64,000 nt of DNA from Erysipelotrichaceae bacterium. Its GTDB lineage: Bacteria > Bacillota_I > Bacilli_A > Erysipelotrichales > Erysipelotrichaceae. The stretch spans positions 17,306-81,305 of the forward strand of contig JAISTR010000021.1 of the NCBI GenBank assembly GCA_031272515.1, read 5' to 3'. Positions 1 to 64,000 of the stretch are shown here, piece after piece. Position 1 is the stretch's first letter; each line of letters begins with the position of its first letter. The translations under genes were made by a program, and so were the position numbers. The notes under the pieces were generated by a model. The model searched no databases, was not told the DNA's origin, and saw only the letters and a program-made list of their open reading frames with translations.

Positions 1-626
1 ATCTGGAAGATGACATGGACCTGATTGAGGACATGGTGAAGTTTCTGATTGAGTACATCCTGGTCAACTGCCCGGTGGAGATGGAGTTCTTCAACGAATT
101 CATTGACAAGACCCTTTTGGAGCGGCTCAACCATGTCAAGGACACGCCGTTTCAGCGCATTACCTATACTGAGGCGATTGAAAGGCTGCAGAATGCGGAT
201 GTCAAGTTTGACTACAAAGTAAAGTGGGGCATGGACCTGCAGACCGAGCATGAGCGCTATCTCTGCGAACAGGTCAATGGTCCGGTCTTTCTGACCGACT
301 GGCCCAAGGAAATCAAGGCTTTCTATATGCGGGAAAACGAGGATGGCAAGACCGTCGCCGCCACCGATCTTTTGGTACCGGTGGTCGGAGAGCTGGTCGG
401 GGCTTCCCAGCGTGAAGAGCGCCTGGACATTCTGAAACGCAAGATGAAAGAATTCAAAATCCCTGAAGAAGGGCTGGAGTGGTATCTGGACTTGCGCCGC
501 TATGGCGGGGTCAAGCATGCCGGCTTTGGTTTGGGCTTTGAGCGCTTTCTGATGTATATCACCGGCATGAGCAACATCCGGGATGTCATTCCCTTTGCCC
601 GTACACCGAAGAATTTGGAGTATTAA
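1..626 (+). CDS. asnS: asparagine--tRNA ligase, C-terminal part (5' end lies outside window)
   Basis: Class II aaRS motif 3 [15 protein letters not shown]...[10 protein letters not shown] at the C-terminus is typical of AsnRS. Reading frame is open to the window start. Confidence 0.8.
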
Positions 627-636
627 ACAGAGAAAA

Positions 637-666
637 GGCACAGTAAAACCTACTGTGTCTTTTTGT
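637..666 (+). terminator. rho-independent terminator after asnS
   Basis: Hairpin GGCACAGTA-AAACC-TACTGTGTC followed by TTTTTG. Confidence 0.6.
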
Positions 667-881
667 AAAAAGGCCTGTTTTTTTAAGAACTTCCAAAAAA
701 AGAAAAAGGGCATTCACAAATGACACCCAAATAACCCCAAACTAATTTAATTTTTTATTAAATTTATCTAAAATATACTTATTTTTTTATATTTTAAAAA
801 TAATATTATTTTTATGTGATTTTTCTTTTTTCATCGATTTGGCTGTGCTATAATATCAATATCAGGTACTAACACGGAGAT

Positions 882-1058
882 ATGGGAGAAAAGCGCAACA
901 ACCAAGGGAGTCAAGGCAACTGGATTTTATTCATCGGTGTGGTTCTGGTCATCTGGTCCGTCACCTACGTTTTTGTGAATCACGATATGACAGATCTGCT
1001 GGCCGCGCTGCCTTTTATCATAGGCGTAATGCTGGTTGCCTGGCAGCTGATGAATTGA
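882..1058 (+). CDS. small hydrophobic protein (58 aa, one predicted TM helix). Below the ORF-track size cutoff.
   Basis: ATG 882 is preceded by ACGGAGA and by an extended -10 TGCTATAAT (~846-856). Translation MGEKRNNQGSQGNWILFIGVVLVIWSVTYVFVNHDMTDLLAALPFIIGVMLVAWQLMN. A hairpin + T-run (~1069-1097) follows. Confidence 0.4.
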   Translation: MGEKRNNQGSQGNWILFIGVVLVIWSVTYVFVNHDMTDLLAALPFIIGVMLVAWQLMN

Positions 1059-1104
1059 TACCTAAGAAACCGCCTCTGAAGATTGGAGGTTTTTTTGTGC
1101 GCTT

Positions 1105-1953
1105 GTGGTACAATACCAGCGTATGCAGGAATATGTGCTGAAAACTGACAAGCAGGGAAACAAGGTCACCGTCCGCGATTTGCAGATGGTGCTTTTAGGC
1201 ATGCTGAAGGACATCGATGCCCTGTGCAGAAAACACAACATTCCCTATTTCCTCAATGGCGGCAGTGCCTTGGGTGCGGTGCGGCACCAGGGTTTCATCC
1301 CCTGGGATGACGATGCCGATATCTCCATGATGGCAAGCGACTACTTCCGTTTTCTGCAAGTCGCAAGCGAGCTGGGCGAGGACTATGTGGTGCATGCCTA
1401 TGAAATCGACAAGCGCTACAATGTTTTGATTCCAGCCGCAAAAATCCGTAAAAAGAACACCTATATCCAGGAAGTCAATACCCTTTTAAGAAACCGGATT
1501 CCCGATTGCGACGGCGTTTTTGTGGATGTGTTTGTCTATGACTATGTAAGTGAAAACCGGATCCGGGACTTTATCCCCCGGGTTTTGAATCAGGCTTTGA
1601 TGCCCTTGATTATCGGCTTTGAAAACATCGGCATCAATCCAATCTGGCTCAAGGACAACTTCACCAAGCGGGCTTTTCGCTATGGAAAGAAAAACCGCAA
1701 CAGCAAGAAAATCGGCTTTTCCTTGACCTGGACCTTCAAGACTCCCTTTCATCCCTTCATCTTTGACTGCGATGATATCTATCCGGTTCAATATGTGCCT
1801 TTTGAAGATACGATGCTGCCGATTGCCGCCAATCCCCACAATTATCTGTGCACGGCGATCGCGCCCTCCTATATGACCCTGCCTCCGGAAAACAAACGCT
1901 TTGGCAAGCACACCGTAGACATCAGTCTAAAAAGCGGCACACCTGAGGAATAG
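1105..1953 (+). CDS. LicD family protein (phosphocholine/phosphoalcohol transferase family)
   Basis: LNGGSALGAVRHQGFIPWDDDADI motif characteristic of LicD nucleotidyltransferase-fold proteins. Confidence 0.7.
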   Translation: MVQYQRMQEYVLKTDKQGNKVTVRDLQMVLLGMLKDIDALCRKHNIPYFLNGGSALGAVRHQGFIPWDDDADISMMASDYFRFLQVASELGEDYVVHAYEIDKRYNVLIPAAKIRKKNTYIQEVNTLLRNRIPDCDGVFVDVFVYDYVSENRIRDFIPRVLNQALMPLIIGFENIGINPIWLKDNFTKRAFRYGKKNRNSKKIGFSLTWTFKTPFHPFIFDCDDIYPVQYVPFEDTMLPIAANPHNYLCTAIAPSYMTLPPENKRFGKHTVDISLKSGTPEE

Positions 1954-1955
1954 GG

Positions 1956-3806
1956 ATGCTGTATCAGATTGCCAAAGGCACAAAGGCCTTCGGACCCCAG
2001 CAGGTGTTTGCCAACATCAATTTTCAGATCAAGGGGTCCGAAAAGATTGCGGTCATCGGCCGCAACGGGTCCGGCAAGACCACTCTTTTGAAAATCATCG
2101 CGGGGTTGGAAGACCTCTCCAGCGGCCAGATCTTTGCGAATAATCAAATCCGGATCGGATACCTGAGTCAGACGGCTTTGCCGGATGACTCCTTAACCGT
2201 ACACGAAGCACTGCTGGAAGCCTATGCACAACTTTTACTGCTGCAAAAGAAGCTGGAGGATTTGGCGAAGGCGATGGAGCAGGACTTCAGTGAGAAGATC
2301 CAAAATGACTACAGCATCACCCAGAGCCGCTTTGAGGCTGAGGGCGGCTACAGCATGGATACCGAACTGTTGACGGTGTTCACCAAATTTGGTTTCAAGC
2401 CGGAAGACCTCCAAAGACCCATCCATACCTTCTCCGGCGGGCAGCGCACCAAGATTGCCTTTGTGCGCCTGCTGCTTTCCAAACCGGATATTCTGCTCTT
2501 GGATGAGCCCACCAACCACCTCGATTTAAGCACCATTGAATGGCTGGAGGGCTATCTGAAAAACTATCCCAAAGCGATTGTTTTGGTCTCCCATGACCGG
2601 ATGTTTCTGGACCGGGTGGCCAGTCATGTTGCCGAGCTTGAGCTGGGGAACATGACTTTTTACACCGGTAACTACAGCAGCTATCTGGCTCAGAAGCAGC
2701 AGATGCTGGAGGCCAATGAAACGGCCTATAAAAACCAGCAGCTGGAAATAGAGCGGCTGGAGAAACTGATTGAGAAGTTTCGCTACAAGAAAAGCAAGGC
2801 GGCTTTCGCCCAGTCGAAGATCAAGTATCTGGACCGCATGGAGCGGGTGGAACTGATCCGGAATGACAACACCACGCTGAAGATGACCTTTGCGCCGCGA
2901 ATCCGCGGTGCCAAGGTCGTGCTGAAGCTGGATGACTATCAGGTAGGTTATGATAAGCCGTTGCTGTCACTGAGCTATGAACTCTTGCGCGGCCAGAAGG
3001 TTGCTGTAATCGGCGACAATGGCACCGGCAAGAGTACCCTGGTCAAAAGCATCGTAGACAAAATCCCTGCACTTTGCGGGGAGAAGCTATTGGGACATCA
3101 GATTGAAATCGGCTACTTTGACCAGCAGCTGGCCCAGTTTGACTCTGACAAGACTGTCCTGGAGGAGCTCTGGAACCTCTATCCTTCCCTGGACCGCACC
3201 CAAATCAGAACGGTGCTGGGCTGCTTCCTGTTTCGTGGCGATGATGTCTTCAAGGAGGTATCGGTACTCTCCGGGGGCGAGCGGGTACGGCTCTACCTGG
3301 CGCGCTTGATGTTGCAGAAGGCGAACTTTCTGATTCTGGATGAACCGACCAACCATCTGGACATGCCTGGCAAGGAAGCCCTGGAAAATGCCTTGTCCAA
3401 TTATCAGGGCAGCCTGCTGCTGGTCAGCCATGACCGCTACTTCATCAATAAGACCTGCTCCCGTTTGATTTTCTTAAGGCAGGATACCGTAGAGTTTTTT
3501 GAAGGCAACTATCAGCAGTGGCTTGAGCGAAATCAGCCGGCACCCAAAGAAATTGTCAAGGAGAAGAAAGAGCCGAAAAAACCGGCTCAGCCCAAAAAGC
3601 CGGATCCCAAGAAAGCCCTTTTGAAGCTGGAGCAGAAAATCTATGAGCAGGAGCAGCGCCAGCAGGAGCTGGAAGAACTATTGGAGCTGCCTGAATACTA
3701 TGAGGACTTTTTGAAGTGCCGGGAAGTGGAAGAAGAGATGGATACGGTCCGGGACAACCTGAAGCGGTGCTATCGTGAACTGGAAGAACTGCTGGCACTG
3801 GAATAG
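1956..3806 (+). CDS. ABC-F family ATPase (tandem ABC domains, no TMD, Uup/YdiF-like with Lys/Glu-rich C-terminal coiled coil)
   Basis: Two Walker A sites (GRNGSGKTT, GDNGTGKST), two LSGG signatures, ~80-aa inter-domain linker, charged C-terminal tail. Confidence 0.85.
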   Translation: MLYQIAKGTKAFGPQQVFANINFQIKGSEKIAVIGRNGSGKTTLLKIIAGLEDLSSGQIFANNQIRIGYLSQTALPDDSLTVHEALLEAYAQLLLLQKKLEDLAKAMEQDFSEKIQNDYSITQSRFEAEGGYSMDTELLTVFTKFGFKPEDLQRPIHTFSGGQRTKIAFVRLLLSKPDILLLDEPTNHLDLSTIEWLEGYLKNYPKAIVLVSHDRMFLDRVASHVAELELGNMTFYTGNYSSYLAQKQQMLEANETAYKNQQLEIERLEKLIEKFRYKKSKAAFAQSKIKYLDRMERVELIRNDNTTLKMTFAPRIRGAKVVLKLDDYQVGYDKPLLSLSYELLRGQKVAVIGDNGTGKSTLVKSIVDKIPALCGEKLLGHQIEIGYFDQQLAQFDSDKTVLEELWNLYPSLDRTQIRTVLGCFLFRGDDVFKEVSVLSGGERVRLYLARLMLQKANFLILDEPTNHLDMPGKEALENALSNYQGSLLLVSHDRYFINKTCSRLIFLRQDTVEFFEGNYQQWLERNQPAPKEIVKEKKEPKKPAQPKKPDPKKALLKLEQKIYEQEQRQQELEELLELPEYYEDFLKCREVEEEMDTVRDNLKRCYRELEELLALE

Positions 3807-4299
3807 AATCATCCCCATCCTGTTTACGCTCTTTGGTTTCTGGCTGGCCAGCCGTCTTTCGCTATGGAACAACAATTTCTCGGACCTGAGCACCACTTCC
3901 TACCGGGTTTGGTATTGGCTGTGGGGCTTTGGCTTCTGTATTCTGTATGCTTATTGCTTAAACCGCTATCAATCCAAAATGGATTGGGGCTGGCGGGTTT
4001 TGGGGACCTTAGGGCTTTTGGCCTATCTGATCAGCATCCTCTTGCCTTATTCGCCATCCGCCTTGACAACCAGCAGCAACCTGCATGTGCAGCTGGCCAT
4101 CAGCGGCAATGTCATCACGATAATTGTCTTACTAAAAACCATCAGTTTTCATTTTGATCCCAAGTGGCAGAGGCAAAAGACAGCTCTGCTGCTTTGCCTG
4201 GTTGCCCTTTGCCTTTGTTTGATTATGAGTTTTCAGCGCACCAACAGCTTTACTCAGTGGCTGTTTACCAGCGCGCTTGTGTGGCTTTTCTGGAAATAG
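3775..4299 (+). CDS. hypothetical Trp-rich polytopic membrane protein
   Basis: Hydrophobic ORF. True start uncertain because the ORF-track start overlaps the 3' end of the ABC-F gene. Confidence 0.4.
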   Translation: MNWKNCWHWNRIIPILFTLFGFWLASRLSLWNNNFSDLSTTSYRVWYWLWGFGFCILYAYCLNRYQSKMDWGWRVLGTLGLLAYLISILLPYSPSALTTSSNLHVQLAISGNVITIIVLLKTISFHFDPKWQRQKTALLLCLVALCLCLIMSFQRTNSFTQWLFTSALVWLFWK

Positions 4300-4357
4300 T
4301 TTCAGATTGGTAAAATTTCAAGGTTTCCGACTGATTCTTCTTTAACTCTGTTGTATT

Positions 4358-5599
4358 ATGGAAGTAACAACCTTGAAAGGAGAACATATGAAAAGAGATG
4401 AAGAGATGAAACTGGCTACGGCGGTGATTCACGCCGGGGAAATCGAAGACCCCTATGGGGCGCAGATGCCTCCGGTCTACCGTACCTCAACTTATCATTT
4501 CAAAGGCGGAATCAAGGATTTTGCGAAGGCGGCTGTCATCAAAGAGGATGGGAAATATTCCGGTTATGTCTATTCCCGCGGCTCCAATCCGACGGTGGAA
4601 CTGTTTGAAAGAAGAATTGCCGCGATGCACAACGGCGTCGACGCAATTGCCTTCGCCAGCGGCTCGGCGGCGATTGCCGGGGTGCTGTTCTCGTTATTAA
4701 CAGCGGGGGATCAGGCCATCTATGCGAAGGTACTCTATACCTCCACCCTGTACTTCTTCCATCACCGCCTGCCCAAATTCAATATCGACACAGTTGAAGT
4801 GGACCCCACTGATCTGGCAGCGGTGGAAGCGGCGATTACCCCAAAAACCAAATTGATCTATGTCGAGACACCCTCCAACCCGACGATGGACATCACCGAT
4901 CTTCGCGGCATTGCGGCCTTAGGCAAAAAGTATGGAGTCTTGACGGTATGCGACAACACCTATTCCAGCGCCTACAACACCCGGCCCTTGGACTTGGGGA
5001 TTGATGTGGTATTGGAGAGCGCAACGAAATACATCAACGGCCATGGCGATGGCCTGGGTGGGATTGTCAGCTCTAAAAACGAAAAACTGATTGCGGATAT
5101 CAGAAGGGATGGCTTACTCTATCTGGGCGGTATCATGGCACCGGATGTGGCTTATCTGATGATCCGCGGCTTAAAGACCTTTACCCTGCGCGTGAAAGGG
5201 CACAATGAGAATGCCCAGGCCTTGGCGGAGTTTCTGGAGAAGCACCCCAAAGTTGAGAAGGTGTTTTATCCCGGACTGAAGTCCTTTGAAGCCCATGATC
5301 TGGCGATGTCGCAAAGTGTTGGCGGCGGCGGCATGATGCAGCTATTGATCAAGGGCGGAGTCAAGGGTCTGGAAGTGTTTTCCAAGTCTTTGAAGCTGGC
5401 CTCCTTTGCGGTCAGCCTGGGAGATGCCGATACATTGGTGGTTGCCAGTACCCGCTATCCCGGTTATGGCTATGGCATGCCAGGCAGCGGCGAGGTGGAT
5501 GACCCGCGCTTCTTTGTCATCCGTATTTCTGTCGGTTTGGAAGACATTGAGGATTTGAAGAAGGACTTTGATCAGGCATTAAACAAAATTGAAGAATAG
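4358..5599 (+). CDS. PLP-dependent Cys/Met-metabolism enzyme (methionine gamma-lyase / cystathionine gamma-synthase family)
   Basis: YSRGSNPT and SATKYINGHGD (PLP-lysine) motifs. GGAGAA RBS upstream. Confidence 0.8.
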   Translation: MEVTTLKGEHMKRDEEMKLATAVIHAGEIEDPYGAQMPPVYRTSTYHFKGGIKDFAKAAVIKEDGKYSGYVYSRGSNPTVELFERRIAAMHNGVDAIAFASGSAAIAGVLFSLLTAGDQAIYAKVLYTSTLYFFHHRLPKFNIDTVEVDPTDLAAVEAAITPKTKLIYVETPSNPTMDITDLRGIAALGKKYGVLTVCDNTYSSAYNTRPLDLGIDVVLESATKYINGHGDGLGGIVSSKNEKLIADIRRDGLLYLGGIMAPDVAYLMIRGLKTFTLRVKGHNENAQALAEFLEKHPKVEKVFYPGLKSFEAHDLAMSQSVGGGGMMQLLIKGGVKGLEVFSKSLKLASFAVSLGDADTLVVASTRYPGYGYGMPGSGEVDDPRFFVIRISVGLEDIEDLKKDFDQALNKIEE

Positions 5600-5750
5600 C
5601 TCCAAACAGCCGGCACTGCCGGCTGTTTTGTGAAAAAGGATGAAATACAATCAAGCGGATACTGATGGACAGTGGGTCATGATAGAATATGGATGGAATC
5701 AAAAAAGAGATCTTGCAAAACGATCAAACCCAAACTGAGAGGAGATCCAC

Positions 5751-6104
5751 ATGAGTAACACTGAACGCATTTACAGCATGCCGTTTTCCGATGTCTATCC
5801 GCTGCTGGTGGCGAAAGCCGAAAGAAAGGGGAGGACCAAGGACGAAGTCGATACCGTCATCTATTGGCTGACCGGCTATGATGAAGCCGGACTCAAGGAA
5901 CAGCTGGATTTAGAGGTGGACCACAGGACCTTCTACGGGCAGGCTCCCAGAATCAACCCCAATGCCAGCCTGATTACCGGGGCGGTGTGCGGCGTCCGGG
6001 TGGAGAGCATCGAGGATCCTTTGATGCAAAAGATCCGCTGGCTGGACAAGCTGGTGGATGAGCTTGCGAAAGGCAAAAAAATGGAGAAGATTCTGCGAGG
6101 GTAA
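5751..6104 (+). CDS. DUF2200 family protein
   Basis: N-terminal [30 protein letters not shown]...WLTGY pattern resembles DUF2200. Confidence 0.5.
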
Positions 6105-6106
6105 AC

Positions 6107-6559
6107 ATGGCGATGATTTATACGGATTTAACCCGCAGGGCCCTAAAGATTGCCTATCAAGCCCATCATGGACAAACTGATAAAACCGGACTGCCCTACA
6201 TCTTTCATCCTCTGCACTTGGCGGAGCATATCGGGGAGGATGAAATTCTGATTGCGACCGCGCTCTTGCATGATGTGGTGGAGGATACCGGCATGACCTT
6301 TGGTGATTTAGAAAAGCAGAAAATACCGCCAGAAGTGATAGAAGCCTTGAAGCTGTTAACCCACCGCAAGGACCTTGATTATCTGGACTATGTCCGCCTG
6401 ATTCGCGACAGCCATAATCAGACCGCCATCAAAGTCAAGCTGGCGGACCTGCGCCATAACAGTGATGTCAGCCGGATGCCCGTGTTGGATGATGGGGCAA
6501 AGTCCCGGCTAAAACAATACCAGGCGGCATTGGCAATACTTTGCGAAGGTGAAAAATAA
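6107..6559 (+). CDS. stand-alone HD-domain guanosine polyphosphate hydrolase-like protein (small alarmone hydrolase, SpoT/Mesh1-type)
   Basis: HHGQTDKTGLPYIFHPLHLA ... ALLHDVVEDT is the RelA/SpoT hydrolase-domain signature. Only 150 aa, no synthetase domain. Confidence 0.7.
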   Translation: MAMIYTDLTRRALKIAYQAHHGQTDKTGLPYIFHPLHLAEHIGEDEILIATALLHDVVEDTGMTFGDLEKQKIPPEVIEALKLLTHRKDLDYLDYVRLIRDSHNQTAIKVKLADLRHNSDVSRMPVLDDGAKSRLKQYQAALAILCEGEK

Positions 6560-7013
6560 AAGGGGAATCATGAACATCAATGCGGAAATCAGACAACAGC
6601 TCGATCAGCTGAATCAAAAAATTGAGATTGTTGAGGTGGACAGATTAACTGACATCCTGGAGACCACTTTTTCTTTCAAAGGCTCCAAGATCGACTGGTC
6701 CAAAACCGTTTCTCACCAATACCGAAAATACGACATTCGCGATTCTTCCTTGAAGGATATCCTGGCGTTTGTAAAGCAGCCTGATCTATATGAGTACATC
6801 CAAAACAGCGAAAAAATCTGCTACCTGAATGACGGCCAGCTGGATTTTGGTCTGAGCTTTTCACCTGATGCCTTTTTTGAAATGGTGCAGCTGCTTTTAA
6901 AACAGATCCCGACACACCATTATTTTTTTAGTGCATCTCCTGATTGGTGTCTGGCCATTACTATGGAAGGCGATATGGATTTTAGCTTGGCGCCAGAGAA
7001 AGTGCATGAATAA
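6549..7013 (+). CDS. hypothetical protein
   Basis: ORF translationally coupled to its neighbours (overlapping start/stop). No recognised motif. Confidence 0.45.
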   Translation: MKNKRGIMNINAEIRQQLDQLNQKIEIVEVDRLTDILETTFSFKGSKIDWSKTVSHQYRKYDIRDSSLKDILAFVKQPDLYEYIQNSEKICYLNDGQLDFGLSFSPDAFFEMVQLLLKQIPTHHYFFSASPDWCLAITMEGDMDFSLAPEKVHE

Positions 7014-7224
7014 AATCAAACCCGGTATCTACCGCCACTATAAGGGGAACCTTTATGAGGTCATCGCCATCGCGAAGCACAGTGAAACCCTGGAAGAGCT
7101 GGTCGTATACAGGGCCTTGTATGACGAAGGCAAAATCTGGGTAAGACCTTGCTCTATGTGGGAAGAACTGGTGGAAGTAAACGGGAAAACAGTAAAGCGA
7201 TTCACCTTGCTAGAAGGGAAATGA
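7006..7224 (+). CDS. DUF1653 family protein
   Basis: IYRHYKGNLYEV...LVVYRALY...WVRP pattern. Start placed at internal ATG 7006, which overlaps the upstream stop. The ORF-track start 6931 looks like a spurious 5' extension. Confidence 0.6.
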   Translation: MNKIKPGIYRHYKGNLYEVIAIAKHSETLEELVVYRALYDEGKIWVRPCSMWEELVEVNGKTVKRFTLLEGK

Positions 7225-7274
7225 AAAAAGAAGAGCAGAGAATAACAGCTTAATCACAACAGGAGGAACCGGGT

Positions 7275-7682
7275 ATGTGGAAGTGTCCAAATTGCGGCAG
7301 AGAATTCCAACATCAAGAGCAGAGCCATTATTGTAATCGCCCCACAGAATCGATAGAAGCTTATATTGAAGCCCAGGATGAAAAGCTGCAGCCGCGCTTG
7401 CGGGAAGTCTATGCGCTGATCAGACAAGTGCTTCCCGAAGCAAAAGAGAAAATCTCCTGGCAGATGCCAACCTTCTGGCAGGGTCGAAATCTGATTCACT
7501 TCGCCGCCTTTAAAAAACATATCGGCTTATTCCCGGGCGGGGAGGCCACGGGTGTGTTTGCGGATAAACTGAAGGACTACAAGACCTCCAAGGGCGGGAT
7601 TCAGCTTCCCAATGACAAACCCCTGCCTGTTGAATTGATTGTTGAAATTGCGAAATGGTGCGGGGTGAACAACCGCCTATGA
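7275..7682 (+). CDS. DUF1801 (YdhG-like) domain protein
   Basis: ISWQMPTF / HFAAFKKHIGLFPG pattern of DUF1801. Confidence 0.6.
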   Translation: MWKCPNCGREFQHQEQSHYCNRPTESIEAYIEAQDEKLQPRLREVYALIRQVLPEAKEKISWQMPTFWQGRNLIHFAAFKKHIGLFPGGEATGVFADKLKDYKTSKGGIQLPNDKPLPVELIVEIAKWCGVNNRL

Positions 7683-8233
7683 GTGATGATTGGCTTTTGG
7701 ATGTGCGGGAGCGCCAAAAACGCAAGTGCCAGATTCTCTTTACAAAAACCAATCCGTTATTAAACGACCTCAAAGCGTTCTTGAATCAGGCTTCCCATCA
7801 GGCGATTATACTTTGGGCATTGGAGCTGGCTGGACCTGTGGTCGAGGATTTGCGGGATAAGTATCCCCGACAGAACCGGCCTCTTTTAGCCTATCAGGCA
7901 GCGGTTGGCTGGGCGAAGGGCAAGATCAAAATGCCGGACGCAAAACGGGCGATTTTGGATTGTCACGGGCTTGCGAAAGAGTTGAGTGAGCCAACCGACA
8001 TCGCCCTTTGCCATGCGGTGGGGCAGGCTTGCAGCTGTGTGCATACCGCAGGGCATGCGCTTGGCTTTGTGATGTATGAACTGACTTCCATCGTTTTTAG
8101 TTTCCCCGAAAATATGTGGCCTGCAGCCTGTCCAGTTTGGGTGCGTTATTATGAGGACCGCCTGAAATATTGGATGGCGCACTATGACCGCTCCCCCTGG
8201 ACCTGGGCTGGGTTTTTACAAACCCAATCATGA
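7679..8233 (+). CDS. hypothetical alpha-helical protein
   Basis: ATG 7679 overlaps the upstream stop (ATGA). No catalytic motif recognised. Confidence 0.45.
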   Translation: MSDDWLLDVRERQKRKCQILFTKTNPLLNDLKAFLNQASHQAIILWALELAGPVVEDLRDKYPRQNRPLLAYQAAVGWAKGKIKMPDAKRAILDCHGLAKELSEPTDIALCHAVGQACSCVHTAGHALGFVMYELTSIVFSFPENMWPAACPVWVRYYEDRLKYWMAHYDRSPWTWAGFLQTQS

Positions 8234-8255
8234 AAAAACCGGAAGGATTCCGGTT

Positions 8256-9221
8256 TTAATGGCTTAGTTTTTCATCCAGCGTTTTCACGCTTTTGATGAG
8301 TAAATCAATGAAGGCTTCACGGTTGATCCCAATGCCGTTTTTGGTATTGGGTTTGATTTTGTAGAGCTCCGTATAGTCACGGGCAATGACGGTTTTACCG
8401 ACGGTCAGCTCGCCCTGGGTATCCACATCCACCTCCACCTCCTCCACTTCAATCAAGGAGGGATCAATCATATAGGTTGCCGCTACCGCATCGCAAAGGA
8501 TTCCGCCTTTGGCACCCCTGGCCAGACCGAAGTCCACCCGCCTTGTTAGCAGGTCGGCGGTGACATTGGCGATGATGCCTGTACCATCACCGCGGATGGC
8601 TTTCAGATCATCCGGGGAAACATAGGCCATAAAGCAGATTTCCAGGGCCATCATCACCATCGGGACTTTGGCATTGAAGACAATCTTCGCAGCTTCCGGG
8701 TCCGCCCAGATGTTAAACTCAGCGGCAGCCGTCCAATTGCCCAGACCGGCAGCACCACCCATGATTACCACCTGTTTGATAAGCTTTGGCAGCTCTGGAA
8801 AAAGCAGGAAGGCCTTGCCCAGATTAGTCAGGGGGCCCACCGCCAGAATCTCCAGCTCATGGGGGTATTTTTTCGCCATTTCATAGATGAACTCCCAGGC
8901 ATAGGTGTCCTGGGTTTGAATCTTTGGCTCGGGCAAAACCACAGGGCCCAGTCCGGTATTGCCATGCACATTGCCGGCGGTGCGCACACCTCTGGCCATG
9001 GAGCGGTCTGCTCCCTTATATACCGGAATTTCCGTATGTCCGGTCAATTCCAATAAGCGCAGGGCATTCTTTTCGCAATAAAGCAAAGTCTTGTTGCCGC
9101 AGACCGGCGTGATGCCCAAGAGTTCAAACTGTTGGCTCGCCAGCATCATAAACATGCAGACGGCGTCATCCTCACCCGGATCGCAATCCAGAATCACCGG
9201 ACGCTTTTTGATGTCACTCAT
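8256..9221 (-). CDS. inosine-uridine preferring nucleoside hydrolase family protein
   Basis: N-terminal DCDPGEDDAVCMFMM (DXDXXXDD) Ca-binding/active-site motif. Confidence 0.85.
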   Translation of the reverse strand: MSDIKKRPVILDCDPGEDDAVCMFMMLASQQFELLGITPVCGNKTLLYCEKNALRLLELTGHTEIPVYKGADRSMARGVRTAGNVHGNTGLGPVVLPEPKIQTQDTYAWEFIYEMAKKYPHELEILAVGPLTNLGKAFLLFPELPKLIKQVVIMGGAAGLGNWTAAAEFNIWADPEAAKIVFNAKVPMVMMALEICFMAYVSPDDLKAIRGDGTGIIANVTADLLTRRVDFGLARGAKGGILCDAVAATYMIDPSLIEVEEVEVDVDTQGELTVGKTVIARDYTELYKIKPNTKNGIGINREAFIDLLIKSVKTLDEKLSH

Positions 9222-10153
9222 GCCTGTTCCTCCGCTTTTGCCAATATGGCTTCGATTTTGTCCAAATACAACTGTAAATCCAAATCCATGATGGCCTGAT
9301 GCTGTTTGTCTTTGTCATAGAGGTCATCCCCGTCATTTTTGCGCACCGATAACAAAGTGGCACCTGTGCAAAGAGCGGAAGCAGTCTCGATGGAAATCGT
9401 GCCTTTAAGCCCTGTAAAGATTTGTGGGTAAAGCAGATAGAGGACCGGAATCGTATCATAGAGAATACTGCCGTTAAAAGAACCGTGCTGCCGGTAGCTC
9501 CAGGAGCGCTTTAAAAGATATTGGAGCATCTTTGCGTATTTGTTTTGATAGGAAAAATAGCGCTGACCGGCTTCTTGGGTAATCACCGCCTTATGGCAGA
9601 CATCCAGTCCGCAAAGGACCACCGGAACATCAAAGCCAAACACAATCTGCGCCGCTTCCGGGTCCGCATAGAAGTTGAGCTCGGCAGCACCGGTGGTATT
9701 GCCGCTGGCAATGCCGCCGCCCATCAAAACAATCCGCTCCACTTTCTCGCGCACCAGATCCGGATAAGCCAGGATTACTTTCGCAATGTTGGTCAAAGGT
9801 GCCAAAGGCACCAGGGTCACCGGTTCACTTGCCCCTGCAAGTTTTTGGTGATAAAAGGACAGCAGGTCAAGACCGACGGGTGGGGTCAGTTCTTTGTCGG
9901 TTTCTAACAGATCTTTACCATTGGGATTTCCCACCCATTTTTGCCTGACCAAAGGGACATCACTGCCGGCACAAAGGTCCACGCACGCTTGCAGCTCTGC
10001 CAACAACAGCTGGGTATTGCGGGTGGTCTGTGCCAGTTCCAGGTTGCCAAGACAAGTGCTGATGCCCAGAACTTCCAGGTCACTGCTGGCTAAGGCCAGG
10101 GTGATCGCCGCGGCGTCATCGCCGCCGGTATCGCAGTCAATCAGTATTTTCAT
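9218..10153 (-). CDS. nucleoside hydrolase family protein (tandem paralog)
   Basis: DCDTGGDDAAAITLAL motif. 4-nt overlap with the downstream paralog. Confidence 0.85.
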   Translation of the reverse strand: MKILIDCDTGGDDAAAITLALASSDLEVLGISTCLGNLELAQTTRNTQLLLAELQACVDLCAGSDVPLVRQKWVGNPNGKDLLETDKELTPPVGLDLLSFYHQKLAGASEPVTLVPLAPLTNIAKVILAYPDLVREKVERIVLMGGGIASGNTTGAAELNFYADPEAAQIVFGFDVPVVLCGLDVCHKAVITQEAGQRYFSYQNKYAKMLQYLLKRSWSYRQHGSFNGSILYDTIPVLYLLYPQIFTGLKGTISIETASALCTGATLLSVRKNDGDDLYDKDKQHQAIMDLDLQLYLDKIEAILAKAEEQA

Positions 10154-10232
10154 TCTGTTCTCCTTTCTCTAATCCATCCTACCACATGTTGGTTTTCATT
10201 TATGATAGAATGAACGAAAAGAGAGGGGTTCT

Positions 10233-12212
10233 GTGATGAAAAAAATTGGTTTGGATGAATTCAAGAATTTCCGTTTTCTCAGCAGCCTGTCCTACAACCC
10301 AAGCGCTACCAGCGCCGCCTTTGTAGTCACGCAGGCAAATGCGAAAATGGATGGCTATGATCAAAGTATCTGGCTGTTAAGCGGTAATAAGGCCGCGCCG
10401 TTTACCGGCTTGGGCAAGGAGTCCGCCTACAGCTGGGAGGATGACACCCACCTGCTGTTTGCCACAAAGAGAAATGAGAGTGACAGTGCGGACCCGGGAG
10501 CCACGGTCTTCTACCGCCTTGCCACCACCGGTGGTGAAGCCAGCAAAGCCTTCAGCATTCCCGTTATCGCAAGGGGCATTGAAGCCCTGGGTAAGGATCG
10601 CTATCTGGTGGTCGGTATTTCCCCGAAAGACAATCCGGACTTGCATTTGGCTAATGAAAAAGACCGGAAGGAATACTTCAAGAAAAAGGATGACAACAAG
10701 GACTATGAGGTCTTTGATGAAATTCCCTGGTGGTTCAACAACATGGGCTTCATCTATGGCAAGCGCAGCCGCCTCTATCTGTTTGATGCGAAAAAAGGCA
10801 AACTGACTGCGATTACACCAGCTGATTTCAATGTCGGCTCCGTGGTTGTCAGTGATGACAAAAGCGAAGCGGTCATTACCGGTGCCGTCTTTACCGGCAT
10901 CATCTCCCGCTTTGAGGGAATCTATACCGTCGATTTAGATACGCTGGAAGTCACCCCGGTTCACGAAAAACCGGATCTGATGATCAGCGATATTCAATAC
11001 AGCGGCGATGGCTTCTTTGTGGCCAGTGCGGACGGGAAGACCTATGGCATGAATCAGGATCCTGACTTCTTCTTTGTCAACCGCGAGGATGGCAAACTCA
11101 AGAAGATCCTTTCCTTCGGTTATCCCTGCCACTCTTCGGTCGGCTCTGACTGCCACTATGGCGGCGGCCGGCAAACCAAGCGGGACGGGGATGATATCTA
11201 CATCATGAGTACCAAGGGTTCCGCAACCCATCTGCTCAAACTGTCCGGCAACAAGCTTTCCACCATCATAGATAAAGAGGGCAGCATCACGACCTTCGAT
11301 GTCAAAGACGGGGTCATCACCTTAATCGGCATGTATGACCAGAAGCTGGAGGAAATCTACACGCTCAAGGATGGAAACCTCAAGCAAATCACCCATATCA
11401 ATAAGGCAGCTTTGAGCGGCAAGTATGTGGCGGCGCCGCAGCGTCTGGAATTTGAAAACCATGGCTATACAATATCCGGCTGGGTGCTGGAGCCGATTGA
11501 CTATGATCCCAGCAAGTCCTATCCGGCCATCCTGGATATCCATGGCGGCCCCAAGACGGTCTATGGCGAAACCTTCTTCCATGAGATGCAATACTGGGCC
11601 AGTGAAGGCTACTTCGTCTTCTTCTGCAACCCCTTCGGCTCCGATGGCGGCGGTTCGGCATTCGGCGATTTGCGCGGGAAGTACGGCACCATCGATTATG
11701 AAGACATCATGAAGTTCACCGACCTGGTGCTCAAGAAATATCCAGCCATCGACAAGAAGAAGGTCGGGGTGACCGGGGGCTCCTATGGCGGCTATATGAC
11801 CAACTGGATCATCGGGCAAACCACCCGCTTTGCGGCTGCTGCCACCCAGCGCTCCATCTCCAACTGGATTTCCATGTATGGATGCAGCGATATCGGTCCG
11901 CGTTTTGTGCAGGATCAGATGGCAGTCAAGGACATCACTTCCGGCTTTGAAAAGCTCTGGAGCTTCTCACCGCTGAAGTATGCGGACAAGGCCAAGACCC
12001 CGACCCTGTTTATCCACTCTGACCAGGACTACCGCTGCTGGATTCCGGAAGCGATGCAGCTGTATACGGTTTTGAAGGAACGGGGCATCGATACCCGGTT
12101 TGTGATGTTCCATGGTGAAAACCATGAACTCTCCCGGTCCGGCCAACCCAAGCATCGCCTCAAACGGCTTTCGGAAATCACCGGCTGGATGGACAAGTAC
12201 TGCAAAGGCTAA
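10233..12212 (+). CDS. S9 family serine peptidase (prolyl oligopeptidase / acylaminoacyl-peptidase-like)
   Basis: GGSYGGYMTNW nucleophile elbow in the C-terminal alpha/beta-hydrolase domain. Long N-terminal propeller-like region. Confidence 0.8.
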   Translation: MMKKIGLDEFKNFRFLSSLSYNPSATSAAFVVTQANAKMDGYDQSIWLLSGNKAAPFTGLGKESAYSWEDDTHLLFATKRNESDSADPGATVFYRLATTGGEASKAFSIPVIARGIEALGKDRYLVVGISPKDNPDLHLANEKDRKEYFKKKDDNKDYEVFDEIPWWFNNMGFIYGKRSRLYLFDAKKGKLTAITPADFNVGSVVVSDDKSEAVITGAVFTGIISRFEGIYTVDLDTLEVTPVHEKPDLMISDIQYSGDGFFVASADGKTYGMNQDPDFFFVNREDGKLKKILSFGYPCHSSVGSDCHYGGGRQTKRDGDDIYIMSTKGSATHLLKLSGNKLSTIIDKEGSITTFDVKDGVITLIGMYDQKLEEIYTLKDGNLKQITHINKAALSGKYVAAPQRLEFENHGYTISGWVLEPIDYDPSKSYPAILDIHGGPKTVYGETFFHEMQYWASEGYFVFFCNPFGSDGGGSAFGDLRGKYGTIDYEDIMKFTDLVLKKYPAIDKKKVGVTGGSYGGYMTNWIIGQTTRFAAAATQRSISNWISMYGCSDIGPRFVQDQMAVKDITSGFEKLWSFSPLKYADKAKTPTLFIHSDQDYRCWIPEAMQLYTVLKERGIDTRFVMFHGENHELSRSGQPKHRLKRLSEITGWMDKYCKG

Positions 12213-12404
12213 AACCAAACAAACAGGCAGATGTGATTCTGCCTGTTTTTCTTTGCCCAAATCACTCCATAATGTGGGAGAAAATCCGGTCCAAAACCCG
12301 AATGAATGAGGTTTCATTCGACCATGCCGAAAACTGCGATTTTGTATCCGTTTTCAGGCTTTTTTCCGTTGTATTGTTCTGCGGCCTTTGATATAGTGGA
12401 AGCG

Positions 12405-12477
12405 TGTTTAATACTAGCCAGATATAATGCCGTAATATGGTCGGCAGTCTCTACCAGACACCGTAAATGTCTGACTA
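12405..12477 (+). promoter_or_regulatory. purine riboswitch aptamer, guanine-type
   Basis: P1 CUAGCCAGAUA/UACUUGGCUAG (one A-C mismatch), J1/2 UAAU, conserved CUACC and ACCGUAAAUGUC.GAC, with C at the ligand-specificity position. Sits in the 5' leader of the NCS2 permease gene. Confidence 0.8.
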
Positions 12478-12581
12478 CTTGGCTAGTTTCCTTTTTTGGA
12501 GGCTGGAGGACTCGCAAACAGGAACCTGCCACTCTTTTGGTTCTAGTATTACAACACTGGAAAGAAAGAGGAAACCATAAT

Positions 12582-13952
12582 ATGAACAACTTTTTCAAGC
12601 TGAAGGAGAACAACACCTCCTTCAACACGGAGCTCATGGCCGGATTGACGACATTTTTTACCATGAGCTACATCCTGATTGTCAATCCCACCATCCTCGG
12701 CGAATCCGGCTTAGCCTGGGGAGCGGTATTTCTGGCGACCGTGTTCGCCTCCGCCATCGGTACCCTGGTCATGGGGCTGTTTGCGAATGTGCCTTACGCT
12801 TTGGCGCCGGGCATGGGTATCAACGCCTTCTTTACCTACACCATCGTCTTTACCCTGGGCTATACACCCTATGAAGGTCTGGCGATGGTTTTTATTTGCG
12901 GGCTCATCAATATCTTTATCACCACCACCAGAATCCGCAAGCACATCATCAAGGCGATTCCGGAATCCCTGCAGCACGCAATCGGCGGGGGCATCGGCAT
13001 CTTTATCGCCTACATCGGCTTATTGAATGTTGGGCTGATCAACTTTGGCGCCGGGGTCCCGGCATTGGCCGCCTTTGATAATCCGGTTGCGGTTCTGACC
13101 TTAATCGGACTGTTTGTCACGGTCGTGCTTTTGATTCTCAAAGTGAAAGGGGCGATGTTAATCGGCATCATCACTGCCACCATCGTCGCCATTCCTTTGG
13201 GACTGGTGAACTTCTCCAGCGTCAGCTTTGACTTGTCGGTCTACAGCGGCTACTTTGGTGAGCTGGGCAATGTCTTTGCGAAGTGTGTAACCGATGGCAT
13301 TCCCTCGCTGTTTGCGGATCCGGCCCGGTTTGGATCGGTCTTTGCGATCATCTTCTCCTTCTCCCTGACGGATACCTTTGATACCATCGGCACCTTCATC
13401 GGTACCGGCCGGCGCTCTGGCATCTTCTCGGCCGAGGATGAGAAAGCCCTGGAGGAGGGCAAGGGCTTCTCCTCAAAGATGGACAAGGCGCTGTTTGCGG
13501 ATGCGATTGCGACTTCCATGGGGGCTTTCTTGGGAACTTCCAACACCACGACCTACGTCGAGTCGGCTGCTGGTATTGAAGCTGGCGGGCGCACCGGTTT
13601 GACTTCGGTGGTGGTCTCCATCTGTTTCCTTTTGAGCATTCTGCTCTCACCGATTATCTCGCTGATTCCCTCAGCCGCTACCGCTCCGGCCCTGATTATT
13701 GTCGGGGTCTTGATGATTGCCTCCTTCAAGGATGTGAAGTGGGATAACTTCGAGGAAGCACTGCCGGCATTTTTTGCGGGTACGATGATGGCCTTGGCAT
13801 ACAGCGTTTCGGAAGGCATCGCCCTGGGCTTTATTTTCTACCTGGTGGTACAGGTGGTAAAAGGCAAGGCGAGCCAGGCACACCCGATTCTGTGGGTCTC
13901 CTCCCTCTTGTTTGCGGCCAACTATCTGCTCAAAGCATTGGGCATGTCCTAG
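12582..13952 (+). CDS. NCS2 family nucleobase permease (guanine/hypoxanthine permease, PbuG/AzgA-like)
   Basis: Start set at ATG 12582 after the AGAGGAAACC RBS. The 5' part of the ORF-track entry (12306-12581) is the riboswitch leader, not coding. Confidence 0.85.
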   Translation: MNNFFKLKENNTSFNTELMAGLTTFFTMSYILIVNPTILGESGLAWGAVFLATVFASAIGTLVMGLFANVPYALAPGMGINAFFTYTIVFTLGYTPYEGLAMVFICGLINIFITTTRIRKHIIKAIPESLQHAIGGGIGIFIAYIGLLNVGLINFGAGVPALAAFDNPVAVLTLIGLFVTVVLLILKVKGAMLIGIITATIVAIPLGLVNFSSVSFDLSVYSGYFGELGNVFAKCVTDGIPSLFADPARFGSVFAIIFSFSLTDTFDTIGTFIGTGRRSGIFSAEDEKALEEGKGFSSKMDKALFADAIATSMGAFLGTSNTTTYVESAAGIEAGGRTGLTSVVVSICFLLSILLSPIISLIPSAATAPALIIVGVLMIASFKDVKWDNFEEALPAFFAGTMMALAYSVSEGIALGFIFYLVVQVVKGKASQAHPILWVSSLLFAANYLLKALGMS

Positions 13953-14063
13953 AAAAAAACGACAATTAAATACCCAAAAGGCAAAATGTGAGGCATTTTG
14001 CCTTTTGTTGTGAAAAATTTTTCGCACGGTTTATGGTATAACCATGCCACAGAGGAGGTGTGT

Positions 14064-14735
14064 ATGGGTACTACTGCACAACCGATGGTAAAAATGATTT
14101 TCGGTTTTCAAGGTTATGCCTCTGATGCGGTGGCTTATTGCTGTTATCGTGGCCATCCCGGAAACCTGAACAAGACACTATTGGAAAATCAGGAATGCAT
14201 CAAGAAAAATTGCAGACACCTGAAAAAGACTCAAAACGAGTTCTGGTACTCGATGGCGTCCACCGTACAGGTCATCCGAAAGATTTTAAAAAGGGGGAAT
14301 GCTGGTAAAACGCTGACTGATTTATGCATTATCAAGGGCATTGGTCCAAAGACCAAAGAAAAGTTAAGGCAAATCGGCTATTGGTGGGTGGAGGATTTGT
14401 ATGGTTCTTCCTATCGGGAAGTCTATCGCAAATACCTGCGCTTGACCAAAAAGAAATCCGATGTGAAAGTACGGGAGGCTTTGTTGTTAGTGAAAAAAGA
14501 GGCGGATCGTCTGGGAAAAGCCATGGAGCAGCAGCTGCCTTCAAAAAAAAGAGAGAAGGCTGCTTCTTCTTTGAAAGCTGGATTATCAGGCAAAGAAAAG
14601 CGTTATTCCAAAAAGAGCTTTCCAAAAAAGAAAAAACAAAAACCCAGACACTCCGGCTTACGCTTCAGCAATGCAGACCACTATGATTTATGGAAACTGA
14701 ATTATCCGCCCGAAAAAAGCTATGACAGGGCATGA
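14064..14735 (+). CDS. hypothetical helix-hairpin-helix protein with Lys-rich C-terminal tail
   Basis: HhH motif LTDLCIIKGIGPKTKEKLRQIGY. KK-rich low-complexity C-terminus. AGAGGAGG RBS before ATG 14064. Confidence 0.5.
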   Translation: MGTTAQPMVKMIFGFQGYASDAVAYCCYRGHPGNLNKTLLENQECIKKNCRHLKKTQNEFWYSMASTVQVIRKILKRGNAGKTLTDLCIIKGIGPKTKEKLRQIGYWWVEDLYGSSYREVYRKYLRLTKKKSDVKVREALLLVKKEADRLGKAMEQQLPSKKREKAASSLKAGLSGKEKRYSKKSFPKKKKQKPRHSGLRFSNADHYDLWKLNYPPEKSYDRA

Positions 14736-14842
14736 GTCTTTCAGGAAAATCTGTTGTTAATGTATCCTAAAAAAAGTATTCGAACCAACCAAAAAACCAC
14801 CGGTGCGAGCCAGTGGTTTCTTGGTTGTGCTTAATGATTTAC

Positions 14843-16186
14843 TCAGGTCTTTTTGATTGATAAGACCAGATTCAAGACAATACCGGCAACCGAAGCCGTC
14901 GCAATCGCCGGCAGGGAGAAGGAGCCGATGGGGATGTTGCTGCCCGAAAAACCATAGGAGCCGCCCAGTCCGATAATCAGAATCACAGCGATGATTGCCA
15001 GATTCTTGGCATCAAACATATCGACACCCTTATTGATTAAAATCGCAATCCCCTGTGCCCCAATTACCCCGAACAGGTAGATGCAGGCACCGTTGATAAC
15101 CGGACCGGGAATCGAATTGACGAAGTTGGTCAGGGGACTGAAGAAGGAAATAATCATGGTGATGATGGCCGCTGCACCCAAAACCCAGACACTGAAGTTA
15201 TGGGTGATGGCCATGGTGGAAAGGTTTTCGCCATAATTGGTTCCCGCCGGACCACCGATGGCCGCGGAGATCATATCGCCCAGACCGTCACCGATTAAAT
15301 TGATGCCCAAACGCTTTTCAATATCGTATTTGGGTTTGCCTTTCTTTTTGGCCAGGTCATTGACATAGATGTCCAGCTGAAACAGGTGGGCGGTGGATTC
15401 CGGAATCGTCGCAATCGCAATCGGCATGATGGCGATCACAGCCGCCAGGTTGGGAACCGGCAGGGTGAAGTGCGGTGCAGTCACCAGATTGCCTTGAAAC
15501 AGGGTCGCCAGTTTGGTTTGAAGCCCGATGTCTCCGGCACCGGTGTAGTTGAGCAATAACGAGAGCAGATAGCCAACCAGGATACCCAATAAAATAGGGA
15601 CTTGTCCCAAGATCCCTTTTTTCAAAAATACCGAGAATGCAACTGTAGAAACCAGGGTCACCACCGCAATGATGGCGGAAGTGGTGTTGGTTCCGCTGGC
15701 ATCCACCGCAAAGGCGGAAGTCATGGCGGATCCGGCCAGGGAGATACCGATGACCATGGCGATGGCACCGGTGATGGTCGCTGGCAGAATCTTGTCAATT
15801 TTGTCCTGACCGAAACGGTCGATGATAATCCCGGCGGCGATGGACACCAAACCGGAAGCAATGATGCCGAATTGGGCCCTGCCAATCAGATCGTCACTGG
15901 CAACGACACCATAGCTGGCACCTGTCATCCCGACGATGGCTGAGATGTAGGAGAAGCTGGAGCCATAGTAGAGCGGCAGCTTGCCCTTGGTGACAAACAG
16001 AAAACAGAGTGTGGCCAGACCGCTGGCAAAGATGGTGGTCGAAACATGGAATCCCGTCAGCATCGCCACCGTGACCGTTGCCGGGAACATGACTAAAATC
16101 TGCTGCAGACCAAAGAGCAGGGTACGCCCCAGAGTCGGCTTCTCGTCCGGCAGATATCCGGACACCGTTTTTTCTTGTGAAGACAT
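14843..16186 (-). CDS. NCS2 family nucleobase:cation symporter (uracil/xanthine permease, PyrP/UraA/PbuX-like)
   Basis: QQILVMFPATVTVAMLTG N-terminal motif and polytopic topology typical of UraA/PbuX. Confidence 0.8.
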   Translation of the reverse strand: MSSQEKTVSGYLPDEKPTLGRTLLFGLQQILVMFPATVTVAMLTGFHVSTTIFASGLATLCFLFVTKGKLPLYYGSSFSYISAIVGMTGASYGVVASDDLIGRAQFGIIASGLVSIAAGIIIDRFGQDKIDKILPATITGAIAMVIGISLAGSAMTSAFAVDASGTNTTSAIIAVVTLVSTVAFSVFLKKGILGQVPILLGILVGYLLSLLLNYTGAGDIGLQTKLATLFQGNLVTAPHFTLPVPNLAAVIAIMPIAIATIPESTAHLFQLDIYVNDLAKKKGKPKYDIEKRLGINLIGDGLGDMISAAIGGPAGTNYGENLSTMAITHNFSVWVLGAAAIITMIISFFSPLTNFVNSIPGPVINGACIYLFGVIGAQGIAILINKGVDMFDAKNLAIIAVILIIGLGGSYGFSGSNIPIGSFSLPAIATASVAGIVLNLVLSIKKT

Positions 16187-16189
16187 TTG

Positions 16190-16300
16190 TTACCTCCGTT
16201 CCTACACAAAAAAAGCTTGATGGATAGAGGCCCTGATGATGTGCTGTTCCTTGATGACCTCACGGGATCATCTTAAAGGACCTGTATCTGAAGAATAGTA
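16190..16300 (-). promoter_or_regulatory. candidate PyrR-box-like attenuator hairpin in the permease 5' leader (weak)
   Basis: Minus-strand hairpin GAUGA-UCCCGUGAGG-UCAUC with a loop resembling the PyrR box RUCCNGNGAGGYU (from memory). Alternative GAUGAU/AUCAUC pairing and a downstream GCUUUUUUU tract. Confidence 0.3.
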
Positions 16301-16462
16301 TAGCAGAAGGTCTTGGTGATAGCTTAACAAATTCACCCATAATTCTGAAAATTTTATTCAAACAAAATTTCCTGTCACTTCTGCCGTTTTTTTCTCATCT
16401 TTGTGCAATTTTCAGAATTGCTTTTTTACGGTAAACGGTTTTGGGTTTATAATACTGTAGTT

Positions 16463-17857
16463 ATGATACGTAAGAATTCCAAAAAAGAACTCAGTGCCCA
16501 TCGCATGGGCACGATGGATATCCATCGCTTATTAATAACACTGTCGGTCCCCATGATGACTTCCATGGCGGTCCAGGCTCTCTATAACATTGTCGACAGC
16601 ATCTATGTGTCCCATATCGATACCAAAGCCCTGGCTGCGGTATCACTGGCCTTTCCTTTGCAAAGCTTGATGCATGCCTTTATGAACGGAACCTGCATCG
16701 GCGTGAACTCCTATCTCTCCCGAAGCTTAGGGGCCAAGGATTATTCTGCGGTCCGCAAGACCGCAGCCCATGGCATCATGCTTTGTATCTTTGCCTGGCT
16801 GATGTTTATCGGTGTGGGCCTGGGTTTTGGGGCCACCTATTTCAAGGCTTTGACCAATGATCCGCAAATCATCCAGTACGGGATAACCTATGTCCAGATT
16901 GTTTTGCCGTTTTCCATCGGCTCCTTTCTGGCAATGATGACGGAGCGGATGCTGGCGAGTACCGGCAATACCTTCTATGCGATGATTGCTCAGGTTTCCG
17001 GGGCAGTCACCAATACCATCCTCGATCCGCTTTTAATCTTTGGTTTATTGGGATTTCCCAAAATGGGCATGGCCGGTGCTGCCATCGCCACCGTCATTGC
17101 CCAAAGCCTGGCTGCTGTAATTTCCTTGTATTTCAACTTCACCCGCAACAAGGACATCGATTTGTCCTTCAAGGGTTTCCGGGTGGACTTTCATATCATC
17201 AAGAAAATTTACCAGGTGGGCTTGCCGAGCATGCTGATGAACTCGGTGGACTCCTTCATGTTTTATTCGATGAACAAGATTCTGATTGGCTTCTCAACGG
17301 TAGCGACCACCATCTTTGGCGTTTATTACAAATTGCAGAGCTTCTTCTTTTTGCCGGTCTATGGTGTCAACTACGGCATGATTCCGATTATCGGATACAA
17401 CTATGGTGCCCGCAATGGCAAGCGGGTGTTGGATACGGTACACATTGCCATCCGCTATGCCATGGTTTTTATGACCCTGGGCTTTGCGGTGTTCATGCTT
17501 TTCCCGGATAAGATGCTGACGCTGTTTAATGCGGATGGGGAGATGATCAAGGTCGGATCGGTCGCCTTGAGAATCATCAGCACCCACTTTCTGCTGGCTG
17601 GCTTTTGCATCATCTTTCTGGCTGTGTTTCAAGCGATTGGCAACGGCACCCTAAGCATGGTAGCCACCGCCATGAAGCATCTTTTGTTCCGCTTGCCCAG
17701 CGCCTATTTTCTGGCCTCGTTTGGGGATGTGAATCTGGTCTGGTGGTGCTGGCTGATTTCGGAAGCAGGCTCCTTGCTGTTCTGCAGTATTTTCTACTTC
17801 CATATCGTGAAGAAGGAAATGAAGTCATTCCCATTACCGCAGACTGCCGAAAGCTGA
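16463..17857 (+). CDS. MATE family efflux transporter
   Basis: 12-TM protein with duplicated MATE halves. Start uncertain (no clear RBS). Confidence 0.8.
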   Translation: MIRKNSKKELSAHRMGTMDIHRLLITLSVPMMTSMAVQALYNIVDSIYVSHIDTKALAAVSLAFPLQSLMHAFMNGTCIGVNSYLSRSLGAKDYSAVRKTAAHGIMLCIFAWLMFIGVGLGFGATYFKALTNDPQIIQYGITYVQIVLPFSIGSFLAMMTERMLASTGNTFYAMIAQVSGAVTNTILDPLLIFGLLGFPKMGMAGAAIATVIAQSLAAVISLYFNFTRNKDIDLSFKGFRVDFHIIKKIYQVGLPSMLMNSVDSFMFYSMNKILIGFSTVATTIFGVYYKLQSFFFLPVYGVNYGMIPIIGYNYGARNGKRVLDTVHIAIRYAMVFMTLGFAVFMLFPDKMLTLFNADGEMIKVGSVALRIISTHFLLAGFCIIFLAVFQAIGNGTLSMVATAMKHLLFRLPSAYFLASFGDVNLVWWCWLISEAGSLLFCSIFYFHIVKKEMKSFPLPQTAES

Positions 17858-17906
17858 TTGGCAAGACAAAGTCAGGACATTTTAGTTCAGAAAAAGGAAT
17901 GGATAC

Positions 17907-17943
17907 AGGTAAAAGCCGGGCGGACAGCCCGGCTTTTACCTGT
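17907..17943 (+). terminator. rho-independent terminator downstream of the MATE gene
   Basis: Perfect hairpin GGTAAAAGCCGGGC-GGAC-AGCCCGGCTTTTACC. Confidence 0.7.
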
Positions 17944-17973
17944 ATAATAGAAGCAGAAGAAGGAGAATCAAAC

Positions 17974-19062
17974 ATGGACTTTCACAAAACGTATCATGAA
18001 GAGGAAAAGTTGTATTTAGCCGGACCGGAATGTTTTTATCCGGATGGCCGCAAGAAGCTGCAGTCAATGAAACTGCTGGCAGAGTCCTATGGCTTTGGGG
18101 TATCATTGCCCAATGACAACAAGCTGGACATGAGCAATGAAGATGTCCGCAAGAATGCGGACAACATCTTTGAAAACTGTGCTGTAAGCATCGACATCAC
18201 CACCGCCATCCTGGTGGACCTCGAGCGCTTTCGCGGCAGTGAACCGGATGGGGGCTCCATCTATGAGCTGGGCATGGCTTATGCCCGCGGCTGCCGCTGC
18301 TATGGCTATACCCGGGATTTGCGTCCGGTATATCGCAAATATGATGGGGCAATGCTCAAAGACGGGGTTGTCTATGACCGGGATGATAAAGAGTTGGCTT
18401 ATCCCGAACTGCCGTTTTCACCCAACATCATCGGTTCCTCTAAAGTGATTGAAGGGGATTTGGATGACTGTCTGAAGCTGTTGATGCTGGATATCAAGGA
18501 AGAACGCAAAGCCGGGATCACCCGCACTTACCTGGATGAGAAACCGGGACCCAAAAACAAGAAGGCCAAGACGATTTATCTGTCCCTTTCAAACCGCTAT
18601 AGTGAGAATAAAGGAGCTTATGAAAAGCTGGAAGCCTTGGCGAAGGAAGCAGGGTACAAACTGGTCATTTCCGCAATCCCCAAAAAGCTTGCCGGCATCA
18701 AGGATGTTTATCGGCAGGCTGCTGAAATCTTCGCGCAAAACGAGAAGGCGGTGAAAGACAGCGACATCTGCCTGTTTGACCTCAACGACTATCATGGCTG
18801 GGAACCAAACAGCGACGTTGCCTTTGAAGCGGGGATGGCCTGGCAGCTTGGCAAGAAGTGCTTTGGCTTTATGGGCGACAATTCCAATATGCGCACCCGG
18901 ATTCCCCACTATGATGACAAGCTGGAGAATCGTGACTGGCATGGCAATGATGTGGAAAACTTCAACTATCCGCTAAACCTGATGTTTTCCTCCTCGATGC
19001 CGATTTTTGGGGGCGATGTGACGGCAGCCTTCAAGCAGGTACTCAAACATATCAGCCGTTAA
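17974..19062 (+). CDS. tandem nucleoside 2-deoxyribosyltransferase-like (NDT/Rcl-fold) two-domain protein
   Basis: Two copies of the D.G(S/T).(Y/F)E.GMA motif (DGGSIYELGMAYARG and NSDVAFEAGMAWQLGKK). First domain opens KLYLAGPECF. AGGAGAA RBS 6 nt before ATG 17974. The ORF-track start 17605 is an in-frame upstream extension overlapping the MATE gene. Confidence 0.65.
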   Translation: MDFHKTYHEEEKLYLAGPECFYPDGRKKLQSMKLLAESYGFGVSLPNDNKLDMSNEDVRKNADNIFENCAVSIDITTAILVDLERFRGSEPDGGSIYELGMAYARGCRCYGYTRDLRPVYRKYDGAMLKDGVVYDRDDKELAYPELPFSPNIIGSSKVIEGDLDDCLKLLMLDIKEERKAGITRTYLDEKPGPKNKKAKTIYLSLSNRYSENKGAYEKLEALAKEAGYKLVISAIPKKLAGIKDVYRQAAEIFAQNEKAVKDSDICLFDLNDYHGWEPNSDVAFEAGMAWQLGKKCFGFMGDNSNMRTRIPHYDDKLENRDWHGNDVENFNYPLNLMFSSSMPIFGGDVTAAFKQVLKHISR

Positions 19063-19078
19063 ATAAGAAATTCCATAA

Positions 19079-19116
19079 ACAAAAAAAGCCCTGCAGGATG
19101 CAGGACTTTTTTGTTA
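19079..19116. terminator. bidirectional rho-independent terminator between convergent genes
   Basis: AAAAAAAGCCCTGCAGGATGCAGGACTTTTTTG. Confidence 0.7.
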
Positions 19117-19638
19117 GATCGTATTGTTTTCAATTGCTGGTTTGTTCAATTTGTTCAGCCAGATGAATAATCCGGTGGAAAAGAAGATGATTAACCAGTT
19201 GGGTACATTGACAAAGTAAGGGAAGAATTGCGAACCTCCATGGGGCAGTAAACTCCAGATTGGGTATAAAGGTTCGTACCAGAGATACAAGAGGCCAAAG
19301 GCAACTGTGATCGTGATGACAAACGACAGAAGCAACCGTACCGGATTTTTCTTCAGCTGTTCAAGATTCATCAGCGTAATCGCACAAAGTACCGGTGGCA
19401 AAGCCCGCAGTGCACTGGACAGATAAGGCAGCATAATTGAGGTAAAGTTATGGACGAGTTTCGCAATCCATTTGTCATAGCGGTAGAAGGCAATGCTGCA
19501 GGCAAAACACAACAGCAGACAGACAACAACTCCAATGATTACGGATATTTCCTTTCTTTTCAAACCAGAAAGCTTTGTAAACATAACAATCATCCTTTCT
19601 TGCAGAGGTTCCTGCAATTCCAGCATAATGCGAATCAA
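19114..19638 (-). CDS. hypothetical membrane protein
   Basis: Several predicted TM helices. Start uncertain. Confidence 0.5.
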   Translation of the reverse strand: MIRIMLELQEPLQERMIVMFTKLSGLKRKEISVIIGVVVCLLLCFACSIAFYRYDKWIAKLVHNFTSIMLPYLSSALRALPPVLCAITLMNLEQLKKNPVRLLLSFVITITVAFGLLYLWYEPLYPIWSLLPHGGSQFFPYFVNVPNWLIIFFSTGLFIWLNKLNKPAIENNTI

Positions 19639-19782
19639 TTCACAAAATCAATAGAATTTCCGGTTTGAAAGACCGGCTTAAGAAATTATTAAGTAACGCC
19701 AGGTTGGCTTTAATGATTTGTTAAAAAACAAGTGATTGCAGCCTATAAAAAAACCCTCTGTTACAAGGGTTTGTGTGTTTTC

Positions 19783-19860
19783 TGGGGCGATCGACGGGAC
19801 TCGAACCCGCGAGTGCTAGAGCCACAATCTAGTGTGTTAACCGACTTCACCACGACCGCC
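19783..19860 (-). tRNA. tRNA-His (GTG)
   Basis: Cloverleaf with anticodon loop UUGUGGC. Extra 5' G(-1) opposite discriminator C. T-loop TTCGAGT. CCA encoded. Confidence 0.9.
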
Positions 19861-19970
19861 ACGGGCAAGTATGATTTTAACCCATGGCAAGCCTTTTGTA
19901 AATAGAAATCACCAATTCTTGGCATTGCACAAGACTGTCGTATAATAGACAAAGTGAAAGTGAGGCTGTT

Positions 19971-20780
19971 ATGACAAAACCGGTTGTGTTCATCGATATT
20001 GACAATACCCTGGTTCCGGTGATGGAAACCATCTCTGCCAAAAACCTGCAGGCACTCAAGGACTTTATCGCCTGGGGCGGTCATCCGGTCTTTGTGTCCG
20101 GCAAACTGCCGGTTGCACTCTTTGGCTTGTTGGATCAGCTCGACCTGGATGACAGCGACCATATCGGTGCCAATGGCGGCATCCTCTACAACAAAGCAAA
20201 AAACCAATATCAGATTTTGGCCAAGTGCGGTTTACCAAGCCAGGCCATCAATGAAAGGGCAGCCCAACTGCGTTTGACCTGCTACCTGTTCTATCAGGAT
20301 GAGGTGGTTGCCTCCGCCAAAAACCTTGACCCTTATGAAATCAAATACCTGAGTACATTGGGAGACCCGGTTCCCCATCACAGCAACCACATCCACTTTG
20401 AACAAATCATCAAAATCCTGTTTTTCGTAAACCAGAATGATACAGATACCGAAACCAGGGTGCGTGAAGCGATGGCTGGATTATTGGACAGTCTGCACTT
20501 TGTCCGTACCGGTGCTGCCTTATTGGAAATCCATCATGACAAGCAAACCAAGGCGACCGGAGTCAGGGCTTACTGTGAGAAACACCAGATTGATCTAAGG
20601 GACACCTATGCCATCGGCGACAGCGAAAATGACCTTTCCATGCTGGAGCTGGTAGGGCATCCCTATATGATGGCCAACTCCTCACGGATTGTAAAAGAAA
20701 AAGGCTACCCCGAACTTCTTTCCTGCAAGCAGGATGGGGTTGCCTCTTTGCTATATCAGCTTATCGCTTCAGATCAATAA
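19971..20780 (+). CDS. HAD-IIB (Cof-type) family phosphatase/hydrolase
   Basis: FIDIDNTLV motif I and GDSENDLSML motif IV. Confidence 0.8.
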   Translation: MTKPVVFIDIDNTLVPVMETISAKNLQALKDFIAWGGHPVFVSGKLPVALFGLLDQLDLDDSDHIGANGGILYNKAKNQYQILAKCGLPSQAINERAAQLRLTCYLFYQDEVVASAKNLDPYEIKYLSTLGDPVPHHSNHIHFEQIIKILFFVNQNDTDTETRVREAMAGLLDSLHFVRTGAALLEIHHDKQTKATGVRAYCEKHQIDLRDTYAIGDSENDLSMLELVGHPYMMANSSRIVKEKGYPELLSCKQDGVASLLYQLIASDQ

Positions 20781-21858
20781 TCTGCTCCCAGGGGAATTCA
20801 CTTCTTCCGAAGTGTCCGAAGTTGCTGGTCGCCCGGTAGATGGGACGCTTTAAGTCCAGGGAGTCGATGATATTGGCGACCGAGAAATCGAAGTTGTTTT
20901 CGATGATTTTTAGAATCGCTTCATCAGAAACGGTTCCGGTACCAAAGGTTTCAATTTCCACCGACAGCGGTTTGGGCATGCCGATTGCATAGGAGACTTG
21001 AATCTCAAAGCGCTTGGCCAATCCGGCAGCTACGATGTTTTTAGCCACATAGCGGCAGTAGTAGGCGGCGCTGCGGTCGACTTTCGAAGGATCTTTTGAG
21101 CTTAAGCAGCCGCCGCCAATCCGGCCATGGCCGCCATAGGTATCCACGACAATCTTGCGGCCGGTGGTGCCGCTGTCCCCAAAGGGACCGCCAACAACAA
21201 AGGAGCCGCTGGGGTTGATGAAAAACTTGGTGTCTGCATGGATCAGAGCCGGCGGTACCACCGGGGTGATGACCTTTTCGATAATATAGTCACGCAAGGT
21301 CTCTTGGGTGATGCTGGCCTCATGCTGAGCCGAGACGACAATGGAGTCCAGATAGGCAATCTTTTTGTCCTGGTAGGTGACTGTGACCTGGGTCTTGCCA
21401 TCCGGTTTCAAAATCGCTTCGCTTTGTTCTTTGTATACTTTTGTAAGCTGTCTGGACAATTGATGGGCCAGTGATATGCTTAAAGGCATATAGCCTTTGG
21501 TCTCATCACAGGCATAGCCAAACATAATCCCCTGGTCCCCGGCACCCAAGCTTTCGCGGTTGACCACCGCCGCATCGATTTCGGCAGATTGCTTCGAAAT
21601 CTTTACCAGCACCTCAAAGTCTTCAAAATAGCCGATGTCCTTGAGCACCGCTTTGGCAATGGCTGGATAATCCAGCACCGCCTTGGTTCCCGCTTCTCCA
21701 TACAACAAAACAAAATTGTCCTTGATGGTGGCTTCCACCGCCATGTGGGCTTCGCGATCCTGACGCAAAGCCTCATCCAGGATTGCATCCGCAATCTGGT
21801 CACAGACTTTGTCCGGATGTCCCGGGGTAACCGATTCACTCGTAAAATACGTTTTCAT
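20761..21858 (-). CDS. metK: S-adenosylmethionine synthetase
   Basis: FTSESVTPGHPDKVCDQIADAILD and GGGCLSSKDPSKVDRSAAY signature motifs. Confidence 0.9.
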   Translation of the reverse strand: MKTYFTSESVTPGHPDKVCDQIADAILDEALRQDREAHMAVEATIKDNFVLLYGEAGTKAVLDYPAIAKAVLKDIGYFEDFEVLVKISKQSAEIDAAVVNRESLGAGDQGIMFGYACDETKGYMPLSISLAHQLSRQLTKVYKEQSEAILKPDGKTQVTVTYQDKKIAYLDSIVVSAQHEASITQETLRDYIIEKVITPVVPPALIHADTKFFINPSGSFVVGGPFGDSGTTGRKIVVDTYGGHGRIGGGCLSSKDPSKVDRSAAYYCRYVAKNIVAAGLAKRFEIQVSYAIGMPKPLSVEIETFGTGTVSDEAILKIIENNFDFSVANIIDSLDLKRPIYRATSNFGHFGRSEFPWEQIIDLKR

Positions 21859-21876
21859 GTTTTCCTCCTCCTTTTT

Positions 21877-21906
21877 GAAAAAACATCTCTAAGAAAGAGA
21901 TGTTTT
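21877..21906 (-). terminator. intrinsic terminator in the metK leader (riboswitch expression platform)
   Basis: 11-bp perfect stem AAAACAUCUCU/AGAGAUGUUUU, loop UUCUU, U tract, immediately 5' of the metK RBS AAAGGAGGAGG. Confidence 0.7.
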
Positions 21907-21929
21907 ATGGGAAGTTAAACATGCACTTT

Positions 21930-22018
21930 CTTATCGATTTTGGCTTTACCACCTTGCGGGATGATGCAGGTTGGTACGAGTTCACAGAGCCAAATCTCTC
22001 CCTCGTTCGTGATAAAAT
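21930..22018 (-). promoter_or_regulatory. probable SAM-I (S-box) riboswitch aptamer
   Basis: Minus-strand order of S-box landmarks UUAUCA ... GAGGGA ... AACC ... GGUGGUAAAGCC ... AUCGAUAAG, upstream of metK. Secondary structure not fully resolved by eye. Confidence 0.5.
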
Positions 22019-22116
22019 CACTGCTCCTATATTCAACCATAATTGAGCCTCTGAGGCAAGTCGCATGCCCAAACATGCAATGTCTGTTAAAATAAAACCA
22101 AAGGAAGGGGAATGAC

Positions 22117-22542
22117 ATGAAGAAAATTATTTTATTGATTTGCCTATTGCTGAGTGTGTTTGCCTGCTCCAAAAAAAGCACCAGCCGTCTGGCCTGTGCC
22201 GGCAACGGTATGACAATCTATTTTGTCGGAGAGAAACCCTTGAAAGAGGTATATGCAACTGCCTCCTACTCGCCGGAAAAGATGGCAAGCTATGGCTTTA
22301 CGATTACCGATAAAGCTTCCTTTGACCAGCAGTACGAAGCAATGAAGGCATTCTTTGTAGATCCGGATGGGGAAGTGACTATTACCTGGAATGATGGCAA
22401 TGTGGACATTCGCCAGGATCTGTCGGTGGAAATTGTGACAGCCATCGGTACCGGCGGCGATCCCGCCACCGCAACCTATGAGATTATTGCGGAACTGGCC
22501 AAGATAGACGGTGTGGACTGTGTCATTGAAAAGGGGGATTGA
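22117..22542 (+). CDS. small lipoprotein (paralog A)
   Basis: Signal peptide with lipobox LSVFAC. Conserved core YFVGE.PL..VY....Y..E.MA.YGF.ITDKASF. Two conserved Cys. Confidence 0.65.
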   Translation: MKKIILLICLLLSVFACSKKSTSRLACAGNGMTIYFVGEKPLKEVYATASYSPEKMASYGFTITDKASFDQQYEAMKAFFVDPDGEVTITWNDGNVDIRQDLSVEIVTAIGTGGDPATATYEIIAELAKIDGVDCVIEKGD

Positions 22543-22545
22543 AAT

Positions 22546-22959
22546 ATGAAGAAGATACTCGTTTTACTTTTGTTTGTGCTTGCAGGCTGTTCCCCGAAGG
22601 CTGCCAAGGAAATGGTTTGCCAGGATGGCATCTTTCAAATGCACTTTGTCGGGGAGCGCCCGCTTGAGCAAGTGTATATCTCGGTAGACTATACGGAGGA
22701 AGAAATGGCCGATTATGGGTTTATCATCACGGACAAGGCTTCCTTTGAAAAAGTCAAAGCAGACATGGAGTCTTATTTCACGGTTGAAAATATGGAAACA
22801 ATCATCACCTACGAAGACAGCCTGATTCACATCCGCCTCAACTATGATATGGATGCATTTATCAGGGACATCGGCTACAGTGCAAGTGCCACCCAAATCA
22901 CGTTCGCGGAGATCGAAGACTGGGCAAACGAGTCCGGGGTTGCCTGCAAGGTTGAATAG
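22546..22959 (+). CDS. small lipoprotein (paralog B)
   Basis: Lipobox VLAGC. Shares the paralog-A core motifs and Cys positions. 3-nt intergenic gap. Confidence 0.65.
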   Translation: MKKILVLLLFVLAGCSPKAAKEMVCQDGIFQMHFVGERPLEQVYISVDYTEEEMADYGFIITDKASFEKVKADMESYFTVENMETIITYEDSLIHIRLNYDMDAFIRDIGYSASATQITFAEIEDWANESGVACKVE

Positions 22960-22982
22960 ATAAGAAGGAAACAAAAAGGACC

Positions 22983-23678
22983 CTAAAAAGGCCTGTGTGT
23001 AAACCATCCCTGTTTTTGCCAGTACTGGTAGGGATAGGCATCGGGTCCGATATAGCGTTTCAACACAAATTTTGACAGATAGTAAAAAGCGATGGTTTCC
23101 AGATAAGGACGTCGCTTTTTCTGTTTAAAGAAACGCCTTGCGGCGGTTTTAAGCCGCTTTTCGAATTTCGCCTGCTTTGATAAGGACATACTTTCCCATT
23201 TGTTGGTGAACATGCGCAGTCCAACAGAAGTGATGTGATTGACGCCCCAATGCTTCAAAACGCTTTTGATTTCTTTAGAGGCAGCCACAGAACCGGTACC
23301 GGTTGTCACAATCAGCGCCTTCTGACGAAAGATTTCAGCCCTGGGTGCAATTGGCAGTACCAGAAAATCCAAATGGTCAAACAGGTTCTTCATGCCGGCA
23401 GGCATCATGGATGCGCCGGAGTGCGGTGTCGCAAAGATTAAGGCATCACTTTTTATAATCGCATCCAGGATTGGCTTCACAGATTGACTATGCGGGCAGC
23501 TGTCATTCGGACTTCCCAGACACAGCTGGCAGCCGGTGCAAAACTGCGGCAGATCACGCGGGAAAAAGAATTCAGTGAACTCCACTTCCCCGGCTTTTTG
23601 CAGTTCTTCTTTGACAATCTGCATGGTTTTATAGGTGTTTCCTCTTCGCTGATTCCCGTAGAATATGGTCGCTTTCAT
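22983..23678 (-). CDS. flavodoxin-like fold / NAD(P)H-dependent FMN reductase family protein
   Basis: MKATIFYGNQRRGNTY N-terminal flavodoxin-like loop. Cys cluster CTGCQLC...CPH. Confidence 0.6.
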   Translation of the reverse strand: MKATIFYGNQRRGNTYKTMQIVKEELQKAGEVEFTEFFFPRDLPQFCTGCQLCLGSPNDSCPHSQSVKPILDAIIKSDALIFATPHSGASMMPAGMKNLFDHLDFLVLPIAPRAEIFRQKALIVTTGTGSVAASKEIKSVLKHWGVNHITSVGLRMFTNKWESMSLSKQAKFEKRLKTAARRFFKQKKRRPYLETIAFYYLSKFVLKRYIGPDAYPYQYWQKQGWFTHRPF

Positions 23679-23827
23679 ATGGTTCCCCTTTGTTTGACTT
23701 CAGTATAAAGAAAAAAGAAAACAAAGGAAATGACTTTTTGGCCAGTGGCTAAAAAGGCGGGACAAGAGGATGGTATAAGGGTGCAAGAGGAAGCGTGAAA
23801 CAAGGCTTTATCCGCTACTGTTTTTCT

Positions 23828-24778
23828 TTATTTTGTAACTGTAAACATCCAGTTGATTCCGTATTGATCGCGTAAAGAGCCATGGACGCGCGCAAAGAAT
23901 GTTTCCTGTAGTTCCATATACACTTCTCCATTTTGTGCAAGAATCTCCCAGGCTTTTTCAACATAGGCTTCATCTGCACAGGTAATCGTGACATACATCG
24001 TTTCACCAACTGTTGCTTCTTCGCTGGCATCCGCACACAGTAGTGTGGTATTACCGATTTTGATGCTCGCATTGAGCACCCGGTCTTTTATTTCCTCTGA
24101 CACCGGATATTGTGGATCTGCTGGCATATCCCCATATTTCTTAATATTACAGACGACTGCGTCAAAGGCTTCTTGATAGGTTTGTAATGCCTCGCTGCAG
24201 TTTCCATTAAACAAAAGATAATGCCCGACTTCTATTTTTGCGGAGCTTGAAACAGCTGGCTGTTCTTGGTTTTTTGCATCCGGATTCTCCGCCAGTGCTT
24301 TCTTTGCGGCATCCCCAAAGTTGCTGTCAGCACAAAGCTCACGCAAAGCTTGATTCGCTTCCTCCAGTTTTTTGTTGTGTTTGATTAAATTAAAGGCAGC
24401 AGCTTGAATCAGAACACTTTTATTGGACACAATCAGCTGCTGGCAAAGCTTGATTTCCAGTTCGCCAACATGCATCGAAGCCAGGGCATCGAGGGCACAC
24501 ACAATCAGTTTCTCATCCTCACCCTGCTTTAGAATCAGCTGACAGAGCTTTTTGCGCAGCGAATAGTCATCATTATTGCTTCTATATAAACCGAGAGCCT
24601 CGGCGCTCTCAATTCTTACAGCAAGATCATAGGTGTCATCCACTACAATCCCGAGCAAAACCTCTGCCAGTTCATCATTGTGCTTTTGGTCAAACCCCAT
24701 CACAAAACTAACCTTAGTTTCTCCGATAAAAGAAGAAAATTTGTACATAGCAGTTTTGGTATCCATAGCATCCCCCAA
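23828..24778 (-). CDS. two-domain protein: N-terminal HEAT-like repeat region + C-terminal VOC/PhnB-like (glyoxalase fold) domain
   Basis: C-terminal HYLLFNGNCSEALQTYQEAF matches the start of PhnB/3-dmu-9_3-mt-type VOC domains. N-terminal 190 aa alpha-helical repeats. Confidence 0.55.
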   Translation of the reverse strand: MGDAMDTKTAMYKFSSFIGETKVSFVMGFDQKHNDELAEVLLGIVVDDTYDLAVRIESAEALGLYRSNNDDYSLRKKLCQLILKQGEDEKLIVCALDALASMHVGELEIKLCQQLIVSNKSVLIQAAAFNLIKHNKKLEEANQALRELCADSNFGDAAKKALAENPDAKNQEQPAVSSSAKIEVGHYLLFNGNCSEALQTYQEAFDAVVCNIKKYGDMPADPQYPVSEEIKDRVLNASIKIGNTTLLCADASEEATVGETMYVTITCADEAYVEKAWEILAQNGEVYMELQETFFARVHGSLRDQYGINWMFTVTK

Positions 24779-24789
24779 TCGTTATTCAA

Positions 24790-25767
24790 TTATCTTTGTA
24801 ACAGCTGTCCTTTTTGTTTTTCACTGAGGTTTTCACTGTAGCTGACCAGATACAAGGGCCGGCCTTTGACCTCATCATAGATGCGCCCGATGTACTCGCC
24901 AATCACTCCCAGGATCATCAGAATGATGCCGTTGAAGATCAGAATCACTGCCATCGAGGAAGCCCAGCCAGGCACGGTGGTATCGGTAAACCAGCCTTGA
25001 AACAGCACCACCAACAAATAGACAAAGCTGAAAAACGAGACGATCAGCCCCATATAGGTAGCCAGCCGTAAAGGCTTATAGGAGAAGGAAGTGATCGCAT
25101 CCAAAGCGAACTTGATCATCTTCTTGAGCGGATACTTGGTTTCCCCGGCAAAGCGCTTGTCGCGGTTGTACTCCACCGCGGTGGTCTTGAAGCCCAGCCA
25201 GGCAATGATGCCGCGCACATAGCGCTGGCGTTCATTGACCAGTTTCAAAGCATCGACGACTTTCCGGTCAATCAAGCGGAAGTCCCCGACGTCAACCGGC
25301 ATGTCGACCTCGGTCATCATATTGATGAAACGGTAAAACACCTTCGCCGTAAATTTCTTGAAGAAGGTCTCCCCGCTGCGTTTTAAGCGCTTGCCATAGA
25401 CGACCTCATAGCCTTCGTCCCATTTTTGGATCATATCGAGAATCACCGCCGGCGGGTCTTGCAAATCGGCATCAATAATCACGACCGCATCGCCCAAGCT
25501 GAAGTCCATGCCGGCGGTGATGGCGATCTGGTGACCGAAGTTGCGGGAAAAGGAAATCAGCTTGAAGTGCTTGTCTTTTTCGCAAAGTTCCCTGGCCATT
25601 GCCAAGGTCTGATCCTTGGAGCCGTCATTGACCCAGAGAATCTCATAGTCATAGCCGCAGGTCTCCATGCTTTGCTTCAAGCGTTTGGAAGTCTCAGAAA
25701 GCACTGCTTCCTCGTTATAGACGGGGACCACAACCGAAATCAGTTTCTTCTTTTTTTTCTCACTCAT
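24790..25767 (-). CDS. GT2 family polyprenyl-phosphate glycosyltransferase (GtrB/ArnC-like)
   Basis: VVPVYNEE, DGSKDQT, IDADLQDPP motifs and two C-terminal TM helices. Confidence 0.8.
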   Translation of the reverse strand: MSEKKKKKLISVVVPVYNEEAVLSETSKRLKQSMETCGYDYEILWVNDGSKDQTLAMARELCEKDKHFKLISFSRNFGHQIAITAGMDFSLGDAVVIIDADLQDPPAVILDMIQKWDEGYEVVYGKRLKRSGETFFKKFTAKVFYRFINMMTEVDMPVDVGDFRLIDRKVVDALKLVNERQRYVRGIIAWLGFKTTAVEYNRDKRFAGETKYPLKKMIKFALDAITSFSYKPLRLATYMGLIVSFFSFVYLLVVLFQGWFTDTTVPGWASSMAVILIFNGIILMILGVIGEYIGRIYDEVKGRPLYLVSYSENLSEKQKGQLLQR

Positions 25768-26453
25768 AGAATGCCTCCGGTAAAGAATTTATGGATGGTG
25801 TTATAGACGATGGCTTGGGAGTGCGCATCGTCCATAAGACGATGCGGTGCCTCTTCGATGACCATCAGCCGTTTGTTTTCATGTAGAATGCGCTTGTAGG
25901 CATGGCGGGAGGAGGACAGCGGGACCACCTGATCCGCAAAGCCATGAAATAACAGGGTCTTGGCTGTGATTTCCTTTGCGAACGGTTTCAGGGTGTCCAC
26001 CAGGGCAATAAAGGATTTCTGGAAGGTGGAAGGCAGACTCTCCTCAGGATCTTTGTCTTTAGAGGGAGTCAGTAAAGCCAAAACCAAATCCTTGGCATTG
26101 GACAAAGTGATGTATTCAAAGGCCGGTGCCAGTAAAACCAGTTTCTCTACCGGATATAAAGTACTCAGGTAGGAGGCGATGACCCCGCCCATGGAAAAGC
26201 CAACCAGATAGATTGGCCAGCCGGTTTTTGAAGCTTCCTTCATCGCTTCTTTCGCCCTGGCAATCCAGGCACTATAGTCATTGTCGTTTTCATCCTTGGG
26301 ATCAAACAGCCGGGGTACGTGAATGTCATAAAAACCCTGCTGGTTTAAAAAGGAAACCAGACCGCTGTACTCATCGGTGGTACGGACCCCAAAGCCATGA
26401 ATCAGGACGATGCTGACCTTTTTTTTGAAAAACCATTTTTTAAAAAACCACAT
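25764..26453 (-). CDS. alpha/beta hydrolase (esterase/lipase family)
   Basis: HGFG oxyanion motif and GFSMGG nucleophile elbow. Start set at ATG 26453 with GGAGGG RBS. The ORF-track 5' extension to 26684 was not used. Confidence 0.7.
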   Translation of the reverse strand: MWFFKKWFFKKKVSIVLIHGFGVRTTDEYSGLVSFLNQQGFYDIHVPRLFDPKDENDNDYSAWIARAKEAMKEASKTGWPIYLVGFSMGGVIASYLSTLYPVEKLVLLAPAFEYITLSNAKDLVLALLTPSKDKDPEESLPSTFQKSFIALVDTLKPFAKEITAKTLLFHGFADQVVPLSSSRHAYKRILHENKRLMVIEEAPHRLMDDAHSQAIVYNTIHKFFTGGIL

Positions 26454-26541
26454 AATTCCCTCCGCTTCTCTATTATAGCGGATTATGAAATGAAAAAACG
26501 ATGAAGACAAAAAAAGACACCCGCAGGTGCCTTGATTTTGA

Positions 26542-26922
26542 TTACAGATCCGCCTTCCAGAGACCGTGCAGATTGCAGTATTCATAGACTGCAACCACCT
26601 TGTCTCCCAGTTGGGCGAAAGTCGCTTCCGGGGCGCCATCCACCGCCAGATTTTTGAACTGTCCGCCTTTTTCGGTTTGGACATAGATCCAGGCGATGTG
26701 GTGCTCGGCAGTCATCGGGTGGGCAACGGAGCCGACATTGACGGTGATGATGTCACCATTCAGGGTAACAACCGGTACATGCTTTTCCGTTGCGGCATCG
26801 GTGGTGTTGGCAGTCAGCTCATCCATCGGTCCGCCGCAGCAAACCGGAGCCCCGACGCCATCCGAAGCAACCGCGGCCACAAAACCGCAGTGGGCACACT
26901 TGTAGAATTTCAAACTTTTCAT
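26542..26922 (-). CDS. dfx: desulfoferrodoxin (2Fe superoxide reductase)
   Basis: N-terminal CxxC...CC desulforedoxin-like domain + C-terminal H..H..C..H neelaredoxin centre. Start MKSLKFYKCAHCG with AGGAGGAT RBS. Confidence 0.8.
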   Translation of the reverse strand: MKSLKFYKCAHCGFVAAVASDGVGAPVCCGGPMDELTANTTDAATEKHVPVVTLNGDIITVNVGSVAHPMTAEHHIAWIYVQTEKGGQFKNLAVDGAPEATFAQLGDKVVAVYEYCNLHGLWKADL

Positions 26923-27423
26923 TGACGATAATCCTCCATTGCCTTCATTATCCAAAAAAAAGACCGCTTTGGCAAGAATCCTGACTGGATGACCTGTAAT
27001 GAAAGCATAAAGAAAAGAGGAGCAGGGATATGGTTGTGGTACCGGAAACAGTCAATTGGTGATGCGGACTTTGTGCCAGGTACTGTCCGCTAAACAATAT
27101 CGAAATCAAAAATCAAAGACCGGTTTTCATGGGATACTGTATCAACTGTTCCGATGCGGTGATTGCATACAACAAGAAGGCGGGTGGAAAGCCTCGTCAC
27201 AAGTGCCCGTTTGCGCTATCAGACCCCAAATCTTAAATAAAATTCACTGATTTTTCATATATAGGGTATTTTTTCCAGCTGTTTTTACCCATCAACGCTC
27301 ATCAACCGCAAAAAAGTCCTTGAAATTGGTATCCGATTCAGATTGCCGTACCGGTTTTTGTTTATGCTGGTAAATATTTCCTTAACGGAAATCTTAATAA
27401 ACTATTAAATCCGGGTAAAAACA

Positions 27424-27452
27424 TTGAACAAAATGATTGAAAACTTTACATT
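27424..27452 (+). promoter_or_regulatory. candidate sigma-A promoter for the surface-protein gene
   Basis: TTGAAC - 17 nt - TACATT in the AT-rich 550-bp intergenic region. Confidence 0.3.
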
Positions 27453-27510
27453 ATTTTCCTTTTCTTTTATGATGAACGTGCAATAAAAAGAAGAGAAAAG
27501 AGGGATTGTA

Positions 27511-30000
27511 ATGAAAAAAATTTGTCATCTTCTAATATTCACGCTCCTGGCGTGCTGCCTGTTTTTTCCGGTAAAGACTAAGATTAAGGCGGATGATGTG
27601 AACTTGCCGCTGATCTTTGATATCGCAACCGGAAAATTCTATCTGGACAGTGCTGCCGGAAAATATAATGAGCTGGAACTTCCGGGTGAGTCTGCTTATC
27701 CGGATGAAGAATACACAGAGCAAGCAGATAACTGGTCCTGGGATCCGGATACCAAGACTTTGACGCTGTCGGACTTTCACTATAAGGTAAGCGGCGCTCT
27801 GAGCGGTTATGGCGCAAATAAACTGGAACCGGGTGATCCGATGGGTTTTCGTGGTATTAGAGCACCAGCTTTAATCATTATGGATTCAACCATGCCGATT
27901 GAGAACGCCTATGGCGATTCTATTAACATTGTCTTGGAAGGGGATAACAGTCTGGAGGGTCCTACTGATTGTGTATATTACACAACTGCCGGCTTGTGGC
28001 TGGAAGTACAAAAAACCACTTTCAGTGGTTCCGGCTCCCTGACCCTGCAAGGCGGGACAGGCCACCATTCCCAAGGTTTATTTGTGTGGGCAGGAGCGAC
28101 CGCTGATACTTTTGTAACAATCAACAATACGGACATAAAAGCTTATGGCGGTACCGCCTCCAGTTATCCGTATGTATATGATCGGGAGTTATCTGTGGGA
28201 ATTATCATGTCTGGTAATTTAATCCTCAATGGTGGAACCCTGGATGCAGTTGGTGGGCCGTCGGGTGACGACTCGAAAGGAATTAACCTGTCAACTGGGG
28301 AAATCATCGTGAATGATGGTGTGTTAAATGCCAGCAGCAGTGATGTTATCGCAACAGAAGGTGCTGATTTATATGGACTGGCTGTTGGAGGGCACTCCAA
28401 TGCTATCACGAATATGAGCGATGCCCTTAATCCGGGCAATACCAGTGCGTTAAATGAAGTTCCTACATATGGGGGAACTGTAACGGTAAACGGAGGCGAG
28501 TTAAACGCGATTGGCGGAACCGTATACAATGGCAAACAAAGCGGAAATCCATACTGTTTCAGCGCCGGAATTATTCAAGGATATTTGATTGTGAATGGCG
28601 GAACAGTCAACAGTTCGGCATATGCATATGGTGCTTACATAACTCACAGCACAATTGTGAATGACGGGAGTGCAAACATACAGAGCAATGGTTATGGCTT
28701 AGTTACATTAAACACTGTGGAAGTGAGCGATGGTACATTGTATGTCAGCGGGTACTCGGCAGGAATTTATATTCCAAGCAATGACCTTATATTTACTCAG
28801 GGAGAATTGGGAAAAGGTGAAATCACGGTAATTTCCTCAACGAGTGCATTATATCAAACCGTGGGTTTGAACCTGCCCCAATACTACCAATACTGGACCA
28901 ATACAGCGGCAACGGATGAAGGTGCACAGCACTTCACCGTGATTCCGGATGCGGACTTGAGTAATAAAGCAACCTATAAATTCATCCGCATCAGAGACTT
29001 TGATCCGTATGTATCGGTTGCCTTTGACCCGAACTATCCGGATGATGCCAGCGGCTCCTCTGATATCGAGTATGCCAATCAAGATGGTTATTTGATTGGA
29101 AGTGATGTCGATGTGAACTTCACCTATGTACCCGATCTTCCAATAAAAAACGGCGGTGTCTATGAATTTGCCGGGTGGGCAACCACTGTGGATGGAGCTG
29201 TAGAGTTCGTACAAAATGACACAACAACCCTCACGAATATATCCGAAGACGCGACTTTCTATGCAGTCTGGACCTGGATTCCGGATGTCTATTATACAGT
29301 CAGCTTTGATCCCAATTATCCGGCAGATGCAACTGGCGAAGGTCAAATCACCTATGCCAACCAGGATGGCTATCTCAAAGGCAGCGATGTCGATGTAGAT
29401 TTGGCTTTGCCATTTGAGGCGCCAGAAAAAGAAGGCGGACACTACGAGTTTGCGGGTTGGGCTTTAGTACCGGATGGAGTCGTGATTTATCAGGAGGATG
29501 ATCAAATCACCATCCATGGAATCACGCAGGACACTACCTATTATGCTGTATGGCAATGGGTGGATGATGTCTACTATCAAGTCAATTTCGATCCGAATTA
29601 TCCTCAAGATGCCAGCGGTACTTCAAAGATTACCCCCGCCAACCCAGACGGTTATCTAAAAGGCAGCAATCCCGAAATCACCTTCGACTTCATTCCGTTT
29701 TCTCCTGTGAAGACAGGCGGTTACTACACCTTTGCGGGCTGGGCGGAAAGTGAAGAAGGAACACCGTTATATTCCTATGGGGATATCGTGGAAATACATG
29801 CAATTGACAGTGACAAGACTTACTATGCGATCTGGACCTGGGTCGCAAATACCCCGGCCCCAGAGCCGACACCTGTTTATCCTGATAACAACTCGCCGGT
29901 TACCGGCACGCTGGATAGCGGTTATGCGCTGCCGCTGATGCTCTTGAGTATGATGGCATTGCTGTACATCCAAAAAAGAAAAAACCAAAAAAAAGGATAA
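27511..30000 (+). CDS. cell-surface protein: signal peptide, Gly/Asn-rich beta-helix-like repeats, three Listeria-Bacteroides (Flg_new-type) repeats, C-terminal SPVTG sorting-like motif + TM + basic tail
   Basis: Three ~95-aa repeats F(D)PNYP.DA.G...YAN.DGYL.GS...F(E)FAGWA....YYA(V/I)W. Repeated NGGxL(N/D)A(I/V)GG units. C-terminus NNSPVTG...LPLMLLSMMALLYIQKRKNQKKG. Confidence 0.75.
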   Translation: MKKICHLLIFTLLACCLFFPVKTKIKADDVNLPLIFDIATGKFYLDSAAGKYNELELPGESAYPDEEYTEQADNWSWDPDTKTLTLSDFHYKVSGALSGYGANKLEPGDPMGFRGIRAPALIIMDSTMPIENAYGDSINIVLEGDNSLEGPTDCVYYTTAGLWLEVQKTTFSGSGSLTLQGGTGHHSQGLFVWAGATADTFVTINNTDIKAYGGTASSYPYVYDRELSVGIIMSGNLILNGGTLDAVGGPSGDDSKGINLSTGEIIVNDGVLNASSSDVIATEGADLYGLAVGGHSNAITNMSDALNPGNTSALNEVPTYGGTVTVNGGELNAIGGTVYNGKQSGNPYCFSAGIIQGYLIVNGGTVNSSAYAYGAYITHSTIVNDGSANIQSNGYGLVTLNTVEVSDGTLYVSGYSAGIYIPSNDLIFTQGELGKGEITVISSTSALYQTVGLNLPQYYQYWTNTAATDEGAQHFTVIPDADLSNKATYKFIRIRDFDPYVSVAFDPNYPDDASGSSDIEYANQDGYLIGSDVDVNFTYVPDLPIKNGGVYEFAGWATTVDGAVEFVQNDTTTLTNISEDATFYAVWTWIPDVYYTVSFDPNYPADATGEGQITYANQDGYLKGSDVDVDLALPFEAPEKEGGHYEFAGWALVPDGVVIYQEDDQITIHGITQDTTYYAVWQWVDDVYYQVNFDPNYPQDASGTSKITPANPDGYLKGSNPEITFDFIPFSPVKTGGYYTFAGWAESEEGTPLYSYGDIVEIHAIDSDKTYYAIWTWVANTPAPEPTPVYPDNNSPVTGTLDSGYALPLMLLSMMALLYIQKRKNQKKG

Positions 30001-30150
30001 GAGATTCAATAGAACATCTGCATGTCGCAGGTGTTCTTTTTTTGTGCTTTAAAAACTTGTATTGACCTTTTTTTTAAACGATAATGGACCTGGGAATACC
30101 GATGAAACAGAGATGGATTAAAGCAGGAAAATATACCTACAGGAGGCACC

Positions 30151-31269
30151 ATGGGACTGTTTACACCCGCCTGGCAAAAAACAGACGAAGCCAAAGCTTT
30201 GTCGGCAATTGAGAAAATCACAGATGAGCAACAATTGGCGAAGGCTGTGAAGTCGGCACCATTAGTCAGTGTGAAAAGCGCCGCCTGTGCCCGGATTTCA
30301 AATCCGGACCTCCTTTTGGCGGTACTCAAGGATACTGGTGAAGTTTCGCTGTGGCGTGAATTTGTGTCTTTATTAGATGAAACAAGACAGAGGGACTTCT
30401 ATCAATTCTGTACGCACGCAAACAGCATAGCCAGCTTGCAGGATCCCCGAGATCAGGGTTTGCTGTATGGTTTTGCGATGCATCAAATCATGACAAATGT
30501 CGCCTTGATTGCCTTTGCCCATCTTCAAGATGACCATCTCAAGGCTGAGATCCTATTGACCAGAAAAATCCCGCTTTTGAAGGAAGAGGAAATTCCTTTA
30601 TATATCAAGGATCCCAAGGAACTGATTCCTTTTGCGATCAAAAATGTCAATCCCTGGCAAAGCAGTCCCGTACTAGAGGCAATTACCAAAGAGGAGGACT
30701 TGGCGGTTGTAATAAAGCACGCAAAGTCCAGTGCTACCCGCAATGCTGCCGTATCCCGGATCCATGATCCTGTCATCATCGAAGAGCTGGTGCTTAGTAC
30801 TGAGGTGAATTCCAGGGCGAAAGCGGAGCTGTCAAGAAAGGTCAATGACCAGAATTTGATTGCCCGCGCTTTGAGACAGAATCCCCAAAACGATCATCTT
30901 GTTCGATTGTTAACAAACAAAGAGGTGATTGTAGCCTTGCTGAAAGAGAAGGTAATTGCGGTGAACCACCTGAACTATCTGCAGATTGACCTGCAGGAGA
31001 TTTTAAACAGAAGGGAATTATCCGACTACCACAAAGAAGCTCTGCGGCTGTCAGGCGGATTTATCTGCAGCCAATGCGGCTACTGGCAAAAGCCCAAAGT
31101 GACTGAGCCCTGTACCTGTGATAAATGCAAAGCTTTAAACCATAACTACGAGTATCACTCAACCGTAGAACAAAGAGGAAGACATGAAAGCGGAGAACAG
31201 TGGAAAGAATGCAGCCGCTGTCACGATATAATCGAAAAAGAGCTGGTTTACCGCGATACTGATTATTGA
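30151..31269 (+). CDS. hypothetical protein with HEAT-like repeats and C-terminal Cys-rich zinc-ribbon-like region
   Basis: Cys pairs CSQCGY ... CTCDKCK ... CSRCH. Repeated A..S.....R...I.DP.LL..L-type helical repeats. Confidence 0.5.
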   Translation: MGLFTPAWQKTDEAKALSAIEKITDEQQLAKAVKSAPLVSVKSAACARISNPDLLLAVLKDTGEVSLWREFVSLLDETRQRDFYQFCTHANSIASLQDPRDQGLLYGFAMHQIMTNVALIAFAHLQDDHLKAEILLTRKIPLLKEEEIPLYIKDPKELIPFAIKNVNPWQSSPVLEAITKEEDLAVVIKHAKSSATRNAAVSRIHDPVIIEELVLSTEVNSRAKAELSRKVNDQNLIARALRQNPQNDHLVRLLTNKEVIVALLKEKVIAVNHLNYLQIDLQEILNRRELSDYHKEALRLSGGFICSQCGYWQKPKVTEPCTCDKCKALNHNYEYHSTVEQRGRHESGEQWKECSRCHDIIEKELVYRDTDY

Positions 31270-31408
31270 AGATGAAATGGACCAGTCAATATGGTCTTAC
31301 GGCTTTTTTGCTGCCTTTTCACCTGATTCTTGTATAAACCAGTCAACAGTCATGGAAAGCCAATAAAAAAAATAGTAAAATGGAATCAAGTCTAGTGAGG
31401 AGGGCTTC

Positions 31409-32410
31409 ATGAAGAAGGCTGCGGTCATAACTTTTCTGTTACTGAGCATGCTGCTGGCCGGCTGCCAGGAAAAGCCACCGGTCATCCAATTGGATGACGA
31501 ACCTTTTTTGGTTGAAGCTTCCCACAATCAGAAATTCGATATGGCGCAGGTCTATGATGCGGTGGACTTGTTGGATGGGTCTGGCAAGCCGCTGTCCGGC
31601 GACCTTTTGGAGATTAGCGGCAGCGTCGATTTAAACAAGCCGGGCAACTATACCCTGGAGCTGCGTCTGGTATACAAAAACAAGGTGGCAGAGGAGTCGC
31701 TGGTAGTCCATGTAGTGGACACCACCAAACCGCAGATTCTGACCGTGGATGATGAGCTGATGCTGGTAGCCGGCTCGGACCTGCAGCTTTTATTGCAACC
31801 AGCCCAAGTCAATGCCTACGACGACTTTGACGGCTTAATCAATGACCGCCTGAGTGCAACCTTTGAATCAACGACGGATTCCGTGGGGTCCTTCCCGGTC
31901 ACCTACAGTGTCATTGACCATGCCGGCAACAAAACCGAACTGGTGCTCACGGTACGGGTCACCAAGTCCATGGATGAATACGCCACCTATCTCTATTCTG
32001 AAGCCCTTGCCGTGTATCAGGGCAAGTACTTCGTAACCGATACCGGCAAAGAGAGTCAGGCGGATGTGCTCTTGAATTTGGAGAGCCAGATGAGCCGCTT
32101 TACCACCAAAGGACAGACCCAGTTCTATAACGCTGTCGGCTATAACAATTCGACTGCGGAAGTCACCGGCATCATCTCCCTGAGCAAGGATGGGGATGTC
32201 ATACATCTTTTAAAAAACCTCAGGGCACCGCGATCGGATTATATGGATACCAAGCTGGTGCTGATCAGTGCCAGGGATGACTACCGGCTCTATGAAGCGG
32301 TATCCACCTATGGTACCAGCAACCACATCACCGAAGAGGTGGTACACCGCTTTGCAATCAGACTGGTGGATGGCATCTGGCTGATTGATGAATTCACCTT
32401 ACCGAATTAA
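31409..32410 (+). CDS. lipoprotein with two Ig-like (DUF5011-type) domains and a C-terminal domain of unknown function
   Basis: Lipobox LLAGC. Repeats ...KPGNYTLEL... and ...GSFPVTYSVIDHAGNKTELVLTV... Confidence 0.55.
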   Translation: MKKAAVITFLLLSMLLAGCQEKPPVIQLDDEPFLVEASHNQKFDMAQVYDAVDLLDGSGKPLSGDLLEISGSVDLNKPGNYTLELRLVYKNKVAEESLVVHVVDTTKPQILTVDDELMLVAGSDLQLLLQPAQVNAYDDFDGLINDRLSATFESTTDSVGSFPVTYSVIDHAGNKTELVLTVRVTKSMDEYATYLYSEALAVYQGKYFVTDTGKESQADVLLNLESQMSRFTTKGQTQFYNAVGYNNSTAEVTGIISLSKDGDVIHLLKNLRAPRSDYMDTKLVLISARDDYRLYEAVSTYGTSNHITEEVVHRFAIRLVDGIWLIDEFTLPN

Positions 32411-32423
32411 CAGGAGGACAGAC

Positions 32424-33134
32424 ATGATTGAAATCAAGGGATACGGCAAGTCCTATGACAAGAAGAAAGTCATCGACAACATGGACTTGACCGTAGGAGA
32501 CGGGGAATTATTTGGTTTTATCGGCCATAATGGTGCCGGGAAAACCACGACCATCAAATCGATGGTCGGCATTCTGGAATTTGAACAGGGCGATATCTTT
32601 ATCAATGGATCTTCCATCAGGAAGGATCCCATCGCCTGCAAGTCCCAGATTGCCTACATCCCGGATACGCCCAACCTCTACGACAACCTGACCGGAGTGG
32701 CGTATCTGAACTTCATCTGCAACATCTTTGGAATTTCCAAGGAAGTAAGAAAACAGCGAATCGAGGAATTCGCCACTGAGCTGGAACTCATCAGCAACCT
32801 CGGGGATTCCATCTCTTCCTATTCCCATGGGATGAAACAAAAGCTGGCCATCATCGGCGCTTTGGTACACCAGCCCCGGATTATGGTATTGGATGAGCCC
32901 TTCGTAGGCTTGGATCCAAAAGCATCCTTTCTGGTGAAGGGCCTGATGCGCAAGCTTTGCGACCAGGGCGGCATTGTGTTTTTCTCCTCGCATATTCTGG
33001 AGGTCGTGGAGAAACTCTGCGACCGCATCGCCATCATTCAGCGCGGAGCAATCGTCAAGCATGGCAAGACCTCGGAAGTGATGGGCGACCAGTCGTTGGA
33101 ACAAGTATTTTTGGAGATGGTCGAACATGAATAA
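32424..33134 (+). CDS. ABC transporter ATP-binding protein
   Basis: Walker A GHNGAGKTT, signature YSHGMKQK, Walker B MVLDEP. AGGAGGA RBS before ATG 32424. Confidence 0.85.
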   Translation: MIEIKGYGKSYDKKKVIDNMDLTVGDGELFGFIGHNGAGKTTTIKSMVGILEFEQGDIFINGSSIRKDPIACKSQIAYIPDTPNLYDNLTGVAYLNFICNIFGISKEVRKQRIEEFATELELISNLGDSISSYSHGMKQKLAIIGALVHQPRIMVLDEPFVGLDPKASFLVKGLMRKLCDQGGIVFFSSHILEVVEKLCDRIAIIQRGAIVKHGKTSEVMGDQSLEQVFLEMVEHE

Positions 33135-34719
33135 ACTGTTGACCTTAATCAAGCTGGAGATTACTAATACCCTGGCGATCTTTCTGCAGTTTGGCAAAAG
33201 CAAGAAAAGACGGATCCGTTCCACTGTCGGTATTGTGCTTCTGGTGCTGGGGATTGCGGGGGTGTTTGCCTTTTATGCCTATACGATTCTCAAGTACATT
33301 CCCACCGGTTTTTTCCCATATGTGCTCTTTTTCTTTCTGGTATTCAGCTGGATCATGTCGATTATTTCCACCATGGCCACCGCTTCCGGGCACCTGTTTG
33401 GTTTTAGGGACATGGATACCCTGATGGCTTTGCCGCTGACCCGCAGTGAGATTCTGGCTGCCAAGCTGATTGCCTTTGTCGTGACCTCCTTTGTCACCGA
33501 TTTGATTTTTTCGGTTCCCCTGTTATCCGTATTCTTCTACTTCAATGGCGTAACCCTGCTGCAGGCGGTTTCCGCCATCATCGTACTGGTGTTCTTTCCC
33601 TTTATCCCGATTGTGCTTTCCGGGCTTTTGTCTTTTTTGTTCTCATTGATTGTTTCCAAGGGCAAGTACAAAGCCTATCTCAAAAGCATAGGCGGGGTTG
33701 TACTCATGATCGGGTTTTTGGTCCTGTATTACGGCTATTCCTTCTATCTGCAAGACCATCCGGAAGATATTCCAGCTCTGTTGAATGTGCTTTCGGTTGT
33801 CTTTAAGCCGATATCCTGGGCCAGTGATGGCATCTACTATGAAGAACCGCTGAAGATTTTGTACTTCGTGCTTTTAAACCTGGGTGCTTTCGCGCTGTTG
33901 GTAGTACTCTTTCAAAGGGTCTTTTTACGGGTCAATAATGTCCTGGATGAGGGTTTCAAAGAGAAGAACTATGTGTACAAGGCAGCCGGTCAGGAAGGTG
34001 TGCTGCTGACGCTTTTAAAGCGCGATTTCGTTTTCTACTTCACAACCCCTTCGTTAATGATGAACACGATTGTCGGACCCTTGATGTTGGTGGTGTTTTC
34101 CTTTATGCCGACCTTTGCGACCGGCGGTGTCAGCTTGAATGACCTGACGGCATTCTTTGGCCTGGATTCATCCATTATTTTATATCCGATGATTCTGTTC
34201 TTCTTGAGCATCGCCCCCTATACCGCTTCCTGCATCTCTGTGGAAGGGGAGGGGTTCTGGATTGTCAAGTCCCTGCCAGTCAAACCCAATCAGCTGTTCT
34301 TATCCAAGCTTTTGCTGCATTTGGTGGTGTGTTTGCCGCTTTGTTTTATAAGCCTTGGCATCTTTTCATTCACCTTGTCGATTCCGTTTTTGAAAATACT
34401 TCCGGCTTTGCTGCTGGTGGTTGCGGTACTGCTGTTTTCAGGTTTACTAGGCTTATGCGTCAATATGCGCAACCCCAAGATGGTCTGGACCAGCATAACC
34501 CGGGTTGTAAAAAACAGCATGAGTGTGACCGTCACCATGTTAATCTCGATGTTTGTCACCGCAGTGGTTCTGATTGCGGCCGTTTATTCATTATACCGGG
34601 GAATCTCCCAGGATGTTGTTATCTATGCGGTGATTCTCTTCTTTGCGCTGGTGGATGCCTGCCTGTTCTATCTGGTATTTGGTGCCGGCGATAAGCATTA
34701 TCTCAAGATTCCCGCCTGA
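33127..34719 (+). CDS. large polytopic membrane protein, putative ABC exporter permease partner (family not recognised)
   Basis: ~12-14 predicted TM helices over 530 aa. 8-nt overlap with the upstream ATPase gene. Confidence 0.6.
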   Translation: MNKLLTLIKLEITNTLAIFLQFGKSKKRRIRSTVGIVLLVLGIAGVFAFYAYTILKYIPTGFFPYVLFFFLVFSWIMSIISTMATASGHLFGFRDMDTLMALPLTRSEILAAKLIAFVVTSFVTDLIFSVPLLSVFFYFNGVTLLQAVSAIIVLVFFPFIPIVLSGLLSFLFSLIVSKGKYKAYLKSIGGVVLMIGFLVLYYGYSFYLQDHPEDIPALLNVLSVVFKPISWASDGIYYEEPLKILYFVLLNLGAFALLVVLFQRVFLRVNNVLDEGFKEKNYVYKAAGQEGVLLTLLKRDFVFYFTTPSLMMNTIVGPLMLVVFSFMPTFATGGVSLNDLTAFFGLDSSIILYPMILFFLSIAPYTASCISVEGEGFWIVKSLPVKPNQLFLSKLLLHLVVCLPLCFISLGIFSFTLSIPFLKILPALLLVVAVLLFSGLLGLCVNMRNPKMVWTSITRVVKNSMSVTVTMLISMFVTAVVLIAAVYSLYRGISQDVVIYAVILFFALVDACLFYLVFGAGDKHYLKIPA

Positions 34720-34736
34720 GTAAGGAGCACAGCAGT

Positions 34737-35579
34737 ATGTCTATTAAAAGAATTGGAGTTGCCCTAAAGGAAGGCTGTACCATCAATGGTGCGGATTTGG
34801 CTATCGCCAACCTCATCAGCAATGGCATGGACTTTGACTCTACTTATGCGGTACGCCGCTTTGATATGGAATACCCCCGCAATATGCTGCATCTGCCAGA
34901 GGTGGCGGACCTTTGTATCCGTTTGCGCAATGGCAATGCGGCGATTCTTTCCAACGGCGATTTTCCTTTGACCTATGGCGGGGACCACGCTTTAGCCATC
35001 GGCTCCATCGCTGCCAACAAGGACAGGGACCTGGGGGTCTTGTGGATTGATGCGCACGGGGATTCCAATACCGAGGAGACGACGATTACCGGAAGATTGC
35101 ATGGCATGCCTTTAGCCGCCCTTTGCGGCAAATGCCACAAGGTTTTGGGGGACCTGGTTTCTCCCTATTTTCTCGACCCCACAAATATCGTCTTATTTGG
35201 CGTCCGCGATATGGATTTTCTGGAAGAGCAGAACATCAAGGACTGGGGCATGCACCTGATTACGATGGATCAAATCAAGAAGGAAGGTCTGGTGACCTGC
35301 CTGGATGAGGCTCTGGACGCTTTGCGGGGTCTCAAGCAGGTTCATGTCAGCTTCGATCTGGATTCACTCAACCCGGAGGTGGCACCTGGTGTCAACACCC
35401 CGGTTGTCGGGGGTCTGGATTACGGCTCTGCCAAGATTATTTTGAAACAGGCACTGCGTCAATTGGCTGTGGTTTCGATGGATGTGGTGGAATACAATCC
35501 CATCCGTGACAAGGCCGGACTGACGCTGGACATCATCATGGAAACCGACCGTTTGATACAAAAAGAATACGGAGGGTGA
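34737..35579 (+). CDS. arginase/agmatinase/formimidoylglutamase (ureohydrolase) family protein
   Basis: GGDHALAIGS, DAHGD, SFDLDSLNP binuclear-Mn-site motifs. Confidence 0.75.
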   Translation: MSIKRIGVALKEGCTINGADLAIANLISNGMDFDSTYAVRRFDMEYPRNMLHLPEVADLCIRLRNGNAAILSNGDFPLTYGGDHALAIGSIAANKDRDLGVLWIDAHGDSNTEETTITGRLHGMPLAALCGKCHKVLGDLVSPYFLDPTNIVLFGVRDMDFLEEQNIKDWGMHLITMDQIKKEGLVTCLDEALDALRGLKQVHVSFDLDSLNPEVAPGVNTPVVGGLDYGSAKIILKQALRQLAVVSMDVVEYNPIRDKAGLTLDIIMETDRLIQKEYGG

Positions 35580-35585
35580 TAGTTT

Positions 35586-37076
35586 ATGGAAAAGTATATC
35601 TTAGCCATTGACCAGGGAACCACCAGTTCCCGGGCCATCCTGTTTGATCATGAAGGCAATCTGGTCTCCACCGCCCAAAAGGAAATTGAGAACTTCTTTC
35701 CCCAGCCCGGCTGGGTGGAACAGAGTGCCGATGAGATCTACGGCTCAGTGGCAGCGGTTTTGACAGAGTGTCTGGCCAAGGCGGGACTGAGCCTGGCGGA
35801 GGTAGCTGCCATCGGCATCTCCAATCAGCGGGAGACCACCATTGTCTGGGACAGCGATACCGGCAAGCCGGTTTATTTTGCCCTGGTATGGCAATCGAAA
35901 CAAAGTGAATCGTATTGTGAAGAGAAACGGGCAAACGGTCATGAGACCTTTATCAAAAAAAAGACCGGACTTTTGATTGATCCCTATTTCTCAGCCTCCA
36001 AAATCCGCTGGATTTTGGACCATATCGAAAACGGCCAAAAAAGGGCAGAAGCTGGTGAGCTGCTATGCGGAACAGTGGACAGCTGGCTGCTCTATCGCTT
36101 AAGCGGAAACAAAGTGCATAAAACCGATGTCTCCAATGCCAGCCGGACCCTGCTGATGGACATTCATACACTATCCTGGTCCAAGGAGCTCTGCGATATC
36201 TGGAATATCCCCTTATGCATCCTGCCGGAAATCTGTGCGACCAGCACGGTTCTGGCAGTCACCGATGCTACGATCTTCGGCATGGAGGTCCCCATTGCTT
36301 CGGTGGTCGGAGACCAGCAGGCAGCCCTGTTCGGGCAGACCTGCTTCAAGGAAGGGGAAGTCAAGAACACCTATGGAACCGGCTGTTTCCTGTTGATGAA
36401 TACCGGCAGTAAACCGGTGTTCTCCAGCCAAGGGCTGGTGACCAGCGTCGGCTGGAAAATCGAAAATGAGGTCACCTATGTACTGGAAGGCAGCGTGTTT
36501 GTGGCGGGAGCCGCCGTGCAGTGGCTGCGCGACCAGCTGCAGATCATCCCGGATGCACCCAGCAGTGAAGAGAAGGCCAAAAGCGTCAAGGACAATGGCG
36601 GAGTGGTGGTTGTGCCGGCTTTCTCCGGACTGGGGGCCCCTTATTGGAAGCCCAATGTCACCGGCGGCATCTTTGGTTTGACCCGCGGCAGCGGCCGCGG
36701 GGAGATCACCCGGGCGACACTGGAGTCGCTGGCTTATCAGACCAACGATGTCATTTTGGCGATGAGCCGTGATACCGGCTTTGCCTTATCCTCCTTGAAG
36801 GTGGATGGCGGTGCCTGTAAGAATGACCTCTTGATGCAATGGCAGGCGGATGTATCCCAAACCCAGGTGCACCGGCCGGTGATTTCGGAAACCACCGCTC
36901 TGGGGGCTGCCTATCTGGCAGGCCTGGCGGTCGGCTATTGGAAAAATTCAGAAGAGATTGCCTCCCGCTGGCGAAGCGAAGTAGTCTTTGAACCCAAACA
37001 GAGTGCGAGCGAGATGAAAGTTCACTTGGAGCGCTGGGAAAAAGCGGTAAAAGCCGCCATGCTGTTTGGCGAATAA
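35586..37076 (+). CDS. glpK: glycerol kinase
   Basis: ILAIDQGTTSSRAILFD N-terminus, FGGY-family motifs, 496 aa. Confidence 0.9.
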   Translation: MEKYILAIDQGTTSSRAILFDHEGNLVSTAQKEIENFFPQPGWVEQSADEIYGSVAAVLTECLAKAGLSLAEVAAIGISNQRETTIVWDSDTGKPVYFALVWQSKQSESYCEEKRANGHETFIKKKTGLLIDPYFSASKIRWILDHIENGQKRAEAGELLCGTVDSWLLYRLSGNKVHKTDVSNASRTLLMDIHTLSWSKELCDIWNIPLCILPEICATSTVLAVTDATIFGMEVPIASVVGDQQAALFGQTCFKEGEVKNTYGTGCFLLMNTGSKPVFSSQGLVTSVGWKIENEVTYVLEGSVFVAGAAVQWLRDQLQIIPDAPSSEEKAKSVKDNGGVVVVPAFSGLGAPYWKPNVTGGIFGLTRGSGRGEITRATLESLAYQTNDVILAMSRDTGFALSSLKVDGGACKNDLLMQWQADVSQTQVHRPVISETTALGAAYLAGLAVGYWKNSEEIASRWRSEVVFEPKQSASEMKVHLERWEKAVKAAMLFGE

Positions 37077-37132
37077 AGTAAAACGGATTGTTTAAAGAAT
37101 TGTTTCAGGTTTTAAGAAGGGGGTTTTTTAAC

Positions 37133-37903
37133 ATGAACCACAAAGAGGACTATACCGACATCAATAGCAGAACCTGGGACCAGTGGGCCAACCGCAGCAG
37201 TCCCTACACCATCCCGGTGAGTCATGAAACCTATCTGCAGGCCTTGGCCGGGCAGTGGGAGATTTATCTGACCCCCTGCCTTCCGGTCCCCAAGACCTGG
37301 TTTGGAAATCTCAGGGGAAAAGAGGTTTTGGCTTTGGCCAGCGGCGGTGGCCAGCAGGTTCCGATTCTGGCGGCAGCCGGCGCAAAAGTGACCCTGGTGG
37401 ATTATTCGGATGCCCAGCTGGAGGCGGATTTGATGGTGATGTCGCGGGAGAACTACCAGGCAAACATCATCAAAGCGGATATGTCAAAGCCATTGCCGTT
37501 TGAAAGCAATTTCTTCGACATGATTGTGCATCCGGTCGCCAATGTCTACATCGAGGATGTGCGCTCCCTTTGGCATGAGTGCTACCGGGTGCTCAAGAAG
37601 GAAGGCAGCATGCTGGCAGGGCTGGATAACGGTATCAATTTTCTGATTGATGAAGAAAAAGGTCTGCCGCTCACAGTAAGCAACAAGTTGCCTTATAATC
37701 CCTTGCAAGGGGATCCAGAGGAACTGCGCAGGATGATTGAACAGGGGGAGGGAATTCAGTTTTCCCACACCCTGGATGATCAGATTGGCGGTCAGCTCAA
37801 AGCCGGCTTTGTGCTGCTGGATTTGTATGAGGACCGCAACTTTGACGGACTCCTTAGGGAGTATGCCCCGCAGTACTTCTGCACACTGGCGAAAAAACCA
37901 TGA
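37133..37903 (+). CDS. class I SAM-dependent methyltransferase
   Basis: GKEVLALASGGGQQ motif I. Start at ATG 37133 after AAGAAGGGGG RBS. Confidence 0.65.
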   Translation: MNHKEDYTDINSRTWDQWANRSSPYTIPVSHETYLQALAGQWEIYLTPCLPVPKTWFGNLRGKEVLALASGGGQQVPILAAAGAKVTLVDYSDAQLEADLMVMSRENYQANIIKADMSKPLPFESNFFDMIVHPVANVYIEDVRSLWHECYRVLKKEGSMLAGLDNGINFLIDEEKGLPLTVSNKLPYNPLQGDPEELRRMIEQGEGIQFSHTLDDQIGGQLKAGFVLLDLYEDRNFDGLLREYAPQYFCTLAKKP

Positions 37904-38412
37904 AGAAGAACTATCTTTTTGCGGTTTTGAAAATCACTTTGTTCATGATCCTGATTGGCTTGGCGGATGCTCTTTTAGCTTCTGTTTTTAGCTTCGCTGG
38001 CTATACCGACACGCTTTCTGCCCTGTGTTTTCGGGTTACCTTGATTCTGGTCCTTCATATTGCCTTTGTACGTTATTTTATTCACCGGCATACCCTGGAA
38101 GAAGCATCGGTTGGCGCGATTTGTTCTTGGCTTTTGTTAAATGCCTTGATGATGGTGGTGTACCGGGTGGTTATATATTATCTGTTTGTTTTTACTAAAT
38201 CGGATGTGCTTGGGATGTACCCGTATTTCTCGAGTTTTACCAACTTTGGCGGAGCCGACACCATCAGCACTCTGCTGCAGCTTTTCATGGGTAACAGGTC
38301 GCTCAGTTTTTTTACCATAATTATGCCTTTGGAGCTGATTTGTTACCCCATCGCCAGCTGGTTTCTTAAAAGACGCCATAACAATCAGCTGTACATGGGC
38401 GAATCCATGTAG
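37900..38412 (+). CDS. hypothetical membrane protein
   Basis: 4-5 predicted TM helices. Overlapping start with the upstream stop. Confidence 0.45.
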   Translation: MKKNYLFAVLKITLFMILIGLADALLASVFSFAGYTDTLSALCFRVTLILVLHIAFVRYFIHRHTLEEASVGAICSWLLLNALMMVVYRVVIYYLFVFTKSDVLGMYPYFSSFTNFGGADTISTLLQLFMGNRSLSFFTIIMPLELICYPIASWFLKRRHNNQLYMGESM

Positions 38413-38448
38413 AAAGCTGAAGCGATATAGTACAATAGGGATAAAGAG

Positions 38449-38793
38449 GTGGGAATGATGGCAAAAAAGGGTTTCCTGAATCAATTCGGGTTTGGCGTAA
38501 GCAGAGATATAGATGATGATGACAATGATACCGGCGTGGTTTTCAGAATTACCGTGGAATCAGATGATGAAGGTGACTTTGAAGGTGAGCTCTCTGATTT
38601 AATGGAGGAAGCCATTGTCGAATCCGGCATGAGCGCGGAGGAATTTGTTGAACGCTACCATATTGCGAAAATCGTGTTTCGTTTGAACTCGGACTATGTG
38701 GCACAGCTGGAAGAAGAGATAGAGGAAAAACAAGACGAAGACTATGATGAAGATGAGGACGGGGAAGACTATGATGAGGATGATGAGGATTGA
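38449..38793 (+). CDS. small, extremely acidic protein (Asp/Glu-rich)
   Basis: 114 aa. The last ~45 residues are almost all D/E/Y (EEEIEEKQDEDYDEDEDGEDYDEDDED). No hydrophobic segment. Confidence 0.5.
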   Translation: MGMMAKKGFLNQFGFGVSRDIDDDDNDTGVVFRITVESDDEGDFEGELSDLMEEAIVESGMSAEEFVERYHIAKIVFRLNSDYVAQLEEEIEEKQDEDYDEDEDGEDYDEDDED

Positions 38794-38930
38794 AACTCAT
38801 ACCATCTGATCGTCTCACAAAAACCTTTGGTTGAAAGAGTGTTATTTTCACAATCATGAAATCACATTCCTCTGGCACTTTGCTTTTCATTGTCTTTTGC
38901 TTTTGGTAGAATGATGGCACAGGAGGATTC

Positions 38931-39443
38931 ATGGCTCAAAAACAGGTACGCAGACTGACCCGAATCACAATGCTGTTGGCAATGGGGATTGTCGTTCACT
39001 ACCTGGAATCCCTGATTCCACTGCCGGTTGCCCTGCCCGGTTTCAAACTGGGTCTGGCGAACATCTTCGGCATCCTGGCTTTACAGCTCTTTGGCATCAA
39101 GGAGATGCTGATGGTGGATTACTTAAGGGTCGCCTTGGTAGGCTTAGTAAGAGGTACGTTTCTGGCGATGCCATTCTGGCTGGCGCTGGGCGGGATTACC
39201 CTGAGCGTTCTGGCGGTCATCCTGGCCAAGGTTCTCTTTCGTCCCAGCATCACCATGCTGAGTGTCCTGGGTTCACTGTTTCATACTCTGGGACAGGTAC
39301 TGACTGCCTGTCTTTTGTACAAAACCTGGGTACTGGCATTCCAGTTGCCGCTGTTGCTTCTCTTAGCCATTCCGACCGGCATTGCCACCGGAATTCTGGC
39401 TGCTCTGTCCTACACAAGAATCAGGAGGAATCTGCATGAGTAA
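38931..39443 (+). CDS. Gx transporter family membrane protein (Hpre_diP_synt_I-like)
   Basis: LLAMGIVVHYLESLIPLPVALPGFKLGLANIFGILALQLFG pattern of the heptaprenyl-diphosphate-synthase-component-I-like / Gx transporter family. Promoter TTGCTT-17-TAGAAT upstream. Confidence 0.6.
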   Translation: MAQKQVRRLTRITMLLAMGIVVHYLESLIPLPVALPGFKLGLANIFGILALQLFGIKEMLMVDYLRVALVGLVRGTFLAMPFWLALGGITLSVLAVILAKVLFRPSITMLSVLGSLFHTLGQVLTACLLYKTWVLAFQLPLLLLLAIPTGIATGILAALSYTRIRRNLHE

Positions 39444-39693
39444 ATTTGATTACAAACCCACCGGCGTCTGCTCTTCCAAGTTCAGTTTTGATATTGAAGA
39501 TGGTATAATAAAGGACGTCAACATCGAACAGGGTTGTCCGGGGAATTTGTTGGGGATCAAGGCCTTGATTCTTGACAAACCAGTTTCGGAAGTGATTGAA
39601 AAGTTCGAGGGGATTCCCTGCGGACGCAAGAGCACTTCCTGTCCCGATCAGATTGCGCGGGCACTCAAAGCCTACCAGGCGCAAAACGCATGA
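39436..39693 (+). CDS. TSCPD domain-containing small protein
   Basis: GIPCGRKSTSCPDQIARAL TSCPD motif. ATG 39436 after AGGAGGA RBS. Overlaps the upstream gene by 8 nt. Confidence 0.65.
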   Translation: MSKFDYKPTGVCSSKFSFDIEDGIIKDVNIEQGCPGNLLGIKALILDKPVSEVIEKFEGIPCGRKSTSCPDQIARALKAYQAQNA

Positions 39694-39731
39694 GACAAAA
39701 GGCCATTCGGCTTTTTTCTTTGGAGTAAAAC

Positions 39732-41519
39732 ATGACAAAAACAGGTTTACTGCTGAAGTGCTTAAAAGGATACAAACACAAGGTGGCCGGAATCGTAATC
39801 GTGACGGTCCTCTTTGTGTTTGTGAATCTGTTTATGCCCTTATTGTTTTCGTTTCTGGTCGACCAGGTGGTCAATGGAGAGCCCATTGAAAATGCGCTGG
39901 TAGCAAAGATTGTGGCATCCCTGGGCGGGATTGAAACCCTGCGTACCCACATGTACTATGGAGCGATCCTGGTGATGATGACCAGTGTGGTCATCTGCAG
40001 CTCCATTTTCCTTCGCGGCAAGTGGAACGGTGAGGTCTCGGAAACGTTGTCGCAAAGGCTGCGCGACCGTCTCTTTCACCATTTGACTCTTTTGCCATAC
40101 GCCTATCATGTCCAGGCCAATACCGGGGATTTGATTCAACGCTGCACCAGCGATGTCGATACCGTCCGCCGGGTCTTCGCCGGACAGATCTCGGAATTCA
40201 TCTATTCCCTGAGTACGCTGATCATGGCCATGACGATTCTCTTTCAAATCTACCCGCCTTTGGCCTTGGTTTCCATATCCCTTTTGCCCTTTGTCTTCCT
40301 TTTTTCCATCTGGTTTTTCATCCGCAATCAAAAAGCCTTTTTGATTGCCGATGAAGTGGAAGGGGAACTGGTGGATAACATCAACCAGAACATCGCCGCC
40401 ATCCGCGTGGTCAAAGCCTTCAACCGGGAAGTCTATGAGGCAGAACAGTTTGACAAGCGCAACCGGAACAACCGCGACAAGTGGATGAACCTGATGCGCT
40501 ACATCGGCTTCTATTGGGGCTTTTCCGATTTCATCTGCTATTCCTCGGTTTTGTTGGTGGTCGTGGTGGGCGTTGGCTATTGTGTAAGAGGCGACATCAC
40601 CATCGGCAACCTCTTTGTCTTTATGACCTACCAAACCATGGTGACCTTCCCCATCCGCAACCTGGGCAGGCTGTTATCAGACCTGGGCAAGGTGCGGGTC
40701 TCCCTGGGCCGCCTTTTGGAAATCCTCAATGTTCCGGCCGAGGATATCTACCGTGGGGAAACACCCGAGCTGCGCGGTGACATCATCTTTGAAAATGTCT
40801 CCTTCCAATATGATGACGGCAACCAGGAAGTGCTGCGCGACCTCTCCTTTACCATTAAACAGGGGGAAACCATTGCCATCATGGGGCCGACCGGCTCGGG
40901 CAAGAGCTCCCTGGTCCATCTGTTGACCCGGCTTTATGACTACAACGCCGGCTCCATCCGCATCAACGGCACCGAGCTGCGCGATATCCAGAAACAATAC
41001 CTGCGGCGCATGGTAGGCATTGTTTTGCAGGAACCGTTTTTGTTTTCCAAAACCATCTATGACAACATCCGCCTGTCCTCCCCCAATGCCCGGGAAGAAG
41101 ATATTAAACGGGCTTCCAAGATCGCTTCCATCGATGAAGTGATTGTGGAGTTTGACGCCGGCTACCAGACCATGGTCGGGGAGCGGGGCGTCACTTTGTC
41201 CGGCGGTCAGAAGCAGCGCATCGCCATCGCCCGCACCGTCATCAATCAGACCCCAATCCTGATCTTTGATGATTCGCTTTCGGCGGTGGATACCGAGACG
41301 GATGCCAACATCCGCTCGGCCCTGCAGCAGTTAAACAAAAATACCACGACGATCATCATCACCCAGAGAATCACTTCCTCAGAGACGGCCGACCACATCC
41401 TGGTTTTGGATGAGGGCCGGATTTTGCAGGAAGGCAGCCACCAGCAATTAATCAGCCAAAAAGGCCTCTATCAGCGCATCTATCAGCTGCAGAGCCGCCT
41501 GGAAGGGGATAAGGCATGA
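39732..41519 (+). CDS. ABC transporter permease/ATP-binding protein (type I exporter half-transporter, subunit 1 of a heterodimer)
   Basis: 6-TM N-terminal domain + NBD (GPTGSGKSS, LSGGQKQR, IFDDSLS). Confidence 0.85.
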   Translation: MTKTGLLLKCLKGYKHKVAGIVIVTVLFVFVNLFMPLLFSFLVDQVVNGEPIENALVAKIVASLGGIETLRTHMYYGAILVMMTSVVICSSIFLRGKWNGEVSETLSQRLRDRLFHHLTLLPYAYHVQANTGDLIQRCTSDVDTVRRVFAGQISEFIYSLSTLIMAMTILFQIYPPLALVSISLLPFVFLFSIWFFIRNQKAFLIADEVEGELVDNINQNIAAIRVVKAFNREVYEAEQFDKRNRNNRDKWMNLMRYIGFYWGFSDFICYSSVLLVVVVGVGYCVRGDITIGNLFVFMTYQTMVTFPIRNLGRLLSDLGKVRVSLGRLLEILNVPAEDIYRGETPELRGDIIFENVSFQYDDGNQEVLRDLSFTIKQGETIAIMGPTGSGKSSLVHLLTRLYDYNAGSIRINGTELRDIQKQYLRRMVGIVLQEPFLFSKTIYDNIRLSSPNAREEDIKRASKIASIDEVIVEFDAGYQTMVGERGVTLSGGQKQRIAIARTVINQTPILIFDDSLSAVDTETDANIRSALQQLNKNTTTIIITQRITSSETADHILVLDEGRILQEGSHQQLISQKGLYQRIYQLQSRLEGDKA

Positions 41520-43375
41520 GCGAGTTCGAAGAAAAAGAATACCAGAGCAACTCGCTGGACCGCGGGCTTTGGGCCAAAATCTTCCGGTTATTGGGAGAGC
41601 ACAAGAAGCACTTGCTTCTGCTTTTGCTGTTTAATGTCATCGCCGGTCTGTTTGAGTCGACGATTCCCTTGCTGATGCGCCATGCCATCAACAATTTCAC
41701 GGTCTCTTATATTCCCTCCGACCTCACCAACTTCGCGTTTCTGGTGCTCTTTGTCATCATCGTGCAGGCGGTCAACGTCTTTATCTTTTTGTGGCAGGCC
41801 GCGAAAGTTGAGATGAACTTCAACTACTCGGTGCGCAAAAAGACCTTCAACCATTTGCAGAATCTGTCGTTTTCCTATTATGACAAGACTTCATTGGGCT
41901 GGATTGTCGCCCGTTTGACCAGTGACATCGGCAGATTATCGGAGATCATCTCCTGGGGATTGATGGATATGATCTGGGGCCTGTCCCAGATGATCTTCAC
42001 CGCCATCATCATGCTTTGGGTGGATTGGCGGCTGGCTTTGATTGTGTTGTTTGTAGTACCTTTAATCGCGGTGATTTCCTCCTGGTTTCAGGTTCGCATT
42101 CTCAAAAATTACCGGGATGTACGCAAGACCAACTCACAGATTACCGCTGCCTTTTCCGAGGGTATCAGCGGGGCGAAGACCATCAAGACGATGGTATTGG
42201 AGGACAATCAAAACCGCGAGTTCAACGATTTGACCACAACCATGCGCACCAAGAGTATCCGCGCGGCTTTACTGTCATCGATCTTTATGCCGATTGTGTT
42301 CTGCTTGAGCCATTTCGCTTCCGCCGGCTTGATTTGGTATGGCGGCGAGAAGGTGCTAAGCGGGGTCTTGGCTTTTGGGACCCTGATGATGTTTGTGCAA
42401 TACTCCGGCAATTTCTTTGAGCCCCTGCGCCAAATCGCCCGCTTGATGGCGGAGATGCAGCTGGCCCAGGCCAGCGGTGAGCGCATCATGACGCTTTTGG
42501 AAGAGGAGCCGGCAATCGTCGACAGCCCCGAGGTCATCGCCAAATACGGCACGATTTTTGAGCCGAAGCCGCAGAACTACGAAGTCATTGACGGCAATGT
42601 TGAATTCAAGGACATTACCTTCTATTATAAAAAAGAGGAACCGATCCTGGAGCACTTCAACCTGAAGGTGAAATCCGGGCAAACCATCGCTTTGGTAGGG
42701 GAAACCGGTTCGGGCAAAAGCACAATCGTCAACCTGCTTTGCCGGTTCTACGAACCAATCAGCGGCGAGATTTTAATCGATGGTGTGGATTACCGTCAGC
42801 GCTCTTTAGGCTGGCTGCACAGCCAGCTGGGCTATGTCCTGCAGGCTCCGCATTTGTTCTCCGGCAGTATCCGCGACAACATCCGTTATGGTAAACTGGA
42901 TGCAAGCGAAGAGGAAATTATCCACGCCGCCAAGCTGGTCAATGCCCACGACTTTGTCGAAAGTCTGGAAAAAGGGTATGATACTGATGTCGGGGAGGGC
43001 GGAAACCGCCTGTCCACCGGACAGAAGCAATTGATCTCCTTCGCCCGGGCCTTGATTCGAAAACCCACCATCTTTGTATTGGATGAGGCAACCTCCTCCA
43101 TCGATACGGAGACGGAGAAGATTATCCAGGAAGCGATTGAGCGGGTGCTCAAGGGACACACCAGCTTCATCATCGCCCACCGGCTTTCCACGATTGTCAA
43201 TGCGGACCGCATTCTGGTGATCCGCAAGGGCCAAATCGTCGAAGACGGTACCCACAAAGAACTTATGAAAAAACGGGATTACTACTTCCGTTTGTATACC
43301 AACCAGTACAATCAGGAGATGCAGCAGCGGATCCTGAATGAAAGAGGGGGCTTCAAAGATGAAACTCAAAATTGA
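41516..43375 (+). CDS. ABC transporter permease/ATP-binding protein (subunit 2 of the heterodimer)
   Basis: 6-TM domain + NBD (GETGSGKST, LSTGQKQL, FVLDEATSS). 4-nt overlap with subunit 1. Confidence 0.85.
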   Translation: MSEFEEKEYQSNSLDRGLWAKIFRLLGEHKKHLLLLLLFNVIAGLFESTIPLLMRHAINNFTVSYIPSDLTNFAFLVLFVIIVQAVNVFIFLWQAAKVEMNFNYSVRKKTFNHLQNLSFSYYDKTSLGWIVARLTSDIGRLSEIISWGLMDMIWGLSQMIFTAIIMLWVDWRLALIVLFVVPLIAVISSWFQVRILKNYRDVRKTNSQITAAFSEGISGAKTIKTMVLEDNQNREFNDLTTTMRTKSIRAALLSSIFMPIVFCLSHFASAGLIWYGGEKVLSGVLAFGTLMMFVQYSGNFFEPLRQIARLMAEMQLAQASGERIMTLLEEEPAIVDSPEVIAKYGTIFEPKPQNYEVIDGNVEFKDITFYYKKEEPILEHFNLKVKSGQTIALVGETGSGKSTIVNLLCRFYEPISGEILIDGVDYRQRSLGWLHSQLGYVLQAPHLFSGSIRDNIRYGKLDASEEEIIHAAKLVNAHDFVESLEKGYDTDVGEGGNRLSTGQKQLISFARALIRKPTIFVLDEATSSIDTETEKIIQEAIERVLKGHTSFIIAHRLSTIVNADRILVIRKGQIVEDGTHKELMKKRDYYFRLYTNQYNQEMQQRILNERGGFKDETQN

Positions 43376-43850
43376 TGATTTGCGCAATAGTCAGGATGAG
43401 CTGAACCAGCGGATTTTTGCGCTTCATAACCGCAGCTATGATGACTCCATCAATGACCGTCTGCTGGCTTTGTTAACCGAGCTGGGGGAATTAGCAAATG
43501 AGACCCGCTGCTTCAAGTACTGGAGCGAGAAGGAGGCTTCCTCCACCAACAAGATTCTGGAGGAATACTCCGACGGTCTGCACTTTCTGATTTCGGCGGG
43601 AATTGATTTGGATGATGAGAGTGAGACCATTGAGTCCATCACCGAATTTCGGGACTTGACTGAGCAGTTTCTGACCACCTTTGAGGTCTTCTGCAACTTG
43701 ACCAAGCACTATGATTTGGACCACTACCACAAAGCCTTTGCGAACTATCTTGGGCTGGCGGACATCCTCGGCTTTGAAGAGGAACAATTGCGCAAGCACT
43801 ACCTGGCGAAAAACCGCAAAAACCATAAGAGACAGGACGAACACTACTAG
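43359..43850 (+). CDS. all-alpha NTP pyrophosphohydrolase, dimeric dUTPase-like (dUTPase_2-type)
   Basis: RLLALLTELGELANE..FKYW and DGLHFLISAG helical motifs. ATG 43359 after AAGAGGGGG RBS, overlapping the ABC gene end. Confidence 0.45.
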   Translation: MKLKIDDLRNSQDELNQRIFALHNRSYDDSINDRLLALLTELGELANETRCFKYWSEKEASSTNKILEEYSDGLHFLISAGIDLDDESETIESITEFRDLTEQFLTTFEVFCNLTKHYDLDHYHKAFANYLGLADILGFEEEQLRKHYLAKNRKNHKRQDEHY

Positions 43851-43862
43851 AGAGGTACCGCT

Positions 43863-45017
43863 GTGAAAAAAATCGCACGGGGGGGCGCATATCTTTGTTT
43901 CTTGGCTGCTTTCGTGTTGTTTTTGTATTCCTTCCGCAATATTCTCAACCATAACTATCCGGTGACCATCATCAGCAGAACGCTGTTTACCTGCATTGTC
44001 TGCGTACTGGTCTTTATCGGCGGCGCGATTTTGTCGTTGTTTGAAAAACAGCTGGACCGGGTGAAGCAGGGGATTAAAGTCACGGTTATGGTGATTTTTG
44101 TCTACTATCTGTTTCAGATGATCCTGCTGCTGTTCTTTGATCCGCGCTACCGCAATGTGTCCCAGGAAGCGGGCATTCTGGACTTCTTTGAAGACCACAA
44201 CAACCTGATTCCTTTTAAGACCATCCTGGAATTCTTCCGGGCATTCCGCAACGGGGTGATTACCAGGGAAAGAATGCTGATCAATGTCTTTGGCAACATC
44301 ATCGCTTTTATCCCTTTGGGTTTACTGGCCCCGGTACTTTACAAACCGCTAAGAAAGTTCGCCTATTTTCTTTTGTCCACCATCTTTACCCTGTTTCTGG
44401 TGGAGACGATGCAGGTGGCCTTGCGGGTTGGCAGCTTTGATGTCGATGATCTGCTGTTGAACTTTATCGGGGTGCTGACCGGCTATCTGGTGATCCTGTT
44501 GATTTTGGGGGCTTTGAAGCTGGTGCTCTACCGGCTGCATCGCTGGACTTCGCTTTTGACCAGCAGTCCCGGGGTGGCGGCATTATGGCAGGGGGTTTTG
44601 GAAAGGTATGGAGAGGATGCCTCCAGCGACAGGTCGCTGGACTATCTGCTGTTATCCAAAAACAGCGAGGTACAAAGGCGGCTGGTGAGCTGGATTGCCG
44701 AGAAGGAAGAAGGCTGTTTGTTGGAGTGGAGTCATCCCACTCACAGCGACCTGCAGATCAGTGTTGACGACTGTCTTTTGGTTGGGGATGTGAGTGAGTC
44801 CCTGGTGGCCATCATTAAGATTACCGGCAGAAGAAACCTGCTGTTCGGGCAGTTGAAAACCAAGGATTTTCTCGATTGCGGCTATCAGGACCAGGATGAT
44901 TTTCTGAGTCAGTTTTCCAATTATCAGAAAAAGAAATTCAAGGAAGACCGTCAGGTTACCCTGTTGGAATATGAACTTTTGACCAGCGGCTCGCCGCTAT
45001 TGAAGGAGAACCGATGA
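43863..45017 (+). CDS. VanZ-like family membrane protein with a C-terminal soluble extension
   Basis: NLIPFKTI...GNIIAFIPLG VanZ pattern. GTG start after AGAGAGG RBS. Confidence 0.6.
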   Translation: MKKIARGGAYLCFLAAFVLFLYSFRNILNHNYPVTIISRTLFTCIVCVLVFIGGAILSLFEKQLDRVKQGIKVTVMVIFVYYLFQMILLLFFDPRYRNVSQEAGILDFFEDHNNLIPFKTILEFFRAFRNGVITRERMLINVFGNIIAFIPLGLLAPVLYKPLRKFAYFLLSTIFTLFLVETMQVALRVGSFDVDDLLLNFIGVLTGYLVILLILGALKLVLYRLHRWTSLLTSSPGVAALWQGVLERYGEDASSDRSLDYLLLSKNSEVQRRLVSWIAEKEEGCLLEWSHPTHSDLQISVDDCLLVGDVSESLVAIIKITGRRNLLFGQLKTKDFLDCGYQDQDDFLSQFSNYQKKKFKEDRQVTLLEYELLTSGSPLLKENR

Positions 45018-46198
45018 TCTCGTTGCCGCCGGAAGTACTAATGGCCAGCAAAAAGCTGGATGAAGCCGGATATGAGAATTATCTGGTGGGCGGTGCTTTG
45101 CGTGATGCGCTTTTAGGCAGAAAGACCAGGGACTATGACCTGGCGACCAGCGCCAAGCCCCAACAAGTGCGAAAACTCTTCAAGAAGCAGCCGCTTTCGC
45201 TCTCAGGCCAAAAGCATGGTACCGTTGCCATCTATTATCCAAACTTGCATATCGACATCACCACCTTCCGCACCGAAGGCAGTTACAGCGATTTCCGTCA
45301 TCCGGATCAGGTCAACTATGTCACCGACATCAAGGAAGATCTGGCAAGAAGGGACTTCACCATCAATGCCATGGCCTATCACCCCCAGAAGGGATTATTG
45401 GATCCCTATGGCGGACAAAGTGATTTGGATCATAAAATCATCCGGGCTGTACGTGATCCGTTTACCCGCATGGGGGAGGATGCACTGCGCATTCTGCGCG
45501 GTCTGCGCTTTGCGGCAACGCTGTCCTTTGATATTGAACCGGATACCGCCAGGGCGATGCATGCTCAGGCAGAACTTTTGAGCAGGATTGCCAAAGAGCG
45601 GATAACCATGGAATTAGAGGGATTGTTTGCCCAAGAAGAGATTGCCCGCACGATTGCGGATTATCCGGATGTGTTTAGAACCCTGGTACCGGGTCTGGAT
45701 TTCAGGGCTTTTGTAAGAAGCTGCGAATATCCCTGCGCTGAGCGTCTTTTGCGCTTTTTGTTATTGAGAACTTACAGTATATCAAAACAGAGTTTTTACC
45801 AGGCTTTCAAACTTTCCAAAAAAGATCAGAATACCCTGGAGCTCTGCTATACAAACCGCCATCGGCTGCTGCAAAAGGAGGCAACCTTACTGCAATGGCT
45901 CACCATTGATTTGCGGGATAAGCTTCCCTTGTTTTTTCATTACTGTCTGGCTGATGCTTCAAAAGGAGAATTTAGAACCATAAAAAGTGTCTGGAAATTT
46001 TATGAGGGTCTGGATAAAACAGACTGGGTGATTGACCTAAGTGATTTGGCCATCCGCGGTCAGGATTTGTTGGATCTGGGCTTACAGGGTGAAGAAATAG
46101 GACATTGTTTGATTGAGGCTTTCACTGCCGTGGTAAACGGGTACTGCGAAAACGAAAAGGAAAAACTGCTACAATATTTGAGTCCACAATACAAGTGA
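45014..46198 (+). CDS. cca: CCA-adding tRNA nucleotidyltransferase
   Basis: LVGGALRDALLGR..DYDLAT pol-beta-type head motif. AAGGAGAA RBS. Confidence 0.8.
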   Translation: MISLPPEVLMASKKLDEAGYENYLVGGALRDALLGRKTRDYDLATSAKPQQVRKLFKKQPLSLSGQKHGTVAIYYPNLHIDITTFRTEGSYSDFRHPDQVNYVTDIKEDLARRDFTINAMAYHPQKGLLDPYGGQSDLDHKIIRAVRDPFTRMGEDALRILRGLRFAATLSFDIEPDTARAMHAQAELLSRIAKERITMELEGLFAQEEIARTIADYPDVFRTLVPGLDFRAFVRSCEYPCAERLLRFLLLRTYSISKQSFYQAFKLSKKDQNTLELCYTNRHRLLQKEATLLQWLTIDLRDKLPLFFHYCLADASKGEFRTIKSVWKFYEGLDKTDWVIDLSDLAIRGQDLLDLGLQGEEIGHCLIEAFTAVVNGYCENEKEKLLQYLSPQYK

Positions 46199-46202
46199 AA
46201 AA

Positions 46203-46238
46203 ATAACCTGAGATAGTGTGCACAGGTTATTTTTTGCG
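46203..46238 (+). terminator. rho-independent terminator after cca
   Basis: AACCTG-AGATAGTGTGCA-CAGGTT followed by ATTTTTTG. Confidence 0.6.
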
Positions 46239-46352
46239 TACTGTTATGGACTGTGCAGGCAATGGTATGGTTGAAATGTTTTATCAGACTCTATCACTCA
46301 TGGAACTTTTAGCAGGTGTTAGAAAGCAGTGTGCAGGTGCTGCTGTAAGATA

Positions 46353-46400
46353 GACTTACGACGAAATCTATCAAAAAAAAGCACATTTCGTCGCAAGTCT
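46353..46400. repeat. 15-bp near-perfect inverted repeat (GACTTACGACGAAAT / ATTTCGTCGCAAGTC) with an 18-nt A-rich spacer
   Basis: Read directly. One mismatch. Lies in the gene-less AT-rich stretch upstream of the ATPase gene remnant. Confidence 0.6.
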
Positions 46401-46452
46401 TAAATTGAAAAGAATTCATAAAACTAATTAAAACGGCTTAAATACCAGAATA

Positions 46453-47010
46453 TTGGAAGACTTGATTGACTGCGGTTTTATCCGTTTTTATGTTCCTTTT
46501 GGCAAAAAGAAGAAATGTGGATTATATCAGCTGTTTGATCCTTTCGTTTTGTTTAATCTGAATTTTGTTCAACAGGATATACAGGAGATTCATTTCTGGA
46601 GCAATTTCTATAGGACCCCCGCATATAACACCTGGAAGGGTTATGCATTTGAACTGCTTTGCTTGCATCATTTAGAGCAGATTAAAACAAAGCTTCAAAT
46701 TAATGTCATTTTGACCAAAGTATGCAGTTGGCGCAGCACAAAAGGGAAAGGCGGCGCCCAGATAGATTTGGTGTTGGAACGCCGCGATGGTATTGTAAAC
46801 TTGTGTGAATTGAAATACAGTTCCGATATTTTCGAGATTGACCAGGAATATGAAAAGAAGCTCCAGAATAAAATTGAATTGTTTTATCAGGAAACCAAAA
46901 CCACCAATGCTTGCCATTTAACGATGATTACCACCTATGGAGTAAAACGCAATGAATATAGCGGGATAGTTCAGTCGGAAGTAATGATGGCGGATTTGTT
47001 TCGATTGTAA
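46453..47010 (+). pseudogene. C-terminal remnant of an AAA+/DUF4143-type ATPase gene (N-terminal ATPase domain missing)
   Basis: Product matches only the C-terminal DUF4143-like half of ~400-aa AAA_14+DUF4143 proteins (GLYQLFDPFV...WKGYAFE...). No Walker motifs anywhere upstream. Flanked by 250 bp and 135 bp of AT-rich non-coding DNA. Confidence 0.45.
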
Positions 47011-47145
47011 TTGACTTACGCTATAAACAAATTTTTTTAGCAGGATTATTCTTGGTACTATTGTTATTCGATAGCTAAATCTATGTTAAAACGCATAGAT
47101 TTAGCCACTTATAAAGTGTCTTCACAACGAAAGAAAGCGAATCAC

Positions 47146-48570
47146 TTACTTAGTTGCTTTTTCATCTTTCTTGACAGTCGGCTCTACATCAATCGCAGGT
47201 TCCTTCTTCGCGCTTGACTTAGCTGCCGGCTTTTCATTCTTGGCTAAAAACGAACCGACGACTTCCTTGATATCCAGGCCCAAAGTCCGCTTGGAGATCT
47301 CGTTGATCTGCGAAATCTTGTCCACCCCGCCCTGAATCATCTGGGTGGTGGAGTCTCCGTACATTACAATGGAGCCGACATTGGAGATGGGGTCCGCCAC
47401 CGCTTTGGCAATCTCCGGCAGGCGGGCGAAGTACATATCCAGAATCGCGGCACTTTCCATTTTCTTCTGGGCTTCAGCTTTGCGCTCCAGCGCTTCCGCC
47501 TCGGCAATCCCTTTGGCCTTAATCGCTTCCGCATCCGCAATTCCCTTGGCCCGGATTGCTTCGGCTTCCGCCACTGCCCGGATTTTAATCGCTTCCGCTT
47601 CCGCCTGGGCGTTTTGTTCAATGCGGTATTTCTCGGCATCCGCCTGTTTGCGGACAACGGCATCCAATTCCTTTTCTTTTAAAGCAACCTGCTTTTCCTT
47701 GAGCTCGAGCTCCTGCTCAGCTCTGGCCGTCCAGGCCCGGACTTCGGTTTCATTGACTGCTTTTTGTTGTTCATTGAATTGAATTTGATAGGCGGCATCG
47801 GCCTTGGCCTTTTCAATATCCGATTCTTTTTTATAGGTGGCCTGCTTCACAGCCAGGATTTTCTCCTGCTCCGCAATATTGGCATCCGCCAGGGCTCTCG
47901 CCTGGGCGCCTTCCTCATCGGCCTTGGCTTTGGCAATCTTGATATCGCGCTCACTGTCGGCCCGGGAGATCGCTGCGGTCTTTTGGATGGAGACCAGGTT
48001 ATCGATACCCAGGTCGATGATGGCATTTTGGTTGTCATCAATGCTTTGGACGTTGAAGGAAACGATTTCCAGGCCCAAGCCGTTGATGTCATCCACAGCA
48101 TTGCGGTGGATGTTCTCCGAGAACAGCTGCTTGTTGGTTACCAGCTCGGTCAGTTTCATCTGACCGGCGATTTCCCGCATGTTACCGGACAGTACCTCCT
48201 GCACATTGCGGCCCACTTCCGCCAGCGGCATATTGAGAAAGTGCTGGGCGGCGTATTGAATGAATTTGGGCTCCTTGGAGATCTTGACATTGGCGACGGC
48301 ATCGACATTGACATTGATGTAGTCGGCGGTCGGAATGTCCTTAGCCTGGATATCCAGCTGAATGACTGCCAGATTGAGTTTGTCAATCCGCTCAAAGAAG
48401 GGAATCGCAAACCCGGCCCGGCCGATCAGGACCTTGGGCTGCTTACGCAGACCGGAGATGATCAAAGCCTTGTTGGGTGGAGCCTTGCGATAGGAAATCA
48501 ACAGAATCAAAAGTAACAAAAATCCAATAAGAATCAACCAGAGCAACCACGGGTTTTCAAAGATGGACAT
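47146..48570 (-). CDS. floT: flotillin-like SPFH/band-7 protein with Ala/Glu-rich repeat region
   Basis: N-terminal TM + SPFH domain, then EA-rich coiled coil (AEAEAIRAKGIADAEAIKAKGIAEAEA). Start ATG 48570 with GGAGAAG RBS. Confidence 0.8.
   Translation of the reverse strand: MSIFENPWLLWLILIGFLLLLILLISYRKAPPNKALIISGLRKQPKVLIGRAGFAIPFFERIDKLNLAVIQLDIQAKDIPTADYINVNVDAVANVKISKEPKFIQYAAQHFLNMPLAEVGRNVQEVLSGNMREIAGQMKLTELVTNKQLFSENIHRNAVDDINGLGLEIVSFNVQSIDDNQNAIIDLGIDNLVSIQKTAAISRADSERDIKIAKAKADEEGAQARALADANIAEQEKILAVKQATYKKESDIEKAKADAAYQIQFNEQQKAVNETEVRAWTARAEQELELKEKQVALKEKELDAVVRKQADAEKYRIEQNAQAEAEAIKIRAVAEAEAIRAKGIADAEAIKAKGIAEAEALERKAEAQKKMESAAILDMYFARLPEIAKAVADPISNVGSIVMYGDSTTQMIQGGVDKISQINEISKRTLGLDIKEVVGSFLAKNEKPAAKSSAKKEPAIDVEPTVKKDEKATK
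47491..47610. repeat. intragenic ~33-nt tandem repeats inside floT (encode the EA-rich repeats)
   Basis: Three to four copies of CTTCCGCNTCNGCAATNCCCTTGGCC... Confidence 0.5.
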
Positions 48571-48712
48571 AATCTTCTCCTTTTTGTTTGAAAGAAATTT
48601 GTGCTTTAAATCAAATTCATTATAGCATGACAAAATCCTGCTTTTTCCCTGATTTTAACCGCATCCCTTACCAAAGTGCACCGGTGTCAGCCAAAGCAAT
48701 GGTCATGCTATA

Positions 48713-49186
48713 ATGAAAGCGATGAAAAAAACTGAAATTCTGCTGTTTGCGGGTATTGTCGCTTTGGACCTGCTGACGAAAACCTATATCGAAACCCACA
48801 TGACTATCGGACAGTCCATTGCCGTCATCGACGGCTTCTTTTATATCACCTTTGTGACCAATACCGGAGCCGCCTGGTCGATTCTGTCAGGGAATATGGA
48901 TTTTCTGACTTTGGTCTCCCTGGCCGGAATGCTGATCCTTGGCTATCTGTACCTGAAAACCGACCCAGGCCAAAGGCTGGAACGCTATGCCTGGGTGGTA
49001 CTTTTGGCCGGAACAGCCGGCAACTTCTATGACCGCCTGCGCTTCCACTATGTCCGTGACTTTCTGGATTTCTATCCCCTGGGCTATGACTTCCCGGTCT
49101 TCAATATCGCCGACAGTGCCCTGACCATCGGGGTCGGCTTACTGTTATTGACGATCTTCTTTGAAAGGAAGAAGATGCATGGCTGA
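48713..49186 (+). CDS. lspA: lipoprotein signal peptidase II
   Basis: FVTNTGAAWSIL and FNIADSALTIG conserved LspA boxes. Confidence 0.85.
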   Translation: MKAMKKTEILLFAGIVALDLLTKTYIETHMTIGQSIAVIDGFFYITFVTNTGAAWSILSGNMDFLTLVSLAGMLILGYLYLKTDPGQRLERYAWVVLLAGTAGNFYDRLRFHYVRDFLDFYPLGYDFPVFNIADSALTIGVGLLLLTIFFERKKMHG

Positions 49187-50093
49187 GTTTGTGATTCAAG
49201 CCAGTGATGCCGGGGTGCGTCTGGACAAGTGGCTGGCAGCTAATATCGAGGAGCTCTCCCGCAGCCGCATCCAGCAGCTGATTGACCACAGCCATGTCCT
49301 GGTCAACGGCGAAACGGTCCGCTCCAACTATACAATCAAGGAAAACGATTTGATCTCCTTAACGGTCCCGCCGCGCAAGCTTTTGCAGGTCAAAGCCCAG
49401 CCGATGGACTTGGATATCATCTATGAAGACCGCGATATCATTGTTGTCAATAAACCAAGAGGCCTGGTCGTACATCCGGGCAGCGGGCATCAGGAAGACA
49501 CTTTGGTGTCCGGCTTACTGGCGCATTGCGAGGATTTATCTGGCATCAACGGCATCTTGAGGCCAGGCATCGTGCACCGGATTGACAAGGACACCACCGG
49601 TTTACTGGTGGCAGCGAAAAACGACAAGGCGCACCATATCCTGGCCAACCAGCTGCGCAAACACGAAGTCTCGCGCGAATACCTGGCTTTGGTCAAGGGC
49701 AGAATCGACAGCGAAAAGGGGCGGATCGAAGCGCCAATCGGCCGCAGCTTGAGTGACCGCAAGAAAATGGCGGTCCATGACCACGCTTCCAAAGAGGCCA
49801 TCACCCACTTCACGGTGGAAGAGCGCTTTGCGGACTATACCTTGGTGCGCTGTGTGCTGGAGACCGGCCGCACCCACCAGATTCGGGTTCATATGAATTT
49901 CATATCGCATCCGGTAGCCGGGGACAAGACCTATGGCGGTCAGTGCAGCTTTGCGCTGCCAGGACAACTGCTCCATGCCCAGGTTTTGACCCTGACCCAT
50001 CCCCGTACTAAAGAGGTGATGCGCTTTGAAGCGCCGCTGCCCGCAGATTTTATGGCAGTGCTAAGTGATTTACGAAAGGCAGGCACACTATGA
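49179..50093 (+). CDS. rluD: RluD-family 23S rRNA pseudouridine synthase
   Basis: N-terminal S4-like domain + HRIDKDTTGLLV catalytic Asp motif. Overlaps the lspA stop. Confidence 0.85.
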   Translation: MAEFVIQASDAGVRLDKWLAANIEELSRSRIQQLIDHSHVLVNGETVRSNYTIKENDLISLTVPPRKLLQVKAQPMDLDIIYEDRDIIVVNKPRGLVVHPGSGHQEDTLVSGLLAHCEDLSGINGILRPGIVHRIDKDTTGLLVAAKNDKAHHILANQLRKHEVSREYLALVKGRIDSEKGRIEAPIGRSLSDRKKMAVHDHASKEAITHFTVEERFADYTLVRCVLETGRTHQIRVHMNFISHPVAGDKTYGGQCSFALPGQLLHAQVLTLTHPRTKEVMRFEAPLPADFMAVLSDLRKAGTL

Positions 50094-51271
50094 GCAGAGA
50101 AAGCAGAGTCTGGGCTTGGGAGCTGACAACCTTTTTCGCTGAGGATTTTGGCTATCGCCTCAACCGCGAAGCCAGCAGCGATGCCTGTCAGATTCTCACC
50201 CACTACAGTTCTACCTTCGCCAACCATCCCATCAAGATTATCAGCGAACCGGAAGAACTGACGAAGATAAACAGTGACAACCGCGATTTTATTACCATCT
50301 ATGTCAATGAAACCCAGCCGGATTCTTTGCCAGAGGGCGTCGTGTATATGAAAGAAGGGGTCATCAGTGATCCATCGCTGGCGGATACCTACCGGGGCAT
50401 CACCGAGGTTTTGACTCCGGTGCCAACCGTCGCGGAGGTCAGAACCTGGCAGAAACGGGTTAATGAGCGCCAGCGCAAAAGAAAAGTAAAGACCGGATTG
50501 CCGGCCTATCTGCAGTTTAAGTATGTGATACCGGGCATCTGTATTATCCTGTTTATCATTGCCACGATTCTGACACCCAAGGTTGGATTTGATTCGATTG
50601 CCGGCTTGCTGATAGGAGCCGACTATCCTGATTTGATTTACGGGAATTATGAATGGTGGCGTCTGATTACCTGCAACCTGGCCCATGTCAATCTCATGCA
50701 CATTGCGATGAATCTTTTGGCCTGGTTCAATGTCATTGACTTGATGATTGTGCTCTATCCGGGAAGGCAGCTTTTGTTTCTGGCGCTCATCAGTGCTTTG
50801 GGTTCTTCTGCCCTGGTCCTGGTCGCAAACGACGTTGCTGTGATCACCTTAGGCCTCTCTGGTGTGCTTTTCGGTTTTATGGGCGCCTTGCTGGTCTTTG
50901 TCATCGAAGGCGGAAGCAGTATCAATCCAGCCTTCAGGGCTTCCCTGTTTCGAACCTTGATGATCAATGCTTTCATCAGTTTTCTGCCGAGAATCAGCAT
51001 GCTGGGTCACTTGGGCGGTTTTGTCGGCGGGGTTGTGGGAGCCGTTTCCATCCGGATTTTGACCACCCAGCCCAAGCAGCGGCTGGTTGGTTTGGCATTG
51101 GTGTTTCTACTATTTTTCGGATATGGTGTCATTGGCAATGTCAAGGGAAAACCTGCCTCCAATCCTTATGTGGATGCCTATTATGTGCAATCATTGCGTT
51201 TGCTCGGGCTGGACTGGTATGCGGAGATCACCGCGAAAAATCTAAACAATTATCTCAATTATAATCCTTAG
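50090..51271 (+). CDS. rhomboid family intramembrane serine protease with N-terminal cytoplasmic domain
   Basis: GLSGVLFG (GxSG) and LGHLGG (catalytic His) motifs in the C-terminal 6-TM core. Confidence 0.75.
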   Translation: MSRESRVWAWELTTFFAEDFGYRLNREASSDACQILTHYSSTFANHPIKIISEPEELTKINSDNRDFITIYVNETQPDSLPEGVVYMKEGVISDPSLADTYRGITEVLTPVPTVAEVRTWQKRVNERQRKRKVKTGLPAYLQFKYVIPGICIILFIIATILTPKVGFDSIAGLLIGADYPDLIYGNYEWWRLITCNLAHVNLMHIAMNLLAWFNVIDLMIVLYPGRQLLFLALISALGSSALVLVANDVAVITLGLSGVLFGFMGALLVFVIEGGSSINPAFRASLFRTLMINAFISFLPRISMLGHLGGFVGGVVGAVSIRILTTQPKQRLVGLALVFLLFFGYGVIGNVKGKPASNPYVDAYYVQSLRLLGLDWYAEITAKNLNNYLNYNP

Positions 51272-51282
51272 GAGGTTTTTTC

Positions 51283-51762
51283 ATGAAACAAAATGTCATC
51301 AGCTGGGATCAGTACTTTATGGGCATTGCCCATCTTTCTGCCCTGCGCTCCAAAGATCCCAATACCAAGGTCGGGGCTTGCATTGTCAACCCGGACAAGC
51401 GCATTGTCGGCATCGGTTATAATGGTTTGCCCAGCGGTTGCGAGGATGATGAATTCCCCTGGCAAAGGGAAGGCAACCTGCTGGATACCAAGTATCCCTA
51501 TGTCGTGCATGCTGAGCTCAATGCCATCTTAAACAGCACAACCTCCTTGAAGGGCTGCACTTTGTATGTCTCGCTTTTCCCCTGCAATGAGTGTGCGAAA
51601 GCCCTGATTCAGGCCGGGGTAAAGAAAATCTGCTATGAGAGTGACAAGTATGCGGATACCGAGATTGTCAAAGCCTCGAAACGCATGTTGAATGCTGCCG
51701 GTGTTGAACTGGTACAGCTGTCTGAGGCTATCGAAGTTTCCCTAAATATTAAAGCAGTTTAG
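51283..51762 (+). CDS. comEB: dCMP deaminase (ComEB-like)
   Basis: HAELNAI and PCNECAKAL zinc-binding motifs. Confidence 0.85.
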   Translation: MKQNVISWDQYFMGIAHLSALRSKDPNTKVGACIVNPDKRIVGIGYNGLPSGCEDDEFPWQREGNLLDTKYPYVVHAELNAILNSTTSLKGCTLYVSLFPCNECAKALIQAGVKKICYESDKYADTEIVKASKRMLNAAGVELVQLSEAIEVSLNIKAV

Positions 51763-52591
51763 CGGAGTTCGCAAAATGGAGCTTGGCCACCCGGTCGAGC
51801 TCTGATTGCGAGTACTGCTCTACAAAGGCCTTGGCGGCGCTGTCCACCTGGGCGCCTGCGCCTTTGGGGAAATGAAACTGATAGTGCTCGCTCATCGCTT
51901 CCAGCGCCTTCAAAAAGCCATAGCGGGCAATCAGTGAGGCGCAGGCAACCGCCGGGTACTTGGATTCGGCTTTGGTCTCAAAGTGAATCTTTGTAAAGGT
52001 TTCCCGGCTTTCACCAAGGTATTGGTAATAGCGCGCTTCTGGCGTGAACTGGTCGATGACGCAAAGCGGTGGCAGCGTGTATTTTTTCTGCAGGTTCAGG
52101 TAAGCCTGATTATGCAGCAGTGCTTTGATCTGGTTCATGTTGTGCTGCTTGTGCACCTGGTTGTATTTCTCGTTGGAGACAATCAGCAGGCTGTGGGGCA
52201 AGCGCTCCATCAGCACCGGGGCATTCTTGAGAATCAGGGCGTCGGTCAGGGTCTTGGAGTCCTGGACTGCCAGTCCTTCAAGCGCCTTGAGATCTTGGAC
52301 AATGCATGCGCAGACACAGACCGGTCCGAAGTAGTCCCCGGTTCCAACCTCATCGCTGCCAGCCTGGGGAAAAGGGGAGACCGGCGCAAAGCGGGCGGAA
52401 GCTTCCGCTGCGTTTTTTCCCTGAAAGAGCGCCTTGTAATTATGGTAGAGGGAGATGGTGCAGCCCTCGGTTTTCGCAAAGAAGCGGATCGCCGGGGTCG
52501 GCGGCTGCTGCGCTTTGTTGCGGTAGATTTTTTCCAGGGTCAATGCCTGTTTTTGGCTTAATTGCAGGGTGATAGTGTTCATCTCTACCAT
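51749..52591 (-). CDS. rnhC: ribonuclease HIII
   Basis: SDEVGTGDYFGPV RNase HII/HIII catalytic motif plus ~80-aa N-terminal extension. Divergent to cvpA-mutS2 as in Bacillus. Confidence 0.7.
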   Translation of the reverse strand: MVEMNTITLQLSQKQALTLEKIYRNKAQQPPTPAIRFFAKTEGCTISLYHNYKALFQGKNAAEASARFAPVSPFPQAGSDEVGTGDYFGPVCVCACIVQDLKALEGLAVQDSKTLTDALILKNAPVLMERLPHSLLIVSNEKYNQVHKQHNMNQIKALLHNQAYLNLQKKYTLPPLCVIDQFTPEARYYQYLGESRETFTKIHFETKAESKYPAVACASLIARYGFLKALEAMSEHYQFHFPKGAGAQVDSAAKAFVEQYSQSELDRVAKLHFANSAKLL

Positions 52592-52660
52592 AATATCACA
52601 AAGGATTAATCAAATTGATTTTGCGACCATTCTGGTTTATGATTAAACCGAGGTGAATCC

Positions 52661-53338
52661 ATGTACATACCTGTCGAATTTGCCAACTATATCAACCTGT
52701 TTCTTATTGGTGTATTTCTGCTGTTTCTGATTTCCGGTTACCGCAAGGGTTTTCTGGTACAGCTGATCAACCTGCTGGGCTTGATCGTTGCCTTCTTTAT
52801 GGCTTGGATGTTTTCATCCGCCTTCGGCAAGATGTTTGCCCTGGTGCCCAAGCATATGGCGCCCTTCCAGGAAACGATTCTGGCGGATTTATTCTATACC
52901 CAGGTGAATTCCATCGCCTGGTTTGTGGTTTTGTTTCTGGTGTTTCTGCTGATTGTATGGGTCATCAAGCTTTTGGCCAAAGGGGCTTCCAAGATCCCCA
53001 TCATCGCGCAGGTCAACCGGATCTTGGGGATGCTGTTTTCGGTGGTGCACCTGGTGATTTTGTCCGCCGTTGCCATCTTTGTATTATCGACCCCGCTGTT
53101 TCTCAACGGCAAGGATATCATTGACCGTTCCTGGCTGGGGACGATTTCCAAGTATACGATTGAAGGGATTCAGTTTATTTCCAAGCCGCTGGAAGAATCG
53201 CGGCTGGTGCAGGAATTTATTGAGAACGGCGTCTCCCAGGCCAGTACCAAGGATGTATCCAATATGATGGAATGGCTCAAGGATAAAGGCGTCGACAGTC
53301 AAACAATCGAAGACTTCCTCAAAGAACTGGGTGGATAA
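52661..53338 (+). CDS. cvpA: CvpA family membrane protein
   Basis: 4-TM N-terminal region with CvpA-like FANYINLFLIGVFLLFLISGYRKGF start. Conserved neighbour of mutS2. Confidence 0.75.
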   Translation: MYIPVEFANYINLFLIGVFLLFLISGYRKGFLVQLINLLGLIVAFFMAWMFSSAFGKMFALVPKHMAPFQETILADLFYTQVNSIAWFVVLFLVFLLIVWVIKLLAKGASKIPIIAQVNRILGMLFSVVHLVILSAVAIFVLSTPLFLNGKDIIDRSWLGTISKYTIEGIQFISKPLEESRLVQEFIENGVSQASTKDVSNMMEWLKDKGVDSQTIEDFLKELGG

Positions 53339-53340
53339 TC

Positions 53341-55650
53341 ATGGCTTCGCTTGCGGAAGTTCTGGAGTTTGATTACGTCCAGAAAGAAATCGCTTCCTAC
53401 TGCGCTTTTTCCTTAGGGAAACAGCGCATTTTTGACTTGGTCCCGGCTTTGTCCAAACTCTTGGCCAAAGACCGTCTGGCTAAGATGAATGAAGCTTTGA
53501 AGGTGGCGATTGCTTTGGGGGATATCCCGCTGGGCGGACTCAGCGACATCCGTAATGCCCTGATTCAAAGCCAGAAGGACCAGATTATCCGACCAAGTGA
53601 TCTGTTGCAGATTGTAAGTCATGGCGAAGCCTGTGAGCGCGTCAAGGCTTTTTTTGCGCAGGAGATTGTGGAAGCCCCCTTATTATCTGACTACAGTGAA
53701 GCCCTGGTGCACAGCCCCGCCCTGAATCAGGCAATTCTGGCCGCGATTGAACCGGGCGGTGTCATCAAGGAAAATGCGACCCCGCTTTTAGCAAGCCTGC
53801 ACCGTCAGGTGCGCCTGACTCAGGAGCGCATCAGCAGTGAAGCCCAGCGCTTTGTCAAAACCCATGCCAGTCAGCTCAGCGAAACCGTGACGGTCTTGCG
53901 CAATGACCGCCTGGTGGTTTTGGCCAAAGCCAGCGAGAAAAACAATATCAAGGGCTATTATCACGGGGCTTCCAGCTCCGGGGCCAGTGTCTATATCGAA
54001 CCGGAGATTCTGGTGGAGCTCAATAATCAGCTGTCCGACTTCCTTTCCCAAATCGAAGCGGAAGAGGAACGGATTTTAAGAGAACTCAGCCAAAAGGTCA
54101 AGGAGGTGGCGGACCAGTATCTGGCCAACCTGGAGACCCTGGCGATTTTGGATGAATACAATGCCAAGGCCCAGTGGACCAAAGTCCGCGACGGGGTGGT
54201 GGCAGAGCTTAATGAAGAAGGCCGGCTGTACTTGAAAGCGGCCCGCCATCCCTTGATTGATTCCCAAAAGGTCGTGGCCAATACCTATCAAATCCAAAGA
54301 CCCAAACGGATGATATTAATCACCGGACCCAATACCGGCGGCAAGACGGTCAGCCTCAAGGTCATCGGCTTGTTTGTCTATATGACCCTGTGCGGCTGCG
54401 GTATCTTGTGCGACGAAGCTGAGATTCCATTGGTGGAGGGCATCTATGCGGATCTGGGGGATGACCAGTCCATTGTCCAGTCCCTGTCCACCTACTCCGC
54501 CCATGTCAAAAAACTCACCCAGATTACCGCGATGGCCAAGCCGGATTCGCTGGTGCTTTTGGATGAGCTGGGCAGCGGGACCGACCCGAAAGAAGGGGAG
54601 AGCCTGGCGGTGGGGGTATTGGAATACCTGCGGCAATTGGGATGCCTGGTGGTGGTTACCACCCACTTCTCCGCTTTGAAAAATTATGGCAAAGCCCATG
54701 ATGAAATCGCGATGGCGGCGGTCGGCTTTGATCTGACTGCGCTTTCGCCAACCTATCACATTCACCCGGATTCCACCGGGCTTTCCTATGGCCTGGAGAT
54801 TGCCAGAAAGCTGGGTTTAAAAGCCGATATCCTAAAAACCGCCAATGCGGTCGCAGAAGCCCAAAAAACAAAGAGCGACCGGCTCTTGGAACAGCTGGAA
54901 AAAGAGCGCGAAATCCTCAAGGAAACCCAAGATGAGGCAAAGGCGCATCTTGAATCCATCAAAGAGCAGGAAACCTACCTTCAAAACCAGCGTGAGCTCT
55001 GGGAAGTCAAAAAAGAAAAAATCTTGCAGGAAGCCCAAAGCGAGGCCAACCGGATCAAAGAGGAAGCAAGTCAGGAAGCAGAGGAGCTGTTAAATAAGCT
55101 CAAGGCGAAAAACACCATCAAACCCCAGGAAATCGGGGAATTCAACCAGGAGATTGAAGGCCTTGCGAAAGCAGCAGAGACAGTACCGCTAGCCCACAGC
55201 TTTGCGGTCGGTGAGACTGTCCGGATAGCCGGCACCAGCCGGCAGGGGGTCATCACGGCGATTACCGGGGATAAGGCGCAGCTGGAAATCGGCTCCCTGT
55301 CAATCCATTCGCCCTTAGCAAAGCTGGAGTTTGTGCCCTCACCCAAAAAGCAGGCCAAAAAGATTCTGGGCGCGTCCTATTCGGTCAGTCGGCCACGGGT
55401 CAGCGCCGAGATCAATGTCATCGGCAAGACTGCCAGCGAGGCAATCCAGGAGGTCGGAAAGTATCTGGATGATGCTTTACTGGCCAACTTGGCCAGCGTG
55501 CGCGTCATCCATGGCTATGGGACCGGCACCCTGCGCAAGGCCATCTGGGCTTATCTGGACAAGTGCCCTTCGGTAAAGGACTACTATCCGGCCAGCAGCG
55601 GTGAAGGGGCAGGCGGCGCGACCATTGTCGCCCTGGGTAAGAAATCATGA
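53341..55650 (+). CDS. mutS2: endonuclease MutS2
   Basis: Walker A GPNTGGKT, MutS domain V, C-terminal Smr domain (VIHGYGTGTLRKAIWAYLD). Confidence 0.9.
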   Translation: MASLAEVLEFDYVQKEIASYCAFSLGKQRIFDLVPALSKLLAKDRLAKMNEALKVAIALGDIPLGGLSDIRNALIQSQKDQIIRPSDLLQIVSHGEACERVKAFFAQEIVEAPLLSDYSEALVHSPALNQAILAAIEPGGVIKENATPLLASLHRQVRLTQERISSEAQRFVKTHASQLSETVTVLRNDRLVVLAKASEKNNIKGYYHGASSSGASVYIEPEILVELNNQLSDFLSQIEAEEERILRELSQKVKEVADQYLANLETLAILDEYNAKAQWTKVRDGVVAELNEEGRLYLKAARHPLIDSQKVVANTYQIQRPKRMILITGPNTGGKTVSLKVIGLFVYMTLCGCGILCDEAEIPLVEGIYADLGDDQSIVQSLSTYSAHVKKLTQITAMAKPDSLVLLDELGSGTDPKEGESLAVGVLEYLRQLGCLVVVTTHFSALKNYGKAHDEIAMAAVGFDLTALSPTYHIHPDSTGLSYGLEIARKLGLKADILKTANAVAEAQKTKSDRLLEQLEKEREILKETQDEAKAHLESIKEQETYLQNQRELWEVKKEKILQEAQSEANRIKEEASQEAEELLNKLKAKNTIKPQEIGEFNQEIEGLAKAAETVPLAHSFAVGETVRIAGTSRQGVITAITGDKAQLEIGSLSIHSPLAKLEFVPSPKKQAKKILGASYSVSRPRVSAEINVIGKTASEAIQEVGKYLDDALLANLASVRVIHGYGTGTLRKAIWAYLDKCPSVKDYYPASSGEGAGGATIVALGKKS

Positions 55651-57425
55651 ATGACGCCCTGAAAGCAAAGCTCGCGGTTTTACCGCTGGAGCCGGGCTGC
55701 TACCTGATGAAGAATGCGGCCGGGGATGTCATCTATGTCGGCAAGGCCAAGAAACTGAAAAACCGGGTCAACCAGTACTTTGTGGGGGCCCATGACTATA
55801 AGGTTACCAAGATGGTCTCGCAGATTGAGGACTTTGAGATACTGATTACCCGCAGTGAGAAGGAAGCCCTGGTTTTGGAGATCAATCTGATCAAGCGCTT
55901 TCGTCCGCGCTTCAATATCATGTTTATGGATGACAAGTCCTATCCGTATCTGCGCTTAAACAAAAGCGGCTATCCCAAGCTGAGCGTCGCGCGGCTTGCC
56001 GGCAACCGGAAGAAAGACCGTCACAGCGTGTACTTCGGGCCCTATCCGGATGCAACGGCTGCCAGGGTGATGATGGAAACCCTCAACAAGCTGTTTCCTT
56101 TGCGCAAGTGCAAGGTCATGCCCAAGAAGGTCTGCCTGTACTATCATCTGGGCCAGTGCCTGGGACCCTGTGAGCACCGCATCGAGCCAAGTGTCTACGA
56201 GAGCTGGACAAGCGATATCCGCCGGGTGCTCAAGGGCGATGGCGGCGAGATGATCAAGAAACAGGAAGCGCTGATGGCCAAGGCCAGTGAAGAGCTGCGC
56301 TTTGAGGAAGCGGCGAAACATCACCAGGTGATTGAATCCTTGCGCCACATCATTGACAAGCAGCAGATTGAAGCAGGTAGTAAAAGTGACCTCGACATCT
56401 TCCAGTATTACCAGGCCAACGGCTATCTGGCCTTTCAGATTTTGATGGTGCGCAGCGGCACCCTGCTGGAGCGCTACTCTTCTTTAAACCCGCTTTATAG
56501 TGAGCCGCAGGAAGTCTTTGTTTCCCTGATTTTACAATACTATGAAAACCATCCGCTGCCGGATGAAATCCTTTTACCCAGGGATACGGAGATTGCGGAC
56601 TTCCCGCAGGAGATTTTTGATTTGGTGCACTTTCCGCAAAGGGGCCGCAAGTATCAGCTTTTACAAATGGCAAAGCACAATGCGAAGAAGCATCTGGAGG
56701 AAAAGTTTCTGGTGGTGGAGCGTCTGGAGGAGAGCCAGCAGAGTGCCAATCAGCAGTTAAGTGACATCATTGGCAAAGAAGTGCATACCATCGAAGTCTA
56801 TGACAACTCCCACACCGCCGGGGTGCTGCCGGTCAGCGGCATGGTGTTTTACCAGGACGGCAAGCCGGACAAGACCCAGTACCGCCATTACCAGCTGCAC
56901 CAGGGCAACAACGATGTGGAATCGATGAAGGAGGTCCTCTACCGCCGCTACTTCCGGATTTTAAAGGAAGGCAGGATGCCGGCGGATCTGATACTGGTGG
57001 ATGGCGGTTGGAATCAGATTGCGGCAGCCAAAGAGATCCTCGACCTGCTGGATTTTTCCACCCCGGTCTATGGCTTGGTCAAGGATGACCGCCACCGCAC
57101 CGCCGATTTGATGAATGGCCAAGGGGAAAGGGTGGCTGTGGATCCGGAGAGTCCCTTGTTTTTCTTTCTGGTAAGAATGCAGGATGAGGTGCACCGCTTT
57201 GCGATCTCCTATCATAAAAACCTGCGCCAGAAGGCGCAGACCCGCTCGATTCTGGATGAAATTGAAGGGGTGGGGCCCACCCGCAAGAAGCAGCTTTTGC
57301 ATCATTTCGGCTCGCTCAAGCAAATCAAAAATGCCAGTGTGGAAGCCTTGTCAGAGGTGGTTCCGGAAGCAGTTGCAAAAGAGATTGCCAAGACCTTGGC
57401 CAATCTGAAGGAAATCCAGGACTGA
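55647..57425 (+). CDS. uvrC: excinuclease ABC subunit C
   Basis: N-terminal GIY-YIG (GCYLMKNAAGDVIYVGKAKKLKNRVNQYF), UVR domain, C-terminal RNase-H-like + HhH. Confidence 0.9.
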   Translation: MNDALKAKLAVLPLEPGCYLMKNAAGDVIYVGKAKKLKNRVNQYFVGAHDYKVTKMVSQIEDFEILITRSEKEALVLEINLIKRFRPRFNIMFMDDKSYPYLRLNKSGYPKLSVARLAGNRKKDRHSVYFGPYPDATAARVMMETLNKLFPLRKCKVMPKKVCLYYHLGQCLGPCEHRIEPSVYESWTSDIRRVLKGDGGEMIKKQEALMAKASEELRFEEAAKHHQVIESLRHIIDKQQIEAGSKSDLDIFQYYQANGYLAFQILMVRSGTLLERYSSLNPLYSEPQEVFVSLILQYYENHPLPDEILLPRDTEIADFPQEIFDLVHFPQRGRKYQLLQMAKHNAKKHLEEKFLVVERLEESQQSANQQLSDIIGKEVHTIEVYDNSHTAGVLPVSGMVFYQDGKPDKTQYRHYQLHQGNNDVESMKEVLYRRYFRILKEGRMPADLILVDGGWNQIAAAKEILDLLDFSTPVYGLVKDDRHRTADLMNGQGERVAVDPESPLFFFLVRMQDEVHRFAISYHKNLRQKAQTRSILDEIEGVGPTRKKQLLHHFGSLKQIKNASVEALSEVVPEAVAKEIAKTLANLKEIQD

Positions 57426-57461
57426 ACCATGATATAATACTGTCCGGAAGGTGGAAAACTT

Positions 57462-58358
57462 GTGAATCGAAAACGACTGGGACTGGTGGCGGTAATGCTG
57501 ATCATTTCGCTGGCAGCTCTGGTGTATCTGAATATCCATTACGATGTCCTGGCCCGCTATCCCTATCAGGAAATTACTGCAGAGCAGAAGGAATTGATTG
57601 TATCTAGATTGGACCAGCAGGGCATCGACTACATCATCGACCACGCCATTGAGCCTGGTCTGTTTTTACCTTTTATCTCCTATCCGTCCTTTTCCATCTA
57701 CAACCTTGAATTCTACAACCCCATCCATGAGATCTTTCCCATCGATGATGTCGATTTGTTGTTAAGGGTCTGTAATCAGGCCAAAAACAAGGAGTGGACT
57801 GTGGATGAGCTGATTCTGTACCTGGAGGATTACCACTTTGATGAGCTGGAGTTCTACTTCTTATACCATGGGGATTTGCCGTTAATTCAAAAACCCACAG
57901 CCTTTGGCTTGACCCTGACCAGTGCCACCATTGCCAACTACAGCCCCAAGGATTTGACAGAGCTGAAATACCCGGACGATGAAGGCAGCTATCTGTCATT
58001 AAGGCAGCCGGTTGCGGCTGCCCTCGATGAGCTCTGTGCGGCTTTGGATGAAGAATTTAAGAGCAGCGGCTGCGGTCAGCTGGTCATCATTCAGGCTTAT
58101 ACCTCCTACCAGCAACTGTTGGTATCCGACAGCCGCAGCACCTACTTTCAAGCCGGGCAGTCGCCCTTCCAATTGGGTGATACCCTGTCCTTCACCTTCA
58201 AAAGCAAGAAAGAGGAAAAAACGGAATGGATGTTAAATAAGGGCAACGACTATGGCTTTATTGGCCTTTATGACCCAGAGGGAAACCTGGTGGGTCTGCG
58301 CTATACCGGCGTGGACAGCAGCGGTGCCACCCGGCCAAAGCGGGGACAGCTTTCATGA
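57462..58358 (+). CDS. hypothetical membrane-anchored protein
   Basis: Single N-terminal TM helix. 4-nt overlap with murI. Confidence 0.5.
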   Translation: MNRKRLGLVAVMLIISLAALVYLNIHYDVLARYPYQEITAEQKELIVSRLDQQGIDYIIDHAIEPGLFLPFISYPSFSIYNLEFYNPIHEIFPIDDVDLLLRVCNQAKNKEWTVDELILYLEDYHFDELEFYFLYHGDLPLIQKPTAFGLTLTSATIANYSPKDLTELKYPDDEGSYLSLRQPVAAALDELCAALDEEFKSSGCGQLVIIQAYTSYQQLLVSDSRSTYFQAGQSPFQLGDTLSFTFKSKKEEKTEWMLNKGNDYGFIGLYDPEGNLVGLRYTGVDSSGATRPKRGQLS

Positions 58359-59095
58359 AACCGCTGGGCATCTTTGATTCCGGTTTGGGCGGAATGACCT
58401 TCGTCAGCCGGCTTATGGAAGAAGGGTATGGCAATTTCGTTTTTCTGGCGGACCAGAAAAACGTCCCTTATGGCTTGAAAAGCGAGGGTGAGCTCATTGA
58501 GCTGATGAGCCGCAACCTGTCCTGGTTTGAAAGCCAGGGAGTCGGGCAGGTTTTTCTGGCCTGCAATACCACCTCTGCTTTGATTGAAAAGTGGCGAAAG
58601 ATGTTTGTCAATCTGAAAATCGATGGGGTGATTCACAGCACCCTTTCACAATTGGAGCGCCACCGTCCACAGGAAATCATCATCTACGCAACGGTTGCCA
58701 CCATCCGCAGCGGGGTGTATGAGCGCTTGTTGAAAGAAGCGCATCCCAACATGAAAATACACAATGTGCCCAGCGTTTCGCTGGCTTCCGATATTGAAGC
58801 ATTAAGCGGCAGAAAAGTGATCGGGGAAACCCTGAGACGGGATCTGGGTGAATTTGCGAATAGCGGCATTGGCGTGCTGTTAGCCTGTACCCACTATCCC
58901 TTAGTCAAGGACCAGGTAGTCGAGCTGGTTGGGGGCAAGACCTATGACTCGCTCTTTGACCTTTCCTTTCTGCGTAAATACTGCGAACCGGGCAAGCCTT
59001 ACAGCTTAAATACCACTGCCGACCCGAAACACTTACAAGAAGTCAATCAACGGCTGTTTGGCTTTAATCAGCCGGTCAACAAGGTGAACCTATGA
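58355..59095 (+). CDS. murI: glutamate racemase
   Basis: IFDSGLGG, VPYG, LACNTTS (two catalytic Cys regions) of Asp/Glu racemases. Confidence 0.75.
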   Translation: MKPLGIFDSGLGGMTFVSRLMEEGYGNFVFLADQKNVPYGLKSEGELIELMSRNLSWFESQGVGQVFLACNTTSALIEKWRKMFVNLKIDGVIHSTLSQLERHRPQEIIIYATVATIRSGVYERLLKEAHPNMKIHNVPSVSLASDIEALSGRKVIGETLRRDLGEFANSGIGVLLACTHYPLVKDQVVELVGGKTYDSLFDLSFLRKYCEPGKPYSLNTTADPKHLQEVNQRLFGFNQPVNKVNL

Positions 59096-59595
59096 AGATC
59101 ATTGTTGTCTCCGACAATCACGGCCGTTCCAAACCGCTGTCCACAATCATCTCTGCCCATCCCGACGCCGATGCCTACATCCATTGCGGGGATTCAGAGA
59201 TGTCTTTGTCGGAACTGACACCTTTTGTTACGGTACAGGGCAATAACGACTACTATAACGAAGCACCCAAGATTGCGAAAATCAATTTGGGTGAGATCGT
59301 AATCCTGGTGACCCACGGCCACCGCCTGCCTTATGGCAACCGCAAGGAAGCCTTGGTGGACCTGGGAATCGCCGAAGGCTGCAACCTGGTCTGCTGGGGA
59401 CACACCCATGTATTCGATGTTTACAAAAGTCGGGGTATTACCGTAGTCAATCCCGGGTCCCTCTACTATAACCGGGATGGTACCAGCCCCAGTTATGCGG
59501 TAATCCACTATGAAGATGGAGCCCTCAATGTGGAGCGGATCGATATGAAATTACCGGTAAAAACCACAAAAACTTTCAGATTCTTTTCAAAATAG
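59092..59595 (+). CDS. YfcE-family metallophosphoesterase
   Basis: IIVVSDNHG, GDSE, GHTH motifs. Confidence 0.8.
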   Translation: MKIIVVSDNHGRSKPLSTIISAHPDADAYIHCGDSEMSLSELTPFVTVQGNNDYYNEAPKIAKINLGEIVILVTHGHRLPYGNRKEALVDLGIAEGCNLVCWGHTHVFDVYKSRGITVVNPGSLYYNRDGTSPSYAVIHYEDGALNVERIDMKLPVKTTKTFRFFSK

Positions 59596-59668
59596 CACCT
59601 TTCCTTTTCGTTGACTCACTTTCTGTAAGCCCTTATAATTAACTTAACAACGAAAGGAGTTTTAGGGT

Positions 59669-60283
59669 ATGGGCAAATTTTTGGTTAAGAAAGTCAGAAC
59701 TGGAATTCGATTTGATCTGGTTGCAAACAACCATGAAGTCATCGGCGTCAGTGAGGTTTATGAATCCAATGCAGCGCTGAAGAATGGCATTGAGAGCATT
59801 CGCAAGAACGCGCTGGAAGCGCAGGAGAAGATTGAAGATCAAACCCTGGGTGATGATTTCGAATCCTTCACGAATCCGAAATTCGAGATTTTTGTAGACA
59901 AGGGCGGCGAATTCCGTTTCAATCTGAAAGCCCGTAACGGAGAAATCATTCTGGCGGGTTCAGAAGGCTACACAACCAAAGCTGCTTGCAAGAAGGGCAT
60001 TGCCAGTGTGATTCACAATGCTCCGGATGCGGAAGTAGAAGAAGTTTCAGAAGACGAAAAAAAAACTAAATCACTAAAGAAAAAGACCGTAAAAGTAACC
60101 GGTATGGCCTGTGATCACTGCAAGGCAGCCGTCCATGGTGCAGTCAGCGGACTGGAACATATTTACAATGTTGACGTGGATTTATTGTCCGGCATCGTAA
60201 CATTTGAACATCCCGAAGAACTGGATTTGTTGGCGAAAGTTGTCGAGGCGATCATCGACGCCGGCTACGAAGTAGCAGAGTAA
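59669..60283 (+). CDS. fusion protein: two YegP/DUF1508 repeats + C-terminal heavy-metal-associated (HMA, MxCxxC) domain
   Basis: Repeats GKFLVKKVRTGIRFDLVANNHEVIGVSEVYESNAALKNGIESIRKNA and GEFRFNLKARNGEIILAGSEGYTTKAACKKGIASV. C-terminal VKVTGMACDHCKAAVHGAV HMA motif. AAAGGAG RBS. Confidence 0.65.
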   Translation: MGKFLVKKVRTGIRFDLVANNHEVIGVSEVYESNAALKNGIESIRKNALEAQEKIEDQTLGDDFESFTNPKFEIFVDKGGEFRFNLKARNGEIILAGSEGYTTKAACKKGIASVIHNAPDAEVEEVSEDEKKTKSLKKKTVKVTGMACDHCKAAVHGAVSGLEHIYNVDVDLLSGIVTFEHPEELDLLAKVVEAIIDAGYEVAE

Positions 60284-60398
60284 AGAATCAAAAAGAGGCA
60301 AAGGGTGAACCCAGAGCCTCTTTTTTTAATGCCGCAATCATCAAAAAGGATTGAAAAACACAGTCGATTTTGATACGATAAAACAGCACTTGAGCGAT

Positions 60399-60475
60399 GC
60401 CCACGTAGCTCAGTTGGATAGAGCATGCGCCTTCTAAGCGTACGGTCGAAGGTTCGAATCCCTCCGTGGGTGCCA
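60399..60475 (+). tRNA. tRNA-Arg (TCT)
   Basis: Cloverleaf with anticodon loop CUUCUAA. Perfect D-stem GCTC/GAGC. T-loop TTCGAAT. CCA encoded. Two anomalies: G1-U72 wobble and one A-C mismatch in the T-stem. Confidence 0.75.
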
Positions 60476-60872
60476 GAACATCTACCATCTATTGATAAAA
60501 GAAGTTTTATCGGCAGACGGTTCACATAGCCCGGAAGTACTTGAAACAAGCCGCTTTCGGGCTTTTTTTACCTGTATGAATAGTGGTCAGCAGCAATGAA
60601 AGAGAGAACGCAGAGCATCAATGGGTCAATGAAGCCTTGGACTGTAATTCGTGTTTCTATGCATAGAAATTTCATTGGAGTTTGACAAGCATAGAGGAAC
60701 TTGATAAGGTAGCTTTGAAGATAATCTCTATACCAATGAAAGATCTGGGGTAAAGAATTCTAGACGCGGTACTCAAAAGCGTTTAGCAAAGATACATCAT
60801 TGCGCTTCGCATTTGAATGCGTCAGTGAATCGTGCAGTTGGAAGTCAAATTATACAAAAGGGAGGTATCCAT

Positions 60873-62318
60873 ATGAGGGAACTGAAAGGTTTCAAAATGT
60901 TTGCATTGGTTTTGGGTCATATTGGGGTTCTGGGCTTGCTTGCGACATTGTCGAACTACCTGCTGATCTTCTTTGCCCCGACACCGGACACAGGCTTGCC
61001 GCTGCTTTTGCCTATTGGCGTTATCGGCATTATCCAAGGTGTGAGTTTTGCGTTCGATGGCTTAATAGACACCTGGATTGCGTCAATCAGCGACAATAAC
61101 AAAAATCCGAAAGGGCGCAGGATACCGCTGATGCGCCTTGCCATGCTGCCGGCGGCAGCCTTTTGCGCACTCATCTTTTTTGTCCCGCTGCGCCAGCAGA
61201 GTGCCATCAATGCCGTCTGGGTCGCGGTTATGCTGCTGCTCTATTGCCTGAGCCGCTCGTTCTACGATGTGAATGTACAGGCTATCATACCGGAGATTAT
61301 CCAAAATCCCAACCGACGGATGAAATACTATTCGCTGCTTGCCGTTGTGCGGACCTTGTTTACGCTTCTTATCAGTTCGGTTCCGGCTATGGTGCATTCG
61401 CTGCGCGACGGCGGTATGGACGCGCTGTATGCGTGGCGTGTGGCAATCAGCCTTTTCCCGTTTGTGGGTTTAATCCTGATGGCGATTCCGACATTCGTCA
61501 TCAAGGAAAATGAGTACATTAATCCTGAAAACTACACGCACACCGAAAAAGTCAGCATGATCCAGAGCATAACATCAGCGCTGAAAATACGGGATTTCTC
61601 GATATACATCGTCGGTGTCCTATTCTACACAATCGCTTCAGGGATGTACAACGCGTCCCTGCTGTATGTGATTGAATTGGTTCTCGGCCTCAAGCAGTCG
61701 ATGATGCTGGCGGTCATCATCGTCCTTACCTTTGTGTCTTTCGGGCTCTATCCGCTGATTGTATGGCTGTCGAAACGGTTTCTGAAAAAGAATCTGACAC
61801 TGGTGGCCATCTCACTGTGCGCCCTTGCGGTTTTGATCACTCTGTTCTCCGCGCCAATCAGCAACTTTCTGGGCAGCACGCCAATCGGCGAAAACTCTTT
61901 CTGGACGAAAATTGCCGGGCCCGAAGCGACCATTGGCAGTATTATCACACTCTTTATCATTGGCTTTGTCTTCGCGTATCCGATGGCAAACAGCAATATC
62001 GTAGCGGCGTCCCTGTTCGCGGATTTTGCCCAGTATGACAGCATCCAAACCGGGCGCAGCCGTTCCGGGATGTTCATGGCGGTGCAGAGCATCGCAAACA
62101 TGATTCCCGGGTCGCTGGTCCCGGCGCTTGTCAGCCTGCTGATCTATATCGGCAGCCATGACCAGATGCCGACCGTCCAGGGAATCAGGGCAGTGCTGAT
62201 CGTCTCGCTTGTCGCATGTATCCCGTCTTTCCTGTTTTACGCATCTTTCAATGAAAAAGAGATGAGGCGTGTCAATGTGGCTGCGCATCAAAAGGAAATG
62301 GTTCAGGGGAGGGATTGA
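60873..62318 (+). CDS. MFS transporter (GPH/MelB-like glycoside:cation symporter family)
   Basis: 12-TM protein with GPH-type N-terminal helix pattern. ATG 60873 after AGGGAGG RBS. Confidence 0.65.
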   Translation: MRELKGFKMFALVLGHIGVLGLLATLSNYLLIFFAPTPDTGLPLLLPIGVIGIIQGVSFAFDGLIDTWIASISDNNKNPKGRRIPLMRLAMLPAAAFCALIFFVPLRQQSAINAVWVAVMLLLYCLSRSFYDVNVQAIIPEIIQNPNRRMKYYSLLAVVRTLFTLLISSVPAMVHSLRDGGMDALYAWRVAISLFPFVGLILMAIPTFVIKENEYINPENYTHTEKVSMIQSITSALKIRDFSIYIVGVLFYTIASGMYNASLLYVIELVLGLKQSMMLAVIIVLTFVSFGLYPLIVWLSKRFLKKNLTLVAISLCALAVLITLFSAPISNFLGSTPIGENSFWTKIAGPEATIGSIITLFIIGFVFAYPMANSNIVAASLFADFAQYDSIQTGRSRSGMFMAVQSIANMIPGSLVPALVSLLIYIGSHDQMPTVQGIRAVLIVSLVACIPSFLFYASFNEKEMRRVNVAAHQKEMVQGRD

Positions 62319-63274
62319 AGATGATTTGGCTTACGGTAATCTTCTGGGTCATTGCGGCTGCTGTTTTGCTCTATCTGGCTTTGAGTATCTTCCTTGGCTT
62401 TTTGTACCCGTCGCTTTTATTGCACCCGAAAGAAGGAAAGAGCAAGCTTACCTACGAGCAAGTTCGAAATCAACAGAGCGCCGCGGGAGCAGTTGATTAC
62501 AACGCTTACGACAAGCTGCCCAAGGAAGCTTTTACGCTTGCCTGCGATGGCGCAGAGCTTGCCTGCGAATATATCCCCGCGACTCTCACACTCAGCCAAG
62601 GCAGTCGAAAAAAATGCATTATCCGCATCCATGGCTTTTCCCAAAACAAACTCATGTCTGTCAGGTTCATCAAAGCCTTTATGGATATCGGCTATGCTGC
62701 CGTCATCTATGACCAAAGGTGCTTTGGCAAAAGCACCGGGGATGCCTGCACCATGGGGCTTAGGGAAAGCCATGACCTGAGGGCGGTTATAGACTTTGTG
62801 AAGAAACGCTTGGGCGATGACACAATCATCGGGGTTCATGGCGAATCCATGGGTTCCATGACCGCATTGCTCGCCCTTGGGATTGATGCGCGCATTGATT
62901 TTGTTGTGAGCGATTGCGGGCTGTCCGACTTTTACCAAGGTACGGGCTACATGATACGCAATATGACCCATATAAGCTCTTTTCCGGCTTTGCAGCTGAC
63001 TTACCTGCAAATGAAACGGCACAACGTTGATATCAAGGAGATACGGCCGATCGACCAGGTGGCAAAGACAGACAAGCCCATCCTGTTCTTGCATGGAACA
63101 GCAGACCGAACCGTTTCCTATAGCATGAGTGTAGAGATGTTTAATGTGTGCAAAAACCCCAAGTCGAGGCTGGAGCTGTTTGCAGGCAGCGACCATGGCA
63201 GATGCCACTCAGACGACCCCGTCAGGTATGAGAAAATCGTGCAGGAGTTCGTCCGTGCGGTCGAGAATTCCTAG
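62315..63274 (+). CDS. alpha/beta hydrolase (S9/dienelactone-hydrolase-like) with N-terminal membrane anchor
   Basis: GESMGS nucleophile elbow and LHGTADRTV motif. 4-nt overlap with the transporter gene. Confidence 0.7.
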   Translation: MKMIWLTVIFWVIAAAVLLYLALSIFLGFLYPSLLLHPKEGKSKLTYEQVRNQQSAAGAVDYNAYDKLPKEAFTLACDGAELACEYIPATLTLSQGSRKKCIIRIHGFSQNKLMSVRFIKAFMDIGYAAVIYDQRCFGKSTGDACTMGLRESHDLRAVIDFVKKRLGDDTIIGVHGESMGSMTALLALGIDARIDFVVSDCGLSDFYQGTGYMIRNMTHISSFPALQLTYLQMKRHNVDIKEIRPIDQVAKTDKPILFLHGTADRTVSYSMSVEMFNVCKNPKSRLELFAGSDHGRCHSDDPVRYEKIVQEFVRAVENS

Positions 63275-63444
63275 TAAAGACACCAAATAAAGGATTGAAG
63301 CCTGCTTCTACTTTTTGCTTTAATAGCTGTTTTTCTTTGTTTTTTCACAAAAAAATCAGGTTTATGGTGCCGTTAATTGATTGCCTCTGGGGTCAGAAAT
63401 GATAAGATGTAGGCAGAAGGAGAAAGAGTCATCCGGAGAAGAGG

Positions 63445-63885
63445 ATGCGGATGACCAAGAAAAACATGGCCAAAAAATTCAACGTTGGCGACAGTGTAGT
63501 CGTGACCGGCTACGGAACCGCTGACAGCTATGGCGGCGGTGCCAAGACGAAAGCGTATGAGAATCATACGATGAAGGTCATCATCGTCAAGGACGATGAC
63601 CGTCCCCGTCCCTATGCCCTCAACCGCAACAACGAAGATAGCGGGGTCACCGGCTGGTTTCGGGAAGAAGACCTGAGTGCGGTTGCGACTGCCACAACCG
63701 CAGCATCTGGCGGCACTGCAGCAGCATCGACCGTGAGACTGCTGAGTGCGGAAGAGCGCGAAGCCCGGCGGGCGGAACTGGCAAAGGCTGCTGAGGAAGC
63801 CAAGGAAAAGGAAACTGAGGAAAAGGTCGAATCAGCTGCCAAAACGGTAACTGATGCGATTAGCAAACTGTTAGGAAAATCTTGA
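63445..63885 (+). CDS. hypothetical protein with Ala-rich, charged C-terminal tail
   Basis: GGAGAAGAGG RBS. No recognisable motif. Confidence 0.45.
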   Translation: MRMTKKNMAKKFNVGDSVVVTGYGTADSYGGGAKTKAYENHTMKVIIVKDDDRPRPYALNRNNEDSGVTGWFREEDLSAVATATTAASGGTAAASTVRLLSAEEREARRAELAKAAEEAKEKETEEKVESAAKTVTDAISKLLGKS

Positions 63886-64000
63886 CGTCCTCCCCACGGC
63901 TTAAGCCTGGGGATTCCTACCGCCGCTAATGCGGCCTCGGTGGGTTCCTGCTTCATCTGGCAGTCCTATGACCTCGCCATCCGACAGGCAATTTAGCGTT

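Follow-up and report, generated by a model that had tools for sequence, protein, structure and literature searches.

A fused pair of nucleoside 2-deoxyribosyltransferase domains in an Erysipelotrichaceae genome as a probable single-chain pseudo-heterodimer with one composite active site

The window, the 64,000-nucleotide stretch of DNA analyzed here, contains a forward-strand gene for a 362-aa protein with two nucleoside 2-deoxyribosyltransferase (NDT) folds, together with the features collected in Table 1. The MATE gene, the two nucleoside hydrolase genes, the riboswitch-preceded permease gene and the second NCS2 permease gene that a preliminary description of this DNA had placed nearby are all confirmed in the window. 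An ORF listing of the region gives a 485-aa frame with a TTG start (17605..19062), and the remark in that description that the listing masks the gene by an overlapping 5′ extension is correct, because the ribosome-binding site, an identical 362-aa protein on record and the starts of homologs all fit the ATG at 17974. The identical protein (100%) comes from an Erysipelotrichaceae MAG, and the N termini of homologs fall at residue 1 of the 362-aa protein or just beyond; the true start is this ATG, and the stop codon occupies 19060-19062. Judging from their sequences, the hairpin between the MATE gene and the NDT gene likely terminates the MATE transcript, and the hairpin 3′ of the NDT stop codon is likely a bidirectional terminator. 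The local G+C at the gene is 0.48-0.51 against 0.42-0.54 nearby, which is ordinary for the surroundings, and we rejected a foreign origin on this ground.

Table 1. Features of the tandem NDT gene, its product and its neighborhood in the window
Feature	Position	Strand	Basis
Two tandem IU-nucleoside hydrolase genes (IU_nuc_hydro)	8256..10153	-	PF01156, 278 and 218 bits; window searched by tblastn with partner-type hydrolases
Purine riboswitch ahead of Xan_ur_permease gene	12400..12497		
Second Xan_ur_permease gene	14843..16186	-	
MATE gene	16403..17857	+	Neighbor annotation
G+C-rich hairpin between MATE gene and NDT gene	17903..17945	.	Terminator-like site, 19 pairs; sequence
Promoter-like site CGGACA-16-TATAAT	17921..17948	+	Consensus scan, 10/12 matches; pattern match only
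Ribosome-binding site AGGAGA	17961..17966	+	7 nt 5′ of ATG; read from sequence
Gene for 362-aa tandem NDT-fold protein	17974..19062	+	ORF and sequence; PF05014 twice; 100% identical database protein P0001
N-terminal NDT domain, aa 12-176, with site 1 cis residues Y14, C69 (neighbor N68), D92, E98	18007..18501	+	Pfam 66.8 bits; conservation; 99-sequence alignment; AF2
Inter-domain linker, aa 177-198	18502..18567	+	Low pLDDT; homolog insertions
C-terminal NDT domain, aa 199-362, E285 retained, own pocket remodeled	18568..19059	+	Pfam 57.2 bits, full profile; conservation
ENFNYPLNLM segment, aa 328-337, with E328, N335, M337	18955..18984	+	Aligned to NDT trans residues; all three 120/120
Hairpin with A and T runs on either side, 3′ of stop codon	19082..19112	.	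Terminator-like on both strands

In Pfam, the whole protein matches PF05014 in two stretches (E = 8e-35). Run separately, each half is assigned to the same family above its gathering cut-off of 28.8 bits, with 66.8 bits (E = 2.5e-18) for aa 1-180 and 57.2 bits (E = 2.3e-15) for aa 190-362, which bears out the two NDT-fold domains that had been read in the chain. The alternative that the halves belong to the LOG, TIR or SLOG families, raised in the preliminary description, found no Pfam match at E ≤ 1 for either half. The alignment of the N-domain spans 104 of the 117 profile positions, the C-terminal part with the trans loop being absent, and that of the C-domain spans all 117. As had been noted, both copies keep the conserved Glu: Glu98 lies in the motif at aa 92-106 (DGGSIYELGMAYARG; codon 18265-18267) and Glu285 in that at aa 279-295 (NSDVAFEAGMAWQLGKK; codon 18826-18828), each retained in 120/120 homologs, the set over which all conservation counts were taken. 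The differing starts of the two copies were also read correctly, with KLYLAGP at aa 12-18 and IYLSLSN at aa 201-207, and the halves are 25% identical to one another. An AF2 model of the whole chain (pLDDT 92.5, pTM 0.93) implies a confident single rigid body with a fixed domain arrangement. In this model, the secondary structure of the N-domain runs from E12-16 to H163-179, and the linker has a pLDDT of ~76 versus >90 elsewhere. Linker length and sequence vary across the aligned family, with homolog insertions of up to ~60 aa.

An ordinary NDT works as a homodimer, and each site combines a Tyr, an Asp or Asn, an Asp and the Glu nucleophile of one subunit with three residues on a loop of the partner: an acid, an Asn and a Met. 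The catalytic unit of NDTs is a dimer with composite sites (PMC12372993; PMC10913048), and in LmPDT the site consists of Tyr8, Asn56, Asp79 and Glu85 together with Glu121#, Asn128# and Met130# (bioRxiv 10.1101/2024.11.29.626018). We assigned residue equivalences from a 99-sequence alignment that included TbNDT, LlNDT and other single-domain proteins related to them. In the N-domain, Y14 (kept in 119/120) is equivalent to LlNDT Tyr7, the N-terminal Tyr responsible for positioning the Glu; D92 (120/120) is the Asp six residues before the Glu, corresponding to LlNDT Asp92 and LmPDT Asp79, whose role is to bind the 5′-OH of the sugar; and E98 aligns with the Glu nucleophile (LlNDT Glu98, LmPDT Glu85). 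The trans residues are found in the C-domain, where E328, N335 and M337, all three without exception among the homologs, align with TbNDT E119/N126/M128, LlNDT N123/M125 and LmPDT Glu121#/Asn128#/Met130#.

At the helix position next to the nucleophile, where the NDT family has Asp or Asn, site 1 carries a Cys. This position 69, equivalent to LlNDT Asp72 and LmPDT Asn56, is Cys in 108 and Leu in 12 of the 120 homologs, and residue 68 (Asn in 106, Asp in 12) covaries with it. We rejected N68 itself as the Asp72/Asn56 equivalent: that pairing came from a pairwise phmmer alignment to 2A0K with a 7-residue gap, and both a 15-sequence and the 99-sequence alignment give C69. Among NDT homologs, Asp and Asn make up ~93% at the Asn56 position, with Cys at 4.6% and Leu at 0.2%; a change there alters what the LmPDT site accepts (bioRxiv 10.1101/2024.11.29.626018). 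Directed evolution of the Leishmania enzyme for arabinosyl transfer selected Cys or Leu at this very position. C69 is an unusual variant within the NDT family and no ground for exclusion from it. Since site 1 departs from the canonical set at C69, the substrates or sugars that it accepts could differ from those of the classical 2′-deoxy-specific enzymes.

The reciprocal pocket, site 2, displays a different pattern of conservation. Six residues of the C-domain, E285, D281, E277, D264, R208 and D321, are each found in 120/120 homologs, and H259, R261 and C263 are kept in >85% of them. Y202 is present in the 362-aa protein, and Tyr occupies this position in 102/120 homologs. Positions 256, 262 and 279 vary: position 256 is Asn here and N/Y/W/Q in the family, and position 279, that of the Asp before the Glu, is likewise Asn here, with N43/D32/E21/S18 among the 120 homologs. 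In the N-domain, the positions that correspond to the trans triad, A142, S149 and N151 in this protein and P/A, S/A/C and N/S/C/A in the family, are unconserved, and therefore only one site is complete. Site 2 is especially degenerate in the 362-aa protein, which has changes at family-conserved pocket positions (AGP to SLS at 204-206, P233S, Q257E, H259A, R261K, C263S and C286A) and no counterpart of the conserved Asp after P233. Because the trans triad is lost, cis positions vary and family-conserved residues are changed in this protein, site 2 has probably been reduced to a remnant that serves structure or ligand binding. The invariance of E285, R208, D264, E277, D281 and D321 argues that the second pocket has some role, at least in the family. 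Of the earlier suggestion of two non-equivalent sites, the non-equivalence stands, given the asymmetric conservation across 120 homologs, and the idea of two working catalytic sites is not favored, given the lost trans triad and the remodeled pocket.

By both sequence and fold, the closest solved relatives of both halves are TbNDT/TbPDT (PDB 2A0K) and LmPDT (PDB 6QAI). A profile built from 20 C-domains finds TbNDT and LmPDT in the PDB at E ~1e-19, and a fold search comparing single chains gives a TM-score of 0.83 normalized to 2a0k. The likeness to the trypanosomatid enzymes extends to the cis Tyr, the Asp six before the Glu and the Glu nucleophile, the trans loop V-E-x-F-x-x-P-x-N-L-M, a TRDxRxMxxKY-type insertion after strand 4 and, as we picture it here, the pair of NDT folds that makes up the catalytic unit. 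The trypanosomatid proteins, however, are homodimers of ~150-160 aa subunits with two identical sites, whereas here one 362-aa chain has the full residue set at one site. LlNDT, CtNDT (8PQ*), DpNDT (7O62) and EfPDT (7M5H) have in common with the 362-aa protein, as we picture it, the PF05014 fold, a covalent glycosyl-Glu mechanism and composite sites across the dimer interface, but these bacterial NDTs (from L. leichmannii, C. thermalis, D. psychrophila and E. faecalis) are hexameric or tetrameric, with single-domain subunits arranged as trimers or dimers of dimers. DNPH1/Rcl likewise shares the fold, the Tyr-Glu pair and, if our picture is right, a dimeric composite site, but it has Ser/Ser at the NDT Asp/Asn positions, takes nucleotide substrates and only hydrolyzes them; its phosphate contacts are Ser98 and Ser128′ (PMC10483697).

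The reading that we favor, with moderate confidence, is that the gene product is a single-chain pseudo-heterodimer of the NDT family with one canonical composite site. The fused subunits would have specialized. The N-domain would provide Y14, D92 and the nucleophile E98 in cis, with C69 in the place usually taken by Asp or Asn; the trans loop would come from the C-domain, with E328 acting as acid toward purine N7, N335 serving the 5′-OH, and M337. Together, these residues would build one site like that of the trypanosomatid purine deoxyribosyltransferases, while the second site would retain its Glu (E285) with its trans triad gone. That the domains pack like an NDT dimer is our inference, as are the chemistry and the substrates, and it is homology and conservation that would place the C-domain loop in the N-domain pocket. 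Most likely, the N-glycosidic bond of a purine (2′-deoxy)nucleoside would be cut via a glycosyl-Glu98 intermediate, and the sugar would then be handed to another base or to water, within nucleoside scavenging.

At least 178 species genomes, the majority from Lachnospiraceae, Oscillospiraceae and Christensenellaceae, encode full-length fused homologs (44-53% identity), and all of these homologs are annotated just as "nucleoside 2-deoxyribosyltransferase". The NDT-NDT fusion is a stable architecture: both halves are covered by 120 of the 120 best protein matches and at 80 of 80 genome loci, and the separate genes that the preliminary description had considered for orthologs are not what we observe there. 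Short matches to one half exist in the metagenome library (P0142, P0154, P0163 and others). They give no sign that the halves are routinely encoded apart: P0163 (L081/L082), the entry traced, is the C-terminal part of a frameshifted fused gene with the N-domain just upstream in another frame. P0141 appears frameshifted, P0148 and P0145 begin inside the N-domain, and the remaining one-half entries look like fragments or frameshifts. A literature search on tandem, fused or pseudodimer NDTs found no paper on the fused form and no solved structure of it, and the form is not mentioned in PMC12372993, PMC10913048 or bioRxiv 10.1101/2024.11.29.626018. With so many genomes carrying the architecture under a generic NDT annotation, it is less surprising than had been implied; the fused design is a conserved variation on a well-known enzyme rather than a novel type of system.

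In relatives, the gene keeps consistent company. In 63/73 other loci, the gene directly upstream (-4 to 163 bp), within a nucleoside-catabolic operon, is an IU_nuc_hydro gene, and genes for PNP, phosphopentomutase, adenine deaminase and ribokinase-like proteins also occur in the vicinity. The operon partners include ADP-ribosylglycohydrolase, a PfkB-type kinase, SIS, YjbQ and IU-hydrolase, as well as xylose-isomerase-like TIM-barrel and 5-FTHF-cyclo-ligase-like proteins. Among the partners submitted to NCBIfam, only YjbQ and phosphopentomutase reached a cut-off, and the SIS, PfkB-type kinase, IU-hydrolase, TIM-barrel and 5-FTHF-cyclo-ligase-like proteins received no specific name. Literature on yegU/yegV gave no useful lead to the operon, and that on NDTs with ADP-ribosylglycohydrolase and nucleoside hydrolase gave nothing on the fused form. 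Here, the NDT gene is monocistronic and stands outside the conserved operon; the local hydrolase genes lie 8 kb away on the opposite strand, not adjacent to it, and their products share a superfamily with the conserved partner type but are only 27-32% identical to it. The operon link seen in relatives speaks for the reading favored above; as the gene in this genome lies outside such an operon, that support is indirect. In the other loci, a hydrolase is found near the NDT gene in 68, a MATE homolog in 2 and an NCS2-permease homolog in 1. The nucleoside-salvage context proposed from this window thus holds family-wide for the IU-hydrolase link and fails for the MATE/NCS2 association, and the proposed survey of co-occurrence across genomes is positive for nucleoside hydrolase and negative for MATE. 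A role in detoxification, which had also been put forward, or in export is without comparative support because the MATE and NCS2-permease neighbors are unconserved.

Both pockets might instead be working catalytic sites of different specificity, the first a classical nucleoside site and the second remodeled for another N-glycoside, perhaps a 5′-phosphorylated one, a reading that we consider unlikely. The invariant E285 and the C-domain-specific R208, D264, E277, D281 and D321, along with the largely retained H259, R261 and C263, are in keeping with it. The helper-domain Glu has been lost in other fused NDT families and is therefore unneeded for folding, R208 at Tyr+6 resembles Arg30 in the DNPH1 phosphate loop, and the Ser, Ala or Cys at the N-domain trans-Asn position recalls DNPH1 Ser128′. 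Against these points, site 2 has no trans triad, its Tyr is replaced in 15% of homologs, two further cis positions vary freely, pocket residues conserved in the family are altered in this protein, and the C-domain profile retrieves NDTs, not DNPH1, from the PDB. Compared with the Ser pair of DNPH1, site 2 offers N279 and S149, so that the trans Ser alone is matched. It is similarly improbable that the second pocket is, family-wide, a distinct functional site which, with a ribo-/arabino-sugar tolerance given by Cys or Leu at site 1, would yield a bifunctional single-chain enzyme. Such a pocket could catalyze a second reaction or act as an allosteric sensor, its ligand being another N-glycoside or a 5′-phosphorylated compound, and the latter could be one processed by the conserved operon (ADP-ribosylglycohydrolase, PfkB kinase, SIS, YjbQ, IU-hydrolase); if so, the substrate range would be unlike that of classical 2′-deoxy-specific NDTs.

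A hydrolytic side reaction is intrinsic to NDTs, and the protein could act mainly as a (deoxy)nucleoside N-glycosidase, supplying catabolism with sugar and base rather than exchanging bases and complementing the IU-nucleoside hydrolase, an enzyme that requires a 2′-OH. The catabolic operon of most genomes, with hydrolase, phosphorylases, phosphopentomutase, deaminases and kinases, would suit this role, as would the Cys or Leu beside the nucleophile where Asp or Asn is usual. We nevertheless regard it as rather unlikely: the transfer residues of the trypanosomatid enzymes are all present, no known sequence feature separates hydrolase from transferase in this fold for nucleoside substrates, and the conserved loci hold no recognizable deoxyribose-specific downstream enzyme such as DeoC. 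A DNPH1/Rcl-like 2′-deoxynucleoside 5′-monophosphate N-glycosidase would explain the shared fold and Tyr/Glu pair, and DNPH1 structures are among the weaker fold matches (E ~1e-3), but the conserved site has Asp92 and Asn335, a nucleoside-type pair, and sequence searches with the whole protein and with the C-domain profile both miss DNPH1, making this very unlikely. Because site 1 has D92 and N335 rather than Ser/Ser, the substrate would be a nucleoside and not a 5′-nucleotide. A DNPH1-like C-domain was also rejected, as the profile of 20 C-domains retrieves no DNPH1 even at E ≤ 10. Finally, NDT-like folds turn up repeatedly in conflict systems, which might suggest that the protein has a non-metabolic role in a defense or toxin system, as a sensor or effector of the NDT-like, SLOG-like or TIR-like kind. 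We give this hardly any credence, as no PADLOC model matched, Pfam gives PF05014 alone for both halves, the neighbors in 80 genomes are metabolic rather than defensive, and the local G+C is ordinary.

NDTs are workhorse biocatalysts for the synthesis of nucleoside drugs, and to our knowledge every characterized NDT is a homo-oligomer with active sites across identical subunits, so that any mutation affects both sides of each site. If the protein is indeed a single-chain pseudo-heterodimer, nature would have separated a "catalytic" from a "helper" half, offering a monomeric scaffold for asymmetric engineering and a clear case of subfunctionalization after gene fusion. The Cys or Leu that site 1 carries naturally sits at the position chosen when the Leishmania enzyme was evolved for arabinosyl transfer. 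In addition, the gene is closely paired with one for an IU-nucleoside hydrolase, in an operon that many Clostridia of the human gut carry, which points to a route of nucleoside scavenging that is as yet unstudied. The finding leaves the understanding of the enzyme class unchanged; among gut anaerobes the fused design is conserved yet unstudied, and its two copies most likely build one normal active site.

Other fused NDT-NDT proteins are present in the metagenome library (the P0159/P0185/P0195 group and P0251), with ~350-370 aa and two NDT folds. In these more distant proteins, too, one domain is catalytic and the other retains the donated N-L-M loop, a split of roles that fits the favored reading, but the order is reversed, with the helper first, and the helper Glu is replaced by Asp, Thr or Asn. 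Their identity to the 362-aa protein is just 22-34%, suggesting independent fusions, and such specialization seems to have arisen more than once.

The 362-aa window protein, a tandem nucleoside 2′-deoxyribosyltransferase (NDT)-fold polypeptide, is listed among the mechanically called ORFs solely as the 3′ portion of a longer frame (485 aa, TTG start), bearing out the remark in the preliminary description that an overlapping 5′ extension masks the gene. Its ATG is the credible start because it is preceded by a ribosome-binding site and a promoter-like site, the gene is flanked by hairpins (the second, with T-runs, lies 3′ of the stop codon), and an identical 362-aa protein is already on record from an Erysipelotrichaceae MAG. 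Given this start and the flanking hairpins, the gene looks monocistronic.

Features of the tandem-NDT gene and its surroundings (positions in the window)
Feature	Position	Strand	Detail
Xan_ur_permease ORF as listed	12306-13952		548 aa
Purine riboswitch	12400-12497		
ORF between two permease genes	13998-14735	+	245 aa
Strong hairpin	17903-17945		between MATE gene and tandem-NDT gene
Promoter-like site	17921-17948		CGGACA-16-TATAAT, upstream of tandem-NDT gene
Ribosome-binding site	7 nt upstream of ATG 17974	+	AGGAGA
Tandem-NDT gene	17974-19062	+	362 aa, ATG start 17974
Codons for aa 68-69	18175-18180		
Hydrophobic ORF with following tRNA gene	19114-19859	-	ORF 174 aa; tRNA gene 19786-19859
SAM riboswitch with S-adenosylmethionine synthetase gene	20761-22018	-	riboswitch 21928-22018; gene 20761-21858

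Pfam matched PF05014 (Nuc_deoxyrib_tr) twice in the protein, and each half scanned alone scored well above the 28.8-bit threshold (N half, 66.8 bits, E = 2.5e-18; C half, 57.2 bits, E = 2.3e-15). The match is end-to-end on the C-domain and covers 104 of 117 profile positions on the N-domain, where the trans-loop end is missing. Glu98 lies in the first NDT motif (aa 92-106) and Glu285 in the second (aa 279-295), so that the two tandem domains described earlier, each with its motif and glutamate, are confirmed; the unrelated flavodoxin-like families LOG, SLOG and TIR were absent from the Pfam matches.

A search of 5.8 billion proteins returned 434 matches, the best 120 of which are all 343-410 aa long and 44-53% identical to the window protein, with a query coverage of 87-100% (≥94% in all but one); the named entries among these 120 read only "nucleoside 2-deoxyribosyltransferase". 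When a single genome was scanned for each species, 178 species proved to have a relative; at every one of the 80 top-ranked loci, the match extends over both halves. These loci belong mainly to Lachnospiraceae, Oscillospiraceae and Christensenellaceae, with some Treponemataceae/Spirochaetaceae MAGs and Actinomyces urinae. With about 25 full-length representatives at 50% clustering, the fused NDT is a conserved family and not an accident, and because the identity between the two halves of the window protein is only 25%, the fusion is old. The halves were not found to be routinely separate genes: of the short matches that resembled stand-alone halves, the one that could be traced, the metagenome library protein P0163, was rejected, as both its loci carry a fused gene whose linker is frameshifted. 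In these high-G+C metagenome contigs (L081, 3479-4561, and L082), the gene lies downstream of an IU-hydrolase gene, and the frameshift causes the C-domain to be called as a separate 186-aa protein. Contigs from two or more sequencing runs share the split state, which reflects a genuine split or pseudogene or else a recurrent assembly error.

The best sequence matches of both halves are the dimeric NDT of Trypanosoma brucei (TbNDT, 2A0K) and the Leishmania mexicana enzyme LmPDT (6QAI). The AF2 model is confident (pLDDT 92.5, pTM 0.93), its sole soft region being the linker at approximately aa 181-198. Foldseek against the PDB ranked 2A0K first (target-normalised TM 0.83), followed by 6QAI and then the C. 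thermalis and D. psychrophila NDTs, with DNPH1, a 2′-deoxynucleoside 5′-phosphate N-hydrolase, as a weak match; no solved chain spanned both domains (best query-normalised TM 0.38). The catalytic unit of NDTs is always a dimer, with sites built from both chains (PMC12372993; PMC10913048). In LmPDT, Tyr8, Asn56, Asp79 and Glu85 act in cis, and the partner subunit donates Glu121#, which protonates purine N7, Asn128# and Met130# (bioRxiv 10.1101/2024.11.29.626018). Whereas the NDTs in the literature consulted are dimers, tetramers or hexamers of single-domain subunits, the window protein places two domains on one chain. Our literature and structure searches found neither a paper on nor a solved structure of a fused NDT; such proteins are numerous and already labelled NDT, and their fold and chemistry are known.

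To map residues, we used a 99-sequence alignment of family N- and C-domains, single-domain relatives, TbNDT and the L. leichmannii enzyme (LlNDT, in a sequence that agrees with the published residue numbers). Site 1 combines N-domain cis residues with the C-domain trans loop; site 2 is the reciprocal pocket.

Residues at the two sites (counts over 120 homologues)
Position	Site 1	Site 2
Tyr	Y14, 119/120	Y202; Tyr 102, Phe 13, Leu 5
Helix Asp/Asn position	C69; Cys 108, Leu 12	256; Asn, Tyr, Trp, Gln, Cys or Phe
Asp at Glu-6	D92, 120/120	279; Asn 43, Asp 32, Glu 21, Ser 18
Glu nucleophile	E98, 120/120	E285, 120/120
Trans acid	E328, 120/120	Pro/Ala
Trans Asn	N335, 120/120	Ser/Ala/Cys
Trans Met	M337, 120/120	Asn/Ser/Cys/Ala

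The simplest reading of this pattern is a pseudo-heterodimer, covalently joined, that has a single canonical composite active site; the N-domain would be the "catalytic" half and the C-domain the "helper". Four other fused NDT-NDT proteins from the metagenome library (P0159, P0185, P0195 and P0251), which share 22-34% identity with the window protein, are specialised in a like manner but with the domains in reverse order: in the first, Asp, Thr or Asn replaces the Glu nucleophile and the donated N-L-M loop is kept, and the second keeps the Glu and has lost N-L-M. This pattern suggests that single-site pseudo-dimers evolved repeatedly and independently.

The C-domain pocket keeps E285 and, among the 120 homologues, its own invariant set (R208, D264, E277, D281 and D321), with Q257, H259, R261 and C263 mostly conserved, and so probably has some function in the family as a whole. 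The window protein departs from this pattern: it has SLS instead of AGP at 204-206, carries P233S, Q257E, H259A, R261K, C263S, A268F, C286A and G314D, and lacks the conserved Asp after residue 233, so that its own second pocket looks degenerate. A functional second site together with a non-classical sugar range, the most novel of the readings considered, seems unlikely.

Site 1 is itself not entirely textbook, judging from the alignment. In the fused family, the helix position of LlNDT D72 and the trypanosomatid Asn is occupied by Cys (90%) or Leu (10%), and residue 68 covaries strictly with 69 as Asn-Cys or Asp-Leu. Asn56Cys and Asn56Leu are exactly the LmPDT variants that directed evolution selected for better arabinosyl transfer, and natural homologues have Cys there in only 4.6% and Leu in only 0.2% of cases (bioRxiv 10.1101/2024.11.29.626018). 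The equivalent Asp62 of C. thermalis NDT adjoins the 2′/3′-OH, and D62N retains about half the catalytic efficiency. By analogy, catalysis at site 1 is plausible, and its sugar specificity may not be strictly 2′-deoxy. Asp92 and Asn335 form a nucleoside-type pair; DNPH1, which acts on 5′-nucleotides, has phosphate-binding Ser98 and Ser128′ at these positions (PMC10483697). Since the donated E328 also matches the purine-N7 acid of LmPDT, we favour purine (2′-deoxy)nucleosides as substrates, with the sugar passed to base or water; this and the other functional assignments are inferred from homology, conservation and gene context.

We clustered the ORFs of 80 homologous loci and annotated the clusters. 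In 63 of 73 other loci, the gene immediately 5′ of the fused NDT on the same strand is an IU_nuc_hydro gene, mostly at a distance of 9-23 bp, and the usual arrangement is ADP-ribosylglycohydrolase, PfkB kinase, purine nucleoside phosphorylase, SIS-domain protein, UPF0047/YjbQ, IU-hydrolase and fused NDT. A phosphorylase, phosphopentomutase, adenine deaminase, ribokinase-like kinase or MgtC often follows 3′, with ABC-transporter genes and GntR/UTRA or LacI regulators nearby. These neighbours firmly link the family with the catabolism or salvage of nucleosides. The operon is widespread in gut Clostridia (L001-L080, e.g. L001 1-11146, L036, L052, L061 and L063) and may hold more interest than the NDT; its ADP-ribosylglycohydrolase is approximately 700 aa and often duplicated, and its SIS-domain protein is GlmS-C-like. 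Of the operon members covered by an NCBIfam scan, only YjbQ and phosphopentomutase reached a cut-off, and the SIS protein, PfkB-type kinase and IU-hydrolase fell below every specific one. The fused NDT is of interest for enzyme evolution and biocatalyst engineering, and it marks an unstudied nucleoside operon of gut bacteria. In three loci (L032, L043 and L075, ~5000-10000), a YjjI-like glycyl-radical enzyme (PF11230), a radical-SAM activase and an adenosine deaminase lie upstream instead of the IU-hydrolase. We know of no established function for YjjI, and this nucleoside context may be a clue to it.

Within the window, the genes neighbouring the tandem-NDT gene are as previously described, and none of the conserved operon partners adjoins it. 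No SIS, YjbQ, PfkB, ADP-ribosylglycohydrolase or PNP homologue occurs anywhere in the 64 kb, and the hydrolase pair 8 kb away shares just 27-32% identity with the operon-partner type. The proposed nucleoside neighbourhood therefore holds in spirit, through the hydrolase link of the family, but its MATE, detoxification and permease part is unsupported: homologues occur near fused NDTs in only two other loci for MATE and one for the NCS2 permease. The listed Xan_ur_permease ORF begins upstream of the purine riboswitch and runs through it; translation must in fact start beyond the aptamer, the first residue of the Pfam match being 109. The ORF between the two permease genes matches PF11731 (Cdd1 "pathogenicity locus") at a borderline 24.8 bits against a cut-off of 25.5. 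Just downstream of the tandem-NDT gene, and convergent with it, is a hydrophobic ORF with no Pfam match, followed by a tRNA gene. Farther along, the S-adenosylmethionine synthetase gene is immediately preceded by a SAM riboswitch in the usual S-box layout.
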